Source: a virus
Strand: one strand, 5' to 3'
Length of the DNA: 64,000 nucleotides
Virus record (IMG/VR): IMGVR_UViG_3300024279_000007
Coordinates: 676 to 64,675 of that record
Program-made: the position numbers and the translations under genes
In this document: piece after piece, positions 1 to 64,000 of the stretch
Layout of the letters: the number at the start of each line of letters is the position of its first letter
Position numbering within the stretch: position 1 is the stretch's first letter
Notes under the pieces: model-generated
Database searches by the model: none
What the model was told of the DNA's origin: nothing
What the model saw: the letters and a program-made list of their open reading frames with translations, nothing else

Positions 1-537
1 ACCGTGCGCGGTGGTGCGACCTTCGGCAGCAGCGCGACCTTCGGTGCACGACCGGCATGGGCCGGTCTCACGCCGTGGGACAACGGCAACCTGACCAACC
101 TGAACCAACTAACCAACGGGCCGGGGTACCTGACGGCAGGTGGCACGATCAACCTTGCCACCAACGCCAACAAGATACTGAACGACTCGGCGTACATGAG
201 TCTGCACTTCAACAACATCGGTGCCAACCCAACCTACGTCTGGGTCAACTACAACGACGCCAACAACTCGTACCTGACGACGCCGGGTTCACTGAGTGTC
301 AACTTCGCCAACTTCGCTAACAGCGCGAACACTGCTAACAGCGTGGGTGGCGTTAGCAACCCGGCCACGGCAGGCGCGCAGACCCAGTGGAGTACCGGCG
401 TGGCGGAAGTAGGTATTGGCGGCAATAACACCGTCGCTGAAATGGGTGCCCCGTGGGTGGCCGAAGGCTGGCACAACATCGGCGGTCTCGGCTCTGGCGC
501 ACAGGCCATGCGATTCGTCGCCTTGAGGAACCAGTGA
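1..537 (+). CDS. Tail fibre, C-terminal part (5' end outside the window)
   Basis: Frame open from the window edge; G/N/T-rich fibre-like sequence; followed directly by two fibre-chaperone genes. Confidence 0.75.
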   Translation, partial: TVRGGATFGSSATFGARPAWAGLTPWDNGNLTNLNQLTNGPGYLTAGGTINLATNANKILNDSAYMSLHFNNIGANPTYVWVNYNDANNSYLTTPGSLSVNFANFANSANTANSVGGVSNPATAGAQTQWSTGVAEVGIGGNNTVAEMGAPWVAEGWHNIGGLGSGAQAMRFVALRNQ

Positions 538-538
538 C

Positions 539-949
539 ATGACACACCATGAACTGCGCTATCTGCTGCAAAAAATGTTTCCCGACTCCGTATATGGACA
601 GGATTATTTCACTGGACACTATCTGGACAAAGACGGGAACGGTGCGGAACAGGTGGGTGAAGCCTTCATCCTCAAGTGGAAGCTGCCCGCGCCGCAACCT
701 TCTGAAGCCCAGCTACAGGCGTGGTGGGGCGGTCACCAGAAGGAAGTCCTAGCGACGATGAAGGCCGACCACATGCGCTGGCAACGCAGCACTAAGCTGG
801 CGGAAGCGGACATTCTGGTGGAGAAGGCCAAGGACCGGGGCGACGCCGAAGCTGAACAGAAGGCCCGCACATACCGGCAGGCGCTGCGCGACGTGACACT
901 CCAGCCGGGGTTTCCTGACACGTTCGACTGGCCGGAGATTCCGACATGA
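539..949 (+). CDS. Tail fibre assembly chaperone (XkdW/Tfa-like)
   Basis: C-terminal YRQALRD..QPGFP...WP signature of phage tail-assembly chaperones; follows the fibre gene. Confidence 0.85.
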   Translation: MTHHELRYLLQKMFPDSVYGQDYFTGHYLDKDGNGAEQVGEAFILKWKLPAPQPSEAQLQAWWGGHQKEVLATMKADHMRWQRSTKLAEADILVEKAKDRGDAEAEQKARTYRQALRDVTLQPGFPDTFDWPEIPT

Positions 950-1347
950 TCACCATGCACCAGCTATGGTTGTTGATGCAACGTGTTTATCCGGATAAGA
1001 CCCCCGGCAAGGATTTCATCATCGCTGCGCCTGTGAATCCGGATAACCCTACTGAACAGGGAGAAGACGCGTCCATCGCATTCTGGGCCGGACCTGAACC
1101 GGTGCCGAACATCAAGGCGCTGCTGGGCATGTACGGCAGCGAGATAGACGACATACAGCAGCGAACGATGGGGCGCTTCACACGCAACAGGCTGCTGGGT
1201 GAATCGGATTCGCTGGTCACGGCTGAAGACACACCACACCAGAAGGCGGTCGCCAAGTACCGGCAGGCACTGAGAGACGTGCCACAACAACCGGGTTTTC
1301 CAACCGATATCAAATGGCCGGTCAAGCCGGTACTCAAGGAAGAATGA
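946..1347 (+). CDS. Second tail fibre assembly chaperone (paralogue)
   Basis: Same YRQALRDVPQQPGFP..IKWP motif; ATGA overlap with the previous gene. Confidence 0.85.
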   Translation: MITMHQLWLLMQRVYPDKTPGKDFIIAAPVNPDNPTEQGEDASIAFWAGPEPVPNIKALLGMYGSEIDDIQQRTMGRFTRNRLLGESDSLVTAEDTPHQKAVAKYRQALRDVPQQPGFPTDIKWPVKPVLKEE

Positions 1348-1505
1348 TGGATTACGAACTACGTCTCTCTCAGGATCAGGTGCGTCTGATTATCGGCGCA
1401 CTGGCTGAACTGCCCTACAAGATGGCTGCGCCTACCGTTACCCGCATTCTTGAACAGACGGACGCGCAGGAGAAGATAGCCGCCGACAAGCAGAGCGTGG
1501 CCTAA
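1344..1505 (+). CDS. Small hypothetical protein (53 aa)
   Basis: ATGA-coupled to upstream gene, AAGGAAG RBS, helical sequence MMDYELRLSQDQVRLIIGALAELPY. Confidence 0.65.
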   Translation: MMDYELRLSQDQVRLIIGALAELPYKMAAPTVTRILEQTDAQEKIAADKQSVA

Positions 1506-1548
1506 CCCGTCCGGGGCAAAGCACCCCGGCCCCAAGAGGGCTACACAG

Positions 1549-1764
1549 ATGGCTGAACTGGATGATGTGTATAAACGGATCAACGAGAACTCGGTGGACA
1601 TAGCAGTCATAAAAACATGGCGGCAAAGCGTGGACGACAAGCTGGACACGTTTGTGACCCGCATTGAGTTCAATCTGGTAAAGATCATCGTTTACGGTCT
1701 AAGCGGCACGATCCTCATGAGCGTACTGGTAGCTCTCCTTTCAAAGGTGGTAGTGAAATCATGA
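1549..1764 (+). CDS. Small membrane protein at the start of the lysis cassette (holin/antiholin-like)
   Basis: Charged N-terminus plus one C-terminal TM helix; GAGG RBS. Confidence 0.65.
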   Translation: MAELDDVYKRINENSVDIAVIKTWRQSVDDKLDTFVTRIEFNLVKIIVYGLSGTILMSVLVALLSKVVVKS

Positions 1765-2096
1765 GAACGTTCATTAGTACATGGCGGCACGTGATATTCG
1801 GCGGCGGGTATGTTGTTGTGCTCGCAACCAGTACCGCCGCGCTGGGCTACTCATACATCACCGGAGCGATCAATGAAGCAGGACGCGGCACACGATCAGA
1901 AAACCTACCTTCTTACGATCAGAACGGGGTATTTCGCGGTGATTGCGCTTTTCGCAGCCATCGCGGTTCTGTGCGTAGGTGTGACGGGGATTTACTTCGG
2001 CTCGAAACAGCAGGCCGACAAGGATCGGGAGACGCTGCTGGCGGCACGGACCGAACTGAAGGATCAGCAACTGGCCTACGAAAAAAGGCTGGGTGA
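1761..2096 (+). CDS. Possible membrane protein overlapping the next gene in another frame
   Basis: ATGA coupling to the upstream stop and an N-terminal hydrophobic segment; C-terminal part looks like off-frame sequence. Confidence 0.35.
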   Translation: MRTFISTWRHVIFGGGYVVVLATSTAALGYSYITGAINEAGRGTRSENLPSYDQNGVFRGDCAFRSHRGSVRRCDGDLLRLETAGRQGSGDAAGGTDRTEGSATGLRKKAG

Positions 2097-2283
2097 ACAG
2101 TCGGCCCGGTACGCCTATGAGTCAACCCTGCACGTCCATACGCTGGAGCAACTTAACAGCACCATCAAGAATCTCAAAGAGTCCAGCGACAGGGCGGCAT
2201 CGGCGGCTGCTACCGCAGCGTCTACCACGAAGGAAACCCAGCGCACGCTGGAGAACGTAACCAATAAGCGGAGTACCAAATGA
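1873..2283 (+). CDS. Membrane-anchored coiled-coil protein of the lysis region
   Basis: GGAG RBS before ATG 1873; TM helix followed by a coiled coil. Confidence 0.7.
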   Translation: MKQDAAHDQKTYLLTIRTGYFAVIALFAAIAVLCVGVTGIYFGSKQQADKDRETLLAARTELKDQQLAYEKRLGEQSARYAYESTLHVHTLEQLNSTIKNLKESSDRAASAAATAASTTKETQRTLENVTNKRSTK

Positions 2284-2690
2284 AGCTAGAACTGGTGGAT
2301 CAGGCCCGCAAGATTCTGTTCACGTCGTGGGCCGCACGGCTCGGGGTGATTGCCGCAGTGCTACAGGCGCTCGCGGAGTTTCAGGACCAGCTACCGCTGA
2401 TCCGGGACTACGTGCCGCATAACCTGTTCAGCCTGCTGGCAATCCTCTGCGCCATATCGGTACCGCTCGCGCGGGTGGTGAAGCAGGCAGCGCTGCACGA
2501 AGGCCAGACGGTGCCGGACCTGACGATCCCGCCGCAAGCACTGGCGGCTGTGGTGCAGGTAGCCAAGGACGTGCTGACGGCACACATTGCACAGGTGGCC
2601 AAGGCTGCTGAACCGCTGACGGCCAACAACGCGCCGCCCCCGCCCGTACTGAACATTCCGCCGTTGCCGACCGGGGATCAGGTCAAATGA
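2280..2690 (+). CDS. Putative holin
   Basis: Two TM segments, immediately upstream of the endolysin, ATGA overlaps. Confidence 0.65.
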   Translation: MKLELVDQARKILFTSWAARLGVIAAVLQALAEFQDQLPLIRDYVPHNLFSLLAILCAISVPLARVVKQAALHEGQTVPDLTIPPQALAAVVQVAKDVLTAHIAQVAKAAEPLTANNAPPPPVLNIPPLPTGDQVK

Positions 2691-3265
2691 ACGAAACGCT
2701 CTCATTGACGTGGGACGACACGAAGCTGACGCGCCAGTGGGAGCGTTTGATTCTGTTCGCCTACCCCGACCCGGCCTCACCGATGGCCCAGATCATCCAG
2801 AAGATGGGGCTGTGGGAACAGTACCTGTCTGGACACATCGGCATTCCAGCGCTCGCGCGGGACGCCAAGCCTGCACCCGGCAAACGGACGGCAGGCGACC
2901 CGTGGACCATCGGTTACGGTCACACCGGCCCGGACGTATTCGAGAACCTTGTGTGGTCCGAAGACAAGGCCAACTCGCAACTGCTGCACGATCTGGAGCC
3001 GGTCGGCGCGACGCTGAAGGAAATCATCACGCGGGAAATCACAAAAGAACAGTTCATCGCGCTCTCTGACTGGGGGCACAACGTAGGCGATGAAGCGGTG
3101 CGAACCTCGACGCTGATCAAGGTGCTGAATCTCGGGGACGACCTGAAGGCGGCTGACCAGTTCCGGGTGTGGAACAAGGCGGCTGGCGTGGTGAATCAGG
3201 GGCTGGTCAACCGGCGCGAAGCTGACCGCGCGCTATTCCTGCTGGGGAGTAACTTTGGTGCTTAA
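2687..3265 (+). CDS. Endolysin, GH24 (T4-like) lysozyme
   Basis: WTIGYGHTG, WNKAAG and GLVNRREA motifs typical of phage lysozymes. Confidence 0.9.
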   Translation: MNETLSLTWDDTKLTRQWERLILFAYPDPASPMAQIIQKMGLWEQYLSGHIGIPALARDAKPAPGKRTAGDPWTIGYGHTGPDVFENLVWSEDKANSQLLHDLEPVGATLKEIITREITKEQFIALSDWGHNVGDEAVRTSTLIKVLNLGDDLKAADQFRVWNKAAGVVNQGLVNRREADRALFLLGSNFGA

Positions 3266-3761
3266 TCCGTGGGTGTTGCTCGGCATCGTGCTTGCCTTCG
3301 CCGGGTCTAACGCGTGGTCATTCCATGAAGGCAGGCATTACTCCACTATCTCAATCGAAGCTGGACAGAAGCAGGCGGCTGACAAGGCTGCGGCGGAAGC
3401 GAAGGCCAATGCAGAGATTGATTATGGTGTCCAGCAGGAACTGGCTCTGGAGCAACAACGCCATGAACTTCTCTCTGAGACGCATCACAACCTTGTGGTC
3501 GAAGCGATCACCAAAGAGAAAGTCATACGCCAGCAACAGCCGCCCGTGGCGACTGGTGGCGCTATTGACTGCAATACCCCTTCTGGCACTTTCCGGGTGC
3601 TACTCGATTCCATCAGAGCCAGCAACAAGGGTGCCGCCCCAGCCACCGGCGCAGGTGATGGTGCCGTGTCAGGCGGCAACGGAACCAGCGGACCCGTCGC
3701 CGGAAGCGACGCAGTTCGCACTGGACAGCACAGCATGGACCCTCTCGACGTGTCGAAATGA
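3258..3761 (+). CDS. i-spanin (Rz-like)
   Basis: N-terminal TM helix plus coiled coil, directly after the endolysin. Confidence 0.8.
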   Translation: MLNPWVLLGIVLAFAGSNAWSFHEGRHYSTISIEAGQKQAADKAAAEAKANAEIDYGVQQELALEQQRHELLSETHHNLVVEAITKEKVIRQQQPPVATGGAIDCNTPSGTFRVLLDSIRASNKGAAPATGAGDGAVSGGNGTSGPVAGSDAVRTGQHSMDPLDVSK

Positions 3762-3807
3762 CCACGACTTCCTGATCGACTGGGTAAAACTTCATTGGAG
3801 TAAATGA
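3463..3807 (+). CDS. o-spanin (Rz1-like lipoprotein) overlapping the i-spanin; start uncertain
   Basis: Basic N-region, hydrophobic stretch, lipobox LSGC, Pro-rich mature part, alternate frame within Rz. Confidence 0.8.
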   Translation: MNFSLRRITTLWSKRSPKRKSYASNSRPWRLVALLTAIPLLALSGCYSIPSEPATRVPPQPPAQVMVPCQAATEPADPSPEATQFALDSTAWTLSTCRNDHDFLIDWVKLHWSK

Positions 3808-3808
3808 C

Positions 3809-4993
3809 ATGGCCGGACTGGTGAACGACGCCACGGGTCAATCCACCCCATACAACGCGGCACAGGCTACGACAACGAACGCCACGGCTGGACAGGCTAC
3901 GTCAACGGACGCCAAGGCTACCGGCTATGACGCCGCGCAGTCGCAGGCCGCGCAGTATCAGGCAACCACGGGCAACGCCGCGAAAGCGAATCTGGCCACG
4001 AACACCATTGACAACAGTCAGACGGTGGCGGGTCAACTGAAGGGGCTGATAGACGATAACAGCCCGCTGCTGCAACAGGCCCGCGCACAGGCACTGGCCA
4101 ACGCCAACTCCCGTGGTCTGCTGAACAGCAGCATGGCAGAGACCGGCGCACAGTCGGCGGTGCTGTCACAGGCCATGCCGATTGCACAGCAGGACGCGTC
4201 TACGAATTTCACCAATAACACCAATAACACCAACGCGACGAACCAGAACAGCCAGTACAACGCGACGAACGAACAGGACATGACGAAGACCAATCTGGGC
4301 CTCGTCAACAACGCCAGTCAGTTCAACGCGGGCAATCAGCAGCAGACCAATCTGTCGAACCAGTCAGCCACGAATCAGGCTGAACAGTTCGGCGCGGCAG
4401 CAGGGAACGCCGCATCGTCGCAGAACGCGCAGCAGGCCACGCAGACCAGCCAGTTCAACGCTGGACAGCAGACTTCGGTCAACCAGTCGAATGCGTCTGC
4501 CGCGAACAGCAACAGCCAGTTCAACGCCCAGCAGTCAAACGCCGCGCAGCAACAGGCAGCGGACAACGACTTCAAGGCGTATCTGGACACGCAGGACAAC
4601 AACACGAAAATCCAGCTTCAGGCGATGGACAGCGCGAACAAGACGCAACTGGCGCAGATTCAGGCGCAGTACCAGCAGGCCATGCAGTCCAGCCAGTCGG
4701 CCAATGCGATCTACACGCAGTCCCAGCAGCAGATCAGCGCCATCATGTCGAACAAGGATATGGACCCCGGTGCGAAGCAGAAGGCGGTTGACCAGCAACT
4801 GGCGATGCTGCGCTCGGGTATGGCGGTCGCGGGCAGCGTGGCGTCCGTGGACCTCGGCACGCTCCTAAATTTTGACGCAGGGGGTTCGGCGGCTACTCCC
4901 TTCTCTGGTATCGCGCCGCCACCCCCGCCGCCACCCGTATTTACTCCTGAACAGGGGTACGACTACAACAACGGCTATAACAACCGGCACTGA
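3809..4993 (+). CDS. Internal virion / DNA pilot protein
   Basis: Q/N/A/T-rich with repeated SQFNA motifs; first gene of the ejection cluster. Confidence 0.6.
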   Translation: MAGLVNDATGQSTPYNAAQATTTNATAGQATSTDAKATGYDAAQSQAAQYQATTGNAAKANLATNTIDNSQTVAGQLKGLIDDNSPLLQQARAQALANANSRGLLNSSMAETGAQSAVLSQAMPIAQQDASTNFTNNTNNTNATNQNSQYNATNEQDMTKTNLGLVNNASQFNAGNQQQTNLSNQSATNQAEQFGAAAGNAASSQNAQQATQTSQFNAGQQTSVNQSNASAANSNSQFNAQQSNAAQQQAADNDFKAYLDTQDNNTKIQLQAMDSANKTQLAQIQAQYQQAMQSSQSANAIYTQSQQQISAIMSNKDMDPGAKQKAVDQQLAMLRSGMAVAGSVASVDLGTLLNFDAGGSAATPFSGIAPPPPPPPVFTPEQGYDYNNGYNNRH

Positions 4994-5001
4994 GGCTGAA
5001 C

Positions 5002-5088
5002 ATGAACTGGATCACGGAACTGTCCACGGCAGCACTGAAACTGTCCATTGCGTATCTCGCTGCGACACTGGCAAGGCACCTTTCGTAA
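5002..5088 (+). CDS. 28-aa micro-ORF (MNWITELSTAALKLSIAYLAATLARHLS)
   Basis: GAGG RBS; fills the gap exactly, stop abuts the next ATG; below the ORF-track cutoff. Confidence 0.45.
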   Translation: MNWITELSTAALKLSIAYLAATLARHLS

Positions 5089-5613
5089 ATGGACTTCTCT
5101 ATCGAAACCGTGCGCGAAGTGCAGCGAGACATGCAAGACCTGATCAAACTGCACTACGCGGAACTGACGGCAAACAAGGAAGCGGTTGAACTGGCTCCCG
5201 ACTACGCCCGCTATCAGGAACTGGAAGACCTCGGCAAGCTGGCCATCTTCACGGTACGTGATCCGGACATGCTGGACATGCTGGTGGGCTACTCGATCTT
5301 TTTTATCGACGCCCACATTCACTACCGCAACCAGACGTTCGCGAACAACGACATTATCTTTCTGCACAAGGACTACCGGAACAAGACAACGTTCTGGACA
5401 GTGCTGCGTAGCTGGATACGGCGCAACGTACTGTGCCTGCCGAAGAAGACCAAGGGCATTGGTGAACAGCTTATCGACTTCAGCGAAGCACAACTGAAGC
5501 TGATGGCCGTCTCCAAGGTTATCTGGCATATCAAGTTCAAGCTGAACTGGTCACCGATCCTGTTGCGTCGCGGCTATGCGCGCGAAGACTTCACGGTCGG
5601 CAAAATTCTCTAA
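5089..5613 (+). CDS. GNAT-fold acetyltransferase-like protein
   Basis: LVGYSIFF strand, DIIFLHKDYR...GIG.QLI acetyl-CoA-binding pattern, LLRRGY tail. Confidence 0.75.
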   Translation: MDFSIETVREVQRDMQDLIKLHYAELTANKEAVELAPDYARYQELEDLGKLAIFTVRDPDMLDMLVGYSIFFIDAHIHYRNQTFANNDIIFLHKDYRNKTTFWTVLRSWIRRNVLCLPKKTKGIGEQLIDFSEAQLKLMAVSKVIWHIKFKLNWSPILLRRGYAREDFTVGKIL

Positions 5614-5624
5614 AGGGGCAAGCA

Positions 5625-6737
5625 ATGGCCATCACAGGAGCCGCAGCCATCGTAGGTGGAGTGGCAGCGGGTTTGACAGGTGCCACTACCGTTATTGCCA
5701 TTGCGGGTCTGGCGATTACGGCGGTGGGTCTGATCACCAAAAACCAGACGCTGATGAAAATCGGTGGCGGTCTCAGTCTCGGAAGTTCAGCCGCAGGCCT
5801 CGCGGGCGGGGCAGCAGCAGGCGCATCAGGTGCAGCCGACGCCACGACTGCCGGGATCAACGCACCGTCCGTGGCCGATGCAGCGGGCGCAGGCTCGCAG
5901 GCCGCAGGCGATGTGGCCGCGCAATCGACGGCAGCAGCGACGGCCACCAGCACACCGGCTGACCTGATCGCGGGCTATGGCGCGAGTGCCGTGGACCCCG
6001 GTCTGATCGGCGGCGCGGCGGCGCAGACCTCAACCGAAGCGGCGATCAGCGGGGCGGGTGGGCTGAACGGCAGTGTGGCCCCGGTTGATCCGGCTCTGAA
6101 CAGCGCAGCAGCCAACGGGATTGATCAGAATCTGGCGGCAGTTTCCCCGGCGCAGCAGGCTGTCCAGTCCGATGTGGCCGCGAGCACCAACGTCAATCCG
6201 GCCAACGTCAACGCAGCCAATGCCAACCCGGCAAACATCAACCCGGCCAATACGAACACGATTGCACAGAACACGGCAACCGCGTCGCCGGTCGCACCGG
6301 GCACGCAGGCACCGAACGCGGCAACGGCCACGACCGGCAGCGGCGCACCGTATGCGTTCAACTCGGCCACGGCTTACACGCCTGTCCAGAACGGTTTGCA
6401 GGCCCCGTCTAGCTGGTGGCAGGACACCCTTTCGTGGTTTCAAGACCCGAAGAACAACAGCCTCATGCAGGTAGGCGGCGGGCTGCTGAAGGGTGTTGGA
6501 CAGGGGGCGTTGACGGCACTCGCGCCCGACTCGCGGGCAAAGATTCTGGGTGAACAGTACGCGTTCGAACGCGCTAACCTGTCCGGCGCGGGCGCGATCC
6601 CGACCGTGAACATGCGCCCGTCTGGCGCAGCGTCGCCCTACAAGAATCCGACACAGGTGCAGCAGGCGGCTGACGCAGCGGTCAAGTCAACCACGACGCC
6701 CGCCTATCCGGGCATCATCAACAAGCAACGGAGCTAA
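5625..6737 (+). CDS. Internal virion (ejection) protein
   Basis: G/A-rich hydrophobic N-terminus, low-complexity body, ejection cluster context. Confidence 0.6.
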   Translation: MAITGAAAIVGGVAAGLTGATTVIAIAGLAITAVGLITKNQTLMKIGGGLSLGSSAAGLAGGAAAGASGAADATTAGINAPSVADAAGAGSQAAGDVAAQSTAAATATSTPADLIAGYGASAVDPGLIGGAAAQTSTEAAISGAGGLNGSVAPVDPALNSAAANGIDQNLAAVSPAQQAVQSDVAASTNVNPANVNAANANPANINPANTNTIAQNTATASPVAPGTQAPNAATATTGSGAPYAFNSATAYTPVQNGLQAPSSWWQDTLSWFQDPKNNSLMQVGGGLLKGVGQGALTALAPDSRAKILGEQYAFERANLSGAGAIPTVNMRPSGAASPYKNPTQVQQAADAAVKSTTTPAYPGIINKQRS

Positions 6738-6739
6738 CG

Positions 6740-7426
6740 ATGGCGAAGAACAGGTTCCGCAAGCCGGGTCCGCTGAAGGGGGGCAACACACCGCCCCCGC
6801 CCAAGGGTGCACCGGCAGAGGCTAAGGCCGCGCCACCCGCTGGACAGCCGCAGGGCACTCCCGGTGAGGAAGACTCCAATGATCCCGTTATCGCTCAGGT
6901 GCAGGACAAGGTGCGCCAGTCGATTCCGCCGCAATTTCGCGTGGCTGTCCAGAAGCTGGTGCTTGCTGGGCAGAAGATCATGTATGACCCGAAGACGCAT
7001 CACCTGATGGTGCAGGCGTTGCAGTCAGACAGCGATCCCGCGCACGCGGTGGGTATGGGCGTCACGCAGCTTATGACCATGATGTGGGTTCAGTCGAAAG
7101 GCTCGATCCCGATGCCCGCGATGATCCCGGCGGCGATCCTGCTGGTGTGTGAATCGCTGGACTTCTGCGAACAGAGCAATCTGCTGAAGCCGGACAACGA
7201 CATGATCGGCAACGCTGTTCAGGTGGTCGTGTCCTACATGATGCAGAAAATGGGCATAAAGCCCGGTGACATGGCGCAGGCGGCAGGCATACAGGGGCAG
7301 CAGCCCGCCAACACCCAGACACCGGGTGCGCCTGCCTCACCGCAACAGCAGCCCCCGCAACAGCCCCCGCAGACGGGTGGTGGCGGGCTGATCGGCGCAG
7401 CAATGGGAGCACAAAATGGCGGTTAA
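6740..7426 (+). CDS. Hypothetical virion-associated protein
   Basis: Coupled ORF in the ejection cluster with genome-typical codon use. Confidence 0.6.
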   Translation: MAKNRFRKPGPLKGGNTPPPPKGAPAEAKAAPPAGQPQGTPGEEDSNDPVIAQVQDKVRQSIPPQFRVAVQKLVLAGQKIMYDPKTHHLMVQALQSDSDPAHAVGMGVTQLMTMMWVQSKGSIPMPAMIPAAILLVCESLDFCEQSNLLKPDNDMIGNAVQVVVSYMMQKMGIKPGDMAQAAGIQGQQPANTQTPGAPASPQQQPPQQPPQTGGGGLIGAAMGAQNGG

Positions 7427-8513
7427 TCTCGGACTGATTCTCGGCAGCGCGCTCGCGGGCGGTGTTGCTGGTGCTGGTGGCGCGGCAGAGGAAATGGGCC
7501 AGACCTACCAGAAGCAGCAGGGGCAGCAGGACTTGGTGCGCATGCAGAACGAACTGGATGAACAGAAGCAGATGCGCATTCAGGAGTCGGCGCAGACCTT
7601 CGCCCGTGAACAGCAGGGTGCACTGTTCGCCCAGCAGGACAAGACGCTGAAAAACACGCAGGACTTCGAAGGCACCCAGAAGGGTCTGGACAGGACGAGC
7701 GAAGAAAAGCGCACCGGCATGAACAACGCCACGTCCATCGCGACGGCCAACATCAGCGCGGGTGCCACGCTCGGTGCTGAACGCATGCGGATCAACGCGC
7801 AGAAAGACATTATCGGCAAGCCGCAGCTTATCCAGACGGAGAACGGGCCGATGCTGCTGGACCCGTCCACGGGCAAGGCAGCACCGGTGACCGGGCCGGA
7901 CAACAAGCCGGTCGGTGGCATGAAGATGACGCAGATTGATCAGGTGGCCTATCAGGGCGCGCAAAAGATCGTGCTCGATCCTCTCTCGACGGATGAACAG
8001 AAGCAGGCGGCACAGGCGCAGATTCAGAGCATCGCCAACAAGTATTCGGCAGCAGGCACAACCGGCAGCGGTGGCGCTGGACAGAAGGCCCCCGTGCTTC
8101 CCTCGGATAAGGCCATCAAGTCACTGAAGGCCAACCCGGCACTGAAGACCCAGTTTGACCAGCAGTTCGGTCAGGGCGCAGCGGACAAGGTACTGAACAC
8201 CGGCAACGGCAGCAGTGGACTGGTGAACGCCAACGCTGCCCAGCCTGCTGCACCGCCCGCGACCCCCACGACCCCCACGATTGGCAACAGCAACGTGCCG
8301 GTCGGGGTGAACGCGCGTAACCCGGCACCGACGCCAGCGGTACCCCCGCCAGCACCGGCCAACCCGTCGCCTGCCCCGTACCAGCCCAGTGCCCTGATCG
8401 CGGGAGCAATGACCCCGCAGCAGGGACCGCCGCCGACCCAGCCGCAGTTCAGGCAACAGCTTGACGCGTTTGGTCGGCCTGTCCAGCAGACACAGAACCC
8501 TCTCGGCTTATAG
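7416..8513 (+). CDS. Internal virion (ejection) protein
   Basis: G-rich N-terminus, Q-rich coiled coil, Pro-rich tail. Confidence 0.6.
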   Translation: MAVNLGLILGSALAGGVAGAGGAAEEMGQTYQKQQGQQDLVRMQNELDEQKQMRIQESAQTFAREQQGALFAQQDKTLKNTQDFEGTQKGLDRTSEEKRTGMNNATSIATANISAGATLGAERMRINAQKDIIGKPQLIQTENGPMLLDPSTGKAAPVTGPDNKPVGGMKMTQIDQVAYQGAQKIVLDPLSTDEQKQAAQAQIQSIANKYSAAGTTGSGGAGQKAPVLPSDKAIKSLKANPALKTQFDQQFGQGAADKVLNTGNGSSGLVNANAAQPAAPPATPTTPTIGNSNVPVGVNARNPAPTPAVPPPAPANPSPAPYQPSALIAGAMTPQQGPPPTQPQFRQQLDAFGRPVQQTQNPLGL

Positions 8514-8522
8514 GAACTGAAC

Positions 8523-11500
8523 ATGGCCGCTAACCCGTTCGAACAGGTGAACGTCCCGCCGCTTCCGGACACGATGCCCGATACCAGCATGCCGGTCGGC
8601 AATCCCGCGCACCCGGCTGAAGCGAATCCGTTTGCTTCATCCGACATGCAGATGGTGCAGGATGACAGCCCGAATCCGTTCGCGGCACCGGACATGATCG
8701 AAGCACCGAAGAAGCCTGTCCAGCAGTCGGGTGCCATCATGGCAGGCGTGCGCAGCGCAATCCCCGGTTTGCAGGAACAGCTTGGGGAAGCGGAAAGCTA
8801 CGGTGGCCGTGCGGCACGGCAGGCTGGCTACAACCAGATTGCCGACTGGCTGGAGTCGCACAGCAAGTCCAACCTCGATGAAGTCAAGGCTGGACAGGAC
8901 GCGAGCAACACACTGCCCGCTGACGCTGGTCTCGGCTCGCGCGCCGCCTACGGGATTGCGCAGGGCATCGGCCAGACTGCCGTGGTGGGTGGTGGCGGTT
9001 TCGCAGCCGGTGCTCTCGCGGGTGGCGCAGCCGGTGCCGCGTTCGGTGGTGTCGGCGCGATTCCCGGTGCCATCGCGGGTGGCCTGCTGGGTTGGACCAT
9101 CGCCAACGTGGGCGCGCTCCCGGCACTGATGGGCTTCTCGCAGGCAGGCCGCACGGCCAGCGCTGTGGCTGACCAGAAGCAGAAAGAAGGCCTGTCGGCT
9201 GAACAGGCCAATGCACAGGGTCTGGAAGCGGGCGCGGTCACCGGCACGGCGGCAGGCGCGCAGGGCGCTGTCCTCGGGCTGCTGGGTCCGCTCGGCAAGG
9301 TGGTCGGCAAGGCCAAGGCTGGCTCGGTGGTGGAGTCGGCACTGAACGCCACGGCTGGCTCGATTGCCAAGGACACTGCCAAGGCAGCGGCAGTCGGCGC
9401 GGCAGGCAACGTTGCCGTCACGGCAGCAGCGCAGGGCGTGGAACAGCAGTATGGTGTCGGTGACGGTATCTCGGGTGAATCGTTGCTCGAATCCGGCCTG
9501 ATCGGCGCGGGCATGACGGGGCTGATGCACGGTCCCGCGCAGTACGCCCGCACGTCGAAACTCCGCAGCGCAACCGGCCCGCTCGCGGACCCGACCGCTT
9601 CCGTCGAAGACCGGCAGCGCGCCGCCGCCGCAGCGGTCGCAGCCATCGCCACGCGCGACACGCAACTCGCGCAGGACTTCGGCATCTACTCCGCTGTCCA
9701 GATCGCGAAGGGTCTGCCGGTGGACGTGACCGCCGACCATGCCTACACCGCGTTCGCACAGGACGCAAAGGACAAGGCTGACCGTTATGCCAAGGCGGTC
9801 GCTGGACAGGTGACAGGCGAGAAGCAGCCCGGTAACGGCAACAGCTTCGTACCGGGTCAGGGCGACCGCACGTTCGGCGCGGCACCGGAAGACAACAGCC
9901 TTCGCCCGACTGGCGCAGACACGTCCATGCAGGGGCAGGATATCAACCGCCCGATGCCGGACAACCTCGATGTGCGCGGGATCATTGAGCGTGAGGCTCC
10001 CCCGGTCGCACCAACACCAATCGACCCGAACGACCCGCAGGGCACGCTGAACGCCATCCATGAGTCCAACGTCGCTGACGATGCGTTCCTCGACCGCGCG
10101 CTGGCCGCAGCCCATGAGACGGGCGTGCTCACGCCGGAAGCAGCGGAAGCCCCGCTGTCGCCGGAAGCCCTGCGTCCTGACCAGCAGTTCTACAACGACC
10201 AGCGCGATCAGGCTGGCCGCGACGTGGCCTTCCAGCAGGCTGAACAGCAACAGGGTACACCGCCCGCCGTGCCGGACGATGCGTTCGCCCAGCGGCAGGC
10301 CGCGCTCGCGGCAGAGGCCGACCGGCTGCGCCAGCAGGGTCACGTGGCGGGTGTCTACGATCAGGCCATGAACGCGCCCGACCGGGCCGCTGCGGAAGGG
10401 CAGTCCCGTGCCGACGCCTACACGGCTGAACAGGCGGCACGCCGTCAGGCCGCGCATGAGGCATCGGTCGCACAGGACACCAGCGAGACGGCAGCGCGGG
10501 TGGCCGGTGAAGGTGCTGAACAGCCGACCGCGATGGCACAGGCGCTGCAACGCGCGGGCGTGCGTCCGGCTGAACAGGGGAACGCCCCGGCACGGCCAGC
10601 GGAGACGCCTGCGGAAAAGGCGCAACTGTCGCGCCTTGGTCACCGCAACCCCGCGAGCCTTCGCACGGACGAACTCGGTCGGCTGGTGGAGTCGCACCCC
10701 GATCCGGCAGTCCGCGCCGCTGCACAGGCGGTGCTCGGGGTACGCCGCAACCGCGCCATCGCGGAAACCCCCGATTCTACTGTTCAGCACACCGGGGAAA
10801 TGACCGGCAATCAGGATTTCCGCCGTCCGGGACCGGTCAACGATGAAGCGGGGATTGAATTTTCCCGCCAGCGGCGCGAATCCGGGGCTGCTGACGGGCT
10901 GGAGACGCCCCGGACGCCCGAAGGTAGCGCCCCGGTCGAAGCAGCCCCGGAAATCGCCCCGCTGAAGCGTGCGCTGGACGCCGATGCGGTCAAGGCGGGT
11001 GAGAAGTCGGCGGGTGACTTCGAACACGTCACGCGTGACAGCCTGCCTGAACAGCGCACGGCGGTAGAGAACGGTGTGAAGGGTGCCACTACCCTGTCGA
11101 AGTCGGATTACGATCTGGTCACGAAGCAGGCCGACCTGTTCAACAAGAAAGTCGTGCTGTTCAGGCAGCGCAACGGTCGGCCCGGTGAACGGCTGGACGG
11201 CGCGGTGCTCCCGGAAGACGGCAACACGATCTACCTGAACGCGGACGCGGCGGGCGCTCACCATATGGTGGTGGTCGGCCACGAACTGGCGCACCAGATG
11301 GAGAAGGACGCGCCGCAGGTGTACAAGGCGCTGAAGGATGCGCTGTCCTCGCAGACCAAGGGTGGGCTTGAACGGTTCACGCAGTATTACGGTGAGACGG
11401 GCAACCTGAAGAACCCGAAGTTTCGCAGCCGCATGACCCATGAGTTCATTGCCGATCTGGTGGGTAACCGGGCCGGTGAACTGAACACGTGGCGTCAGGT

Positions 11501-14500
11501 GTTTGCGAGCGTGGACAAGGGCAACCGGAGCATGGTCTACCGGCTGGCGGATTATGTGTCCCGTTTCATCGGCAAGCTGATGAACAACGAGAAGTTCAGG
11601 AAGTTCGCCACCGATGACATGGTGAACAGCCTGAACGACACGCGCACTGCGGTGCGTCGTGCGCTCGCGGATTACGCCAGTTCGCAGGGCATGGCCCGTA
11701 TGCAGCATGAGGCTGAACAGCTTCGTGCCGCGAAGGCCAATCGTGGTGAAGAAGGTCCAAAGCTGGTGGAGCCGGTCAGGTCAGACCGTGTGGTGCATGA
11801 TAGACTTACAGATCGGCTGCATGACCGCGCTTCCCCTGAACAGGTGAAGCCGCGTGAACCGGAGCCGACACAGGGCACGCAGCGCATGGAGCAAAGCGGT
11901 ACGCCCCGCACTGAACGTGTCCGCGAATCTGGAGAACGCGATGAAAGGACCACAACGGCAGGACAACAGAACGAAGGAACAGGCGCTGGCAGAACTGCAC
12001 CGGGAAATGGAAGTCGGGATGAGCCAACAGCCAGACCAGACGGACGGCTTGAACTCACCCACTGGTCAGGCAAAGCCGGTCTCCAAGACCTCGACCCCGC
12101 CAAGCACGGCACCGGCCTCAAAGGCGCAGAGCTAAAGCGGCGCGACCGTGACCCGGACAGCTACGTCAACCGGACGTATTTCGGACTGAACGTGGGTGAA
12201 CCGGGCGGGTACGTGAAGGAGTCCGGGCTTGGCCAGCACAAGTACACGACCTCGGTTGAACCGTCGAAGCTGTACGACATTGGCGCTGACCCTGCCGGAC
12301 TGTATCCGAAGGGTGATATCGGCCCGTATGCCGACCGACTCTCGATGTATGAGAAGGCGATCAGGGATGCAGGCTATCAGGGTTACTGGACAGCACACCC
12401 TTCAATGGGCAAAGTTGCGGCAGTGTTTGACAAGCTGCCGGTGGAGCATGCAAATGAAAGGACCACGCAAACCGCAGAACCAGCGCTCGCAAGATCAGCA
12501 GAGCGCAACGAAGAACGAGCCGCCGTTGAACAGACCGCCCGCGAACCAGCAGCACTGGGACGACGTGACGGCGGAACTGAAGGCGAAGTACCCGGATACA
12601 CCCGACGCAGCTTGGGAAGCGATGGGAATGTAACGGTCAACGGTCGCACGGTCAAAGGTGAACAGGTCAGCCCGACACCTGAACGCCGTGCGGCACTTCA
12701 GGCTCGCGGAGTCAGTTCGCCTGACTACGTGCAAGTCTCTGGCAAGGAAGGCGCACAGGCTTTCCACGACGCCATCCTCGAATCAAAGATGCAGAACCCC
12801 CACGGGGCCTCTGTCCACGTCTACACGCCGGAAGAATACGCAGAGATGCGCACCTTCCTGACCGACGACGGCAAGGCAGGGGTGGCCATCAAGCCGGACG
12901 GCGATATCGTCTCGGTGTTCAACACGCCCGGTAGCGGCATCAAGGGTCTGACGGTCTCGGCACTCGACCTCGCTGTCCAGCATGGCGGTACGAAGCTGGA
13001 CGCCTTCGACACGGTACTCCCACACCTGTATGCGAAGTCCGGCTTCAAGGCTGTGGCGCGCATGCACTGGAATGACGAGTACAGCCCGGAAGGCTGGGAC
13101 AAGGGGCAGTTCGAACAGCACAACGGCGGCGAGCCTGACGTGGTGTTCATGGCCCACGATCCTGAAGGCGTGGCTGACTACCAGCCGGGTGACGGCAAGC
13201 TGGTCACCGACTACGATGAAGGCGTGCGCTTGCAGGACGAAGCTGTTCAGGATGCTCACCCGTCCGAAGGGGAAGCAGGCACCGCCAACCCGCTGTCCAG
13301 CGAACCCTCGGTGCGCCGGTCAGGGGAACGGGCTAACTACCTCGGCCCGATGGACCCGGCACAGGAAGCCTCGGCCCGTGCGGTCGGCATGTTCGCCCCG
13401 AAGAAGACCTACAAACAGGTCATGCAGGAAGCCAGCAAAGACCTCGGCAAGAAACTCCAGCAGGGTATCGCTGACCAGTTCGCGCCGATCCGGGAACTGG
13501 ACGAGAAGGCTTACTGGCTGTCGCGGCTGTCCAAGGGTTCGGACGGCGCACTTGAGGCAGCGCTGCTGTATGGCGCACCTGTGATCCGCGATGGCGTCTA
13601 TGACGTGGACGTGCATGGCAAGGGCTTTGCGAAGATCATGGCCGATCTGGACGGCGAGCATAACCGTTTCCTGCTGTGGGAAGCGGCGCATCGCGCGGAA
13701 GACCTGAAGGCGGAAGGCCGGGAGAACCTGTTCACTGATCAGGATATCTCGGCACTGAAGACCCTCGACCAGCCGGACGCCATGCACCCGAACCGCGCGC
13801 AGAAGTTTGCGCAGGCGCGGCGCGAGTATCGTGACTTCAATGAAGCGATGCTCAAGATCGCACGGGACTCCGGGATTCTCTCGGATGAAGACTACAGGCT
13901 GTTCAGGGATCAGGCCTATGTACCGTTCTACCGCGTCATGGAAGGGGGCGACGCGGCGGTCCCCGGTGGCGGCAAGTCAGCGGGGCTGGTCAACCAGTAT
14001 GCGTTCAAGAAACTGAAGGGGGGCACGTCCAAGCTGAACGAAGACCTTCTGGTCAACGTGCTGGGTAACTACTCGCACCTGCTGGGCGCAGCAGCCCGCA
14101 ACCGCGCCGCCAAGGCAACGATGGATGCAGCGGAAGCCGCTGGCATCGCACATCAGGTTCCGGCAGCGGCGGCAGGCAAGGGCAGCGTGGCCGTCCGCGA
14201 TGGTGGCAAGGAAGTGCACTACTACATAGACGATCCGCACCTGCTGGCGGCGGTGTCGGCCATGAGTCGGCAGGTACCCGGCTGGATGAAACCGCTGTCC
14301 ACGTTCAAGCGCGTGCTCACGCATGCGGTGACAACGATGCCGGGTTTCAAGGTCCGCAACCTGATCCGTGACTCGATCAGTGCGCTGGCTGTGGGCGACC
14401 TCTCCCCGAACATCGCGAAGAATCTGGTGGAAGGGGCGAAGGGTACGTCGAAGAAGTCCCAGACCTACGCGTCAATGCTGGCCTCGGGCGGCATCATCCG

Positions 14501-15848
14501 GATGGGTTCGATGCTGGAAGGCAACGAGGCCTCGCGGGCGCACCGGCTGATTGAGAAGGGGGTACCGGCCCACACGATTCTGGACAGGGGCATGACCGAC
14601 AAGCTGTTCGGTCAGGCGCGTGACCTCTACCATGCCTATCAGGAACTGGGGGACCGCTCGGAAAACATCAACCGGGCTGCGCTCTACCAGCAACTGATCA
14701 AGCAGGGCAAGTCGCACGCGGAAGCCTCATTCATGGCGCGTGACATGCTGGACTTCTCGATGCAGGGCAACTGGCCGGTTATCCGTTTCCTCACGCAGTC
14801 TGTGCCGTTCATGAATGCCCGCATCCAAGGGCTGTACAAGCTGGGCAAGGCAGCGGCATCGAACCCGCTTCGCGTGGGCGCGGTGGTCGGCTCCGTCATG
14901 ATGGCCTCGCTGGCACTCCAGTGGGCCTATCAGGATGATCCCGACTGGAAGAATCGCGAAGACTGGGACCGGGATAACTACTGGTGGTTCAAGATCGGCG
15001 GCACTGCGTACCGTATCCCCAAGCCGTTTGAAATCGGCGCGGCGGGCACCATCGCGGAACGCACGGCTGAACTGATGATGGACAAGGAAATGACGGGCAA
15101 GCGGTACATGGGGCGCGTGGTAGACATTCTCGGCCAGCAGTTCGCGCTCAACCCGACGCCGCAGATCGTCAAGCCACTGGTGGACGTGTACGCGAACAAG
15201 GATGCCTTCACGGGCAGGCCGATTGAGAATCAGGCCATGCAGGCGCTCCAGCCGGAAGACCGGTACGACGCGCACACCAGCATGACCGCACGCTTTCTCG
15301 GCCAGTTGGGTCTGCCTGATCCTGTTCAGTTGATTCAGGGCCGGTATCAGCAGCTTTCCCCTGTCCAGATGGAGTCGCTGCTGCACGGCTACTTCGGCTC
15401 GCTGGGGGCGCTGGCGCTCGGGGTCACGGATGCGATTGCACGGCCTGCAACCGGGCAGGCGTCGCGTCCGTCCATGACGCTGGCAGACCTGACGGGCAAC
15501 GCAGCGGAGACAATCGGCACGAAGCCCAGCCGCTATGTCTCGGCCATGTACGACAATCTCCAGCACATCGAACAGGCTTACAACTCATACCACACCTACC
15601 TGAAGACCGGGCAGGTGGACAAGGCGCGGGCGGAACTGGCCGACAACCGGAACCTGATCGCGTCGTACAGCATGGCGGAAGCCGCCAAGCGGACTATGGG
15701 CAAGCTGTCTGTTCAGGAGAAGCGGATCGTCAATGATGAATCGCTGTCGTCAGCGGAGAAGCGGGATCAGCTAACCGCGCTCACGAAGAAAAAGAATGCG
15801 CTGGCGCAGAAGATCGCGCAGCGTGAACTTGACGTGTCACAACGCTGA
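8523..15848 (+). CDS. Giant ejection / polyvalent protein (2441 aa): zincin-like peptidase, ART-like, GNAT-like and LPD38-like domains
   Basis: HELAH (HExxH) ~11280; THWS...LDP...GTG...RTYF ~12050-12400; FLTDDGKAGVAIKPDGDIVSVF...KLDAFDT.LP.LY...GF ~12850-13150; YRIPKPFEIG ~15010. Confidence 0.75.
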   Translation: MAANPFEQVNVPPLPDTMPDTSMPVGNPAHPAEANPFASSDMQMVQDDSPNPFAAPDMIEAPKKPVQQSGAIMAGVRSAIPGLQEQLGEAESYGGRAARQAGYNQIADWLESHSKSNLDEVKAGQDASNTLPADAGLGSRAAYGIAQGIGQTAVVGGGGFAAGALAGGAAGAAFGGVGAIPGAIAGGLLGWTIANVGALPALMGFSQAGRTASAVADQKQKEGLSAEQANAQGLEAGAVTGTAAGAQGAVLGLLGPLGKVVGKAKAGSVVESALNATAGSIAKDTAKAAAVGAAGNVAVTAAAQGVEQQYGVGDGISGESLLESGLIGAGMTGLMHGPAQYARTSKLRSATGPLADPTASVEDRQRAAAAAVAAIATRDTQLAQDFGIYSAVQIAKGLPVDVTADHAYTAFAQDAKDKADRYAKAVAGQVTGEKQPGNGNSFVPGQGDRTFGAAPEDNSLRPTGADTSMQGQDINRPMPDNLDVRGIIEREAPPVAPTPIDPNDPQGTLNAIHESNVADDAFLDRALAAAHETGVLTPEAAEAPLSPEALRPDQQFYNDQRDQAGRDVAFQQAEQQQGTPPAVPDDAFAQRQAALAAEADRLRQQGHVAGVYDQAMNAPDRAAAEGQSRADAYTAEQAARRQAAHEASVAQDTSETAARVAGEGAEQPTAMAQALQRAGVRPAEQGNAPARPAETPAEKAQLSRLGHRNPASLRTDELGRLVESHPDPAVRAAAQAVLGVRRNRAIAETPDSTVQHTGEMTGNQDFRRPGPVNDEAGIEFSRQRRESGAADGLETPRTPEGSAPVEAAPEIAPLKRALDADAVKAGEKSAGDFEHVTRDSLPEQRTAVENGVKGATTLSKSDYDLVTKQADLFNKKVVLFRQRNGRPGERLDGAVLPEDGNTIYLNADAAGAHHMVVVGHELAHQMEKDAPQVYKALKDALSSQTKGGLERFTQYYGETGNLKNPKFRSRMTHEFIADLVGNRAGELNTWRQVFASVDKGNRSMVYRLADYVSRFIGKLMNNEKFRKFATDDMVNSLNDTRTAVRRALADYASSQGMARMQHEAEQLRAAKANRGEEGPKLVEPVRSDRVVHDRLTDRLHDRASPEQVKPREPEPTQGTQRMEQSGTPRTERVRESGERDERTTTAGQQNEGTGAGRTAPGNGSRDEPTARPDGRLELTHWSGKAGLQDLDPAKHGTGLKGAELKRRDRDPDSYVNRTYFGLNVGEPGGYVKESGLGQHKYTTSVEPSKLYDIGADPAGLYPKGDIGPYADRLSMYEKAIRDAGYQGYWTAHPSMGKVAAVFDKLPVEHANERTTQTAEPALARSAERNEERAAVEQTAREPAALGRRDGGTEGEVPGYTRRSLGSDGNVTVNGRTVKGEQVSPTPERRAALQARGVSSPDYVQVSGKEGAQAFHDAILESKMQNPHGASVHVYTPEEYAEMRTFLTDDGKAGVAIKPDGDIVSVFNTPGSGIKGLTVSALDLAVQHGGTKLDAFDTVLPHLYAKSGFKAVARMHWNDEYSPEGWDKGQFEQHNGGEPDVVFMAHDPEGVADYQPGDGKLVTDYDEGVRLQDEAVQDAHPSEGEAGTANPLSSEPSVRRSGERANYLGPMDPAQEASARAVGMFAPKKTYKQVMQEASKDLGKKLQQGIADQFAPIRELDEKAYWLSRLSKGSDGALEAALLYGAPVIRDGVYDVDVHGKGFAKIMADLDGEHNRFLLWEAAHRAEDLKAEGRENLFTDQDISALKTLDQPDAMHPNRAQKFAQARREYRDFNEAMLKIARDSGILSDEDYRLFRDQAYVPFYRVMEGGDAAVPGGGKSAGLVNQYAFKKLKGGTSKLNEDLLVNVLGNYSHLLGAAARNRAAKATMDAAEAAGIAHQVPAAAAGKGSVAVRDGGKEVHYYIDDPHLLAAVSAMSRQVPGWMKPLSTFKRVLTHAVTTMPGFKVRNLIRDSISALAVGDLSPNIAKNLVEGAKGTSKKSQTYASMLASGGIIRMGSMLEGNEASRAHRLIEKGVPAHTILDRGMTDKLFGQARDLYHAYQELGDRSENINRAALYQQLIKQGKSHAEASFMARDMLDFSMQGNWPVIRFLTQSVPFMNARIQGLYKLGKAAASNPLRVGAVVGSVMMASLALQWAYQDDPDWKNREDWDRDNYWWFKIGGTAYRIPKPFEIGAAGTIAERTAELMMDKEMTGKRYMGRVVDILGQQFALNPTPQIVKPLVDVYANKDAFTGRPIENQAMQALQPEDRYDAHTSMTARFLGQLGLPDPVQLIQGRYQQLSPVQMESLLHGYFGSLGALALGVTDAIARPATGQASRPSMTLADLTGNAAETIGTKPSRYVSAMYDNLQHIEQAYNSYHTYLKTGQVDKARAELADNRNLIASYSMAEAAKRTMGKLSVQEKRIVNDESLSSAEKRDQLTALTKKKNALAQKIAQRELDVSQR

Positions 15849-15855
15849 GTGCAGG

Positions 15856-15879
15856 GTGGGTCACTGTCCAGTGGCCCAC
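15856..15879. terminator. Hairpin at the convergence of the late and replication operons
   Basis: GTGGGTCACTG-TC-CAGTGGCCCAC; no U-tract, so terminator role is uncertain. Confidence 0.4.
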
Positions 15880-16031
15880 TCCACCAGCTTCACACCTGCC
15901 GCCGTAATCAGCCCGATAACGAACAGATCAAAGACGGCTTCACGGATGGTATCCATGCACTTCTGGCACGACGCCAGAAAGACCATGAAGGCCATGAACA
16001 GCACCACGATCAAGACCTTCACGGCTTCCAC
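15861..16031 (-). CDS. Small two-TM membrane protein (56 aa)
   Basis: GGAG RBS + GTG; MEAVKVLIVVLFMAFMVFLASC...LFVIGLITAAGVKLVEW; not in the ORF track. Confidence 0.55.
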   Translation of the reverse strand: MEAVKVLIVVLFMAFMVFLASCQKCMDTIREAVFDLFVIGLITAAGVKLVEWATGQ

Positions 16032-16032
16032 A

Positions 16033-16506
16033 TCAGACTCCCTGCGGTATCATTGCCGACATTTCAACCATATACTCCCAGCGCGGATTGTCCAGTGCCG
16101 GTGCCCGGTGCCGGTCGTGCGCGAACTTCCACACCGTGCCGTCATCACAGCGAGCGTACAGCGTATCATTGGCCCCGCGCCACGATTCGAACATGCGACG
16201 CTGAACCTTCCCGTACCTTGTAGCTTCCAGTTCCTTGATCTTGTTGTCCATGTTGATCAGTGCCTGACTGGCCTGATTATGCTGGGTCAGCAGGTTCGCG
16301 CAGAGCACGCGCAACTGGTCAAGTTCAAACAGTCCAGCCCCCTGACACGTGTTGATAATGCTGTTCACCATCGGGTTGGTCATGTAGGCGTTGCGCAGGG
16401 TCTGCTTCGCCTGTTGCAGCGATTGCATCGTCTCCTGTTCAGTCGGGGTGAAAAACGTTTCAATGGCGTGGGGTGCTTCGAGAGTATTGGCTTGCATGTT
16501 CTTCAC
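16033..16506 (-). CDS. Hypothetical protein
   Basis: Coupled to the polymerase gene; coiled coil plus LYARCDDGTVW C-terminus. Confidence 0.65.
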   Translation of the reverse strand: MKNMQANTLEAPHAIETFFTPTEQETMQSLQQAKQTLRNAYMTNPMVNSIINTCQGAGLFELDQLRVLCANLLTQHNQASQALINMDNKIKELEATRYGKVQRRMFESWRGANDTLYARCDDGTVWKFAHDRHRAPALDNPRWEYMVEMSAMIPQGV

Positions 16507-18680
16507 TTCTGGTAGAAGGTTGCGTCCATGCCGTCGGCCTTTAACGGCAACCCGGTGTAGCCCGGTTGTGGCTCACACATGAGATTTTCAACAAACTTCA
16601 CGCCGACACTTTTCTTCCGTTCGGCCTTATTCTTGTGGTCTGGAGCGTAGAGTTCAGCTTTCCAGTCAAGCGGTACTTCCAGCACAGGTTCATCGTGCAC
16701 GCTGAACACAATCGGTAAGCCTTCTTCCTCGATCCTGAACAGTGCGTTGGTCAGGTTGTCAACGCCGTTGGCCTGCGTGCGGTTCTCAAACAGCTTACCC
16801 CCATAGGTTCGAATGGTGCCCCACTGGTGGGTGTACTGGTTCACACCATCGAATGCAATCTGGTAGCACGAAAACTTATCGGACCACTCAAGCCGCGCGT
16901 TCGGATAGCACAGCCGCCTGCCGGACGGCAGAACCTGCCACAGCGAGCCGCCTTCGTACTCGAAACCATAACGACGCTGGATATCGCCATCACGGTCACG
17001 CATCCATTCCCACATTTGCACCGGCTCGCCGTAGTCGATGCAGTCCATTGCTTCATCGTTGGTGCGGTACCAGTTGCGGGCGACACGCGGGGAAGCCTTG
17101 CGCCACGTGCGCACAATCGGCAGCAGTTCGTATTCCTCCAGACCCTGTTCAAGCGCACCCATAGTAATGGCTGCATTCGGACCCCCTTGGTACTGGAAAG
17201 CGAGTTCGGAAATCTTGCCCTTCTGGCGCAAGTCTGAACGCTTGCCATCCTTCATGCAGTCTTCCAGCGGCACGTCAAACATTTCGCTCGCGGACGCTTC
17301 ATAGATCAGTCCGTGTGTCCTGAACACTTCCATGCGCCATTCTTCCTGCGTGTCCCATGCCCCCAGCCGACCCTCGATAGCGGAGAAGTCCGCGATGATG
17401 AAGCGGCAACCCTCGGCGGGAATGAACGCGGTACGGATCAGTTCCGAGAGCACCGGCAGAATGTCTTCCCCGAACATCAGGCGCAGCATTTTCAGCTTGC
17501 CTGCCTTCACAATCTCGCGGATCAGGGCCAAGTCTTTCAGGTGGTTCTGCGGCAGGTTCTGCACCTGCACGATCCGTCCAGCCCAGCGCCCGGTACGCGG
17601 CGCACCGTAGAACTGCAACAGCCCGCGAATGCGGCCATCCTTGCACACGGCGCGCTTCATCGCGTGGAACTTCGATACCGACGACTTGGCCAGCTTCTGG
17701 CGCAACTCCAGCACGCGGCGGATTGTGTTGTCCAGCGCAGCATCGCCCAGCAGTGCCGTGACCGTTTTCTTGTTCAGGTCCGTGATGCGCTTCTTCTCGG
17801 CTTCCGTGCGGTCTACCGCCCAGTCATCGCTCGCCAGCTTCTCGCGTTCCTTGTCTTCCTCGGTCTCGGCCTCATTCAGCCACTTCAGCAACTGCTTTAC
17901 GCTGTTCGGATTGGCGATACCCGTCAGGTCAATGATCTTCTGGACCAGTTCGCCCTTGATAATCTCGTTGATCCGGATGGCGTTTTCCACCAGTTCCATG
18001 TCAACGCGCACGCCCCGGTCATTGATGCGCTGGTCCATTGCCCACGCGCGCCACTGCCGGTTCTGCATGTTGTATCTGGACAGGCGCTGGTACAGCCCGC
18101 GCTCGGCTTCCACGTCCTGTTTGTTGTAGACCTTGTAGTCCATCCACAGCAGACGGTTGTGGCTGGGCAGGTTCTGCTTGCGCATGCCGTTTTTCTTCGT
18201 CGGCTTGCACGGCTTGCAGAAGTACAGCATGGCCTTCCTGCCGTCGATCTTCTGGTGCTCCATGCCCAGCACGTCGGTCTGCTTGCCCAGCGAACCGGGC
18301 AGGCCCAGCGACAGCCCCAGCACCATCGTGCAGGCCCACTGGACAGGATCGCAGTAGATGCCGAAGTGGTTCAGGATGGCCTGCCGTTCGAACCCGGCAT
18401 TGAACGCGTGCTTCAGAACAGCCGGATCGGTGAGCATTTGCAGGAAGCGGTCGGGCACCTTCTCCCCGCACTCCACGTCCACCTGCTGGACAGGATCGTC
18501 ATCTACCGCGAATGACAGCAACTGGATTCTGAACGAGTCGTCCTCGCAATAGCGATAGTGGCCGACCTTGTTCAGGTCAGCCTCGCAGTACGTCTCAACG
18601 TCAACGTACAGGTGCGCCCGTGGCTTGCCGTACAGCAGGTGCCACAGCAGGTGACTCGGCAGTTCCGGATTCTTGCTCAT
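16503..18680 (-). CDS. Family A DNA polymerase with 3'-5' exonuclease (SPO2/APSE-like)
   Basis: DVETY exo I, HAFNAGFER exo II, motif A ADFSAIEGR, motif B RQKGKISELAFQY, motif C VHDE. Confidence 0.95.
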   Translation of the reverse strand: MSKNPELPSHLLWHLLYGKPRAHLYVDVETYCEADLNKVGHYRYCEDDSFRIQLLSFAVDDDPVQQVDVECGEKVPDRFLQMLTDPAVLKHAFNAGFERQAILNHFGIYCDPVQWACTMVLGLSLGLPGSLGKQTDVLGMEHQKIDGRKAMLYFCKPCKPTKKNGMRKQNLPSHNRLLWMDYKVYNKQDVEAERGLYQRLSRYNMQNRQWRAWAMDQRINDRGVRVDMELVENAIRINEIIKGELVQKIIDLTGIANPNSVKQLLKWLNEAETEEDKEREKLASDDWAVDRTEAEKKRITDLNKKTVTALLGDAALDNTIRRVLELRQKLAKSSVSKFHAMKRAVCKDGRIRGLLQFYGAPRTGRWAGRIVQVQNLPQNHLKDLALIREIVKAGKLKMLRLMFGEDILPVLSELIRTAFIPAEGCRFIIADFSAIEGRLGAWDTQEEWRMEVFRTHGLIYEASASEMFDVPLEDCMKDGKRSDLRQKGKISELAFQYQGGPNAAITMGALEQGLEEYELLPIVRTWRKASPRVARNWYRTNDEAMDCIDYGEPVQMWEWMRDRDGDIQRRYGFEYEGGSLWQVLPSGRRLCYPNARLEWSDKFSCYQIAFDGVNQYTHQWGTIRTYGGKLFENRTQANGVDNLTNALFRIEEEGLPIVFSVHDEPVLEVPLDWKAELYAPDHKNKAERKKSVGVKFVENLMCEPQPGYTGLPLKADGMDATFYQK

Positions 18681-19066
18681 GTTTTTATGCTGTGCGGAAT
18701 GAGTTCTGCCAGACTGAGGAACCAGCGTTCGGTCTGTGCCAAGGCGTCTTCCATGTCGCGGGCCTGCACGCCATAGCGGTGTGCGATCCGCCCGTGGTAG
18801 ACGTTGTACAGGCCCGGAGCAACCGCCACCACTTTCAGGTCACCAAAGCGCTCGTCATGGACGATCAGGGTCTCCTGCCTGAACTGGACAGGGCGCGGCC
18901 ACGCATGGTTCGAAGTCCAGTCGTGAAAGCGCAGGCTCCAGTCAGACCAGTTGGTGAGCGCCATCAGCGGGTGGCACACCAGATCGTGCACGATGGCCCA
19001 GCCCACACGTTCCTCGGCATTCGCGCAGGCAGTGCGGGGATCGGTTCTCATGACAGGCGCATCCAC
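18677..19066 (-). CDS. Hypothetical protein
   Basis: ORF coupled to the polymerase start. Confidence 0.6.
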   Translation of the reverse strand: MDAPVMRTDPRTACANAEERVGWAIVHDLVCHPLMALTNWSDWSLRFHDWTSNHAWPRPVQFRQETLIVHDERFGDLKVVAVAPGLYNVYHGRIAHRYGVQARDMEDALAQTERWFLSLAELIPHSIKT

Positions 19067-19133
19067 GGGAAGAACAGTTGCATCACGGCCCGGAACATCA
19101 CGAAGCCACCCAGTTGCATCATGACGAGTGAAC

Positions 19134-19418
19134 TCATGCCAGTTGCTCCTGCCGGTAGATCATGTCTATCTGCAACTTCTTCAACTGGTTATTGCTGACC
19201 GCCCATGACAGCGGATCGGTAATGCGCGTGCCGGACTTCGGCTTCACGTTGATGACGCCAAGGTATTCAAGGATCACCAGCGCTTCACGCAGCAGTGTGC
19301 GCGAGACCTTGTAGTGCTTGGCCAGTTCAGACTGTGGCGGCAGGCGTACACCGACACCCAGTTCAATCACCAGCTTGCTGAGACTGTCCAGCAGTTCAGC
19401 GTGACGTTGCGTGCTCAT
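19134..19418 (-). CDS. GntR-family winged-HTH DNA-binding protein (stand-alone)
   Basis: RLPPQSELAKHYKVSRTLLREALVILEYLGVINVKPKSGTRI matches the GntR wHTH pattern. Confidence 0.9.
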   Translation of the reverse strand: MSTQRHAELLDSLSKLVIELGVGVRLPPQSELAKHYKVSRTLLREALVILEYLGVINVKPKSGTRITDPLSWAVSNNQLKKLQIDMIYRQEQLA

Positions 19419-19798
19419 ATTGGTAGCTCCATCTGTTCAGGGCAGAAGTAGTTCAGCTTAGAGGCGTTCACTTTTTCGGGTACAGCCCGCAGATTCCAGT
19501 GAACATGGAGTCCGCATACTCTCGGATGACGTAAGGCTATTATGTGATCAACAACGTGCGGCTGTCCAGTTTCGTAGGTTAATCGTGCAGCTTCATCGTA
19601 GACCTTTCGAATCTCCCGAAAGTCGGCCCACGGTGGCGTCGCCAGCAGACGCTGGACAACCCAGCCGGACGCGCGCCATGAAGCCGGTAGCCGGTGCAGT
19701 TCACCCGCCATGATCCGGCGTCGTGCCCACGCGTGCCGCTGCGCGCCGAACGAGTATCGATTTGATTTGATTTGTGCAGAGAGTCGAAGCTGTTTCAT
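19415..19798 (-). CDS. HNH endonuclease (start uncertain)
   Basis: ATPPWAD...HVVDHIIALRHPRVCGLHVHWNLRAVPEKVNASK. Confidence 0.85.
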   Translation of the reverse strand: MKQLRLSAQIKSNRYSFGAQRHAWARRRIMAGELHRLPASWRASGWVVQRLLATPPWADFREIRKVYDEAARLTYETGQPHVVDHIIALRHPRVCGLHVHWNLRAVPEKVNASKLNYFCPEQMELPI

Positions 19799-19955
19799 GG
19801 TCGCCCCGCATGAGCCGGTCGTGTCGCACCACGTTGACCGTGAGCCAGTAGAGATACCGGCCACGGGCCTTGTCGCTGTCAGTCACGCTGTGCAGATAGC
19901 GGTATTCAACTATCTGGTACAGGGCTGAAAACAGCCGTTCGTGAAAGGCGTTCAT
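19701..19955 (-). CDS. Hypothetical protein
   Basis: Coupled small ORF; overlap with the HNH gene makes boundaries uncertain. Confidence 0.4.
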   Translation of the reverse strand: MNAFHERLFSALYQIVEYRYLHSVTDSDKARGRYLYWLTVNVVRHDRLMRGDHETASTLCTNQIKSILVRRAAARVGTTPDHGG

Positions 19956-20374
19956 GCGAGTTCCCTCACGCCAACCCGACCCATACGGTACAGGCCCGCC
20001 ATGGAACGATCGGTTGAACGACGGGGCGTGGAGACCGGTACGTGTGGGGTGTGGGGCAGTTGCGCGCGGGCTTCCGCCAGTTCAAGGAAGCTGCGGGTGA
20101 TGCTGTCATGGGCTTCCCGCAACTGGTCCTGCCAGCGCTCAAGCGAACAGCGCAGGTGGGACTGCTTCTGCTTGCTGCGGTTCGGGCGGTCGATTTCAAA
20201 CTGGACAGCCTGTATCCGGCGCGTGATGACCTCGGCGCGGAAACGGGAGTTCTCCAGTTCAACCGTCAGGCTGGAAATCAGCTTGTTCAGTTGAGTACGA
20301 TCCATCAGCTTGAGAGAGTTCATAGTTAGGGTCTTCAAAGTCTGCGTCACCCGGCATCCTCGGTGTGCCGTCAA
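19952..20374 (-). CDS. Hypothetical coiled-coil protein (start uncertain)
   Basis: Heptad-rich ORF in the operon. Confidence 0.55.
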   Translation of the reverse strand: MTAHRGCRVTQTLKTLTMNSLKLMDRTQLNKLISSLTVELENSRFRAEVITRRIQAVQFEIDRPNRSKQKQSHLRCSLERWQDQLREAHDSITRSFLELAEARAQLPHTPHVPVSTPRRSTDRSMAGLYRMGRVGVRELA

Positions 20375-20642
20375 CGCGATACCAGCAGAACCGTGATCCC
20401 CGCCTGTGTGGCGGTCTGTCTGCTGTCCATTTACAGCCCCACTGGTACCCGGTACAGGTGCAGTGCTCCTGATTGCCCCGCTCCCGTGTCCAGTTCTTTA
20501 TCACCCGGAACTTCGTGCCGCCGCAACCTTCGCACTTGCGCGGCCTCAGATACTGGTCCGGGTGCATGTTGAACACCGCGCGTTTCTTGCACTTCTCCTT
20601 GCTACAGCGCACATGCCAGCGTTGACGCGCCCGGACCAGCAC
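20259..20642 (-). CDS. Cys-rich zinc-finger-like protein
   Basis: CSKEKC, CEGCG, CTCTGY and HRRGSRFC ligand pattern. Confidence 0.6.
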   Translation of the reverse strand: MLVRARQRWHVRCSKEKCKKRAVFNMHPDQYLRPRKCEGCGGTKFRVIKNWTRERGNQEHCTCTGYQWGCKWTADRPPHRRGSRFCWYRVDGTPRMPGDADFEDPNYELSQADGSYSTEQADFQPDG

Positions 20643-20723
20643 ATTAACCTCCCTCGATCAGGTCTCTCACCCAGTAACCTGCCAGAAGCAGCAGGGCCAC
20701 CAGCACAAGGTAGGCTTGCAGCT

Positions 20724-21227
20724 TCATGACAGGAACTTCTTGCGGTCGGGTTTGGCGGGCTGGACATTGAAGCCGACGTTCATGCGGGCCTCAAGATTCC
20801 GGCTCTGCATGGCCAGCTTGTAGCCGGACTGGAAGCCGACCCATGCAGCCTGCGTCTTGCGGTCGAAGAAGCTGCCGCTGGCCGTCGCCGTGGTGTCCAT
20901 GCCGTCACGTTCCGCCATCCACAGGAACGTCCGGCGCTGGTCCTTCAGGTCTTCTTCCTTCAGTGGGTCCGGTTTCGCGGCATCAAGCCGGACTGTCGCC
21001 GCCTTGTTCAGCCCGTCACGCAGGCCCTTGATCACGGTCGCCGGATGCACGTCGTTATCCAGTTGCTGGCGGGCCATTTCCACGGTGTCCAGCAGAATAT
21101 TGGCTTCACGCATGTAGGCTGTGGACCAGCGCCCGATGATCATGCACTCTTTCAGCCATACCAGCCGGGACCGGTCGGACTCGCTCGCCAGTTCGATCAG
21201 CTTTATGCGTTCATCGTGATCAGACAT
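20724..21227 (-). CDS. Hypothetical protein
   Basis: RBS GGAG; coupled ORF. Confidence 0.65.
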   Translation of the reverse strand: MSDHDERIKLIELASESDRSRLVWLKECMIIGRWSTAYMREANILLDTVEMARQQLDNDVHPATVIKGLRDGLNKAATVRLDAAKPDPLKEEDLKDQRRTFLWMAERDGMDTTATASGSFFDRKTQAAWVGFQSGYKLAMQSRNLEARMNVGFNVQPAKPDRKKFLS

Positions 21228-21732
21228 GGCTGGTCTCCGGGACGTACAGGCGCGGGCACAGGTTACCGGGCAGATACAGCGGGTGGGCCGGTGAGCCGTC
21301 CTTGTTCAGCTTGAGTGCGTAGAGGTTGTACTGCTTGCTGATGGCACTGACCACAGTGCGCGCGTGGCGCTTGATGCCGGGGTGCAGCGAGCCGTGGCCC
21401 ACGATGATCTTCGTGCTGCCCTTGGCCCCGGCCACGGCGCGCTCGACGTGGACCAGCAGATCAGCGCTGGCCTGCCGGACGAGCCACGAATACATCAGCA
21501 TGGGTTCAGTGGCGCGAAAGCCGACGAGATTGATCAGGCGCACGCCGTCATAATTCCAGTAACGGGCGTAGGCCATGCAGCGTTTGGTGGTGGGATCGTC
21601 TGACTCCGAGTCAGCGGTGCTCGGGTTCAGAAGCAGGAAAGTGCAAATGCTTGGCGTCAGCGTTTCCGACCATACGCGTTGCAATTCCCAACGCATACGC
21701 CGGTCATCCGACAGGATGGCGGTGCGTAACAT
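21220..21732 (-). CDS. DUF1643 family protein
   Basis: R.ELQRVW...FLLLNPSTAD...DDPT..RC..YA..W.Y.G..LINL..FRATEP...P.HPLY signature. Confidence 0.9.
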   Translation of the reverse strand: MLRTAILSDDRRMRWELQRVWSETLTPSICTFLLLNPSTADSESDDPTTKRCMAYARYWNYDGVRLINLVGFRATEPMLMYSWLVRQASADLLVHVERAVAGAKGSTKIIVGHGSLHPGIKRHARTVVSAISKQYNLYALKLNKDGSPAHPLYLPGNLCPRLYVPETSHV

Positions 21733-21803
21733 TTTTTGTTCTCCAGCTTGAGAGAGTGTGCTGCTGACCGCAGCATATACTGCGGCCATGCAAAAGTCTA
21801 GTG

Positions 21804-22358
21804 TTATTCAGACAACTGCGATGTGGCAAAGCTGGCGTCGCGGCCATTCACTACTGCACCCGGCTGCGGGTCCGTCCCCCATTCATTCAGGTATTCGCGC
21901 CAGTACACCTTGCCGCCCGGTGCGTAGAAGCCCCAGTCCTGTACCCACGGACCCATGATAAACATGGTGGCGGTCTGTTCAGTAGTACTGATTTCCACGA
22001 TCTTGTGCCGGTCGGTGGCACGCCGGTAGATCACGTCGCCCGGTCGGCGCACGAAGTCTTCAAACAGGGTGTCGTCCAGTTCCGGGGACTGGTCCTGACT
22101 CTCGGGCATGCGCTCCACGAAGTAGCCGGACAGCACCACGCTGATCGACTCGGCGGGGTGATCGTGCAGGTGCCGGTCCACGTCAGCCGACTGGTAGACG
22201 TGCACGCGGGCCGACAGCTTCTGTTCAACCGCGTCTTTCGGGTTCGGTGTGACCCAGTAGCGCTGCTGGTAGCCGCGCAGGTGAAAGTACGGCGTCAGGG
22301 TGGCACGCTTGATCAGAATGTCAGCGAGCGATCCGAGAGGGGGCTTGCGCAGGCTCAT
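21804..22358 (-). CDS. Cupin-fold protein
   Basis: RVH......DRHLHDHP...SVVLSG...E and later RRATDRHKI...TMFIMGP metal-binding cupin motifs. Confidence 0.75.
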   Translation of the reverse strand: MSLRKPPLGSLADILIKRATLTPYFHLRGYQQRYWVTPNPKDAVEQKLSARVHVYQSADVDRHLHDHPAESISVVLSGYFVERMPESQDQSPELDDTLFEDFVRRPGDVIYRRATDRHKIVEISTTEQTATMFIMGPWVQDWGFYAPGGKVYWREYLNEWGTDPQPGAVVNGRDASFATSQLSE

Positions 22359-22891
22359 TGCTCGTCTCCATTGTGGTAGGTCACGTCACGGTCAAACTGC
22401 TTTTTCGACATGATGGCCAGCGTGCCGTGGCCGGGACGGCGCACAGACGGCATGAACTCACCGGTATGCGTATTGAATATCGGCGGGAAGTAGTTCTCCG
22501 TATAGTAGCGAACGCCACGCTCCAGTTCCTTCTCGCCACCTTGGTAGTAGCCGGGGCGGGGATTGTGCCTGATGCGGAGTTTCTTGCTGTTCAGTTGGCG
22601 ACCGCGTTTGGACTTGCTGACGATGCGTTGGGACATGGTGGTTGCTTCCTCTATGACAAGTGGTGATTCAACGAAACGGAAATTCTCGATGTGGCCGATT
22701 TCAAGTTGCAGTGCTTCCCGTGGACGCCAGACACTGGCCACTACGAACTGTCCAGTCTCCAGTGAACGGGCCAGCAGGGTCAGGACGGTCTGGTCATCCA
22801 GTCCATAGTCAACGGTGAGGATCGGGATATCGGTGCTGGCTTCCTCAAGCCACACCGCGTCAATCTTGCCGTCATTGATCATCGCCGTCAT
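22355..22891 (-). CDS. Hypothetical protein, probably two fused ORFs (internal start 22636)
   Basis: GAGGAAG RBS before an in-frame internal ATG. Confidence 0.55.
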   Translation of the reverse strand: MTAMINDGKIDAVWLEEASTDIPILTVDYGLDDQTVLTLLARSLETGQFVVASVWRPREALQLEIGHIENFRFVESPLVIEEATTMSQRIVSKSKRGRQLNSKKLRIRHNPRPGYYQGGEKELERGVRYYTENYFPPIFNTHTGEFMPSVRRPGHGTLAIMSKKQFDRDVTYHNGDEQ

Positions 22892-23195
22892 CCGGTTTGA
22901 TGACCAGTGTGCCGGTCACCGACAGGTTGGCCCTGATGTACACCATCCAGCCTTCCCTCCCGTCCAGCGGGTACGCGCGGCCAACCTCAGTCCACTGCGT
23001 GCCTTCCGTGCCATTGCGCTCGTTGCGCCACGGGCTGGCCAGCAGCACCTTGTACTTCGTGCCCTGACCCTTGCCCTGCTGCCGCCGTGGGCGGGCCACC
23101 TGTTCAAATTCTTCGTTGCTTTCCCTGACTGGGGGAAGGAACGGGTCATCGTCCGGTGGTGGGACTGGACGCCCCTGTGGTTTAGCCTGTTTCAT
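22872..23195 (-). CDS. Hypothetical small beta-rich protein, possibly nucleic-acid binding
   Basis: KYKVLLA...QWTEVGRAYP...GWMVYI pattern. Confidence 0.55.
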   Translation of the reverse strand: MKQAKPQGRPVPPPDDDPFLPPVRESNEEFEQVARPRRQQGKGQGTKYKVLLASPWRNERNGTEGTQWTEVGRAYPLDGREGWMVYIRANLSVTGTLVIKPDDGDDQ

Positions 23196-23374
23196 AGCCG
23201 TGTAAGTTGAAGGTGGATAATCCAGATCACGGCGGTCATGCGCCATGCGGTCTGTGAAAGCGTGGGTACGGTCGTGAAGCGGAGCACGCGCCGGATATCC
23301 CTGAACAGGCCGATGCTGAACAGGATCAGCATGAGCCACAGGAAGTGTGAAAGGCTGAAGATAGAGGCGATCAT
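23192..23374 (-). CDS. Small membrane protein
   Basis: Hydrophobic, coupled to both neighbours. Confidence 0.55.
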   Translation of the reverse strand: MIASIFSLSHFLWLMLILFSIGLFRDIRRVLRFTTVPTLSQTAWRMTAVIWIIHLQLTRL

Positions 23375-23580
23375 TTTAACCAGTCCTTTTTACGTTGATA
23401 TTCAGGGCCACGCGCAGCGTCACGCATGTGGTCGTAGGCTTCCTTGGTGCCGCTGATGAACAGACGCTGGACAGCTTTTTCGAGAATCAGCGCTGCGCCG
23501 ATCAGCACGCCACGCTTGACCAGCACATAGTCTTCCGGGCTACCCGGCCACGGATCGGGTTCAGTGGGCGGCTGGGCCAT
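23371..23580 (-). CDS. Hypothetical protein
   Basis: GGAG RBS, coupled ORF. Confidence 0.6.
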   Translation of the reverse strand: MAQPPTEPDPWPGSPEDYVLVKRGVLIGAALILEKAVQRLFISGTKEAYDHMRDAARGPEYQRKKDWLK

Positions 23581-23941
23581 TTATAAATCTCCAGTCCCGA
23601 TACTCCTGTGGCGTCATCACTTCCTCGGGCTGGAAGTGGCGGGCGGTGTCGTGAATGTAATGGTCAACCACAACCTCGGCCAGCACGTAGACTCTGCCGT
23701 CTTCAAGCACCTTGTGTCCAGTCACCCGGTAACAGAACGACGTGTCCGCGTCCTCATTGACCTTGGTGATGCGGGAGCCGACCGGGAACAGTTGCGCCAG
23801 CGCGATGATGGTTGCTGCGCGGGCTTCCAGCAGGCGGTTCGCGCTGACGCTGATGTTCATGCGTAGCATCATTTCCCGGTTGCGCTGCTGCACGCTGCGC
23901 GGGTCTTCGGTTTCTTCCTTGCGTGGTCTTCCGGCTGTCAT
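23561..23941 (-). CDS. Hypothetical protein
   Basis: GGAGG RBS before ATG 23941. Confidence 0.6.
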   Translation of the reverse strand: MTAGRPRKEETEDPRSVQQRNREMMLRMNISVSANRLLEARAATIIALAQLFPVGSRITKVNEDADTSFCYRVTGHKVLEDGRVYVLAEVVVDHYIHDTARHFQPEEVMTPQEYRDWRFINGPAAH

Positions 23942-23942
23942 G

Positions 23943-24437
23943 TCAAACCTCCTGAACTTCGATCTTGCCGCTATCGACAAGTTGCTGAATGACGGGTGCG
24001 ATCCACTTCTTCATGGACAGCACGTATTCACTACTTGGAAACACCCCCAACAGCCTGTTCAGTTTGTTGAACAGTGACACCCATGCGTCAACCCGCTCGT
24101 CGCCTTCCTTGAGTTCGGTGGCAAGAATCCAGTTACCCAGACCTTGCAGTTCTTCAGGAAAGCTGAAGTGAAAGATCGCGTAGCTTTCATCCTTCGGCAA
24201 GTCTTCCGTGAACATGAACAGCTTGTGATCGCGCAACGCCGTTTCATCAAAGTGCGTGCGGTTCGGCCCGCCCGTGCGTGTCAGGATGGCAATCTTCCAG
24301 CCTTCGGCCTTGTTCTGCGGCCTGATGAGAGTGGCATCCCGATAACGCACGATCTGGTTCTGGTCCATGTTCAGGATGGCCAGCGCCATTTTGGAATACG
24401 GGTTCTGTCCGACGACCAGTTCATAGAGAGAAGACAT
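23943..24437 (-). CDS. Hypothetical protein
   Basis: AAGGAGG RBS, downstream of its own promoter. Confidence 0.7.
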   Translation of the reverse strand: MSSLYELVVGQNPYSKMALAILNMDQNQIVRYRDATLIRPQNKAEGWKIAILTRTGGPNRTHFDETALRDHKLFMFTEDLPKDESYAIFHFSFPEELQGLGNWILATELKEGDERVDAWVSLFNKLNRLLGVFPSSEYVLSMKKWIAPVIQQLVDSGKIEVQEV

Positions 24438-24471
24438 TTTGTTCCTCCTTGGTGATGCTGTTGTAATGCTA

Positions 24472-24500
24472 ATCCTACTACAACAAAACTGGACAGTCAA
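24472..24500 (-). promoter_or_regulatory. Sigma70-type promoter TTGACT-17-TAGGAT
   Basis: -35 at 24495-24500, -10 at 24472-24477, exact 17 nt spacer, directly after a terminator. Confidence 0.75.
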
Positions 24501-24527
24501 GAAAAAGGGCGACTCATAGCCGCCCTT
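24501..24527 (-). terminator. Intrinsic terminator after the SSB gene
   Basis: AAGGGCG-loop-CGCCCTT followed by TTTCTT on the minus strand. Confidence 0.75.
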
Positions 24528-24551
24528 CTGCCCACGTTAACGCGTTACTGT

Positions 24552-25361
24552 TCAGTCAAGAAAGCGAGCACGGCGGCTTCCGCTATCCGCCCGGTCATCG
24601 CTTCTAGCACGGCGGCTACCATCAGCATCGTCGCCATCCCGATCACGGCCACGGCCACGGTCACGGTCGCGCCCGCCGCGTCGATTGCCTGCGCGGTCTC
24701 CATCATCGTCGCGGTCGTTGCCTTGCAGTGCCTTGTCCACGCCTTCCACGCTCCCGAACTCGCCCGCGACCTTATCCGGGTCTTGGACGGCGTTGCCGAA
24801 CGGATCGTCCTTCGCGCTGAACTGCAACGCCTTCCAGCGTGTGGATACCCCACGGTTTTCGTTGTCATATCCGAAGAAGTCCAGTTTGATGTAGCCCCAG
24901 TCGCCACTCACCCAGTCCGTCGCGTATCCGCTGTCCAGCGGAACCTGCGAATTGGGCTTGTACAGCAGCGGCGGCTGGTCAATCTCGGCACGGGTGCTGA
25001 TGTACATGCAGCCCGGAGCGCGCGGATCACCGTCATCGTCCGTTTCCTTGTCGCCGTCCAGCAGACACGTGGCGAACTTCGGCAGTACCTTGCCGAACAC
25101 TGTTTCCAAGGCGTGGTCAATGTGGTCTTCGATGAAATCGAGCATCTTGCCGTCGCTTTTGTCGATCAGGGCGACGACCGAATATTCCTCGACGTTGTTG
25201 CGTTTCTTGTTTTTGCGCGCTTTGAAACCGTTGAAATACGAGAGACGCACGGGTCCGAAAATCACGGTGCTGCCGGACTTCGTTTGTGCCTCGACCACTA
25301 CCGTCTTCAGCGTGCCCTTGCCGTCGCGGTCAACTCCATCGAAAGGTGCTTTTGCCATCAT
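24552..25361 (-). CDS. ssDNA-binding protein, DUF2815 (gp2.5-like)
   Basis: VRLSYF...YSVVALIDK...LLDGD...SG..G.IKLDFFGYD...GVS...ALQF; acidic tail. Confidence 0.9.
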   Translation of the reverse strand: MMAKAPFDGVDRDGKGTLKTVVVEAQTKSGSTVIFGPVRLSYFNGFKARKNKKRNNVEEYSVVALIDKSDGKMLDFIEDHIDHALETVFGKVLPKFATCLLDGDKETDDDGDPRAPGCMYISTRAEIDQPPLLYKPNSQVPLDSGYATDWVSGDWGYIKLDFFGYDNENRGVSTRWKALQFSAKDDPFGNAVQDPDKVAGEFGSVEGVDKALQGNDRDDDGDRAGNRRGGRDRDRGRGRDRDGDDADGSRRARSDDRADSGSRRARFLD

Positions 25362-25398
25362 TATCTCCAAAGGTTCAGTTCACAAGAGGTTCAAAGGT

Positions 25399-26733
25399 TC
25401 ATTCCTCAACTTCAAACCCTTGTCCAGCCGCATCCTGTGGCGGTGTGTACACCGCACGCGGATCGGACTCGGGCACCAGCACCGGTTTGCCTGCCGGTTT
25501 CACGATCAGTGATCCCAGCATGCGCTCCAGTTTCTTTGCGCCATGCACCAGCGCAGTCATTTTTGTGATTCCCAGCAGCTTGCGGGGTTCGTAAATCTCC
25601 GCTTCGCTATAGCCTTCCATGCGCAGCATACGCGCAACACGTGCGTTATCAGCATACTTCCTGTTGCTGCGTCCTTCAACCAGTTTCCAGCCCTTCACCG
25701 GCCTGCCTCGGGCGGCGCGCTCCTGTGCCCACGCCTTCAGGTCAGCCGCCCACTTCGCCAGATGGTCAGCCTCGGGCAGCACGTCTTCCACTTCCCGGTC
25801 AGTCATCAGGGCGACTTCCTTCGCATACTTGGCCATGTCCAGTCTCGCGTCCGCGCGTGCGCGGCAGTTGATCTTCGCCTTGCAGAAGCGGCACGTCTCG
25901 GGATCACTGGCATCGAACTCCACCGGCTCCAGCGTGTCACCCGTGAGTGACTCCCAGACCTTCGCGGCCACGGGAGCCAGCACCCGGTCTGCCCAGCGCA
26001 GTAGCTGTTCAGTGCTGATAATCCATGTCTTCACGTTGCCGATGCGCGGCTGGTAGACAGTGATCCTGAACTGTTTGGGCTTCAGGCCCATTGCCACCAG
26101 CTTCTCCCAGACGCCCAGCGAATACAGCATCGTCTGTTCGTTGTCCTCGACGTGCACCAGCACACCCTTGCCGTGCTTGTAGTCGTTCACGTCCGCGACT
26201 GCATCCCGCAGGAAGTAGCACCAGAAGTCCGTCGTGCCGAATCCTTCCGGTACCCAGCGCGAGAAGTTCACCCGTTCCTCGACACCATGCAGGATGAACT
26301 CGGAGCCGAACGCTTCTACCGCTTCGATCCGCTCCATCACATAGGAGACGTACTCCTGCACGTGGTCCTGCATGTCCACGGGGTGCTGTTCTTCGAACCT
26401 GTCCAGCGCTGCTTCTACTTCGTCACGTGTCAGGTCGTTATCGTCACCCTGAATCACGATCTTGCACTGTTCAGCATGCATCCACTGATCGACCGTAATA
26501 CGCTGCGCAATGCACTCGGATGCCATGGTGTGGGCGCGAGTGCCTTCCGCACTGTACTCGGTGGCCATGTCGGGAAAGTGCGCTTCCATCCACGCTGACG
26601 CGGTGCAGTTCATCCAGCGGTGCGCGCCGGACGCGGACAGCTTCGCGTGCTCGCGGTCAATGGCATGAACATCGTCCAGATCGCGGTGAATCGCTTTCCG
26701 CACCGGGACAACGGTGATGGGGCGCACTTTCAT
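25399..26733 (-). CDS. DUF2800 Cas4-like PD-(D/E)xK exonuclease
   Basis: HAKLSASGAHRWMNC, EGTRAH, GFGTTD, DYKHGKG, N.Q.MLY, CRFCKAKINCRAR. Confidence 0.9.
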   Translation of the reverse strand: MKVRPITVVPVRKAIHRDLDDVHAIDREHAKLSASGAHRWMNCTASAWMEAHFPDMATEYSAEGTRAHTMASECIAQRITVDQWMHAEQCKIVIQGDDNDLTRDEVEAALDRFEEQHPVDMQDHVQEYVSYVMERIEAVEAFGSEFILHGVEERVNFSRWVPEGFGTTDFWCYFLRDAVADVNDYKHGKGVLVHVEDNEQTMLYSLGVWEKLVAMGLKPKQFRITVYQPRIGNVKTWIISTEQLLRWADRVLAPVAAKVWESLTGDTLEPVEFDASDPETCRFCKAKINCRARADARLDMAKYAKEVALMTDREVEDVLPEADHLAKWAADLKAWAQERAARGRPVKGWKLVEGRSNRKYADNARVARMLRMEGYSEAEIYEPRKLLGITKMTALVHGAKKLERMLGSLIVKPAGKPVLVPESDPRAVYTPPQDAAGQGFEVEE

Positions 26734-26736
26734 GGC

Positions 26737-27426
26737 TTAAAGAATGTCGTCCGACGTTTTGTAACCCGTGCCTGACGGCTTGTAGTCAGCGTCGTCCTCG
26801 GGGCGGAACTCAGGGTCAACAGTACCCGCGTAGCCCATGCCCAGTTCGGGCGGCATGCCGGGAGTGCGCGGCAGGTTGTCCAGCATAGGATTGCCGTTCT
26901 TCAGAATCCGCTGTTCAATGTCAACTGCACGTTCGCGCTGGACAGAGGAACCGGGCAGCGCCATTGCAATGATCTGGTCAGCCATGTTGTTGATCACGGC
27001 CAGCACACGGTGCGCTGCGTTGCTCGGATCGTAGGTCTCGCTGCCGATCAGCACGCCGCGCATGTCCAGCTTGCCTTCCTCACCATCCTCGCTGATGTTC
27101 TGGATGATCTGGAAGACGGCGGAACCGGGCGGCAGCTTCATGTCCTCAGTGAGGACGTTGGCGGGTGTAATCTCGTCGCCCGCAGCCGTGGCGGCGCGAT
27201 GGTATTCCTCCAGTTCACCCAGCTTGACCAGCGCCAGACTGAAGGCGACGTTGCACTGCTGTTCGAAGCAGTTGGGCACATGGGTGTACTGGCTCTGCTT
27301 TTCGATCCTGATGCCGGTGTGCAGGTCCAGTTCGCAGACCACAGCGGTGCCTTCTTCCGGATTGTCCAGTGTGATGAACCGATAGTCTGCTACCAGCAGC
27401 TTCAGTTCGTCGGGAGAGATTGTCAT
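26737..27426 (-). CDS. Hypothetical protein, N-terminus resembles the Gp49-like phage domain
   Basis: VVCELDLHTG...AFSLALVKLGELEEY pattern. Confidence 0.5.
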   Translation of the reverse strand: MTISPDELKLLVADYRFITLDNPEEGTAVVCELDLHTGIRIEKQSQYTHVPNCFEQQCNVAFSLALVKLGELEEYHRAATAAGDEITPANVLTEDMKLPPGSAVFQIIQNISEDGEEGKLDMRGVLIGSETYDPSNAAHRVLAVINNMADQIIAMALPGSSVQRERAVDIEQRILKNGNPMLDNLPRTPGMPPELGMGYAGTVDPEFRPEDDADYKPSGTGYKTSDDIL

Positions 27427-27548
27427 GGTGTCCTCTGTTCAGGGGAGAAATGGCCGGTTTGTATCCACAGGTACCGGCCAACCTGCCTTTTCCCCGCCGT
27501 TGTGAACCTGCCAACCGATAACAGGTGGCGGGCTGGATTCAGTGCTGC

Positions 27549-27959
27549 TTAGTCCAGCGCGCGGCGGCGCGACTTGCCAGCGCCTTCCACGATAGCCTTG
27601 ATGGCTTCATACACCTTGACACGGACCGCTGCGGACTTCTTCTCCAGACCGCTGATCGACTCGGCACCCGTGTCGCTGATGATGGCGATGGCCTTGTCCT
27701 GATCATCGTCCGACTCGATCTTCGACGCGAGTTCGCGAATCTGGTCAACCGTGTAGTCCGGGCCTTCGTCCGCACCTTTCTCGTCCTTGCCTTTATCGTC
27801 CGCACCCTTGCGGCTACGGCCACCCTTGCCGGACGATTCCGCGCCCTTGTCTTCGGCTACGACAGCGGCGGCTCTCTCTGCCGACAGGCCAAGGAAGGCC
27901 GATGCAGCCTTGAACACTTCAGCTTGGCTCTCGCCCGTGAAGGTGATGGAAATGGTCAT
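27549..27959 (-). CDS. Hypothetical protein of APSE-type replication modules
   Basis: Low-complexity linker then YTVDQIRELA...GAESISGL; usual position upstream of DUF2800. Confidence 0.7.
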   Translation of the reverse strand: MTISITFTGESQAEVFKAASAFLGLSAERAAAVVAEDKGAESSGKGGRSRKGADDKGKDEKGADEGPDYTVDQIRELASKIESDDDQDKAIAIISDTGAESISGLEKKSAAVRVKVYEAIKAIVEGAGKSRRRALD

Positions 27960-28008
27960 GGTAGTTCTCCAGTTATATGGAATTGATTACAGCTTAGGGA
28001 AGTAGCGC

Positions 28009-28170
28009 TCAGGTGCGCAGGGTAGTCTGCTGTCCAGACGGATCAGCAGGCATGGGGGTACGCGGGCAGTCAGCAGCCACGGAGACAAACATGGCACGCA
28101 GGATGATGCCCCACGCAATGAAGGCGACGGCGAAGGAGATAGCCCACGTCGTGGGTCTGATCTTAAACAT
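28009..28170 (-). CDS. Small membrane protein (53 aa, MFKIRPTTWAISFAVAFIAWGIIL...)
   Basis: Single TM helix; read manually, a different frame from the ORF-track entries here. Confidence 0.5.
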   Translation of the reverse strand: MFKIRPTTWAISFAVAFIAWGIILRAMFVSVAADCPRTPMPADPSGQQTTLRT

Positions 28171-28227
28171 AGGTTCAACTCGCACAGGTTCAGGTTCACA
28201 GGTTCAAGGCAGGCGCTGCACCTATCC

Positions 28228-28880
28228 GCAGCTTTAACGTGGCTGGTCGCAACTCCAGCTACTCCACAGTATGCTGTTCAGCACATCGGACGCACTGAAC
28301 CTCGCCGTGGTATGAGTAAGCGTTTTATCCGCTGCCCTACGCGATGTTCGACCGGGCAACCCCAGCAGCCATAGTCCGTACTACCACGTGACTACCCGCC
28401 AGTCTTACGCTTGCTACTTATTCACCGCACCGACTGTTTCTCAGTACAGCGCCTGCATTGGAGCACACGACTTGCGCCGGTGGAACAGGTAATCAACCCG
28501 CCCCACGCTAAACCGTTGCTTACGCTCCCCAGTGACTAGCTGGACAGCCGCAACTGCCGTCTGGACCGGGTGGTCAAACCCGGCTCATGTGCTCCAATTC
28601 AGGCCCGATCCATTCAATGCTGGTCTGCCCAGCGATATCAGTGCGCCTTGGTGTATTCCGCTCGACGGGTAGGTTGAAAGCCTTCCGTACCGGGTTAATC
28701 AGCGCGACGCACTTACGGCCTGTCACCTGAACGGATCGGTAGAAGGGCGCGGTCTGGCTTCCGCCGTGTCCCGCCAGCAACTGAATGCCGTGCCCTTTTA
28801 TCGAAGCGCTCTGACACTCTGCCGGGGCCGAAGCCCCGGTTTCGTGTTCTCTCCCGCCCCTGCTACTTCACGTGCTGCTG
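28228..28880 (-). ncRNA. Candidate large structured non-coding RNA (~650 nt)
   Basis: No credible ORF; end-to-end closing helix, 11-13 bp long-range helices, G-U pairs on the minus strand, UUCG and GNRA loops, own promoter. Confidence 0.7.
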
Positions 28881-28886
28881 ATGTAC

Positions 28887-28914
28887 ATACTACACGATCC
28901 GTTCAGACATGCAA
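28887..28914 (-). promoter_or_regulatory. Putative promoter of the ncRNA, TTGCAT-16-TAGTAT
   Basis: Predicted +1 near 28880, matching the 5' strand of the closing helix. Confidence 0.55.
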
Positions 28915-29286
28915 GCATGAAATCAACTGATCGACGCGCTCACGCAACATGACCAGACGATCCTCGGCATGCGTGATCACGGAGACGACGCGCGAGACGC
29001 CCGGTTCCGGTGCCGGTGGCTGCGCCGTGCCCTGCTGGCTGACCGACCGTTCTTCCATGACCGTGGCCAGCCGTACTTCCAGTGCACCGACTGTCAGGTC
29101 CAGTCCGTTGACGACAGCGTTGAGCCTGTTCAGCGCTGCTTCCATCGGGGTCTGGGGGCGCACGTCGGCGTTGAGGTTGGTCACTTCCGCGTCTATGTGC
29201 ATCTTCTCCTGTTGATCTGCGCGCATCTTCTCTTTGAGTCGGCTGTAGCTTTCTCTGGCGGTCTGTCCGCTGTTCATTGTGTCCAT
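28903..29286 (-). CDS. Hypothetical coiled-coil protein
   Basis: GGAG RBS; first gene behind the 29339-29367 promoter. Confidence 0.7.
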   Translation of the reverse strand: MDTMNSGQTARESYSRLKEKMRADQQEKMHIDAEVTNLNADVRPQTPMEAALNRLNAVVNGLDLTVGALEVRLATVMEERSVSQQGTAQPPAPEPGVSRVVSVITHAEDRLVMLRERVDQLISCLHV

Positions 29287-29338
29287 GTGGTTCTCCGGGT
29301 GTACGTGCTGCGCTTGTGTGGGTGCTGCTGATAGTCAT

Positions 29339-29367
29339 ATCTTAGGAAATCACGGTTGCGCTGTCAA
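29339..29367 (-). promoter_or_regulatory. Sigma70 promoter TTGACA-17-TAAGAT with a second CGTTGACA copy 20 bp upstream
   Basis: TGTCAACGT direct repeat at 29362 and 29382; divergent control region. Confidence 0.8.
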
Positions 29368-29460
29368 CGTTAAATTTTCCTTGTCAACGTGCTGCTGTTC
29401 AGCTACATTCTGTCTCACGGCAAAGGGCCGTCCTAATGACGAATAACCGGAGAACGTAAC

Positions 29461-29799
29461 ATGGCAACCAAGGGAAAGAAACTGGACATTGACGCCGCAA
29501 TGGCCAAACGAATCAAGGCCGCGAAGAAGGCCAGTCCGCAGGCGCGCAACTTCAAGGGCAATGTACAGGTGAACAAGGCAGAGCCAGCCTTTGGCATCAT
29601 CCAGAAGCTGGGTGGTGTGCGCGCGGTGGCGCGGTATCTTGAGTGTGCTCCGGGCACCGTGAGTCGCTGGTGTACCCCGAAGACGAAAACCAATCCGAAC
29701 GGTGGCGGGGGGCAGGTGCCCGAAGAACGTCAGCAGCAGTTGCGCGACATGGCAGCAGCCAATCTCGTCAAGCTGACGAAAAATGCCTTCAACATGTGA
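29461..29799 (+). CDS. Cro/YdaS-like HTH regulator
   Basis: IIQKLGGVRAVARYLECAPGTVSRW...GQVP; divergent from the leftward operon. Confidence 0.85.
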   Translation: MATKGKKLDIDAAMAKRIKAAKKASPQARNFKGNVQVNKAEPAFGIIQKLGGVRAVARYLECAPGTVSRWCTPKTKTNPNGGGGQVPEERQQQLRDMAAANLVKLTKNAFNM

Positions 29800-29833
29800 C
29801 AGGATCAGTGTCATACACAGGCTTTCGAGAGAA

Positions 29834-29870
29834 GCCCGCCCAGCAAGGTTCTGCGGCGGGTTTTGTTTTT
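29834..29870 (+). terminator. Intrinsic terminator
   Basis: CCCGCC...GGCGGG stem followed by TTTTGTTTTT. Confidence 0.7.
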
Positions 29871-29952
29871 AAGGCGAAGCAGTATATCATAAAGTAATGC
29901 TGATGTACTGCGCAGCCCAATAATCAATTCTAACTCTAACCGGAGAGCGATC

Positions 29953-30105
29953 ATGTCCCACACTGTTGTCATGACCCGAAAGACGATCTTCCTGCCCGTC
30001 ACCATGACCAAGTATTTTCTGACCATGAAGAAGCGCACAGGTCTCGGCATGGCTGAACAGATTCGCGCAATCCTTCAAAAGCATATCGACACGAATCCGT
30101 TGTAA
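29953..30105 (+). CDS. Ribbon-helix-helix DNA-binding protein (50 aa)
   Basis: RKTIFLPVTMTKYFLTMKKRTGLGMAEQIRAILQKHI fits the RHH pattern; GGAG RBS; below the ORF-track cutoff. Confidence 0.75.
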   Translation: MSHTVVMTRKTIFLPVTMTKYFLTMKKRTGLGMAEQIRAILQKHIDTNPL

Positions 30106-30411
30106 CTGGACAGTGGCCATGACGTTCGAAGAATGGCTGAAGCTGAACACGCCGCGTAACCGTGCCTACAGTGTGGTCGATCTGCGCACGGGGTGGGACG
30201 CCGCCTTGGAGACACATAACATGCTGAACAGATACACGATTGGTTGCCCTGAACCGGGCGAGTCGGATAGTGACGGTGGGGAGTGTGACTGAGATGGACA
30301 ACGCGCCCAAAAAAGAACCCGCTGGCACGTGGAGTGATCAGCGGGCTTAGTTCTCTCTAAGCTGAACTGAATCTCGGGGGATCAGACCCGTTACTCAGGA
30401 ACTACACGACC

Positions 30412-33135
30412 ATGATAGCTAATGAACCGTGGCAGGGCAAGCCTGCCGTGAGTGAATTTCGTCCTGTCTCCGCGAGCCGGGGCAAGGGAAATCCGGGTGT
30501 TGTTCAGGAGCCGACAGGTATGGACTGGACTGATCTTGTCCAGTTTGTCCAGAACCCACACGAATCCTCTGTTACACACGGTTACTATTTGAGCCTGCCC
30601 AAGAACAGGCCCAAGGGCGCGCCCGAAGATACTGTTACGCAGTCATCACTGAAGAAACGTGATGCTTTCGTGCTGTTCGGTGAATGCGCACACGGTGTCC
30701 GTGATGATGATCACCTGACCAGCCGTTCAGCCGTGACGCTAGACTTCGATCAGCGCGATGCTGGCCTGCTTCTGAAGAAGCTGCGCATCGAAGCAATCAG
30801 CGTGCCATTCTCCTACGTCTGGCATACAACACGCTCTCATGTCTATGCGCTGGACAACATACAGCCGAAAGTTCGGGTAATCATTCCGTTAGGCCGCGAC
30901 GTTTCTCCAGTTGAATACCGGCTGCTGGTGCGCGGCCTCGCGCGCTACTTCCCGGCCACGCTGGACCCGGCCTCGCTCAAGCCGTCGCAGATGATGTTCT
31001 GCCCGATCCATAATCAGGACGCGCCGTACCGCTCGGGTGCGTTCAGGACCACGGGCTACGTGGAGCCGGACAGCGTGCTCGCCCTGATTGAGGACGAACC
31101 GGAAGCCCGGTCCGACCGTGGCCATGACGACCGCCGCCGCTCCGCTGTTCAGGAGAACGGTGATGTTGATCCGCTGGTCAACTCTGTCCAGCCGCTGCGT
31201 GGTATCAGCCTGCATGAGATTGAACGTGATCTGGACAGGCTGGACCCGGACATGGAGTATGACGACTGGATGACGGTCATCCGGGCGGTGCATCACCAGA
31301 CGCTGGGCAGCGACGAAGGCCTCGACCTGATCGACACGTGGAGTCAGGGCGGCGCGAAGTACGAGGACGGCGTGGTGCAGGCCAAGTGGGACGAACTGCG
31401 CCACGGCACCAAGGGACGCGCGACGACCTACGCCACGATCCTGAAGTGGATGAACGACCAGCGCGCGGAGAAGGCCGTAGCTGTCCGGGACACGTTCATC
31501 GTTGAAATCCAGAACTGTACAGACGAGCGCGAACTGGAAGAAAAGCTGGCCCGCCGCATCAGCGAGTCCGATGACCTGACGCCGCTCGGTCGCAAGCGGC
31601 TGGCCGAAGAACTGGTCAAGCGGCAAAAGGCGGTGCTCGGTACGGCGCTGTCCATCGCGGAAATGCGCAAGGCTGTCTCGCCTGCATCCAAAAGCAAGAC
31701 CGCCGTGGCTGTGTCGCAGAACACCGCGACGCTGGACCAGCGCTTCACTGAAATGGGTAACGCCGCGCGCCTGTACGACCGCATTGGCCACAACCTGCTG
31801 TTCGTACCGGAGTCGCAGGTGTGGTACCGCTGGCAGGATGGACGCTGGCAGGAGTACCCGGTCGAAGCGGTGCGCCGCATCGCCCAGCAGGTGATTGACG
31901 ACATGCCGCGCAATGCCCCGGACGATCTGAGTGGCGGCGCGCTGGTCGATTACATGTCGTGGTGCATCAAGTCGCAGACCTCGCACATGATCGACGCAAT
32001 GGTGAAGCTGCTGCCGGGTGTGCCGGGTTCGAACATGATCGTACCGGGTGCGCTGATGGACAGTGACATGAACCTGTTCGGCGTGCGCAATGGCGTGATC
32101 GAACTGGACAGCGGAACACTGCGCGATGCCGAACGGGCTGATCTGGTGACGCGCGTGGCTGCGTGCGACTACAACCCGGACGCCAAGTGTCCGCTGTTCC
32201 TGAAGGTGCTGGGCGACGCCTTCTTCGATGACCCGAAGATGATCGAGTGGTTCCACCGGGTAATCGGCTACTCGCTGCTGGGTAATCCGGCTGAACAGTT
32301 CTTCGTGATTCCCTATGGTCTGGGATCGAACGGCAAGTCCACCATCCTGAATGCGATCCGCAACGTGCTCGGGCAGCACGCCATGTCCACGCCGTACACG
32401 ACCTTCCTGACGGACAACAAGACACAAGCCTCGGCTTCCGGTCCTACTGAATACCTGCTGCGCCTGAAGGGTTCACGTTTCGTCTATATGAGCGAGCCGG
32501 AAGCGGGCATGTCGCTGCGCGCGTCGCTGATCAAGAGTGTCACGGGCGGGGATGAATTGCAGGCGCGTGGTGTGCATGCAAGGAAGTCGATTGCGTTCAA
32601 GCCTAGCTGGGTGATCTTCATGCCGACGAATCACCGGCCTGTGGTGAAGGATGACGATCACGGTATCTGGCGTCGTATCCGGCTGATCCCGTTCACGCGC
32701 AACTTCGATGAGGACCGGCACATCGAGAAGGACACGGCGCTGGACGACAAGCTGAAGGCTGAATATGAAGGCATCCTTGCGTGGTGTGTGGCCGGTGCTT
32801 CGAAGTATCTGCGCGACCGGCTGGGGGAGACGCCGCCCAGTATCGCTGCGGCACACGCGTCATATCGTACAGACATGGACGTGCTGCACGACTGGCTGAA
32901 CGATCAGTGGGTGACTGAACCGTTGGGCCGGACGACTATGGCTGAACTGTGGGGTAGCTGGAAACGGTACGCTGAACAGGCGGGCTGTCTGCAAATGGTG
33001 CCGTCCGAGAAGTCGCTGGGCAGACGTTTACTGGATCGCGGGTTCACTCAGTACCGTGGCACGGGTGGAAAACGCGGATACAAGGGCCTGATCAGGCGTG
33101 AGCGCAGCGCGGAAGACGAAGGCTTCGGAAAATAG
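30412..33135 (+). CDS. P4-family primase-helicase (primase, PriCT-like and D5-like SF3 helicase domains)
   Basis: VTLDFD, HTTRSH, R.RVIIPL primase motifs; YDDWMTV..A.H PriCT; GLGSNGKST Walker A; N-H-RP...D.GIWRR. Confidence 0.95.
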   Translation: MIANEPWQGKPAVSEFRPVSASRGKGNPGVVQEPTGMDWTDLVQFVQNPHESSVTHGYYLSLPKNRPKGAPEDTVTQSSLKKRDAFVLFGECAHGVRDDDHLTSRSAVTLDFDQRDAGLLLKKLRIEAISVPFSYVWHTTRSHVYALDNIQPKVRVIIPLGRDVSPVEYRLLVRGLARYFPATLDPASLKPSQMMFCPIHNQDAPYRSGAFRTTGYVEPDSVLALIEDEPEARSDRGHDDRRRSAVQENGDVDPLVNSVQPLRGISLHEIERDLDRLDPDMEYDDWMTVIRAVHHQTLGSDEGLDLIDTWSQGGAKYEDGVVQAKWDELRHGTKGRATTYATILKWMNDQRAEKAVAVRDTFIVEIQNCTDERELEEKLARRISESDDLTPLGRKRLAEELVKRQKAVLGTALSIAEMRKAVSPASKSKTAVAVSQNTATLDQRFTEMGNAARLYDRIGHNLLFVPESQVWYRWQDGRWQEYPVEAVRRIAQQVIDDMPRNAPDDLSGGALVDYMSWCIKSQTSHMIDAMVKLLPGVPGSNMIVPGALMDSDMNLFGVRNGVIELDSGTLRDAERADLVTRVAACDYNPDAKCPLFLKVLGDAFFDDPKMIEWFHRVIGYSLLGNPAEQFFVIPYGLGSNGKSTILNAIRNVLGQHAMSTPYTTFLTDNKTQASASGPTEYLLRLKGSRFVYMSEPEAGMSLRASLIKSVTGGDELQARGVHARKSIAFKPSWVIFMPTNHRPVVKDDDHGIWRRIRLIPFTRNFDEDRHIEKDTALDDKLKAEYEGILAWCVAGASKYLRDRLGETPPSIAAAHASYRTDMDVLHDWLNDQWVTEPLGRTTMAELWGSWKRYAEQAGCLQMVPSEKSLGRRLLDRGFTQYRGTGGKRGYKGLIRRERSAEDEGFGK

Positions 33136-33172
33136 CTGGACAGTAGCATAAGCTGTTGAATAAAAACAGGTA

Positions 33173-33308
33173 GTGACGTTTGTGACGTTTCTTTGGGTAA
33201 GTGTAGTTAGTGACGTTAGTGACGTTTATACCCCTAAATCATAAAACTCTCTATACGAGCGCTGGCAGGAAAAACCTCTAAAAGGGTAAGAAACGTCACT
33301 AACGTCAC
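33173..33308. repeat. Iteron-like origin element downstream of the primase
   Basis: GTGACGTT at 33173, 33182, 33210, 33219; AT-rich spacer; inverted copies at 33292 and 33301. Confidence 0.8.
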
Positions 33309-33354
33309 TAGTAAGTAAAAACCCTTATAACTGAACAGAACTGGAGAACTGAAC

Positions 33355-33813
33355 ATGAAAGAACTGAACACCCTTAGTCGCACTGAAGCGATTGAACAGG
33401 TAGCGAGCCTGTTCATTCAGGCCGACGCCTTGGTAGTCGATCTGGCGAACGCACCCGGCTACCCGGACATGATGGTGCTGGTGAAGGACTGCATGCCGCT
33501 GTTCATCTTCGTGCGACCGGATGACGTGGCCAGCCCTGTCTGGGCAGAGGCCAAGGTGGTGGTGGAAAAGAACCTCGCTGCCGTGAACGCCACGTGGTTC
33601 GATGCAACCGAAGTCAGCGATCTGGACTGGGTGCTGGGTGAAGTCATGCACCGGACCAAGCCGGGTGAAATCAAGCAGAAGTCTGTTCAGTTGACGGCTG
33701 AACAGCAGGGATTCGATTTCAGCCCTTCTGGCGGGTCGGCGGAAAAAGTGGCTACCCCTGCACCGGACGAAGCGAACCAGCGGCAGCGCGCTAGGAAAGC
33801 GTGGCTGGAATGA
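33355..33813 (+). CDS. Degenerate VRR-NUC-like protein
   Basis: GYPDMMVLV...LFIFVRP parallels the next gene's GVYDRIVVL...FVELKRP but lacks E-x-K. Confidence 0.55.
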   Translation: MKELNTLSRTEAIEQVASLFIQADALVVDLANAPGYPDMMVLVKDCMPLFIFVRPDDVASPVWAEAKVVVEKNLAAVNATWFDATEVSDLDWVLGEVMHRTKPGEIKQKSVQLTAEQQGFDFSPSGGSAEKVATPAPDEANQRQRARKAWLE

Positions 33814-34130
33814 GCAAAAGAAAGGTGAGGGAGAGTGCCATCGAAACCCTGTTTCGGGAAGGCGTCGAAGCACTGGGCGGAAAAGCCTACAAGTTCGTCA
33901 GTCCGGGAGAGGCAGGAGTGTATGACCGGATCGTGGTTCTGCCTTACCTGCCTGTTCATTTCGTGGAACTGAAACGACCGGGCAGGGATCTGGACCCGTT
34001 GCAGGTGCTGTTCAGGGATTACGTGGCTGAACGGGGCCATCCACACGCGATGCTGGATTCTGCACCGGCAGTGGCGACGTGGCTGGCTGAACGGGCAAGG
34101 GAAATAGCGAGACGCAGGAAACTCTCATGA
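33810..34130 (+). CDS. VRR-NUC nuclease
   Basis: ESAIE...GGKAYKFVSPG..GVYDRIV...FVELKRPG...Q. Confidence 0.9.
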   Translation: MSKRKVRESAIETLFREGVEALGGKAYKFVSPGEAGVYDRIVVLPYLPVHFVELKRPGRDLDPLQVLFRDYVAERGHPHAMLDSAPAVATWLAERAREIARRRKLS

Positions 34131-35635
34131 GCACGATCTGGACACCACGCGTTTATCAGCAGCACGGGCTGGACTTCGTGCTGGAGACACCGGACTGCGG
34201 CCTGTGGTATCCGATGGGCCTCGGCAAGACCAGCGTGATAGCGAGCGCGGTCAGCTTTCTGCTGTACGACTGCTTTGACGTGCGGCGCGTGCTGATCGTG
34301 GGACCGAAGCGGGTGGCCAGCAAGGTATGGCCGGACGAGTTCAGGAAGTGGAAGCATCTGGCCTACATGCAGTACCGTGTGCTGAAGGCAGAGGACTTCG
34401 GTCTCACGCCGACCTACCAGACGCTGGACTACTACGACGCGGTACTGGAGACGATCCGCAAGAAAGAGAAGAAGGGCAAGCTGGCCTTCGGGTATGACCG
34501 GGAAGATGGACAGGCCAATCGCAAGGCGAAGGCAGCAACGAAGAAGCTGCTTCAGTCCTACCGTGAACGCATCCACATTGTAAGCTGGGATTTTCTGGAG
34601 TACCTTGTGGACGCCTACGGCAGCAACTGGCCGTATGACATGGTGGTGCTGGATGAAGCCAGCTTCGTGAAGAATCAGGACACCAACCGGTTCAGGGCCT
34701 GCCGTGACTTCAGGAAGCAGACAGGCCGGATCGTGCAGGCGACTGGCACACCGGCATCGAACGGCCTGCTGAATATCTGGAGCCAGTTGTGGATACTGGA
34801 CAAAGGCAGACGGCTGGGCGAGACGTACAGCGCCTACCGGTCAGCGTACTTCAGCCCCGCAGCGACGGGCAGGGATGGCACGGTCTATAGCTGGGCGATT
34901 GACAAGGGAGCGAAGGCGCGCATCTACGACAGGATAGGCGATATCGTCATGTCACTGCGGGCTGAAGACTGGATTGATCTGCCGGACCTGATCGACAATC
35001 CGATCTGGGTGGACCTGCCGGATGAAGCACGGGAACTGTACAACAAGGTAGAAGCCGATCTGGTTGCCATGATGCGTGGACACCAGATCAGCGCACGTAA
35101 CCCGGCAGCACTGGTCAACAAGCTGATGCAGATAGCGAACGGCACGGTCTACGATGATGGACGCAAACCACAGCCGGTGCACAAGGCCAAGCTGAACGCG
35201 CTGTCCGAACTGGCGGAAGCTGACGACGGTAACCTGCTGGTGGCGTATGTGTACCGGCCTGAAGCTGAAGCCATCCAGAAGCACTTCGGACGCAAGGCCG
35301 TGAAGCTGGACAGTGATGCCAAGCTGGACGACTGGAACGCAGGGAAAATAAAGATAGGCTATGCGCATGCGGCAAGCATTGGCCACGGAACGAACATACA
35401 GGCAGGCGGCAACAAGACCGTGTGGTTCGGACCCACTCACAATCTCGAACACTGGCAGCAGTTCAACGCACGACTCAGACGCAGCGGACAGGAAGCGGAT
35501 CACGTTGTCCAGTCGTGCATCATGGCCAGTAACACGCTGGACAGACACGTAAGGTATCGGGTGCTGGCCGACAAGGAAGACGACCAGCAAGACCTGATGG
35601 ACGCGGTACTCGCCAGAATAGGGGAACTGCAATGA
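34127..35635 (+). CDS. SNF2-family helicase
   Basis: MGLGKT, VVLDEAS, ATGTPASNG, KLMQIANG, SIGHGTNIQ.GG, QFNARLRRSGQ. Confidence 0.95.
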   Translation: MSTIWTPRVYQQHGLDFVLETPDCGLWYPMGLGKTSVIASAVSFLLYDCFDVRRVLIVGPKRVASKVWPDEFRKWKHLAYMQYRVLKAEDFGLTPTYQTLDYYDAVLETIRKKEKKGKLAFGYDREDGQANRKAKAATKKLLQSYRERIHIVSWDFLEYLVDAYGSNWPYDMVVLDEASFVKNQDTNRFRACRDFRKQTGRIVQATGTPASNGLLNIWSQLWILDKGRRLGETYSAYRSAYFSPAATGRDGTVYSWAIDKGAKARIYDRIGDIVMSLRAEDWIDLPDLIDNPIWVDLPDEARELYNKVEADLVAMMRGHQISARNPAALVNKLMQIANGTVYDDGRKPQPVHKAKLNALSELAEADDGNLLVAYVYRPEAEAIQKHFGRKAVKLDSDAKLDDWNAGKIKIGYAHAASIGHGTNIQAGGNKTVWFGPTHNLEHWQQFNARLRRSGQEADHVVQSCIMASNTLDRHVRYRVLADKEDDQQDLMDAVLARIGELQ

Positions 35636-36198
35636 ACTTTGAAAAACTCTCTCAGTTGACAATCGGTGTATCAGGATTCACGGAACGTGTATCGGGAACA
35701 GCATTCAAGGATAGTGACTGGACAGACATGGCACGGGCGATTGGCAATGCAGCACCGGAGTCCGCTGATCTGCTGCGTGGTCTGTACCTGCATGATGAAC
35801 GGGCGACGCGGCGCGTCTTCTCCCGACTGGCGGAAGCCTACACACTGGCAGGCGTACCGAAGAAGCTGGCAAGGGAATGTGCACGGGTCACGTTCGGTGC
35901 GTTCCTTGCAATGCGACCGTGCGAGCACTGCGATGGCAAGGGCATGATCAAGATGCCGGGTGGAATGAGACTGGACATTGAAACAGGGGAATGGACGGAA
36001 CACAAAGGGGGCTGGAAGAAGTGTGCGTGGTGCAGGGGAGACGGTGCAACGCATGTCCCCGCAATGGTTGCGATGGAAGCGTTGCACGTCAGTGGGCAGG
36101 TATGGGAAGGACTGCTGGAAGTGCCATACGACGCAATCTATGCGCTGTTGCGTCGCTGGCATAACAACGGGGTGGCAGCGATCATCGGTACGGTGTGA
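35632..36198 (+). CDS. Q-like antiterminator / late regulator with zinc finger
   Basis: CEHCDGKG and CAWCRGDG repeats; last gene of the replication operon. Confidence 0.6.
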   Translation: MNFEKLSQLTIGVSGFTERVSGTAFKDSDWTDMARAIGNAAPESADLLRGLYLHDERATRRVFSRLAEAYTLAGVPKKLARECARVTFGAFLAMRPCEHCDGKGMIKMPGGMRLDIETGEWTEHKGGWKKCAWCRGDGATHVPAMVAMEALHVSGQVWEGLLEVPYDAIYALLRRWHNNGVAAIIGTV

Positions 36199-36369
36199 AC
36201 GGATTGCGCTGGCGTGAGCCCCGCACAATCCGCCCCCTGCTGTCACACTGGACCAGTGCACGGTAGGTCCACATGCAGTGTCGGCACGACACGGGAGACC
36301 AGATCAGCCTTTCGATAAACTCATCGCGAAAGGCTGGCTGGACTTCACGAAATTCAGCCTGCTGTTCAG

Positions 36370-36783
36370 TTATAAACATGGCCGTTTCACTCCTGCAAGT
36401 CTTTCAAGCACATCACGGGTAAGGCCTTCCTTTGCCATTCTCTGCTTCACCAGCGAGACCGTTTCAGCAGAGCGTTCGCGCACACCGGGATCGGTGGCAA
36501 TTTCTACCCGTAGTTCAGCTTCTGTCAGAATCTGGTACAGGTCAGCATAGGTTATGGCCATGATGGTTCCTCCTGTGAGCACAGCGATAAAGTAGGGCGT
36601 GGTCATGTCGGCCTTCGCACGGTAAGCGGTAGGCAGTGCGCCGGACAGAAAGTATTCACCCTTCATTGGACAGCGCGCTGGCTGTCCATCCCAGCGAGCA
36701 AACTTCGGGTAGGCCTTGCCATTGCGCCAGTTGAAGCCTTCAGCAGTCACCTTTCTAAAGCCAATAGCAGGACGTTTCATCAT
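36370..36783 (-). CDS. Early hypothetical protein, probably two fused ORFs (internal start 36561)
   Basis: AGGAGG RBS before an in-frame internal ATG. Confidence 0.55.
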   Translation of the reverse strand: MMKRPAIGFRKVTAEGFNWRNGKAYPKFARWDGQPARCPMKGEYFLSGALPTAYRAKADMTTPYFIAVLTGGTIMAITYADLYQILTEAELRVEIATDPGVRERSAETVSLVKQRMAKEGLTRDVLERLAGVKRPCL

Positions 36784-37164
36784 TCACCCCTTCAAGGTTT
36801 GTCCGCAGCACGGGCAGCGAGTCTTTGCAGCCCGTTTCATGCCACGGTAGACGGCAGAGGCATCAATCCCGAATTGCTTGGCAGCAGCATAGGGTGAGCC
36901 ACCCGTTTCCTTCATCCAGTGCAGCGCCTGCTGCGTTCTGGACAGTTCCACTTCAAGCAGTGGCTTTGTGTAGGTACCGGTCAGCACAAAGCCATCGTCA
37001 AGCACATCAGGCAAGTCGGGCACCAGTGCCCGGATACTCACCTTGCCATCGTCCCGTTTGTAGACGGCGATACCCTGCACCGATTCGAGCGCAGCCTCAA
37101 CCTTCTGCTGCGTATCTTCATCGAACAGGGCCATCAGTTCATCGTAGGTCATGTTCAACTCCAT
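36784..37164 (-). CDS. HTH plus zinc-ribbon protein
   Basis: SPYAAAKQFGIDASAVYRGM and CPCCGQ. Confidence 0.7.
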   Translation of the reverse strand: MELNMTYDELMALFDEDTQQKVEAALESVQGIAVYKRDDGKVSIRALVPDLPDVLDDGFVLTGTYTKPLLEVELSRTQQALHWMKETGGSPYAAAKQFGIDASAVYRGMKRAAKTRCPCCGQTLKG

Positions 37165-37224
37165 GCAACACCGATCAGGATGCCCAGTACCAGCATCACC
37201 AGTATGGACGCGATCACGTCCAGC

Positions 37225-37659
37225 TTAACTCTGCGCAGCATCTTCTGTCTCCCGGTAGACGGTGAAGCACACCTGACACATGTTCACCGGTCGAATGTCC
37301 AGTGAGCCGTTACCGAAATTCGACACGTTGCAGCGCAGACCTGTCCAGCCGATCAGCGCCTTCACGCGACGCACAAAGGCCAGATGCGTGGTGCCCTGCG
37401 GGACTTCCAGCGTATGGCGCTTGACCCAGCAGTAGTTAGCTTCACCGCCAAAGGTGTCCGTGACTTCAATGTCGTACTTGACCATTTTGTTCTCCAGTTC
37501 AATAGGGATGATGCGGTACCAGCTTGCAGGCATGCCATTACGCAGCATGGCGCGGGCCACGCGCCGCTTGGCATCCCGTTCACGGATGAAGGGTTGACCG
37601 ACCGGGAGCCAGTAGTTATCGAACATTGCCTGTTTTGCTTCCACCTGATAGCGTGCCAT
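37225..37659 (-). CDS. Early hypothetical protein, probably two fused ORFs (internal start 37485)
   Basis: Starts in the repeat unit; internal GGAG RBS before MVKYDIEVTDTFGGEANYCWVKR. Confidence 0.6.
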   Translation of the reverse strand: MARYQVEAKQAMFDNYWLPVGQPFIRERDAKRRVARAMLRNGMPASWYRIIPIELENKMVKYDIEVTDTFGGEANYCWVKRHTLEVPQGTTHLAFVRRVKALIGWTGLRCNVSNFGNGSLDIRPVNMCQVCFTVYRETEDAAQS

Positions 37660-37718
37660 GATGTTCTCCTGTTCAGGGGAGTGAGAAAGACACAGCACCC
37701 TGTCACGGTGCTGTAGCG
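37655..37718 (-). repeat. 64-bp hairpin-RBS unit, copy 1
   Basis: Identical to 38153-38216. Confidence 0.95.
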
Positions 37719-37995
37719 TGTCACTCGTCTTCCAGAACCTCTACAACGAATAGCACGGGGTTTGCTGCATCGGTATCATGTGATGCCGCTTCCAGTGCCA
37801 TTGGCAGATACATCAGGTGCTTCCATACGCTGAAGTCAGCGCGAAGCACCTTGTACGTTTTCATGATGTTCTCCTAGTAAAGCCCCGCAATGATGTAGAT
37901 GGCGCAAACCCTTGCACTGCGCCGATGCTGTTCAGCCCATTTGTGATCGGACTGGGCCAGCATCAGATAGGTGAGTAGCACTTTCGCGTAGGTAC

Positions 37996-38157
37996 TCATG
38001 CTGGCTTAACCGAAGTCACTGCGCCAATCACCTGATAGTTTTCAAGCGCAAACTCGACTGCCTTGTCCCGTGCTTCTTCAGCATTGCTTGCGTCCACCTG
38101 CAATAGCTGACAGTCAGACTGGTCGATTGCGTCAAAGCGGACGATGTATGAAGCCAT
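37996..38157 (-). CDS. Early small hypothetical protein
   Basis: ATG lies inside the repeat unit. Confidence 0.65.
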   Translation of the reverse strand: MASYIVRFDAIDQSDCQLLQVDASNAEEARDKAVEFALENYQVIGAVTSVKPA

Positions 38158-38216
38158 GATGTTCTCCTGTTCAGGGGAGTGAGAAAGACACAGCACCCTG
38201 TCACGGTGCTGTAGCG
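38153..38216 (-). repeat. 64-bp hairpin-RBS unit, copy 2
   Basis: Identical to 37655-37718. Confidence 0.95.
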
Positions 38217-38361
38217 CTTCACTCGCTACCAGCGAGCAAGATGGTAGGTGAAATAGATATAGCTACCATTCTGCCGCTGGACCTTACGGGTGTGGGGATG
38301 CGTCAGGCCACCTAACGTACAGAAGTACAGATACGTGATCTGGTTTGCAGACGTGCAGGGT

Positions 38362-38682
38362 TCAGTGCGCATGGTCGTCTACCGCTATTCCCAGACGGGC
38401 CTTGAAACGGTCATACGGGCGAAACTCGGCATTGCCATCACTGTCCTGCGTGAAGTAGCCACCGATGTAGTGGCCACGGTAACGGGTGCAGGCAGGGACG
38501 CTGAAGAAGGTGTCAGCGTAGCCTGTGGCGTAGCAGGTGAGCGTGAGACCGGGAACGCCAGCCACTGGACACTTCTGGACCTTCGCCCACGGACCCAGAC
38601 AGTCCATCGGACCGCCCGGTCTCCAGCCGATTGCGCCATTGGCAAAGACGAAGGATTCGCGCGCTGCAAATTTCTGGCACAT
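38362..38682 (-). CDS. Early hypothetical protein
   Basis: Shared CTGAACAGGAGAACATCATG initiation module. Confidence 0.7.
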   Translation of the reverse strand: MCQKFAARESFVFANGAIGWRPGGPMDCLGPWAKVQKCPVAGVPGLTLTCYATGYADTFFSVPACTRYRGHYIGGYFTQDSDGNAEFRPYDRFKARLGIAVDDHAH

Positions 38683-38695
38683 GATGTTCTCCTGT

Positions 38696-38890
38696 TCAGG
38701 TGAGTGAATGCCATTCATACGAGGCATACTGTTTGTTGTCCAGCAAGATGAAGACGGTGTGAGTCGGACCCATTACATCGTGCAGATAGGATGCAATGCC
38801 GTGCGCACGGTTCACGCTGTCCGTTTCTTCGGTGCGGAACATCAGTCCGCCCCTTCTCCACACTTCAACCTGATAAGTCTTTGAAGCCAT
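38696..38890 (-). CDS. Early small hypothetical protein
   Basis: Preceded by a hairpin-RBS unit variant. Confidence 0.7.
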   Translation of the reverse strand: MASKTYQVEVWRRGGLMFRTEETDSVNRAHGIASYLHDVMGPTHTVFILLDNKQYASYEWHSLT

Positions 38891-38954
38891 GATGAAACTC
38901 CTACGGGTGAGAGAGTCAAAGCGGACTCCGGAGAATCCGCTTTAGCGCGTCACC

Positions 38955-39935
38955 TTATACAGTCAGCAATTCGAGCATTTTGGTTTTGGCCTTGTCGCCA
39001 TCACCGAACCATGCGCTGGACAGACGGTTTTCAGCCGACTGGGCACGGACATGGTAATCGTAGTATTCCGTGACAGCGTTCAGCAAACCCCAACGCGTGC
39101 CCTTCACACCGTCCATGTTTGCGCCTTTGCCTTCTCCGTTAAACAGCGCCATGATGGTTTTGAAGCCACGCGTATCACGCACATCGGACACTTCTTCAGC
39201 AGTAGCCTTTTCCCAGTCCTTGTCGGACAGCAGTTCAAAGACGTACTGTTCAGATGCTTCAATCCCGCACGACTCCATTGCCAGCAACTTCATCTGGTGT
39301 GCCCATGCGGTAAAGCCATCGCGTTCAATGCCAAGCTGGTCCTTCATCTTGTTCGCATCAAACTTCGAACGATGCGACAGCTTGATTTCATGCTTTGCCT
39401 TGCCAGACAGCGCCATCGAGAGGGTGTTATTGCACACAACCCGAATGGTAGTCATCCGGCCAGACGTGGCCAGCGAGCCATCGGCAGACGTGGACAGCAG
39501 CAGATACCCGCCAACCATGTCAGCAGCAGACTTGATGACTGCCGTTTTGCCGATGTGAGCCAGTGCCCAGAAACGCCTGCCGCCGAACATCGTGCCAGCC
39601 GTTTCCATCGTGAACCCTGCGCATTCCGTCAGATCGCGGAAAAACTCCATGCAGTCACGGGGCTGGACAATCTGGTACCGGTCGGAGACGATGCCAAGGT
39701 GGTTTTTGTTGTCCGACCTGAACAGCACGTGCTGGTCATCAATGATGCGCTGGTTCGGGCCTTCGCCATAGCGAACGCGTGAACGGTTGATTTTCCAGTC
39801 CATCCCTGCTGCGACGATCCACTGGTCCAACGTCGTATCTGTTTCGAGACGCTGGCCTAGGCCGTGCCAAGGCGTGTCGCCAACATAAGCCATTTCGAAG
39901 GTGCCGTTAGCGCGCTGGGTAAGTTCGTGAGCCAT
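38955..39935 (-). CDS. DUF932 family (phage/plasmid-like) protein
   Basis: MAYVGDTPWHGLG, GIVSDRYQIVQP, GGRRFWALA, YLLLSTSADGS, T.IRVVCNNTL, WGLLNAVTEY. Confidence 0.9.
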   Translation of the reverse strand: MAHELTQRANGTFEMAYVGDTPWHGLGQRLETDTTLDQWIVAAGMDWKINRSRVRYGEGPNQRIIDDQHVLFRSDNKNHLGIVSDRYQIVQPRDCMEFFRDLTECAGFTMETAGTMFGGRRFWALAHIGKTAVIKSAADMVGGYLLLSTSADGSLATSGRMTTIRVVCNNTLSMALSGKAKHEIKLSHRSKFDANKMKDQLGIERDGFTAWAHQMKLLAMESCGIEASEQYVFELLSDKDWEKATAEEVSDVRDTRGFKTIMALFNGEGKGANMDGVKGTRWGLLNAVTEYYDYHVRAQSAENRLSSAWFGDGDKAKTKMLELLTV

Positions 39936-40008
39936 GATAAAACTCCTGAGTGGGTACTGCGGGTGAGAGAACACAAGCGGACTGGACAAGGCAATCCGCT
40001 TGTATGCG

Positions 40009-40326
40009 TCACCGGCGATCTGCGACAGGCTGGTCGTTCAGGTAGACCACGTGATTTTTCGAGTAGACGTTCGCACCAAGGGCACGCAGACGGCTAATGG
40101 TGGTGTTGGTCGGCCAGTTACGCAGGGTTTCTTCAATCACCTGCAACTCCATCTTGTCGTGCCGTACCTGCTGAAGGTTGGCAATGTGATGGCCATGCAG
40201 GTAGACGCGGGACACAGGCAGATCGTTTGCCTGATTCGTGCAGGCCTTCACTTCCGTGTTGCTGTGGTGCCAGTCACGAACGTGAAGTGCTGCATCCAGC
40301 ATCTGCTGTTCAATTTTGCGGGCCAT
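40009..40326 (-). CDS. Early hypothetical protein
   Basis: Shared initiation module; VYLHGHHIA, TTISRLRALG. Confidence 0.7.
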   Translation of the reverse strand: MARKIEQQMLDAALHVRDWHHSNTEVKACTNQANDLPVSRVYLHGHHIANLQQVRHDKMELQVIEETLRNWPTNTTISRLRALGANVYSKNHVVYLNDQPVADRR

Positions 40327-40339
40327 GATGTTCTCCTGT

Positions 40340-40408
40340 TCAGGCGAAGGGGTGGATGATCGAGATAACGACAGGGATGAAGATGATCAGCAAGAGAGCG
40401 AGTTTCAT
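40340..40408 (-). CDS. 22-aa hydrophobic peptide, first ORF of the early transcript
   Basis: GGAG RBS; MKLALLLIIFIPVVISIIHPFA. Confidence 0.5.
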   Translation of the reverse strand: MKLALLLIIFIPVVISIIHPFA

Positions 40409-40420
40409 TTTGTGTTTCTC

Positions 40421-40630
40421 CGGTGGCAGAACGAAGCACACTGAACAGTGCGCTTTGGTCTGCCGGACGCTGGCAGGCTTGGATGCCATGCGTCCGGTGC
40501 ACCTCGCGGTGGACTTCGCACTCGTCTGAGTTGTCACCTCAGAGTCCTAGCGGTCTCTGGTTGGGGTGTGGCTTCATCAGCCCTAGCTTTCCCTTCCCAG
40601 CTACTCGGTCGATCCCTCGACCTTGGACTC
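40421..40630 (-). ncRNA. Highly structured ~210 nt early 5' leader / small RNA candidate
   Basis: Chain of stems with GNRA loops from the predicted +1 to the first RBS. Confidence 0.55.
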
Positions 40631-40631
40631 A

Positions 40632-40660
40632 ATTATAGGACACAGCACTGTCAATGTCAA
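40632..40660 (-). promoter_or_regulatory. Perfect-consensus sigma70 early promoter TTGACA-17-TATAAT
   Basis: -35 at 40655-40660, -10 at 40632-40637. Confidence 0.95.
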
Positions 40661-40805
40661 ATAGGTGTTTACCCTAATGCCCTGTCTACCGCAGCACAAG
40701 GGCCTCACCTGTCTGAAAATTTTTTGCTATGCTTCGTCCGGGCCATTGCGTCCACATCAATCCGAACCCAGCCATGCGCTGGGTTTTTTGTTTCTGGAGC
40801 CACCT

Positions 40806-41207
40806 GTGAGCACAACAGTTGAAATCACGCTAGGCGACGATGGAAAGATCAGTGTCGGGTTGACCGATGCGCCGTCCAGCGTGCCTGAAGACATGCAGCC
40901 CGCCAGTTCACTGGCCGATGCCCTGCAAATGGCCAGGCACATTCTGAGTAACCCGCAGGCAGCGCAGCAGGAAGAAGCCAGCGAGCCACCTGACGGTGAC
41001 GATGACACAGCACTGTCTGGTAGTGCTGCTGCGACTGCCGGGTCAGGCGGCACGCCTAACGGCAAGGGTGGCGGCACGGGTCCGGACCAGTCTGGCCCAG
41101 CCGTGGCAGATGACACACAGGGTCCGGGTGCAGCCACTGGCAATAACGGACAGGACGCGAAAGCGATCTGGGATGCACTGGCAAACATGAATCTGCCGCA
41201 GCACTGA
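40806..41207 (+). CDS. Acidic low-complexity hypothetical protein
   Basis: GGAG RBS + GTG; first gene of the late strand. Confidence 0.65.
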   Translation: MSTTVEITLGDDGKISVGLTDAPSSVPEDMQPASSLADALQMARHILSNPQAAQQEEASEPPDGDDDTALSGSAAATAGSGGTPNGKGGGTGPDQSGPAVADDTQGPGAATGNNGQDAKAIWDALANMNLPQH

Positions 41208-41265
41208 ACAGTAACAGGCTGAATCACTGTTCAGTGTCGATCTGAACAGCGGTGGCATTTAATCA

Positions 41266-42102
41266 GTGATTCAGGGGGCTTCGATGCTAAACGGTATCAC
41301 GCGCACACATAAGAAGGCGTTCAGCGACATGCTGGACAAGCCTGAACCGGTCAAGTCCAGTCGCTGGGCTGCAATGATGGCTGATCCGGTTGAAAAGCTG
41401 AACACGCAAAAGGAATCGGTTTCCTCAAGCTCCCCTGAACAGGGGAACGCTGAACAGGCAGAAAACGCAGCACTTCTCAGATTGGCCGGTGGCGACCATG
41501 AGAAGGTGGCCATGTTAAAGAAGGCCATTGAAGCACAGGCAGCAGAGCGCTATGCCGGTGCCGTGGCACTTGACCACGCGATGAACGCAGTACTGCGCCG
41601 ACGTGAGGGACAACTGGAGAAGCTGACGCCTGAGTACGTGAAGATGCGTCAGGGCATCAAGTGCACTCCTGAGTTACTGGACAGCATACTCGCTGAAGTG
41701 GCTGAAGGCGTGAGCATCTATCGCATATGCAAGCGTGATGACATGCCAACGCCGTCTGCCGTGAACCAGATGCTGAACAGTGCTGACTGGCTCGCGAAGT
41801 ACCAGACCGCACTGCTGCGCCGTGCTGACAAACATGTAGACGAGATAGCCGATGCGTCGCGTGAACTGACGGCAGCAGTGGCGGCAGGTGCATCGTCTGA
41901 AGTGGTGAACGCCATCAAGGTGCACATCAATACGCTGCAATGGGTAGCAGCCCGGATCAATCCGAAGTACAGCGACAAACAGACCATTGACCTGAATGCG
42001 ACAGTGAAGATGACTGAATCACAGGTTGACCAGCGTCTTCGTGCTCTGCTGGGCAAGGCCGGTGTAACACTGGGAGAAGGTGATGCAGCTTCGTCCACCT
42101 GA
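41266..42102 (+). CDS. terS: Terminase small subunit with long N-terminal extension
   Basis: LLDSILAEVAEGVSIYRICKRDDMP...YQTALLRRAD...QWVAARINPKYSDK (Sf6/P22-type); upstream of terL. Confidence 0.8.
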   Translation: MIQGASMLNGITRTHKKAFSDMLDKPEPVKSSRWAAMMADPVEKLNTQKESVSSSSPEQGNAEQAENAALLRLAGGDHEKVAMLKKAIEAQAAERYAGAVALDHAMNAVLRRREGQLEKLTPEYVKMRQGIKCTPELLDSILAEVAEGVSIYRICKRDDMPTPSAVNQMLNSADWLAKYQTALLRRADKHVDEIADASRELTAAVAAGASSEVVNAIKVHINTLQWVAARINPKYSDKQTIDLNATVKMTESQVDQRLRALLGKAGVTLGEGDAASST

Positions 42103-43594
42103 ACAGCCAGCGCAGCACATCAGCCAGTCAGTGCTGGACAGTATTGATTACAGCCAGATTGATCTGGGCCGTCTGACGCTGGGTGAGAAGCAGGAGTTAC
42201 TGGACCTTCTTGAACTGAAGGCCAACCTGAACGAAGGCAACCTGCTTCGTGAGTACCGGCCTTACCCGAAACAGCGAGACTTCCATAACGCTGGCTCACT
42301 TGACGGCATCTTCGAACGCCTGCTACGTGCCGGTAATCAGGTGGGCAAGACATGGAGCGCAGGCTTTGAGACGGCCATGCACCTGACAGGGCGTTACCCT
42401 GACTGGTGGAAAGGCAAGCGCTTTGAGCATCCCACTATCGGCTGGGTCGCTGGTGTGACGGGTGAATCAACGCGTGACAACCCACAGCGTATTCTGGTCG
42501 GTCGTGTGGGCAAGTGGGGCACCGGTGCGATCCCTGCTGAGTGCATCGTCAAGATACAGCGCAAGTCACACGGCATCGCGGACTCAATCGACTATGTTCA
42601 GGTGGCGCATGAGTCAGGCGGCATCAGTACCGTCTACTTCAAGTCCTATGAACAGGGACGCGACAAGTTCCAAGGTGAGACGCTGGACTTTGTGTGGTTC
42701 GATGAAGAACCGGATGAAGACGTGTATAGCGAAGGCAAGACACGGACACAGGCCGGTGATAACGGCAATGGTGGCATCGTCTACATGACGTTCACGCCAC
42801 TGCTGGGTATGTCCAACGTGGTCAAGCGCTACCTGATCGACAAGGCACCCGGCACGCACGACACGAACATGACGATCAGCGACGCGCTTCACTACACTGA
42901 GGCACGGCGTCAGCAGATCATCGCAGGCTACCTGCCCCATGAACGTGAAGCACGGGCCAAGGGTATCCCTGTGCTGGGCAGCGGTCGTGTCTATCCGGTG
43001 GTTGAATCAATGATCACTGAACAGGCGTTCCGTATCCCGCACCACTGGCCACGTATCTGTGGCGTTGACTTCGGCTGGGATCACCCTGCCGCTGGTGTGT
43101 GGATGGCATGGGACCGCGACACCGACACGGTTCACCTGTATGACTGCTACCGTCAATCTGAACAGTCAGCGATCTTTCACGGCGCGATCATCAAGGCCAA
43201 AGGCCCGTGGATACCTGTGGCATGGCCACACGATGGCATGCAGCACGGCAAGTCAGACGGGGCCGAACTCGCTGCGTCATATCGCAAGTACGGCGCGAAC
43301 ATGCGGGAGAAGCACGCCAGCCACCCTGAACACGGCAACTCACTGGAAGCCACAGTCGGCATGGTGCTGGAGCGCATGCAGACCGGACGCCTGAAGGTGG
43401 CCAGCCATCTGGTGGAGTGGTTTGAGGAATTCCGTCTGTATCACCGGGAGAAAGGGCTGATCGTCAAGGCCAATGATGACTTGCTCAGTGCAATGCGGTA
43501 CGGCCTGATGGACTTGGAGCACGCTGCCACACCAGCACCTGAACAGAACTACATTCCCTCATTCGGCGTGATCGACAACGAGACGGGGTACTGA
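42080..43594 (+). CDS. terL: Terminase large subunit
   Basis: RAGNQVGKT Walker A, FQGETLDFVWFDEEP Walker B, GVDFGWDHP, DDLLSAMRY nuclease motifs. Confidence 0.95.
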   Translation: MMQLRPPEQPAQHISQSVLDSIDYSQIDLGRLTLGEKQELLDLLELKANLNEGNLLREYRPYPKQRDFHNAGSLDGIFERLLRAGNQVGKTWSAGFETAMHLTGRYPDWWKGKRFEHPTIGWVAGVTGESTRDNPQRILVGRVGKWGTGAIPAECIVKIQRKSHGIADSIDYVQVAHESGGISTVYFKSYEQGRDKFQGETLDFVWFDEEPDEDVYSEGKTRTQAGDNGNGGIVYMTFTPLLGMSNVVKRYLIDKAPGTHDTNMTISDALHYTEARRQQIIAGYLPHEREARAKGIPVLGSGRVYPVVESMITEQAFRIPHHWPRICGVDFGWDHPAAGVWMAWDRDTDTVHLYDCYRQSEQSAIFHGAIIKAKGPWIPVAWPHDGMQHGKSDGAELAASYRKYGANMREKHASHPEHGNSLEATVGMVLERMQTGRLKVASHLVEWFEEFRLYHREKGLIVKANDDLLSAMRYGLMDLEHAATPAPEQNYIPSFGVIDNETGY

Positions 43595-43595
43595 C

Positions 43596-43790
43596 ATGGA
43601 AGACTGGCAGCAGCGTGTGAAAGACGAGCATGCAGACCTGACCGTGAAGCTGCACAAACTGAAAGCGTTCCTGTGTGGCAAGGGCGTTGAAGCGCTGACG
43701 CCACGAACCAAGCGCCTGATGATCAAACAGCGCGATGCAATGGAAGACTATTGCTGGGTGCTGGCCGAACGTATCAAGGACTTCACATGA
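43596..43790 (+). CDS. Small coiled-coil phage protein
   Basis: WQQRV..E...L..KL.KL.AFL pattern common in phage genomes. Confidence 0.7.
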   Translation: MEDWQQRVKDEHADLTVKLHKLKAFLCGKGVEALTPRTKRLMIKQRDAMEDYCWVLAERIKDFT

Positions 43791-44371
43791 ACAACATAAG
43801 ATTCATTCTCTCTGATCTGCCTGTCCAGCCGTTACTCGCTGCAATAGATGAAGCATGGTGGGATGAAATCACCATACGGCAGAGCTATCCCGGTTCGCAC
43901 CACAGGGATACACAGTGCATCTTCCTGCGTGGACCGCGCACCTTCCTGAACTTCTTCGACACCACAGCGCAGGACTATCCGCGTCTGGGCGAACTGATGC
44001 CGGTGCTGATGCCGGTCGTGGCACCGCTGCTGAACAAGCTGGGCACGCCACAGGATGCCATCGGTCGTGTGATGCTGGTCAAGCTGCGACCACATGGCCA
44101 TGTCCAGACCCACACCGATACCGGACCGTATGCCGATGCGTTCACGCGCCATCACATCGTGCTGTCCAGCAATGTGGGATGCCGGTACACCTGTGGCGAC
44201 ACGATGGAGCGCGACATATACGCAGGCACCGCCTTCTGGTTCGATCATCACAAACCCCATTCAGCCGATAACCACGGGCCAACGGATCGCGTTCACCTGA
44301 TTGTGGACACGCTGGCGGCAACGTCAGCCGATCCCACGGTCAACTGGAGCGAACTGTGTCCGAAGCACTAA
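43787..44371 (+). CDS. Aspartyl/asparaginyl beta-hydroxylase-like 2OG-Fe(II) oxygenase
   Basis: RVMLVKL.PHGHVQTHTD (HxD), RHHIVL, FWFDHHKPHSADN...DRVHLIVD. Confidence 0.85.
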   Translation: MNNIRFILSDLPVQPLLAAIDEAWWDEITIRQSYPGSHHRDTQCIFLRGPRTFLNFFDTTAQDYPRLGELMPVLMPVVAPLLNKLGTPQDAIGRVMLVKLRPHGHVQTHTDTGPYADAFTRHHIVLSSNVGCRYTCGDTMERDIYAGTAFWFDHHKPHSADNHGPTDRVHLIVDTLAATSADPTVNWSELCPKH

Positions 44372-44685
44372 CCGAAGCACTGGCCCGCCAGCTACAGGCG
44401 CTGCGACAGCCGACCGTCTCACGTGGCCGCACAGTTGTCACGCTAGGCCCGTGGACCAACGGCCACGATGAACAGGTGGCCATCGTCACTCATGTGTATG
44501 GCTGTGGCCTGCCGGGTGATCTGGTGAACCTGCATGTCTTCGTTGATCTGGCGGAAACGCTGATCGCGAGTGAGGTTCCGTGGTATCCGACACGTGCTGA
44601 TGCTGAACAGGCACTGGCCGCGAATGCAGAGAAAGCCAACATCACAGGCGGCGCGGTGTGCTGCTACTTTCCTGACAGGGTGTGA
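44356..44685 (+). CDS. Hypothetical protein
   Basis: GR.V...AIVTHV...VNLHVF.D pattern; coupled to the portal gene. Confidence 0.6.
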   Translation: MSEALTEALARQLQALRQPTVSRGRTVVTLGPWTNGHDEQVAIVTHVYGCGLPGDLVNLHVFVDLAETLIASEVPWYPTRADAEQALAANAEKANITGGAVCCYFPDRV

Positions 44686-47030
44686 ACATGCAAGGCGAAA
44701 CCCTTGATCCCGTGGCCAAAACCACAAACTTTGCTGAAGTGGAGTCGCAGCTAGAACGACTGCAACTGTTCAGCGCCATTCTGGTCAAGCGTCGCAACGA
44801 AGCACTTGACGCACGCGCCGCGTCCGGCACCGAACGCCGCTGGCTGGACGACCTCGACAGCTATCAGGGACGCGATGCCAGCACGCGCCGCGTGGACCTG
44901 ATGGACACGGTAAGCGGCACGCAGGTGGCGCAGCGTCGCACGGCAGGCGATACCACGACCGGCAAGCGCTCCACTGTCTTTGTCCAGTTGACGCGGCAGA
45001 AGACCAACGCCTGTGCGGCACGCGCCGCCGACATGCTGTTCCCGACAGACGACAAGAACTGGGGCATCAAGCCCACTCCTGTCCCTGAACTCATGGAAGC
45101 GCTGAAAAATGGACGGAACCAGCCTTACATTGACCCACAGACTGGCCAGCCCCTGCCGCATCCGGACCCTGAACAGCAGCAGCCTGCTCCGGATGGCAGC
45201 ACACCAGCGCCGGGTGCGGGTCAGGTCGTTACCTATGCCGACCTCGCTGCTGAACAGATGCAGATCGCGCAGCAGAAAGCCACTGCGATGGAGCGTGAGA
45301 TTGATGACCAGCTAACCGAATGCAGCTACAACGGTGAAGGCCGCAAGGTGTTGCAGGACGCGGCGAAGCTGGGCACGGGTGTGCTGAAGGGTCCGACTGT
45401 CCACAACGTTATCAAGAAGAAGTGGACGAAGAAGTCAGGTGCTGTGCACATGCTGGACATGGTGCAGGAAGTCAAGCCACAGACGTACCGTGTCGATCCG
45501 TGGAACTTCTACCCGGACCCGACCTGTGGCGACGATCACCAGAACGGCGCATACGTATTCGAGCGTGAGTTCCTGCCCGGTCGTTCACTGGCCAAGTATG
45601 CGAAGGTGCCGGGTTACAACTGGCAGGCGATTGCGCTGTGCCTCGCTGAAGGCCCGCAGCACGTACACCAGTCGGGCACCTACACGGACAACGTGCGTGC
45701 CGGTGAACTGGCCTACAACCAAGGCAACTATCAGGACAAGCGCTATGAACTGTGGACGTACACGGGTGACGTGGACCGTGACGACCTCGAAACGCTGGGC
45801 CTGTGCCCGCCTGAAGACGCGGCAACGTGGCTGGTGACGTTCAGTGCAGTCATCGTGATGTGCAACAACCGCATCATCAAGGCCATGCTGAACCCGCTGG
45901 ACACGGGTGACTTCCCGTATGACGTGTTCCACTGGGAGCGTGTGGACCTTTCGCCGTTCGGTGTCGGCGTGCCGTATCTGATGCGCTATGCACAGCGCAC
46001 CCTGAACAGCGCATGGCGGGCGATGCTCGACAACATGGCGCTGTCCAGCGGGCCACAGATCATCATGAACCGCAAGGCCGTGGTACCAGCCGATGGTAAC
46101 TGGGAACTGACGGCGCGCAAGCTGTGGTTCATGCAGGGCGACGCGGACGACGTGCAGAAGGCGTTCTGGGTATTCGAAGTCGCATCGCACCAGCAGGAGA
46201 TAGCGGCAATCATTGACCTCGCGCAGAAGTTCGCGGACGAGGAAACCAGCCTGCCACAGATCGCACAGGGTGAACAGGGCACGGCACCGGACACGGTGGG
46301 CGGCATGTCCATCCTGATGAACAGTGCGAACACGGTGCTGCGCCGGATCGTCAAGCAGTATGACGATGAAGTCACGCGTCCGCATATCCGTCGCTACTAC
46401 GACTGGAACATGCAGTACAGCGAGAAGGAGGAAATCAAGGGCGACTTCGAAATCGACGCCCGTGGTTCTTCTGTGCTTATTGTGCGTGACCAGATGGCGC
46501 AGGGTCTGGTGAACGTGGCCAACATGGCGAAAGACCCGGACTACGCGATCTTTGTGGACAAGCAGAAGCTGTTCCGCAAGATGGTGGAGGCCCAGCACAT
46601 CACACCTGACGACGTGATGAACACGCCTGAACAGATCAGCGCCAATCTCGACGCACAGAAGAACGCGCCGCCGCCGACTGATCCGCGCATTGAATCGGCC
46701 AACGTCAAGGCACAGAGCGACCAGAACATCGCGAAGCTGCGTGCCGACAGTGAACAGTCCTTCAGCGAGAAGCAGTTGCAGATCGCACGCGACAGCCATG
46801 CAGCGGAAATCTCCAAGCTGCAACTCCAGCGTGAACTGGCCATTCTCGAATACGCCAACCAGCAGAAAATGCAACTGACGGATATCAAGGCAGAGCTTCT
46901 GCAACTCGCCATGAAGCAGGGCCATGATTCTGTCCAGTCGCAGGCAGAGCGTATGACGCAGGCGGCACAGCAGAAGGGCAACCCGGCTGACGCTACCCCG
47001 CAACTTGACGCAACTGAGGCTTACGTATGA
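44682..47030 (+). CDS. Portal protein (podovirus type)
   Basis: 782 aa after terL; C-terminal coiled-coil barrel; GDFEIDARGSS. Confidence 0.9.
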   Translation: MNMQGETLDPVAKTTNFAEVESQLERLQLFSAILVKRRNEALDARAASGTERRWLDDLDSYQGRDASTRRVDLMDTVSGTQVAQRRTAGDTTTGKRSTVFVQLTRQKTNACAARAADMLFPTDDKNWGIKPTPVPELMEALKNGRNQPYIDPQTGQPLPHPDPEQQQPAPDGSTPAPGAGQVVTYADLAAEQMQIAQQKATAMEREIDDQLTECSYNGEGRKVLQDAAKLGTGVLKGPTVHNVIKKKWTKKSGAVHMLDMVQEVKPQTYRVDPWNFYPDPTCGDDHQNGAYVFEREFLPGRSLAKYAKVPGYNWQAIALCLAEGPQHVHQSGTYTDNVRAGELAYNQGNYQDKRYELWTYTGDVDRDDLETLGLCPPEDAATWLVTFSAVIVMCNNRIIKAMLNPLDTGDFPYDVFHWERVDLSPFGVGVPYLMRYAQRTLNSAWRAMLDNMALSSGPQIIMNRKAVVPADGNWELTARKLWFMQGDADDVQKAFWVFEVASHQQEIAAIIDLAQKFADEETSLPQIAQGEQGTAPDTVGGMSILMNSANTVLRRIVKQYDDEVTRPHIRRYYDWNMQYSEKEEIKGDFEIDARGSSVLIVRDQMAQGLVNVANMAKDPDYAIFVDKQKLFRKMVEAQHITPDDVMNTPEQISANLDAQKNAPPPTDPRIESANVKAQSDQNIAKLRADSEQSFSEKQLQIARDSHAAEISKLQLQRELAILEYANQQKMQLTDIKAELLQLAMKQGHDSVQSQAERMTQAAQQKGNPADATPQLDATEAYV

Positions 47031-47230
47031 GTTCAATCAACGCAGTGACCTACGTACTGGACAGCGGTGGCGTGCCGTTCAGTCCCGAATCGTGTGCGCA
47101 TGTCTACGGCTACACCGGCAGTGACATGACAAGCGACACGGCAACAGACGCACAGGGCATCGTGCGCAAGAAGACCTACGTGTACGCGGCTGGGATCATC
47201 CAGTCCGAAACCGCGTGGGTCCGGCAGTAA
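47027..47230 (+). CDS. Small hypothetical protein opening the enzyme insert
   Basis: ATGA-coupled to the portal gene; KKTYVY...SETAW tail. Confidence 0.7.
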   Translation: MSSINAVTYVLDSGGVPFSPESCAHVYGYTGSDMTSDTATDAQGIVRKKTYVYAAGIIQSETAWVRQ

Positions 47231-47251
47231 TCAACCAAGGAATGAACCGAC

Positions 47252-49090
47252 GTGAATCTGAATTACACAACCGACTGGCTTGCCAACACCCGTGGACTGA
47301 ACAACACCCGTGTTGGCAACTGCGCACGTTCGATGTGGGTGGCCCCGGAAGGCGTCATCTACACGGCGTCAATGTGGGATGAGAATGAGGGCGGTGTCGC
47401 CATCTACAGTGGCGGCGCGAACGCCGGTTCGATTGGTGTGCATAACGAGTTTCAGGGCGGCGCGATCACCGGCACGACCACGAAAATCTTCGCGGCACTC
47501 CAGTACAACGCGTCACTGGGCGGCAGCGGTCTCGTTGGCCGGTATGACCGTGTAAGCAAGGCCCGTGACTACATAATCGTAGTCAGCGCCACGACCACGG
47601 AGCGTCGCGCCGATGTGGTCACGGGCCTCGCATCATGGAGCCAGTGGCTTGCGGCCAGCGATTTCCCCGGCAACCGCGTGCGCATCTACAACACCAGTGG
47701 CGTGTGGCAGCTTGATATCCCGGTGAACGGTCCGGGTGCACTGGCGTTTGACCGCAACGGCAATATCTGTGTGGCCCAGAAGGCGCTGGGTCTGGTGTCG
47801 CGCTATAACCGCACGACGGGTGCGCTGATCGACATGATTACGCTGGACAGCGCAGCACGTCCGGCAGCGCTCTACTTCGACCCGGCCACGCAGTATCTGT
47901 GGATTGGCGACGAAGGCCCGGACCAGAACATCAAACAGTACAACATCAGCAGCACGCCGGTGTTCGTGACGACGTTCGGTGTGACGGGTGGTTATCTGGA
48001 CACCACGACGGGCATCAAGGGGCAGGTGGGCAGCAAGCGCTTCACCCGTGTGCACGGCATCGGCAAGGACAGTGCGGGCAACCTGTACGTACTGAACAAC
48101 CCGTGGGGTGGTACGTGGGACTTGGGCCGTGATGGCGGCACCGACATTCACTCGTACAGCGCAGCCGGTAACCTGCAATGGACGTTGCAGTCGGTGAACT
48201 TCGAAGGCGTGGCAGCACCGGACCAGATCGCGGACGGCACGTTCTACGGCGGCTGCAACATCTACTCAGGCACGGCTGGCGGCACGTTCGTGGCGAACAC
48301 GATTGACCCGTTCACATACCCCGGTGATCCGCGCATCAACCTGAACACGCCCAGCCGTGGCTCGCACTTCGGTCAGGTCGCGGCAATTGGTTCGAACCGC
48401 ATTCTGGTGTCGTGTGGACAGAACCCGGATGGTTTCGAGCTATACCACTTCACCCCGACAGGCGGCTATATCGCGGTGCCTGACGGTGTGGTACCGGGCC
48501 TGTTCTCCACGGCACGCGTGCGGCACGGCTACTGTCTGGCTCCCAACGGAGACCTGTGGATTGGCTTCGACAAGACGGGCGTCATTTCACACTATCCGCT
48601 GGCGAGTTTCGACGCGAACGGCAAACCGTCGTGGGGCGCTGCTGTCACGTACCCGATCCCCGCGAGTATCGGCCTGCTGACGCGGATCATCTATCTGCCG
48701 GACACCGACACGCTGATCCTTGCCAGTGGCATCGGCACGGACTGGACTTCAGTCGGCACGCGCGTCGAAGTGTATAGCGGCTGGCTGGCGGGCAACCGGA
48801 CGCCGATGGTCATCACGCTGTCCAGCACGAACCCGAAGGCACTGGCAGCGGCAGGCAACTACCTGTTCGTGGGCTACGTGCATACGGTGCCGAACATTGA
48901 CGCGTTCAACCTGACGACCGGCGCGCTGGACAACACGTTCATCAACGCCAACAGCAGCACGGTGGACGTGGGCAACGATGTGGACTCGATGTACGGTCTG
49001 TGCGCTTTCTTGCGCTCGACCGGTGAGTACGTGGTGACGAAGGACAACTACAACGATGCCAGCGTGATCGTGCATCGCTGGACACCCTGA
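47252..49090 (+). CDS. NHL/SMP-30-like beta-propeller protein
   Basis: Repeated blades such as GPGALAFDRNGNICVA, PAALYFDP, HGIGKDSAGNLYV; no signal peptide. Confidence 0.75.
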   Translation: MNLNYTTDWLANTRGLNNTRVGNCARSMWVAPEGVIYTASMWDENEGGVAIYSGGANAGSIGVHNEFQGGAITGTTTKIFAALQYNASLGGSGLVGRYDRVSKARDYIIVVSATTTERRADVVTGLASWSQWLAASDFPGNRVRIYNTSGVWQLDIPVNGPGALAFDRNGNICVAQKALGLVSRYNRTTGALIDMITLDSAARPAALYFDPATQYLWIGDEGPDQNIKQYNISSTPVFVTTFGVTGGYLDTTTGIKGQVGSKRFTRVHGIGKDSAGNLYVLNNPWGGTWDLGRDGGTDIHSYSAAGNLQWTLQSVNFEGVAAPDQIADGTFYGGCNIYSGTAGGTFVANTIDPFTYPGDPRINLNTPSRGSHFGQVAAIGSNRILVSCGQNPDGFELYHFTPTGGYIAVPDGVVPGLFSTARVRHGYCLAPNGDLWIGFDKTGVISHYPLASFDANGKPSWGAAVTYPIPASIGLLTRIIYLPDTDTLILASGIGTDWTSVGTRVEVYSGWLAGNRTPMVITLSSTNPKALAAAGNYLFVGYVHTVPNIDAFNLTTGALDNTFINANSSTVDVGNDVDSMYGLCAFLRSTGEYVVTKDNYNDASVIVHRWTP

Positions 49091-49123
49091 AGTAACAACC
49101 CCCAACCAACGGAGCAATCCAAC

Positions 49124-51175
49124 GTGTCTTCTTTGACCGATAACTTCTACAAGGCAAACCTGTCGCGCGGCATCGCGGGCACCCTTGCCGCATCTGTCGA
49201 TATCAGCGATCTGCTTGTCGCTGGGGATCAGACTCAGGCCGCAGCCAACGCTGCGTCCCTTCAGGCCATCATCGCTGCGATGGTTGCGGACGGCAATTAC
49301 CGGCCCATTACCATCAAACGCGCTGGCTCGTACTACTTCAATCAGGTGAAGCTGTACGACAACATTCACTTCGACATTGGCGTGAACGTGTCGATTGTGA
49401 AGCCGGACAACTACCAACCCTCGATGTTCATCAACGAAGGCGCACTGAACGGCACGCCGACCGCGAACAAGAATATCAAGATCACCGGACGCGGCACGAT
49501 TGACGGCAACGTGGCCAACCAGTCTGGACAGACGCAGGCCATCGCCGGTGCGATCACCGCCAACACGTTCCTGTACGGCATTCAGGGCGAGATTGCGATG
49601 ATCAACGTGGACGGTCTCGAAGTCGCGGTGCGCAACCCGAAGAACTGTCGTGGCTTCTTTGTCCAGTTTCAGGGCAGCAACGGGCACTTCCACGACATGC
49701 GTCCCGACACGACCACGGACTTCATCCACATCAACGGCCCGACGAACCACGTCGTGGTGCAGGATTGCAAGGGCTTCTCCAGTGCGGACTTCATCGGTCT
49801 GAACGCATGGGACTGGCACCGCAACGGTCCGACCACGGGTACGATCAACGACATTACGGTGAAGGACTGCGAATACAACGGCAGCAACGGCACGGGCGCT
49901 TATGCCCACACCGGCATGTTCGTCAAGTTCCTGTCCGGCACGCGTACCACGGGTGCAGGCGCGAATGGTCTCGCGGCCATCCAGAACGTGCGGATCGACG
50001 GTTTCAAGTGCGATCCGACCATCGGCACGGCTGTGGCCAACTCGCCGTGCTTCGGCATGATCGGTGACTGGGATCAGGCCCAAGGCACGGAGTACAGCGG
50101 TGTCGGTCTGGTAGAGAACGTCACGATCAAGTCTGGACAGAGCACCGTGCCGTCCTATCTGGGTCCGTTCTTCCTGCTGGCAAAGACGGCCAGCCCTTCG
50201 GACGCGGACGGCCAGTGCTCGGTGAACGTGCGCCGCTTCACGGTTGAGTCGGTGTTCGTGGACTGTTCGAAGGGTCAGCAGAACAGCTACAACCCGATTG
50301 GCTTCATGATGAAGTACAACACCTGTACGCTGAACGATGTGGTGTTCCGCGACATGGACTGGACACCTGCACCGCTGAACAGCGATCAGGGCTTCATCAC
50401 GCTGGCCAACAAGACGCTGATTGACTCGTTCGAAGTGGACGGCCTGACGATCAACGAGAACACGGGAGCAACCGCAGCCACGGCAGTCGTGCTGGTGGAC
50501 CGCTATGACGGCGTGAACCCCTGCATCGTGGACGACTTCACGTGCGACCGCATCAAGACTTCGGCAGGCTACCTGCTGCGTGGTGCGTGGCTGAAGGTGA
50601 ACGCCGGTATCAATAACTTCCGTTCGCGCGGCAACCATATCAACGGTGCTGGCAACAGCAGTGTGTACGGTTCGGGCATCTACGTGAACACGTCGGTGGC
50701 GTTCATCAAGCGCGGTGTGATCAGTGAGGCAGTGTTCAACGGTGTGCTGATCGGTGTGAATATCGACAGCGTTTCCGCCACCGGCGTGAACATGCACTAC
50801 GAGAACTGCAACCTGATCAACATGTCGCACCCGGTGTTCGTCAACGGTGCCTTCAATGCACGCGTGACGTACCGTGGCGGCAATATCGACACGTCCACCA
50901 ATCTGGTCAACTCGCAAGGCACGCTGACGGTCTCGTACGACGGCACCACGTCCAGCGGTACGGGCGCAGCCACACTGACCCGCAGCGCGGGCACGGTGCG
51001 CGTGCTGAAGTCGGATCAGATCGCGTTTGCCGCAGCCGCGCCGATGAACCCGGCCAACAACGATGTAGTGCTGTTCAGCGCAACCCCGCCTGCCTCGCCC
51101 AACGCGACGACCGGCACGGGTGCTGGCACCTACATTTACAGCGGTTCGGGTTCGAACTGGATCAAGCAGAACTAA
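49124..51175 (+). CDS. Beta-helix (pectin-lyase-like) tailspike/depolymerase 1
   Basis: AASLQAII N-cap, GRGTIDGN, DFIHING, N/G/T/I/V-rich repeats. Confidence 0.75.
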   Translation: MSSLTDNFYKANLSRGIAGTLAASVDISDLLVAGDQTQAAANAASLQAIIAAMVADGNYRPITIKRAGSYYFNQVKLYDNIHFDIGVNVSIVKPDNYQPSMFINEGALNGTPTANKNIKITGRGTIDGNVANQSGQTQAIAGAITANTFLYGIQGEIAMINVDGLEVAVRNPKNCRGFFVQFQGSNGHFHDMRPDTTTDFIHINGPTNHVVVQDCKGFSSADFIGLNAWDWHRNGPTTGTINDITVKDCEYNGSNGTGAYAHTGMFVKFLSGTRTTGAGANGLAAIQNVRIDGFKCDPTIGTAVANSPCFGMIGDWDQAQGTEYSGVGLVENVTIKSGQSTVPSYLGPFFLLAKTASPSDADGQCSVNVRRFTVESVFVDCSKGQQNSYNPIGFMMKYNTCTLNDVVFRDMDWTPAPLNSDQGFITLANKTLIDSFEVDGLTINENTGATAATAVVLVDRYDGVNPCIVDDFTCDRIKTSAGYLLRGAWLKVNAGINNFRSRGNHINGAGNSSVYGSGIYVNTSVAFIKRGVISEAVFNGVLIGVNIDSVSATGVNMHYENCNLINMSHPVFVNGAFNARVTYRGGNIDTSTNLVNSQGTLTVSYDGTTSSGTGAATLTRSAGTVRVLKSDQIAFAAAAPMNPANNDVVLFSATPPASPNATTGTGAGTYIYSGSGSNWIKQN

Positions 51176-51187
51176 AAGAGGATCAGC

Positions 51188-52654
51188 ATGCGAAGCGTAT
51201 ATACCGATAACTTCAAGCAGAGCGTGCTGGCCGGTCTGGGTATCCCCCTGACCGACAGCCGGTGTGTCTCGTCCTTCCCTTCGTCCGGCACCGACGATAC
51301 CGCGCAGATCGCAGCCGCGTATGCGTGGCTGGCGGGTGGCCCGTACCGGGGCCTGTGGTTTGAGTTCCGCCAGTACATCATATCTGGACAGCTTGCCCTG
51401 ACCGGCGCAGTCAACTTCCGCATCTTCGGGAACGGCGCGTCGATCAAGGCAGCGGACGGCAGTGCGGCTGGTGCCGGTACGCAGATGTTCTACATGACGA
51501 ACAGCACGGACGGCGAGATTTACGACCTGAACTACGATGGCAACCGCGCGAACCGCACGCCGTCTGAGACCACTAGCCACCTGTTCGAAATCTACACCGG
51601 TTGCGCACGCATTGACGTGTTCAACTGCCGTGCTGATAACGCGGTGTGCGATGGCTTCTACGTCGGTGCCCAGTCGCCCACGTCGCTGAACGTGCCGACC
51701 GATATCCGCTTCTTCCAGTGTTCAGCCGACAACGGCTACCGCAACTGCATGTCCCTCATCAACTCGGTGCGCTTCCGTGATTATGACGGGGTGTACACGG
51801 GTGCTAACGGCACGCTGCCGAAGGCCGGTGTGGACGTGGAGCCGAACAGCAGCACGGATATCGGCAACGTGGACTGCCAGTTCCACCGCACGCGCTTTAC
51901 CGGCAATGCGAACTACGGTTTGCAGGTGACGCTGGCGAACTCGCAGGTGAAGTGCTTCGATATCGTGTCCAGCGGGAACACGGGCGGCGCGGTCGGCTGC
52001 TTCTCGTCGGGCAGTCTGGAGATTCAGGGCATCACGATGGAAGACTATACGTCGTCCGTCACGCGTGGCCTGATCGACGTGGGTTCCGGAAGTGGCTATG
52101 TCAGCGTGGACGGCATCCGCATCAACAACTGCCAGCAGAACAACAGCGCCAAACCGATGATCTATGTGCATGCGGCGGCAACGGGTCCGGTGCGCTTCTC
52201 GGATATTGTCCAGCGCAACAGCAAGGGACCGACGCTGGTGTCGTACCTGAAGGCCTACGTGGACGGTTTCGCGATGTACGGCGACAACAACGACTACGCC
52301 TTCACGCTGCTGGGTGCAAAGAACAGTGTTCTGCGCAACCTGTACAGCGATGGCAGCGGCGCGATGCTGTACACGGAGCAACCGTGCACGGACGTGGAGA
52401 ACGTCAAGATGGTCAACCCGCTTCCCACGGGTGGCCTTCTGTTCTTCGCGGCAGTGGCCACACGGTGCTCGCTGAAGAACATGCACGTGCATCAGGACGT
52501 GGCAGTTCCCGCTGGACAGATTGGTTGCCAGTTTGCTGTGGCACCGCTGGTCCTGTCCAACAACGTCGGCACCTGCGACGGTACTGCCTACACAGCTGCG
52601 CAAGTACGCAGCATAACGGGCACGCCTTCCGTGTCGCTGGGCCTTTTCCCGTAA
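51188..52654 (+). CDS. Beta-helix depolymerase 2
   Basis: GTDDTAQIAAA, DGFYVG, DNGYRNCMS, AGVDVEPN motifs. Confidence 0.8.
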   Translation: MRSVYTDNFKQSVLAGLGIPLTDSRCVSSFPSSGTDDTAQIAAAYAWLAGGPYRGLWFEFRQYIISGQLALTGAVNFRIFGNGASIKAADGSAAGAGTQMFYMTNSTDGEIYDLNYDGNRANRTPSETTSHLFEIYTGCARIDVFNCRADNAVCDGFYVGAQSPTSLNVPTDIRFFQCSADNGYRNCMSLINSVRFRDYDGVYTGANGTLPKAGVDVEPNSSTDIGNVDCQFHRTRFTGNANYGLQVTLANSQVKCFDIVSSGNTGGAVGCFSSGSLEIQGITMEDYTSSVTRGLIDVGSGSGYVSVDGIRINNCQQNNSAKPMIYVHAAATGPVRFSDIVQRNSKGPTLVSYLKAYVDGFAMYGDNNDYAFTLLGAKNSVLRNLYSDGSGAMLYTEQPCTDVENVKMVNPLPTGGLLFFAAVATRCSLKNMHVHQDVAVPAGQIGCQFAVAPLVLSNNVGTCDGTAYTAAQVRSITGTPSVSLGLFP

Positions 52655-52667
52655 TCAGGAGCCTGCA

Positions 52668-54068
52668 ATGAATCTCGGTCAGTTCGCGGTATTCGCGAAG
52701 ATTCTCGGTCTCGGCAAGGCAGTGAGCACGGTCGCAGGTGGCCCGAATGGCGTGGACGACACTGCTTCATTGCAGGCGATCATCAACACCATTGTGGGCA
52801 ACCCCGGCAAGGGGCTGAAGATACCGGACGGTCGCTACAAGATCAGCGCGCCCCTGAACATCGGGGTGGACAACTCCAGCATCGTGACGGGCATCAAGAT
52901 TGAAGGCTCGTCACGCGGCGGTGTGATCATCGAACAGATGACCAACAACGTGCCGATCTTCAACGTCACTGGACAGTTCGTTCACTCCTGTCACTTCAAG
53001 ACGATGACGCTGCTGTACACCAACCAGCAGTCAACGGACAACGGTGGCAACTGCTTCAAGGTGAACGGTCCCGGTGGTGGCAGCTTCTACAACTCCACCT
53101 TCGAAGACATAACGGCCACGAAGTTCTACTACTTCATGGACTGCCCGACTGTCACGTGGTGGGGCAATATTTATAACGACATGTGGTTCGGTGCCTTCAG
53201 TGGCGGCATTAACCGGATCAGTGCCGTGGCCGGTGAGCCTCGCTGTACCTTCCGTAACCTGTACATCACGGGTGAACTCGCAACAAACACGCTGTTCAGG
53301 CACACCGCCATGACAGCGCTGTACGACAACATCGAAATCAACAACTGCGTCAACGGTGTGCCGATTCTGGCAGACGTGAGTGGTGGCACGCACGTTATCT
53401 CACACCTTGCGCTGGAAGGCGCGACGTATGCCACTGGTACGACGCAACTGTTTGAAGTCTCGAACAGCCGGTTGATTGCGGACTATATCTATCTGACCGC
53501 GCTGGTGCTGAACGCGGGCGCGGTGGTGTATGCGTTCCACCCGCAGGGTGGCAAGTCCATCGCACACATCAAGGTGCTTGAACTGGCGTTCAGTTCCAAC
53601 AACGGCCAGTTCTACTGTTTCAACTCACAAGGCCCGATCCCCAGCATGCTGGGGGAAGTGACCGGCCTGAATCCGGCTGGTGGCTCGACGCTGTGCGATA
53701 TCGGTGGCTCGGTCGCGGCCAACTTCATGTATGTGCAGCGCTGGAATGAAATGTCACGGATTGCGTACAAGGGTGATGCAGATGCCTCGCTCCTGTATGA
53801 CGATCCGGCCACGCAGGTGCTGGACATACCGACCACGGCAATCCGCACGGTCACATTGCCACAGGCTACGGCTGTGGCCAGTACCGCGATGTTCTCGGGC
53901 CGTCGCTTCAAGTTTGTGCGGACCGCTGCCTCGACGGGTGGTTTCGCATGGAACATCAACGACTCAAGTGCGGTACAGCAGGCCACCCTCGCGGCTGGAC
54001 AGTCAGTTGAATTTGTCTGGCAGCGCAGCGGGGCAGGCACCAACTTCAAGTGGGTCAAAGTAGGCTAA
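52668..54068 (+). CDS. Beta-helix depolymerase 3
   Basis: GVDDTASLQAIIN...IPDGRYKISAPL pectate-lyase-3-type N-terminus. Confidence 0.8.
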   Translation: MNLGQFAVFAKILGLGKAVSTVAGGPNGVDDTASLQAIINTIVGNPGKGLKIPDGRYKISAPLNIGVDNSSIVTGIKIEGSSRGGVIIEQMTNNVPIFNVTGQFVHSCHFKTMTLLYTNQQSTDNGGNCFKVNGPGGGSFYNSTFEDITATKFYYFMDCPTVTWWGNIYNDMWFGAFSGGINRISAVAGEPRCTFRNLYITGELATNTLFRHTAMTALYDNIEINNCVNGVPILADVSGGTHVISHLALEGATYATGTTQLFEVSNSRLIADYIYLTALVLNAGAVVYAFHPQGGKSIAHIKVLELAFSSNNGQFYCFNSQGPIPSMLGEVTGLNPAGGSTLCDIGGSVAANFMYVQRWNEMSRIAYKGDADASLLYDDPATQVLDIPTTAIRTVTLPQATAVASTAMFSGRRFKFVRTAASTGGFAWNINDSSAVQQATLAAGQSVEFVWQRSGAGTNFKWVKVG

Positions 54069-54084
54069 CCAACAGGAGCATTAA

Positions 54085-55281
54085 ATGCGTTCCAAGCTGA
54101 ACGGAATTATCAGTTCGAAAAGAGGCGCAAAACGCGCCATCGCCATCGGGGACTCGATCACCGCGATGGACGCAGTACAGGCTGGCTCGGGACTCTGGAC
54201 ACAGGGTAACGGCTGGTTTGAACAGGCCATCCGGACTGGCTATGACGGTCCCTTCGCGTTCGTCCGCAATGCAGGCGTCGCAGGCAACACGGCGCAGCAG
54301 ATGCTGGCCCGGCTGGACACGGACGTACTGGCCTACGCGCCGGACGTGGTGTTCATCATGGCGGGCACCAACAACATTCTCACGGGCGCAACGAACACCG
54401 ACTACGCGAACTGCATGAACGCCATCGAACAGATGGTGCTGCGCTGTCTGGTGTCCGGCATTGATGTGGTGCTCTCGACGCCGCCTGCCAAGGATGGCGC
54501 GAAGCTGGAAATGAACAAGGCCATTCCGCTCTACTTCCGGCTCGCGCAGCACTACGGTATTCCGCTGATCGACGCGCACCGTGCGACGGTGGACCCAGTG
54601 ACGGGCGGCTACCGCGCTGGCCTGTCCGATGACGGCACGCACCCGAATCAGGCCGGTATCAAGGAAATCATGGTTGAGTGGCAGTCGGTCATCCAGCAAG
54701 GTTTTCAGGACGTGTTCCGTGCCCGCGTGGCAGAGACCTCGGCGGGTTCGATCACGAACTACATTCGCAACGGCAACTTCGTGAAGAACACGTCGCCGCC
54801 CGCGATGGACAACTGGACAGTCAACACGACCGGCGCGACGTTCACGCAGGACACGACGGGTCTGGGTGGTCCATTTCACCTGTCCGGCAAGCAGTTCGAC
54901 TACGTGAAGACGGCGGCAGGCGGCGCGTATGCGCTGTACGGCACGGACGCTGACTCGGGCTACGCGGACGGCGACACGCTGGTGTTCAGCGGTCTGTTCG
55001 GCTGCACGTCGCTCGCAGCTTCCCCGAACGGCTACACGATGCTGTTGCAGTTCGGCAGCGCGGACAGCGTGCGCCCGTACAACACGACCAAAAAGGTGCA
55101 GGGCGCGCTGGAGTCGTTCAGTCAGGAGTTCGTGGTGCCGACCGGCTACGCGGGCGTGAACGCACTGCTGCCGCAACTGTTTGTTCAGGACGTGGGCACC
55201 TACCTCGTCGCTGAACTGACGCTGTGGAACAAGACGAAGTACGACGCAATCTGGAAGCCGGGTGCGCTTCTGAACGTCTAA
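54085..55281 (+). CDS. SGNH/GDSL esterase with C-terminal beta-sandwich domain
   Basis: GDSIT, GVAGNT, AGTNN and DGTHPN blocks. Confidence 0.9.
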   Translation: MRSKLNGIISSKRGAKRAIAIGDSITAMDAVQAGSGLWTQGNGWFEQAIRTGYDGPFAFVRNAGVAGNTAQQMLARLDTDVLAYAPDVVFIMAGTNNILTGATNTDYANCMNAIEQMVLRCLVSGIDVVLSTPPAKDGAKLEMNKAIPLYFRLAQHYGIPLIDAHRATVDPVTGGYRAGLSDDGTHPNQAGIKEIMVEWQSVIQQGFQDVFRARVAETSAGSITNYIRNGNFVKNTSPPAMDNWTVNTTGATFTQDTTGLGGPFHLSGKQFDYVKTAAGGAYALYGTDADSGYADGDTLVFSGLFGCTSLAASPNGYTMLLQFGSADSVRPYNTTKKVQGALESFSQEFVVPTGYAGVNALLPQLFVQDVGTYLVAELTLWNKTKYDAIWKPGALLNV

Positions 55282-55291
55282 AAGCTGTTCA

Positions 55292-55391
55292 GTTAGTGAC
55301 GTTAGTGACGTTTCTGAATCAAAAATCAATTTTCTCTATATGTACGTCTAGGGAAAACTGAAAAAGAGGATAGAAACGTCACAAACGTCAC
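55292..55391. repeat. Second copy of the iteron-like element
   Basis: GTTAGTGACGTTAGTGACGTTT identical to 33206-33227; AT-rich spacer; inverted pair at 55375 and 55384. Confidence 0.85.
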
Positions 55392-55428
55392 TGCCCTTCT
55401 CTCCCCCTGAACGAAACGGAGTTTCATC

Positions 55429-56814
55429 ATGACCGACGACGCAACGAACGCGGTACCGCCCGCTGCACCTATCCCCGCCGCGCCCGCTGCCAACTCAGTG
55501 GAGTCCAGCGATGCACAAGTCACACAGCAAGTCAGCGACCCGGCACCGGATGCAACGGCAGTACCGGTCGATGCAGCACCGCCTGCCCCCGTCCAACCCG
55601 TGGACAGCGCTCCTGCACCGGATGCTGGGACTGTTCCCGCCGATCCTGTAGTGGGAAACGATGCACCCACACCGCCCGCTGGCGATGCTACGCCTGTGGC
55701 TGGTGACCCGGCACCGGCTGATCCGGTTCCCGCACCTGTGGCAGAAGCACCGGCCCCGGTCGAAGCAGCACCGGCCCCGGTCGATCCGGCTCCCGTAGCC
55801 GAAGCACCGGCCCCGGAACCGGCTGTTGACCCGGCACCCGTGACAGAACAACCCGCCCCGGTCGATCCGGCTCCTGTGGCAGAAGCCCCGGCCCCGGAAC
55901 CGGCACCGGAACCGGCTACACCCGTGGTGGAAGCCCCGGCACCGGAAGCCCCGCCCGCAGCAACGGAACCGGCTGCGCCTGCCGCTCCCGTCGATTCAGC
56001 GCCCACTGGAGCACCGGAAGGCAGCGACGGCACCACGCCCCCGGATTCCAGCGCAAACGGCATTCCCGATGCACCCGCCCCGGTCGATCCGGTTCCTGCG
56101 CCGGAAGTGCCTGTACCTGAACAGCCTGCACCGGAAGTCCCTGTTCAGCCTGTACCTGAACAGCCTGTGCCGGAAGTGCCGGTTGTTGCGCCGCTGCCCG
56201 ACATGCCCGCACCGACGGTACCCGCCGACACCACGCCGGTCAGCAACCCGGCCCCCACGGCGGAAGTCACGTCTACGGACTTCACGGTTGCAGCCAACGC
56301 GATTGACTCGATGGCGGCACTGTTCGCAGCCATGTCGGACGCGAGCAAGGCACTGCATCAGGTGGGCCGCTTGCAGGAAACGCTGAACGACCGGCAGAAC
56401 CAGTTGAACGATCTGGATTCGCAGATCGCGCAGAAGCAGGCGAAGCTGGATGCACTCACGCAGGACGTGCTGAACGCCCGCGACTACGCTGTCAAGCTGG
56501 TCACGGCTGCGTCCACCAGCACCGAAGACGCCGTGAATCAGGCGAACGATACCGCGCAGCAACTGGTGGCCAAGGCGGCAGCGACGAACGCGAGCGCCCA
56601 GAAGCAACTGGACGACATGCTTCAGCAGGGTCAGGCCCAGATCAACGCATGGCGCGCGGAAGCCACGGCTGATGCGACCGCGCTCAACGCCGATCTGGAC
56701 ACCAAGCGTGCCGAACTCCAGTGGGTGACGGATGAACTGGCCCGCGAGCAAGCCAAGCTGGACGAAGTAAAGGCTCAACTCGCGAAGATCAACACGGACG
56801 GCGCAACGTCCTAA
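55429..56814 (+). CDS. Pro/Ala-rich repeat protein with C-terminal coiled coil
   Basis: APAPVE/DPAPVAEAPAP repeats, then ~170 aa of heptads; GGAG RBS. Confidence 0.8.
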   Translation: MTDDATNAVPPAAPIPAAPAANSVESSDAQVTQQVSDPAPDATAVPVDAAPPAPVQPVDSAPAPDAGTVPADPVVGNDAPTPPAGDATPVAGDPAPADPVPAPVAEAPAPVEAAPAPVDPAPVAEAPAPEPAVDPAPVTEQPAPVDPAPVAEAPAPEPAPEPATPVVEAPAPEAPPAATEPAAPAAPVDSAPTGAPEGSDGTTPPDSSANGIPDAPAPVDPVPAPEVPVPEQPAPEVPVQPVPEQPVPEVPVVAPLPDMPAPTVPADTTPVSNPAPTAEVTSTDFTVAANAIDSMAALFAAMSDASKALHQVGRLQETLNDRQNQLNDLDSQIAQKQAKLDALTQDVLNARDYAVKLVTAASTSTEDAVNQANDTAQQLVAKAAATNASAQKQLDDMLQQGQAQINAWRAEATADATALNADLDTKRAELQWVTDELAREQAKLDEVKAQLAKINTDGATS

Positions 56815-56829
56815 ACGGGAGCATCAACC

Positions 56830-58227
56830 ATGCGACGTGGCGATCAGGAATTATTCCCGCGACGGCTGGACACCAACGTGGCGGGAGCCGAAGGTGAACT
56901 GACTGTGAACGTGGCAGGCACCCGCGCTTACGTGCACGATGGCAAGACGCCCGGTGGTGTCCCGCTGGTTGATGCACTCGGGCCGGGTCTCAAGCGCGTA
57001 GGCAGCGGTATCACGATCCCGAACCGGCGTCCCAAGCGCATCATCGGGATCGGTGACTCGATCATGCAGTCGTCCAGTTCGCACGCCCCCAGTGGCTTCG
57101 ATGCGAAGGGCAACAGGATTCCCGACAACTGGCGTTCAGGTACGGGCATCTTCGAACAGACGCTGTGGAAGGCGAACGGGCTGGGCACTAACGGCCAGTG
57201 GCAGTTCCTTGCCAATCAGGGCATCGCTGGACAGACGACCACGCAGATTCTGGCGCGGTTCGACAACGACGTGATTGCGTACAAGCCGGACGTGTGCTGG
57301 ATCATGGCCGGGACCAACGACATTACGCTCGGTGGCGGTGACGCTGAAATCGCCGGGATCATGAACCGTCTTGAACAGATGGTCCTGAAATGTATCAACG
57401 CGGGCATCGCGGTGCTGCTGGCCACGCCGCCATGCCGCGACGCTGCTGCGGCCTCGACACAGAATATCCAGCCGTTCTACTACGATCTGGCGAACTACTA
57501 CAACATTCCGCTGCTGGACGTGAACCGGGTGGTGGTGAACCCGGTCAACGGCACCTACAAGGCCGGTCTCTCGGCTGACGGGGTGCACCCGAACAACACG
57601 GCGTCCGACAGCATTTCGAACGAACTGGCCAAGGCACTGGCCAACCCTGAACAGTACATCAACAGGCCGTATCTCGCCGCGAGTTCGTTCCTCTTTGTGA
57701 ACAACCACGCCAACCTGCTGATAAACGGTAACTTCTCACAGGGTGTGGACGGCGGCAACAACCCGCTGGGCTGGACAACCAACCAGTCAACCGGCAACAC
57801 GGGATCGGTGGCCACGGCGGCATCACTGCCGTACACCGGACAGAAGTTCCTCTACACGGTTCCCCCTGCTGGCGCGGTGAGCGTGTATGCGCTGTTCAGT
57901 AATAACGTGGATGCCGTGTTCCCGGCAGGCGACGTGCTGGAGTTCAGCGCGGCGCTGAAGATCACCGGCATGAACCCGGCAACCTCGGCAGGCGTGTCGC
58001 TGATGCTGGCCTTCGACGGCCCCTTCTCGACCGCTGCCGCGCCGGTGAACGCACAGGTGACGAACATGGATGGCGTGGTGACGGGTGAGTGCTATGTACC
58101 GCAGGGCTGTACGTCCATCAACATGCAGTTGTATTCGCAGGACCAGAACGTGACGTACACCGTACAGAACGCCACTGTCACCAACAGGACCATGCGTGCC
58201 CGTGCATGGGCACCGGGGTTGCAATGA
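56830..58227 (+). CDS. SGNH esterase paralogue with an Mtd_N-like N-terminal anchor
   Basis: GAEGELTVN...YVHDGKTPGGVPL, then GDSIM, GIAGQT, AGTND, DGVHPN. Confidence 0.85.
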   Translation: MRRGDQELFPRRLDTNVAGAEGELTVNVAGTRAYVHDGKTPGGVPLVDALGPGLKRVGSGITIPNRRPKRIIGIGDSIMQSSSSHAPSGFDAKGNRIPDNWRSGTGIFEQTLWKANGLGTNGQWQFLANQGIAGQTTTQILARFDNDVIAYKPDVCWIMAGTNDITLGGGDAEIAGIMNRLEQMVLKCINAGIAVLLATPPCRDAAAASTQNIQPFYYDLANYYNIPLLDVNRVVVNPVNGTYKAGLSADGVHPNNTASDSISNELAKALANPEQYINRPYLAASSFLFVNNHANLLINGNFSQGVDGGNNPLGWTTNQSTGNTGSVATAASLPYTGQKFLYTVPPAGAVSVYALFSNNVDAVFPAGDVLEFSAALKITGMNPATSAGVSLMLAFDGPFSTAAAPVNAQVTNMDGVVTGECYVPQGCTSINMQLYSQDQNVTYTVQNATVTNRTMRARAWAPGLQ

Positions 58228-58484
58228 TTGACGATCAGCTTATCCGCAAGGTTCAACGCTTCATGCACGATGACAGTCTTGCATGGCAGGCTCTTGTCCA
58301 GTATGCGAACGCCGCGATCCAAGACCGCCGCGAAGCACTGGACAACCCGGAGCTAGACGCCATAAAGACCGCCCTAGTGCGTGGCGAGATAAAGGCACTA
58401 AAGGAACTGCTTGCCCTGCCAACCTTGGTAACGCAAGTAGCGCAACGCGATCCGGGATACGGCGTCACGATTGGTGACGACTGA
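58224..58484 (+). CDS. Small head-module protein
   Basis: LVRGEIKALKELL; sits before the scaffold gene. Confidence 0.7.
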   Translation: MIDDQLIRKVQRFMHDDSLAWQALVQYANAAIQDRREALDNPELDAIKTALVRGEIKALKELLALPTLVTQVAQRDPGYGVTIGDD

Positions 58485-58519
58485 ACCCTGATACGACACA
58501 TACGATCTGGAGAGTTAGC

Positions 58520-59494
58520 ATGTCCGACGTGAATGCAAACGCAGCAACGAACGCCGACGAAGGCAAGACCGCAGCGCAAATCTGGGCCGAAGAATCTGCT
58601 GGACAGCAGACGACGCCGCTCGCCGACGCACCTGCACCGACGCCCGCACCGGCACCCGAAGCAGCAGTACCCACACCTGCACCAGCCCCCGCCCCGGCAC
58701 CTTCGCCTGCACCCGCAGCCGATGATCCTTATGCCGGTCTGCACCCCGCTGTTGTCCAGCGGCTGCGCGGATTGGACGGACTGGAGCAACGCCTGCGCAA
58801 AAGCGAAGGCACCATCGGTAATCTGAACAGTCAGTTGACGGGCCTGAAAGACGAGAACTCTCGTATGAAGACGGCTCTGGAGCAACGCGCCTCGACCGCA
58901 GCAGCGGGTGGCTCGGCTCCTACCGCAGCGGCGGTGACAGCGGCTGGAAAGAATAGCGAGAAGTGGGCAGCGCTGAAAGAGGAATTTCCCGAATGGGCGG
59001 AAGCGGTGGAAGAAAGATTGGCCGGTCAGCCTTCGCAGGCACCCGTCGATCTGGACAGCCTGCGCACGCAGATTCGGGATGAACTCACGGGCGAACTGAC
59101 CGGCAGGATCACGGCTGATGTTCAGGCCGCGACCGAAGACCGTCTGGTCAACGTTGCACACCGGGGCTGGAAAGATCTGGTGAAGACGCAGCAGTTCGCG
59201 GACTGGATGAAGGCACAACCTTCAGAAGTTCAGGCACTGGGCGCAAGCCCGGTCGCGGAAGACGCAATTGCGCTACTGGACAACTTCAAGGACTGGCAAC
59301 GCGCGCAGCCTGCGCCTGTCGATCCGCAAAAGGTGGCCGCTGAACGCAAGCAACGCCTTCAAGACGCAGCATCTTTGGTGCGTGGTGGCAACTCGCAGCA
59401 GCCGATCAAGTCCCCCGATGACATGTCCGCAGAAGAACTGTGGGCGTATGAAGCGGCGCAGCTTGAACGGCAGAAGCAGGGGCAACGACGCTAG
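58520..59494 (+). CDS. Capsid scaffolding protein
   Basis: Acidic, Pro-rich then coiled; typical position upstream of the capsid gene. Confidence 0.75.
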   Translation: MSDVNANAATNADEGKTAAQIWAEESAGQQTTPLADAPAPTPAPAPEAAVPTPAPAPAPAPSPAPAADDPYAGLHPAVVQRLRGLDGLEQRLRKSEGTIGNLNSQLTGLKDENSRMKTALEQRASTAAAGGSAPTAAAVTAAGKNSEKWAALKEEFPEWAEAVEERLAGQPSQAPVDLDSLRTQIRDELTGELTGRITADVQAATEDRLVNVAHRGWKDLVKTQQFADWMKAQPSEVQALGASPVAEDAIALLDNFKDWQRAQPAPVDPQKVAAERKQRLQDAASLVRGGNSQQPIKSPDDMSAEELWAYEAAQLERQKQGQRR

Positions 59495-59504
59495 GGAGCC
59501 AGTA

Positions 59505-59666
59505 ATGGCCATGCAGGGCTACGGTTCGGCACCCGGCAGGAATGCGGCTAACGCCGTTGGCACATCACCGCCGCGTTCAGTATCCACACGCAGGGTTCCG
59601 ATCATCCTGTCTCACATGAAACCCGCCGACGCTAAAGCGATGGCGTTAAACAAACGGAGTAAATAA
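59505..59666 (+). CDS. 53-aa ORF whose N-terminus resembles that of the capsid protein
   Basis: GGGAG RBS; MAMQGYGSAPGRN versus capsid MSMQGYSTAPSRN. Confidence 0.6.
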   Translation: MAMQGYGSAPGRNAANAVGTSPPRSVSTRRVPIILSHMKPADAKAMALNKRSK

Positions 59667-59667
59667 A

Positions 59668-60693
59668 ATGAGCATGCAAGGGTATAGCACCGCACCTTCG
59701 CGGAACCTCATCCGGGCTGAACAGGCCATGCTTTCTCACGCTGAACCGATCATCGTGCTGGGCAACTTCGGCACGCAAAAGGAACAGCCGTTGAACAAGA
59801 CGGACACGGTGGTGTTCCGCCGCCTGAACCCGTTCAACATGCAGGCGAACGGCACGCCGGGTGTGGTCGCACAGAACTTCGTGCTGGCTGAAGGCACGAC
59901 GCCGAACAGCAACAGCATCACCTACACGGACGTGTCGGTGACGTTGCAGCAGTACGGCATCCTGTTCAAGTTCTCCAGCAAGGTCGAAGCCCTGTACGAA
60001 GATGACATTCCTTCGGACATGGCCACCCTCACGGGTGAGACGCTGGCTGAAGTCTCGGAACTGATCCGCTATGGCGCGGTCAAGGCGGGCACCAACGTGC
60101 TGTACGGCAACGGCGCGAGCCGTGCGTCCGTCAACACGGTTATCTCGCTGAACCGCCTGCGTCAGGCCGTGCGTGCGCTGGAAAACGCCCGCGCGAAGAT
60201 GGTCACGCAGCGCCTGTCCACGGGTGTGAACTACGGCACCCAGCCGGTCGAACCGGGCTACATCGTGTTCGTCCACACGGACGTGGAGTCGGACGTGCGC
60301 AACCTGCCGGGTTTCACGAAGACGGTGGAGTACGCACAGTTCAAGCCTGTCCACGAACGTGAAATCGGTTCGGTGGAGCGCTACCGCTTCGTCACGTCGC
60401 CGCTGCTGGCCCCGTTCCTCGCGGCTGGTTCGCCCACGCTGAACGGTTGCCTCTCGCAGGGCGCGACCAACGTTGATGTGTACCCCGTAATAATCATGGC
60501 TCAGGAAGCATGGGGGCAGGTCGCGTTGAAGGGCATGGGTGCCATCCAGCCGACGATCCTCCCGGCCAAGCAGAAGAACCACGCCAACCCGCTGGGCCAG
60601 TTCGGCTACGTGGGCGCAAATTTCTGGACAGCAAGTGTTCGTCTGAATGAGAACTGGCTTGTTCGTCTGGAAGTTGGCGTGACCGCTCTCTAA
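59668..60693 (+). CDS. Major capsid protein (N4-gp56-like)
   Basis: P.NKTDTVVFRR, VTLQQYG, HTDVESDVRNLPGF..VEYA, EIGSVERYRFV, NPLGQFGYVG. Confidence 0.9.
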   Translation: MSMQGYSTAPSRNLIRAEQAMLSHAEPIIVLGNFGTQKEQPLNKTDTVVFRRLNPFNMQANGTPGVVAQNFVLAEGTTPNSNSITYTDVSVTLQQYGILFKFSSKVEALYEDDIPSDMATLTGETLAEVSELIRYGAVKAGTNVLYGNGASRASVNTVISLNRLRQAVRALENARAKMVTQRLSTGVNYGTQPVEPGYIVFVHTDVESDVRNLPGFTKTVEYAQFKPVHEREIGSVERYRFVTSPLLAPFLAAGSPTLNGCLSQGATNVDVYPVIIMAQEAWGQVALKGMGAIQPTILPAKQKNHANPLGQFGYVGANFWTASVRLNENWLVRLEVGVTAL

Positions 60694-60739
60694 ACCTCTT
60701 ACGCGGCTGGATGAAGCTGTCCAGCCGCAGGAGAAGATC

Positions 60740-60934
60740 ATGGCTGAAAGCATTGGTCTCCGGGTCAACAGCATTGACGATCCGGAAACGCTGCGCGCAA
60801 TGAACGCGATTCTCCAGTCGATCCTGATCGACCTGACCGCGATCAAGGCCGGATTCAATACCCACACGCATCAGGGCGGTCTCGCATCAAACCCGCCCGC
60901 CGTGCTGATTGGAAACCTGAACACGGCAACCTGA
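60740..60934 (+). CDS. Small virion protein
   Basis: AGGAG RBS directly after the capsid gene. Confidence 0.7.
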   Translation: MAESIGLRVNSIDDPETLRAMNAILQSILIDLTAIKAGFNTHTHQGGLASNPPAVLIGNLNTAT

Positions 60935-60977
60935 ACACCACTGCCTGAACTGGTAAATCTCTTAGGAGCACAAGCAA

Positions 60978-61478
60978 ATGAGCTACAACCTCACTGGTGC
61001 CGCCTTTGGCGGCAATCTGGCGTTGGCGAAGGCCGGTCTCGCGGCTGGTACGGGTTCGTCCTACACCACGACCGCTGCGCTGGCGTACACGCAGAAGGGC
61101 GAGTTCAAGACGGCCTTCACCGTCAAGACGAACGCTGCCACGCCCGTGCTGGACGCTGCAACCGGCAAGGCCTTCGTGCCGCTGTCGCCCAACGAGTCGG
61201 CCCTGTTCGCGTTCTTCGTGGACAGCGCGGGCAACGTCGCGGTGGCACAGAGCAAGAAAGTCTCCACGCTGGACTTCTCGGGCGGTCTCGCCGCGCTGGA
61301 GTTCCCGCAACTGGGTGACGGCTTCACGCCGTTCGGCTACATCGTCGGGCAGGCCTCGGCGGCACTGGTCGGCACGTGGACGTTCGGCACCAACAACTGG
61401 GCAGGCGTGACGGGCTTCACCGCTGGCTCGGGTCACGACGTGATGGACTACCCGGCCCAGCCGATCACCGCACCGTAA
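60978..61478 (+). CDS. Capsid decoration / minor structural protein
   Basis: Strongly biased codons, A/G/T-rich, in the capsid operon before terminators. Confidence 0.65.
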   Translation: MSYNLTGAAFGGNLALAKAGLAAGTGSSYTTTAALAYTQKGEFKTAFTVKTNAATPVLDAATGKAFVPLSPNESALFAFFVDSAGNVAVAQSKKVSTLDFSGGLAALEFPQLGDGFTPFGYIVGQASAALVGTWTFGTNNWAGVTGFTAGSGHDVMDYPAQPITAP

Positions 61479-61493
61479 ATAAGGGGTCTCCAG

Positions 61494-61552
61494 CCACTGC
61501 CCCGCAGTGGTTTTTCAGCCGCATGGTCTCTCGGGGCTATGCGGCTTTTTTA
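61494..61552 (+). terminator. Two tandem intrinsic terminators
   Basis: CCACTGC-CCC-GCAGTGG-TTTTT and AGCCGCAT...ATGCGGCT-TTTTT. Confidence 0.85.
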
Positions 61553-61575
61553 TTAGATATTCTGGAGAAAGCAGC

Positions 61576-62235
61576 ATGAGCAACCATCCGAACGACCGCA
61601 ACAAGCCACAGGGTAACCTGAACAAGCCCGACCCGCTGGAGCGTGAACTGGTCAGCGGCACCGTCGCACCCGATGCGAACGCAGCCCGCGCCGCCGCTGA
61701 ACAGCTTGCCGCTGAACAGCTTGCCGCACAGGAGCGCGCGATCACCGGCAGAACGCAGCCGATGCTCAACCATGACCGGTTCGAAGCATCCGAACTGGAC
61801 ATTCCCGACTCAGGCCCGATTGGCCTCGACGAAATCCGTGCGAAGGCCCACTCCGAACTGGACAACGAAGCCGTGATGGCTGCTGGCAAGCTGACGGAAG
61901 CCGAAATTGCCTACGAAGTGTTCATGAACGAGAAGGTGATCATTCTGGTACACGAAAGCCCGAACGAGGAAGACCTCGCGGTGGTGTGCCCGATGGTCAA
62001 CGGCGTAAGCCAGCCTATCGTGCGCGGCTACCCGACGCCGGTCAAACGCAAGTACGTCGAAGTGCTGGCCCGCGCGAAGGAAACGAAGTACAAGCAGATT
62101 CAGGCCGACGCCAACGATCCTTCGTCGCTGAAGATGGTGCCGCGTACCGTGCTCGCGTACCCGTTCGCCATCGAACGCGACGACAACCCGAATGGCCGCG
62201 CGTGGCTGCGCGACATTATCCGTCAGCAAGGCTAA
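61576..62235 (+). CDS. Hypothetical structural-module protein
   Basis: GGAG RBS; FMNEKVII...VNGV...RG...VKRKYVEVLARAK. Confidence 0.7.
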   Translation: MSNHPNDRNKPQGNLNKPDPLERELVSGTVAPDANAARAAAEQLAAEQLAAQERAITGRTQPMLNHDRFEASELDIPDSGPIGLDEIRAKAHSELDNEAVMAAGKLTEAEIAYEVFMNEKVIILVHESPNEEDLAVVCPMVNGVSQPIVRGYPTPVKRKYVEVLARAKETKYKQIQADANDPSSLKMVPRTVLAYPFAIERDDNPNGRAWLRDIIRQQG

Positions 62236-62244
62236 GGGGCACGC

Positions 62245-62961
62245 ATGAACTTCGTTGATCTGGTGAACAATCTGCGCGTCGAATGCGGTGTGTCCGGCAC
62301 GACGCTGGCCTCTGTCCAGTCCCTCGGTGGTGAACTGCTGCGACTGAAGCAGTGGATCAGCGACGCGTGGTTCGAATTGCAGACTGAACGGGACGACTGG
62401 AAGTTCATGCGCAAAAGCATCAGCTTCGCTACTGTTGCCGGGACGCAGAACTACAGTCTGGCCACCATCAGTGCGCTGAACGGCGGCATGGACATTAACG
62501 TCTACAAGCGGGACTCGTTCAGTATCGACCCGCCCACGGACACCAACCGTTCGCAGGAACAGCCACTTGGCGTCATGTCGTGGGATCACTTCCGCAACAT
62601 GTACATCGTGGGCTACCCCGCGACCGACCCGACGCGCTGGCAGCGTCCGATGACGATGGCGATCAACGATGACAAGTCGATCTGGTTCGGCCCGACGCCG
62701 GACGCCATCTACACGATCCGTGGCGAGTGCTACGTGAATCCGCAGACCCTGACGGCTGACGCGGACGTGCCGACCATGCCCGCCAAGTACCACAAGGTGA
62801 TCGTGTACCGCGCAATGAAGAAGTACGCCGGTTACGAGTCGGCCAACGACGTGATGATCCGCGCGAAAAATGAAGGCGGCAGGCCTGAACTGACGCTGTT
62901 CAATGAACAGCTTCCGCAGGTGACTGTCGCGGGCGGTTTTGACGGGAACGAATGGGGCTGA
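62245..62961 (+). CDS. Head-tail adaptor
   Basis: W..LQ.E..DW.FM, FGPTPD..YTI, P.MPAKYH.VIVY.AM pattern; typical position. Confidence 0.75.
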   Translation: MNFVDLVNNLRVECGVSGTTLASVQSLGGELLRLKQWISDAWFELQTERDDWKFMRKSISFATVAGTQNYSLATISALNGGMDINVYKRDSFSIDPPTDTNRSQEQPLGVMSWDHFRNMYIVGYPATDPTRWQRPMTMAINDDKSIWFGPTPDAIYTIRGECYVNPQTLTADADVPTMPAKYHKVIVYRAMKKYAGYESANDVMIRAKNEGGRPELTLFNEQLPQVTVAGGFDGNEWG

Positions 62962-62962
62962 T

Positions 62963-64000
62963 ATGGCAAAAGACCCGAATGCGCTGGACACTCCTGACAC
63001 ACAGCAGTTCCTGCTGAAAGGTGGTGTTGATCAGGTCAGTCCAGCTATCAGTCTCGCCCCCGGTGTGTGCCGCGATGCCATCAATTTCGAGTGCAACGTG
63101 CTCGGTGGCTACGCGCGCATTGCCGGGTTCGAACGGTACGATGGCAGGCCAAGCCCCAGTGAACAGGCGTACTGGACACTCTCGGCCAACCCGATTGCCA
63201 CGATCAACGTGGCCAACACGATTACCGGCCAGACTTCCGGCGCAACTGCCGTGGTCGCGTTTGTGGTAACCAGTCCGTATGGTCTGGTACTCACGAAGCT
63301 GACCGGCACCTTCACCAACGGCGAGAACCTTCAGGTAGGTGGCGTAACCAAGGCGACGGCCATCGGTGCTGAACAGCGCAACGGTGCACCCGACTCGGCC
63401 TCGGATGCGAAGTACGCGAAGTACGCGGCAGACATTTTCCGGGCCGATATCCAGAAGGTTCCGGGTAGCGGGCGCGTGCTCGGTGTATGGATGTACAACG
63501 ATGTGAAGTACGCCTTTCGCAACAACGTCGGCGGCACCGCTGCGCTGATGTACAAGGCCACGTCAACCGGCTGGCAACTGGTGACCACGCCCGTGCTTGC
63601 AGCCGGTGGCCACTACGAGTTCGTGAACGCGAACTTCGGCGGCACGGCGGCACTGAAGAAAATGTTTGGCTGCGATGGCGCGAACAAGGCCTTCATGTTC
63701 GACGGCACCACGTTCACGCAGATCACGACGGGCATGGCGCTGGACACGCCGAACCACATCGAAGTCCACCGCAACATGCTGTTTCTCGCGTTCAAGGCGA
63801 GTCTCCAGCATTCCGCCGTGGGCGACCCGACCTCATGGAGCGTGGTGGTCGGTGCGGGTGAAATCGCGCTGGGCGACAACATCAACAGCATCAAGTCGTA
63901 CACGACCGGCACCACGGGTGGTGTGGCAACCGGCAACTCGGCACTGCTGATCCACACGAACAGCAGCACGCAGATTCTGTATGGCTCCCAGCCGTCTGAC
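62963..64000 (+). CDS. Tail tubular / nozzle protein (runs off the window)
   Basis: MAKDPN...LKGGVD...NFEC...GGY.RI.GFERYDG; frame open to the window end, so absent from the ORF track. Confidence 0.75.
   Translation, partial: MAKDPNALDTPDTQQFLLKGGVDQVSPAISLAPGVCRDAINFECNVLGGYARIAGFERYDGRPSPSEQAYWTLSANPIATINVANTITGQTSGATAVVAFVVTSPYGLVLTKLTGTFTNGENLQVGGVTKATAIGAEQRNGAPDSASDAKYAKYAADIFRADIQKVPGSGRVLGVWMYNDVKYAFRNNVGGTAALMYKATSTGWQLVTTPVLAAGGHYEFVNANFGGTAALKKMFGCDGANKAFMFDGTTFTQITTGMALDTPNHIEVHRNMLFLAFKASLQHSAVGDPTSWSVVVGAGEIALGDNINSIKSYTTGTTGGVATGNSALLIHTNSSTQILYGSQPSD

Follow-up and report, generated by a model that had tools for sequence, protein, structure and literature searches.

Phages lambda, HK022 and T7 carry key timing devices in long structured leaders behind their early promoters, and to our knowledge few such leader RNAs have been described outside the enteric model phages. 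In the early region of T7, RNase III sites lie in the leader (R0.3) and between early genes, while the CI RNA of phage P4 and the c4 RNA of phage P1 are cut out of operon leaders. Bacterial mRNAs are protected from 5'-end-dependent decay by 5'-terminal stem-loops of the ompA type, and mgtL/mgtA and tnaC represent the leader-peptide attenuators. The N leader of lambda with its nutL site is a structured leader of ~200 nt that reaches from the early promoter to the first early gene, and the boxA consensus is GYTCTTTAANA-like (PMC5725501). The put element of HK022 begins at +3, spans ~70–74 nt and folds into two stems that are arranged as a V (PMC9378689). Put RNAs lie directly behind the early promoter or within ~270 nt of it, and their antitermination is protein-free and works through the beta' zinc-binding domain.

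Here we analyzed a structured leader in a 64-kb stretch of DNA (hereafter the window: bases 676–64675 of a 65,858-bp IMG/VR virus record rated complete) from a phage of uncultured source, which has a GC content of ~60% and encodes a P22-type large terminase with 53% identity or less to any GenBank phage. The leader sits in a divergent intergenic region between a plus-strand block of terminase and portal genes and a minus-strand run of small genes (Table 1). We infer from the promoter and the gene content that this run is an early operon, and because the early genes lie to the left on the minus strand, the leader was read on that strand, from 40630 downwards. It is best explained as a mosaic of four RNA modules, namely a 5'-terminal hairpin, a three-armed core, a perfect hairpin found only in the window and a two-tier hairpin, not as the one fully paired junction of the original prediction.

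The window leader resembles that of lambda nutL in its length of ~200 nt, in being structured and in a small hairpin that recurs down the early transcript; unlike nutL, it has no boxA, its loop has 7 nt and is not conserved in the homologous leader of a metagenome contig (L059), no N-like protein was recognised, and the first cistron encodes a hydrophobic peptide. Like putL and putR of HK022, it is a folded RNA just downstream of an early promoter and could, by this analogy, act without a dedicated protein, whereas its core has ~105 nt and three arms, starts from ~+26 and is absent from the nearest relative, the comparison being one of architecture and not of sequence. As in T7, the early operon belongs to a short-tailed phage and would be read by the host polymerase, the leader is long, and every cistron, the first one too, is preceded by an irregular two-part hairpin, but the stems here are shorter (6 + 8–9 bp) and have no sequence similarity to those of T7, the likeness lying in architecture alone and cleavage being putative; T7 has nothing resembling the three-armed core. 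As in the ompA type, a hairpin stands 2–5 nt from the predicted 5' end, and this position is kept at eight promoters while the sequence varies; here, however, the start site is a predicted one and the inverted repeat could be a DNA operator. Like mgtL and tnaC, the leader contains a short Pro-containing ORF in alternative stems, but it has no terminator, no conserved alternative pairing was found in it, and the ribosome site of the ORF is weak. The best-conserved nucleotides of the locus are non-coding, covary and have no Rfam match, and the presence of the core in one relative and its absence from another give a natural with/without comparison for the contribution of the module.

Table 1. Features of the leader and its surroundings
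Feature	Position	Strand	Description
Genes to the right of the leader		+	133-aa gene, terS, terL, portal gene
Carriers of the TAGGGT-N4-ACCTA block			L051, L053, L054, L057, L060, L062–L064, L068, L071, L058, L061, L065, L066
Upstream block	40661..40678	−	ATTAGGGT-N4-ACCTAT; abuts the −35 box
Early promoter	40632..40660	−	−35 TTGACA 40660–40655; −10 TATAAT 40637–40632; 17-nt spacer
5'-terminal hairpin	40607..40622	−	GGUCGA-GGGA-UCGACC; ~3 nt from the predicted 5' end
Core, three arms	40497..40600	−	105 nt, 84% identity to L059
Core arm 1			CUGG/CCAG, then GGG/CCC, then hairpin GGCU-GAUGA-AGCC
Core arm 2			GACCGC/GCG-AA-GUC around hairpin UCUGAG-GUGACAA-CUCAGA (40543–40525)
Core arm 3	40511–40500		GNRA-loop hairpin CACC-GCGA-GGUG
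Putative 12-codon upstream ORF	40539..40577	−	MKPHPNQRPLGL, stop UGA; AUG 40577 in GAUGA loop
Window-only perfect hairpin	40463..40497	−	CCGGACGC...GCGUCCGG, inner UGGCA/UGCCA stem
Two-tier hairpin	40425..40464	−	Outer GGCAGA/UCUGCC 6 bp, inner 9 bp; apex CUGUUCAG
Originally predicted stems, with position	40622–40607; 40543–40525	−	GGUCGA-GGGA-UCGACC; UCUGAG-GUGACAA-CUCAGA
Further originally predicted stems, located		−	UAGCU/AGCUA, GGCU/AGCC, ACC-GCGA-GGU, CCGGACGC/GCGUCCGG, last stem topped by CUGUUCAG
Ribosome site of the first cistron	40421–40418	−	GGAG
First cistron	40408 (ATG) to 40340 (stop)	−	22-aa hydrophobic peptide MKLALLLIIFIPVVISIIHPFA
Genes to the left of the leader		−	4.2-kb run of small genes: 22-aa hydrophobic peptide, Kyano_Gp96-family protein, DUF932 protein, several without family match

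Early promoter, gene order and relatives

The early promoter had been called perfect, and it is: TTGACA-17-TATAAT is a 12/12 match and the sole such promoter in the 64-kb window, where 0 would be expected by chance. Since sigma-70 promoters start transcription ~7 nt downstream of the −10 box, the start is predicted near 40625, giving a leader of ~217 nt. The spacer between the two boxes contains a small palindrome, ACAG-TG-CTGT. The block upstream of the −35 box is kept in the two relatives described below, and the pattern TAGGGTNNNNACCTATTKGACA (TAGGGT-N4-ACCTATTKGACA), taken from it, showed that Castellaniella prophages and unrelated phages have promoters of this type, all of them with leaders of 60–90 nt.

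A TAGGGT-N4-ACCTA block fused to a TTGACA −35 box is common to unrelated phages and prophages of 33% to 60% GC, including Castellaniella MAGs (carriers in Table 1), and most of these promoters hold an inverted repeat in the −35/−10 spacer; the block itself is probably bound by some widespread regulator. In the window, the spacer (40654–40638) reads TGACAG-TGCTGTGTC and differs at only two bases from the 3' half of the units (TGACAGGGTGCTGTGTC) that form the GUGACAG hairpins further down the early transcript, a similarity that may come from common ancestry or from a protein that binds both. The plus strand carries, back-to-back with this promoter (40725–40794), an extended −10-like TGCTATGCT and then a conserved box, TCCGGGCCATTGCGTCC, after which a hairpin with a T run (40764–40786, plus strand) stands just before the 133-aa gene, terS and terL. 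This layout is also present in L006 (~1850–1800) and L059 (905–835), on the minus strand of the locus in both, and by analogy resembles a late leader of the lambda pR'-tR' type, which would need an antiterminator.

The closest complete IMG/VR relative, L006 (G778), has a 63-kb genome with 66–67% identity in terS and shares the promoter block and the gene order with the window. Its leader has only ~57 nt, in which a 5' hairpin precedes the ribosome site for a hydrophobic peptide of 20 aa, encoded where the window has its first cistron (1677–1615, minus strand of the locus), and it has no core; a covariance model of the core found no match anywhere in the L006 genome. The missing core in the closest complete relative indicates that it is dispensable for this type of phage. 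The second relative, L059, is a 1,467-nt metagenome contig that was found by the promoter-block pattern scan and carries a homologue of the long leader, with the gene order of the window (terS, small-protein gene, promoter, leader, Kyano_Gp96 gene) and no hydrophobic peptide at the place of the first cistron. The first cistrons of the window and L006 thus encode strongly hydrophobic peptides of 20–22 aa; small membrane peptides in such a place may act on the host membrane.

Wider searches kept the number of known cores at two. The covariance model (R1) recognised only these two members among 49 sources and five complete relatives. Further terS homologues with 65–80% identity are P0002, P0003, P0004, P0007, P0009 and P0010. 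In GenBank phages, blastn with the whole region and with the core alone gave only one 31-nt chance match, exact or gapped core patterns had 0 matches in IMG/VR, and the leader DNA had only one 27-nt chance match in 401 Burkholderiales genomes. Scans of metagenome and genome collections with the terS profile gave 600 pattern matches, of which 0 were confirmed.

Folding and conservation of the leader RNA

All complementary segments named in the original prediction are present on the minus strand in their proposed places (Table 1). The description of the leader as almost fully base-paired was too strong, as the minimum-energy fold pairs 136 of 210 nt (65%). The helix GAGUCC/GGACUC, thought to close the junction, is unlikely to form in the RNA, because its GAGUCC strand (40630–40625) directly follows the −10 hexamer, lies between it and the predicted start near 40625 and is probably untranscribed. 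The fold of 40630–40421 has −91.4 kcal/mol (z = −5.2 versus dinucleotide shuffles), and that begun at 40625, which lacks the closing helix, has −90.1 kcal/mol (z = −4.1). Against 319 other 210-nt segments of the same genome with GC correction, the leader had z = −1.84 and ranked 8th of 319, and the opposite strand folded equally well (−93.8 versus −91.4 kcal/mol). The stability excess is located in two perfect hairpins, 40497–40463 (−23.8 kcal/mol, z = −5.1) and 40464–40425 (−23.8 kcal/mol, z = −4.05), and the conserved core folded alone is thermodynamically ordinary (z = −0.9 for the window, −0.7 for L059). A transcript of the plus strand was considered and rejected: upstream of it there is no promoter on the plus strand, and the minus strand is favoured by the consensus fold described below.

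The conservation of the leader differs from module to module. Its first ~25 nt cannot be aligned to L059, yet a hairpin is found there in both. At eight high-GC promoters of the TAGGGT type, such a hairpin, varying in sequence and in one of the eight cases including a G-U pair, stands 2–5 nt from the predicted 5' end; L059 has a weak version of it and the low-GC promoter group has none, and as an alternative reading the inverted repeat would be a DNA operator. The perfect hairpin 40497–40463 is a 31-nt insertion relative to L059. The two-tier hairpin, which ends 3 nt before the ribosome binding site GGAG, has 65% identity to its counterpart in L059, where the two-tier shape is kept with 4 compensatory pairs and the apex reads UUGUUCAG. 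Outer plus inner stems of this kind precede the first, second, third and fourth/fifth cistrons and are also found in L006 and L059; the last hairpin of the leader is the first of the operon's hairpin-plus-ribosome-site units.

The core is the most conserved part, with an identity between the window and L059 higher than those of the flanking genes (65–68%) and the promoter region (69%); a run of 19 nt, UCAGACGAGUGCGAAGUCC, is identical in the two, and conservation is high also at the unpaired positions of the core, exceeding that of the neighbouring genes. A lack of covariation had been named in the original prediction, together with a deletion that has no effect, as the sign against it; covariation is present. 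RNAalifold on the whole-leader alignment gave 45 consensus pairs with 9 compensatory changes (5 within the core and 4 in the last hairpin), 4 wobble changes and 0 broken pairs, statistics that are thin in that the core alignment, and the structure derived from it, consist of two sequences only. Sliding the pairing partners by 1–3 columns as a control left 0 compensatory pairs, and column-shuffled alignments reached at most 6–7 compensatory pairs versus the 9 observed, with a consensus energy of −25.1 ± 4.0 versus −51.6. The consensus fold had z = −6.4 in the sense and −3.9 in the antisense direction, and five flanking alignments on both strands had z values between −2.0 and +1.4 (coding ones, −1.3 to +1.4). 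The flanking values near zero and the weaker antisense value show that the signal is local and favours the sense strand, and is no general property of this pair of phages.

The core helices with support from the alignment are CUGG/CCAG, GGG/CCC, GGCU/AGCC, GACCGC/GCG-AA-GUC around UCUGAG...CUCAGA, and CACC/GGUG. In L059, CUGG/CCAG changes to GUCG/CGAC, GGCU/AGCC to GGAU/AUCC and CACC/GGUG to CCCC/GGGG, and the counterpart of UCUGAG...CUCAGA is UCUGAC...GUCAGA. Three of the originally proposed helices, GAGUCC/GGACUC, UAGCU/AGCUA and CCGGACGC/GCGUCCGG, are missing from L059, the sole homologous leader found, and the covariation backs CUGG/CCAG in place of UAGCU/AGCUA. When the cores of the window and L059 were folded separately, both adopted the three-arm layout; in the full-length fold of L059 the middle part was paired otherwise. 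Alternative pairings of the 19-mer with the last hairpin, or of CUGG with the ribosome-site region, were rejected since they are not conserved in L059. These comparisons support the view that part of the leader behaves as a selected RNA structure, and we regard the core as probably a candidate new cis-regulatory RNA motif with two known members, optional within the phage group. The higher identity of such a short segment could partly come from mosaic exchange instead of selection.

A protein-coding cause for the conservation of the core was rejected in sense and antisense frames, as the differences compensate stems and no ribosome sites are present. The putative upstream ORF extends into the UGAC hairpin, ending in its 5' arm, and L059 has MMNPHPDDRPL in the same frame. 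The window and L059 differ at 7 places in this ORF, none of them at a second codon position and two of them synonymous, and 3 of the 7 are already accounted for by stem compensation. Its AUG has a purine tract 12 nt upstream, which is paired with a C-rich strand, and in L006 this spot aligns with the ribosome site that serves the hydrophobic peptide. Translation of the ORF is possible but doubtful, because the GGAG-N6-9-AUG site common to all real early genes is missing from it.

The core resembled no described RNA among those searched. The Rfam search proposed in the original prediction, done with Rfam 15, gave 0 matches in the window at the gathering threshold, ribozymes, c4/CI antisense RNA, riboswitches and CRISPR repeats included, and no credible family match in the leader region at E up to 10, the best (E = 0.039–8) being snoRNA-type chance matches to CUGAUGA. 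ARAGORN predicted 0 tRNA or tmRNA genes in 40200–40900. A hammerhead ribozyme was rejected by inspection: CUGAUGA and GAA are present, but the opening pair of stem III is G-C, stem I has no partner, and the would-be cleavage site reads ACC/ACA.

Possible roles of the leader

The part of the original prediction that stands is a functional early leader RNA; its specific readings as nut-like or put-like antiterminator or as protein sponge found no support. Our own overall picture, which we judge about evenly balanced between right and wrong, is an early-operon leader of ~217 nt with a protective 5' hairpin, a regulatory core and a processing or insulation hairpin, and the details of the mechanism are more tentative than the picture. 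The hairpin ~3 nt from the 5' end would shield the mRNA from 5'-end-dependent decay. The core would serve as an accessory domain for regulation in cis and would tune the expression of the operon through the binding of a factor or the ribosome. Arm 1 would pair the purine tract with the C-rich strand and show an AUG in its loop, and from this layout our leading guess is control by a short upstream ORF or a start-site-like decoy, the engagement of which would open arms 1 and 2. Hairpin 40497–40463 would be a recent palindromic insertion without a conserved role, and the hairpin-plus-ribosome-site units would probably act as processing or insulation points, like the RNase III sites in the early region of T7.

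A bolder version, which we consider rather improbable, makes the core a new class of cis-acting phage RNA. It would bind directly to the machinery of host transcription or translation, be it as a put-like modifier of RNA polymerase or as a ribosome- or ligand-sensing switch, and some members of the phage group would carry it as an optional module that sets the output of the early genes. Should the core prove to target RNA polymerase or the ribosome, it would count as a second case in which early phage transcription is controlled without a protein, or as a riboregulator of a new kind; otherwise it would be one more structured 5' UTR.

The leader may also have no specific function, being a long spacer that is structured to escape Rho or RNases and built from hairpin-forming repeats and octamer palindromes common in the phage, with the shared core as a recently exchanged mosaic segment. 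The z of only −1.8 against the genome background, the thermodynamically ordinary core, its absence from the closest complete relative, the hairpin inserted only in the window and the octamer at the apex of the last hairpin (85 copies in the window) would all be accounted for in this way. We nevertheless regard a functionless leader as unlikely in view of the excess of compensatory pairs over the shuffled alignments, the strand preference, the flanking z values near zero, and the conservation of unpaired core nucleotides above that of the neighbouring genes.

Rather unlikely, too, is that the leader or its core works as a processive antiterminator, either through the core alone as in put or through the UGAC-loop hairpin and a phage protein as in nut, in which case RNA polymerase would pass the hairpins that lie along the early operon. 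Lambda nutL and HK022 putL likewise directly follow an early promoter, and a contact surface would be expected to show the high conservation found at the unpaired positions of the core. A nut-like reading is best supported by the hairpin of arm 2, which looks like a protein-recognition hairpin: its GUGACAA loop, as originally pointed out, matches the GUGACAG loops of repeats at 38213–38189 and 37715–37691, so that GUGACAR-loop hairpins with differing stems occur 3 times in the early transcript of the window and 2 times in that of L006, and two of them were flagged as terminator-like with the tail UCUUUCUCAC. These tails are, however, U-poor and paired into the outer stem, making them weak terminators at best. 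The 6-bp stem of the arm-2 hairpin carries a 7-nt loop instead of a boxB-type pentaloop, the equivalent loop of L059 has 8 nt (GCUGACCG) with only UGAC constant, and L006 has GUGACAG units without a copy in the leader and without the core. No boxA was found within 3 mismatches in 39147–41512, which includes the leader, and the early genes gave no match to an N-like protein family. A put-like reading meets a conserved part that is three-armed, has ~105 nt and starts near +26, an architecture unlike that of put. A 144-aa early protein encoded directly behind a GUGACAG unit (37659–37225, minus strand) contains an internal Arg-rich stretch, RERDAKRRVARAMLR, which would favour the nut-like form and makes this protein a candidate for binding the hairpin.

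We find it quite improbable that the leader is cut at the two-tier hairpin to release a stable small RNA acting in trans as a decoy, a sponge or by base pairing. Hairpins would stand at both ends of such a product, which would come from the strongest promoter, and the apex CUGUUCAG is complementary to CUGAACAG, which directly precedes the ribosome site in four early genes; that complementarity is not specific, since the apex is part of a loop of 4 nt and the octamer comes close to being self-complementary, and the octamer is absent from the first ribosome site of L059. No c4/CI or other Rfam family matched, and no other copy or target of the core was found in the genome. A protein sponge of the CsrA/RsmA type was rejected because GGA motifs, 6 in ~220 nt and thus near chance, are not enriched in loops, the only one in a hairpin loop by inspection being that in the GGGA loop of the 5' hairpin.

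It is extremely unlikely that the leader is the structured 5' UTR of a type I toxin-like gene which keeps the 22-aa peptide untranslated until the RNA is processed: a small hydrophobic peptide does follow directly behind a long structured leader, but the core of L059 precedes a soluble Kyano_Gp96-family gene without such a peptide, the L006 peptide has a 57-nt leader without the core, and no antisense promoter was found.

The clade octamer

The apex of the last hairpin is an instance of an octamer, CTGAACAG, that marks the clade. The window contains 85 copies on both strands (852–63376) versus 2.6 expected, and 70 copies of CTGGACAG. A density of 2.4–2.8 octamers per kb was observed only in the window, L006 and L059, and other relatives have no such density. 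The hairpin form of the octamer occurs in 0 of 401 sampled Pseudomonadota genomes, an absence that argues against a role as host uptake signal. Most copies are co-oriented with the genes, and often two of them stand 15 nt apart and form a hairpin.

Follow-up and report, generated by a model that had tools for sequence, protein, structure and literature searches.

The 64,000-nucleotide stretch of viral DNA that we analysed (the window) comes from an uncultured short-tailed phage, a virulent podophage of ∼65.7 kb, whose best cultured relative shows only 41% capsid identity. The host probably belongs to the Burkholderiaceae (a Burkholderia-type soil bacterium), on the basis of one captured gene and the GC content. 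Positions 47027-58227 hold a co-oriented block on the + strand, consisting of g67 followed by the genes that we call A to G, each with a Shine-Dalgarno sequence 5-9 nt ahead of its start. The upstream boundary is the gene for the portal protein (782 aa; 44682..47030, +), which matches phrog_332 at 2.5e-46 and phrog_1216 at 6.7e-13 and is 82% identical in the nearest relative, L010, and 60-63% identical in L004-L012. The start of the first cargo gene, g67 (67 aa; 47027..47230, +), overlaps the portal stop; Pfam and PHROG profile searches returned no family match for g67, its one counterpart is in L010 (76% identical), and the slot is taken by a different 100-123-aa gene in the other cargo-bearing relatives. 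Downstream, the block is bounded by a conserved 86-aa gene (58224..58484, +), the usual neighbour of the portal among relatives, whose homologues immediately precede the scaffold gene in most of them, with or without cargo. A scaffold-like protein of 324 aa follows (58520..59494, +), assigned this probable role by position and composition; it also had no family match in Pfam and PHROG profile searches, and it is kept in ∼40 relatives directly before the capsid gene, here the major capsid protein at 59668..60693 (+; phrog_1357 at 6.8e-53). The block genes sit in late packaging/head operons. A first-pass annotation had described three beta-helix proteins, two SGNH esterases, a beta-propeller and a Pro-rich coiled-coil protein, co-oriented between portal and scaffold and free of signal peptides. 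Their coordinates, strand and folds or families were all confirmed, and inspection of the N-termini revealed no signal peptide on any block protein; the portal does lie upstream, but the downstream edge is the 86-aa gene, and the scaffold comes only after it.

Three of the block proteins (B, C, and D) have a right-handed parallel beta-helix body of the kind seen in tailspike depolymerases, according to an AF2 model of B and ESM Atlas models of the exact sequences of C and D. In the model of B (683 aa; 49124..51175, +; pLDDT 88.7, pTM 0.88) there is no globular N-terminal domain; residues 1-21 are disordered and are followed by a helix cap and then by beta-helix through to the end. Foldseek matched B to GH28 enzymes, phi29 gp12, and the HK620 tailspike. 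The family is rare, with 67 clusters among 1.84 billion representatives; B is 70% identical in L010, and one homologue is located after a primase gene. C (488 aa; 51188..52654, +; pTM 0.85) is a bare beta-helix; its TM by query is 0.82 against the best beta-helix clusters and 0.77 against a cluster named “tail spike protein”. Its homologues P0193-P0195 have a C-terminal extension that is missing from C (K1-lyase_C is on record for P0194), and a further homologue, P0196, has N-terminal fibre repeats that C does not have; C is absent from L010. The capsule-depolymerase-like D (466 aa; 52668..54068, +; pTM 0.70), which is 55% identical in L010, gave TM values of 0.67/0.74 to a cluster with Pect-lyase_RHGA_epim and Cap_depo. 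Both C and D open 25-35 residues ahead of a conserved DDT cap motif, i.e. at the helix cap, and Pfam and PHROG searches found no Head_binding, Tail_spike_N, or similar particle-binding N-terminal domain on B, C, or D. A short TDNF-K motif in the first 15 residues is common to B and C and is not found in A, D, or E. Among sequenced phages in culture, B, C, and D have hardly any relatives, if any at all, and we therefore regard them as candidates for new polysaccharide specificities. The structural matches of these beta-helices include true tailspikes and phi29 neck appendages, an observation that speaks against their working as free enzymes.

The two SGNH esterases, E and G, are paralogues with 36% identity across their full length. 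E (398 aa; 54085..55281, +), which also has a conserved ∼170-aa C-terminal domain, matches Pfam Lipase_GDSL_2 (PF13472) at 83.9 bits (2.6e-23), and G (465 aa; 56830..58227, +) does so at 70.1 bits (4.3e-19), both against a cut-off of 32.9. The catalytic blocks GDS, GxN, and DGxH (G75-D76-S77, G161-T162-N163, and D250-G251-x-H253 in the numbering of G) are invariant in six homologues. E falls in phrog_6102 “lipase” and is 56% identical in L010 and 49% in L086; PHROG places this family, to which G also belongs, in the category “moron, auxiliary metabolic gene and host takeover” and not under tail. E has no N-terminal extension and starts only 20 residues before the catalytic GDS. G, on the other hand, carries an extra conserved N-terminal module of ∼60 aa, which is kept in L010 and L012 (three phages in all) and of which residues 14-48 match phrog_9648 “tail protein” at 8e-5; the resemblance of this N-terminus to Mtd_N (PF18454) is weak (E 0.035, 14.5 bits) and below the cut-off of 26.3. 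G appears to be the only protein of the block with an anchor-like N-terminus.

Between the two esterase genes, an intergenic element (55294..55393) divides the block into A-E and F-G. It consists of two copies of TAGTGACGT, a ∼62-bp spacer, and two copies of the inverted repeat, and the same layout is repeated at 33171-33310, after the primase gene; 14 matches were counted where 2.1 were expected. In L010, the site is instead occupied by a terminator-like hairpin. The protein encoded beyond it, F (461 aa; 55429..56814, +), is made up of ∼280 Pro/Ala/Val-rich residues and then ∼180 coiled-coil residues. The coiled-coil half is kept in L010, L006, L007, and L012, with tblastn matches in L004, L008, and L009, and the low-complexity part differs in length among relatives from 0 to 280 aa. 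F shows a weak match to phrog_3590, a PHROG of unknown function.

The first large protein of the block, A (612 aa; 47252..49090, +), is a tandem double beta-propeller of the SGL/NHL type (AF2, pLDDT 76.8). Over the whole mature chain it shares 65-73% identity with secreted SMP-30/gluconolactonase/LRE-like SGL-family proteins of ∼640 aa from Paraburkholderia, Burkholderia, and Caballeronia, and it starts exactly at the mature N-terminus of these homologues, their signal peptide being gone. By its sequence, A is a copy of a secreted Burkholderiaceae protein that was captured from the host without the signal peptide. Unlike the bacterial homologue, the phage version lies in a late operon and contains, twice, an octamer found throughout the phage genome. 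A itself scores 17.4 bits against PF08450 (SMP-30/gluconolactonase/LRE; cut-off 26.3), and precomputed PF08450 hits, marked weak where shown, are on record for its homologues at 65-73% identity. Another phage copy that lacks the signal peptide is found in a temperate phage, flanked by the RecT and integrase genes, and A is absent from L010. Listing the propeller among depolymerases, as had been proposed, is unfounded, given its origin as a captured host protein and the non-structural setting of its homologue in a temperate phage. The activity of A may have no connection to polysaccharide.

These features of A bear on an explanation in which some members of the block, A above all, act inside the infected cell, either on sugar-nucleotide or polysaccharide precursors or in a non-glycan role, so that the block would be a mixture of morons rather than one pathway. 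The missing signal peptide, the homologue among early/recombination genes, the structural matches (generic double propellers with no enzyme signature), and the absence of both A and C from the nearest relative, in which the block works without them, are all consistent with it. However, the folds of the other six proteins are coherently glycan-related, the host counterpart of A works outside the cytoplasm, and the pairing of esterase with beta-helix genes recurs elsewhere; we consider an intracellular role improbable.

To place the block in context, the portal-to-capsid region was compared across 50 loci, those of this phage and 49 relatives. At 12,638 bp, the portal and capsid genes of this phage are farther apart than at any other of the 50 loci, most of which measure ∼1.2-2 kb; in the basal state the portal is followed by the small gene and then the scaffold. 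Eight relatives carry 3-8 kb of cargo with differing contents. In L010, B, D, E, F, and G occur in the same order with 41-70% protein identity, so the synteny looked for in relatives holds for these five but not for A and C. SGNH domains recur in the hotspot cargo (L006, 537 aa; L012, 449 aa; L070, 797 aa). Some hotspot proteins match tail PHROGs (phrog_5939 in L070 and phrog_15881 in L006) in fusion with SGNH domains, and the “virion structural protein” family phrog_3758 is represented in L006 and L012, from which we infer that the locus can encode virion parts. These matches, like the TDNF-K motif of B and C, weigh against a purely free-enzyme role. In unrelated phages, homologues of B, C, and E adjoin terminase or portal genes, and esterase and beta-helix are again paired, E-like with B-like in L086 and C-like with a GDSL gene in L120, a recurrence that fits the previously suggested division of labour in which deacylation precedes cleavage. 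The portal-scaffold position is therefore a recurrent cargo hotspot in the clade and in other podophage lineages; the gene number at this locus is unusual, as the first-pass annotation had remarked, but its position is not unique. Within the block, GC3 equals that of core genes and the genome-wide octamer is present, indicating that the block genes have long been resident.

The tailspike-like folds of B, C, and D also fit a multi-enzyme receptor-binding apparatus carried by the virion. In this reading most of the block, or the whole of it, would be mounted on the tail or neck, with G, F, or the canonical fibre as platform and the anchorless enzymes docked through short N-terminal peptides, providing several depolymerase specificities as in multi-tailspike phages. 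The secondary receptor-binding proteins of some phages (KP32-type) dock by such peptides, and the motif common to B and C could be read in this way. The match of the conserved N-terminal module of G to a tail PHROG, the tail-PHROG and SGNH fusions and “virion structural protein” family in the hotspot of relatives, and the late-operon position without signal peptides are also compatible with a virion apparatus, as removal of the signal peptide of A would fit cytoplasmic assembly too. Against this, searches for anchor and branching domains came up empty for every protein except G, homologues of A and B occur in non-structural contexts (the RecT/integrase region and after a primase, respectively), and the conserved tail locus is already filled. 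There, 6.6 kb downstream of the block and in its usual locus, lies a canonical tail fibre gene of 480 aa, which starts at genome position 65494, past the end of the window, runs across the contig junction, where the ends of the record overlap by 134 bp, and contributes its C-terminal 178 codons to the window (1..537, +). The fibre is conserved over its full length (50% in L091 and 40% in L092), directly follows a 625-aa tail protein, and has its first 46 residues conserved in distant relatives. On balance, a virion-borne apparatus is a serious but rather unlikely alternative.

Known systems of this type are the multi-tailspike or anchor-branch receptor-binding systems of phages, among them G7C gp66-gp63.1 (with an SGNH esterase spike), KP32 gp37-gp38, CBA120 TSP1-4, and PhiK64-1. 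SGNH deacetylase fibres are described for N4-like phages in two reports (PMC9569702, PMC8471582). As in the G7C, KP32, CBA120, and PhiK64-1 systems, the present phage has several glycan-active proteins, combines an SGNH deacylase with beta-helix depolymerases, and has an N-terminal module on one esterase (G) that its paralogue E does not have. It differs in that the genes lie between portal and scaffold and not in the tail module, a separate canonical fibre exists, and the anchor is missing on five of the seven proteins. The earlier suggestion of a branched appendage found no structural backing so far, because Pfam and PHROG searches, which may miss a diverged domain, detected no T4gp10-like/XD branching domain in the block proteins or in the unassigned structural proteins of 394, 370, 228, and 365 aa.

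Display on the head had also been proposed, with the block proteins decorating the capsid or portal vertex or forming head fibres. The genes do belong to the head module by position, portal or terminase genes are recurrent neighbours of B and C homologues in unrelated phages, and F, as a long Pro-rich coiled coil, could form a fibre. Gene position alone, however, does not reveal the place of a protein in the particle, and podophage tailspikes also dock near the portal. Pfam and PHROG searches uncovered no capsid-binding, Ig-like, or decoration-type domain, and nothing here resembles the horn or knob proteins of Syn5: comparison of Syn5 gp53, gp54, gp55, and gp58 with the block and with all hotspot proteins of the relatives gave no BLASTP match better than E 0.06 and no phmmer match at E up to 1. 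Hence, head display is very unlikely.

The explanation that we favour, although tentatively and at somewhat less than an even chance, is an accessory polysaccharide-stripping island in a recombination hotspot between the portal and the small gene and scaffold, with G perhaps tethered and A to E acting free after lysis. The esterases E and G would remove acyl groups from the host surface polysaccharide (EPS, capsule, or O-antigen), the beta-helix proteins would then cleave the backbone laid bare by deacylation, and the multiplicity of enzymes may broaden the range of glycans handled. G would probably be tethered to the virion, perhaps jointly with F. Anchor domains are absent from A to E, which argues that these are probably free enzymes, in agreement with the earlier proposal of release at lysis; they would most likely build up in the cytoplasm and, once freed, clear polysaccharide near the progeny and neighbouring cells. 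Depolymerases that are released as free enzymes when the cell lyses form an established class (PMC5380687), and as in that class A to E have no virion-binding domain or export signal and are encoded by late genes outside the tail module. The present case differs in having seven genes instead of one, with esterases, a propeller, and a coiled-coil protein besides, and in that one member (G) has an anchor-like N-terminus.

A broader proposition is that several podophage lineages generally use the portal/terminase-side slot to house glycan enzymes that need no anchor, including signal-less captures from the host secretome. Without the known tailspike anchors, these enzymes would either be built into the particle at the portal vertex or close to it, or be co-released, and this phage would then run a stepwise EPS-stripping system (deacylation, then cleavage) with an organisation unlike any described receptor-binding-protein architecture. 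We consider this unlikely. Whether the block proteins are borne by the virion or free decides the weight of the finding, and we claim no new mechanism. The recurrent portal/terminase-side placement in several unrelated lineages does appear to be under-described, and it bears on the evolution of host range and biofilm penetration. Should the enzymes work as proposed, soil podophages would build a multi-step toolkit against thick, acylated exopolysaccharides of the Burkholderia type by stacking swappable genes in one hotspot, even borrowing a secreted host protein.

The gene array that the first-pass annotation had placed between portal and scaffold was confirmed at window positions 47027-58227 on the + strand, with all genes co-oriented, a Shine-Dalgarno sequence before each of them and intergenic spacings of 13-34 bp, the single exception being a gap of 148 bp. 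The block does lie between portal and scaffold, but it does not abut directly on the latter, as a conserved 86-aa gene (58224-58484) separates the last member of the block from the scaffold gene. The first gene encodes a 67-aa protein and is followed by A (47252-49090), a tandem double propeller, by the three beta-helix proteins B (49124-51175), C (51188-52654) and D (52668-54068), by the SGNH esterases E (54085-55281) and G (56830-58227), and, between these two, by F (55429-56814), in which a Pro/Ala/Val-rich half precedes a coiled coil. The AF2 model of B is a confident beta-helix (pLDDT 88.7) with structural matches to GH28 enzymes, phi29 gp12 and the HK620 tailspike, and the same fold is seen for C and D in ESM Atlas models of these exact sequences. 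Both E and G score well over the Pfam cut-off with every catalytic block invariant; they are paralogues with 36% identity end to end, including a common C-terminal domain of ∼170 residues, and G has ∼60 additional residues at its N terminus. By sequence, B and C found no match in the PDB and A, B and D none among GenBank phages, where C gave a single weak partial match to a Vibrio phage tail spike. F had no match in a set of 5.8 billion proteins and its coiled-coil half no meaningful match to PDB sequences; F as a paralogue of the scaffold was rejected, because the matches between the two consist of low-complexity Pro/Ala sequence only.

The phage carrying this block has its own replication genes (DNA polymerase, primase-helicase, helicase, exonuclease and a gp2.5-like single-strand-binding protein), small and large terminase subunits, a T7-type portal and an N4-gp56-like capsid protein, and no integrase was seen among the genes examined. 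Its best cultured relatives share 36% identity in the portal and 41% in the capsid protein. The source record in IMG/VR has 65,858 bp, of which the window covers 676-64675, and is rated 100% complete. Its two ends (record positions 1-134 and 65725-65858) share 134 bp that are 99% identical, so that the true length is ∼65.7 kb, either circular (or circularly assembled) or with a short terminal repeat. A 2,441-aa protein encoded 3′ of the tail genes (8523-15848) carries an LPD38 domain at its C terminus (3.9e-40) and is likely to be a polyvalent protein that is ejected. A canonical tail fibre gene of 480 aa is also present, directly after the gene for a 625-aa tail protein and split across the record junction (64819 onward, beyond the window end, plus 1-537). 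The fibre is conserved over its full length at 50% and 40% in the two relatives whose loci extend to it, and its first 46 residues are kept in distant relatives. Directly 3′ of it lie two tandem paralogous small genes of 136 and 133 aa (539-949 and 946-1347), also conserved in those two relatives (L091 and L092), which may encode fibre chaperones or assembly factors.

We compared 49 related loci, each with a portal and a capsid gene, and found the basal gene order to be portal, a small gene of ∼73 aa, scaffold and capsid. The distance from portal to capsid is mostly ∼1.2-2 kb in these relatives, and the 12.6 kb of the window is the largest of all those compared. In eight relatives the same slot is filled by 3-8 kb of cargo, differing in content. 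The nearest relative (L010, portal 82% identical) keeps the gene order for the 67-aa protein, B, D, E, F and G but has neither A nor C; these two are therefore additions or losses that the block can do without. In other relatives the cargo includes an esterase resembling G (L012), coiled coils like that of F, and SGNH domains joined to segments that match tail PHROGs (537 aa in L006, 797 aa in L070). A 130-aa protein of phrog_3758, annotated as "virion structural protein" (1.5e-32), adjoins the F-like coiled-coil gene in the cargo of both L006 (10822-11214) and L012 (13525-13917) and has no counterpart in the window. When viral contigs were scanned with B or G, one close relative came up and nothing further.

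Members of the B family are rare, at 67 clusters in 1.84 billion representatives. One contig (L086) has a 47% homologue of B three genes after the large terminase subunit, accompanied by a 49% homologue of E and a second beta-helix gene; the same contig, which is unrelated to the window phage, encodes a Tad2-like (anti-Thoeris) protein among its small early genes (3373-3603). Other B homologues lie after a lambda-type portal (35%, L089) and after a primase (L088). One homologue of C (46%, L118) belongs to a BPP-1/epsilon15-like podophage and has the T7-type portal on one side and the capsid gene on the other; a second (46%, L119) is immediately 5′ of a portal of a third type, and a third, with N-terminal fibre repeats, is on a contig that also has a GDSL gene (41%, L120). 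These contexts indicate that beta-helix and SGNH genes travel together, often beside packaging or portal genes.

A recent chimeric assembly of the block was considered and rejected, as its composition bears no sign of recent foreign origin and a genome-wide octamer is present in it. The GC3 of the block genes equals that of the core genes, and CTG(A/G)ACAG, of which there are 155 copies across the window, occurs at 1.8 per kb in the block versus 2.4 per kb in the whole window. This octamer is frequent in the closest relative (34 copies in 19.4 kb of L091) and not in the next (3 in 19.3 kb of L092). Judged by these compositional measures, the block genes are long resident and no assembly artefact.

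Aligned from end to end, protein A has 65-69% identity with ∼640-aa chromosomal proteins that occur widely in Paraburkholderia, Burkholderia and Caballeronia and, in small number, in Acidobacteria, and 73% identity with two metagenomic proteins. The bacterial homologues have an N-terminal signal peptide, and the phage protein starts exactly at the mature N terminus. The Paraburkholderia domus gene is an isolated one amid metabolic genes, in neither a prophage nor an EPS cluster. An unrelated temperate phage (L085, 7350-9182) has another copy that lacks the signal peptide (P0003, 73%), placed between its RecT and integrase genes, so the same host protein is found in two unrelated phages. In a FastTree phylogeny the phage copies and two signal-bearing proteins form one clade (support 0.999), within which monophyly of the phage copies alone is weakly supported. 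The phage gene has gained two copies of the octamer, which the bacterial gene lacks entirely. On sequence grounds, A is thus a captured host gene, and together with the GC content of 60% it suggests that the phage host is a member of the Burkholderiaceae. Structure searches with A returned generic tandem WD-like propellers only, so that no activity can be assigned to it, and P0003 is sited well away from the beta-helix tailspike genes of its temperate phage, which are themselves adjoined by an Acyl_transf_3 gene. That some members of the block act inside the cell or serve unrelated ends ranks third among the explanations; given the SGNH and beta-helix folds of the neighbors of A, we regard it as improbable.

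An iteron-like element (55294-55393) lies in the 148-bp gap that separates E from F and recurs after the primase gene (33171-33310), intergenic and on the + strand in both places. It consists of two direct copies of TAGTGACGT, an AT-rich spacer of ∼62 bp and two copies of the inverted repeat; near-matches to TAGTGACGT number 14 versus 2.1 expected. The element may act as a regulated promoter or as a pair of binding sites. At the same position L010 has a terminator-like hairpin instead, and a scan of the block for sigma-70 promoters and terminators was at background level. The element and the hairpin point to a division at this gap, with A-E probably co-transcribed with the terminase-portal genes and F-G with the scaffold-capsid genes.

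The first-pass annotation had read the block as a multi-enzyme array stripping EPS, possibly head-displayed or branched, or else released at lysis, and this was supported in part. Among the block proteins an N-terminal module is found in G only, where it is kept in L010 and L012 and matches a tail PHROG, with a match to Mtd_N below the cut-off. In B, residues 1-21 are disordered and the beta-helix follows; C and D begin at the helix cap, C without the C-terminal extension of its homologues P0193-P0195 or the N-terminal repeats of P0196; and in E just 20 residues precede the catalytic serine motif. B and C have a short N-terminal motif in common, too little to be called a docking peptide. We therefore favor, tentatively, free enzymes for the anchorless A-E and a tethered G, free depolymerases set loose at lysis being an established class (PMC5380687). 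SGNH deacetylase fibres are established in N4-like and Acinetobacter phages (PMC9569702, PMC8471582). That the whole block forms a fully virion-borne appendage ranks second and seems rather unlikely: relatives fuse SGNH domains to parts matching tail PHROGs, but no branching domain was detected in any protein scanned. A complex prediction for three copies each of F(285-461) and G(1-66), aimed at the idea of a fibre shaft with an enzyme tip, scored 0.00 with poorly folded chains and speaks neither for nor against it. Display on the head, for which the position beside the portal might speak, is the least likely reading and very improbable, and the block has no similarity to the Syn5 horn cassette.

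The block is thus an island of glycan-type enzymes, made in the cytoplasm and occupying a recurrent hotspot, with one host-derived member. E and G would deacylate the host surface polysaccharide and B, C and D would cleave its backbone. The window phage belongs with the known multi-enzyme sets of depolymerases and esterases; what is new is that its set is mostly anchorless, is encoded beside the portal and includes a captured secreted host protein.
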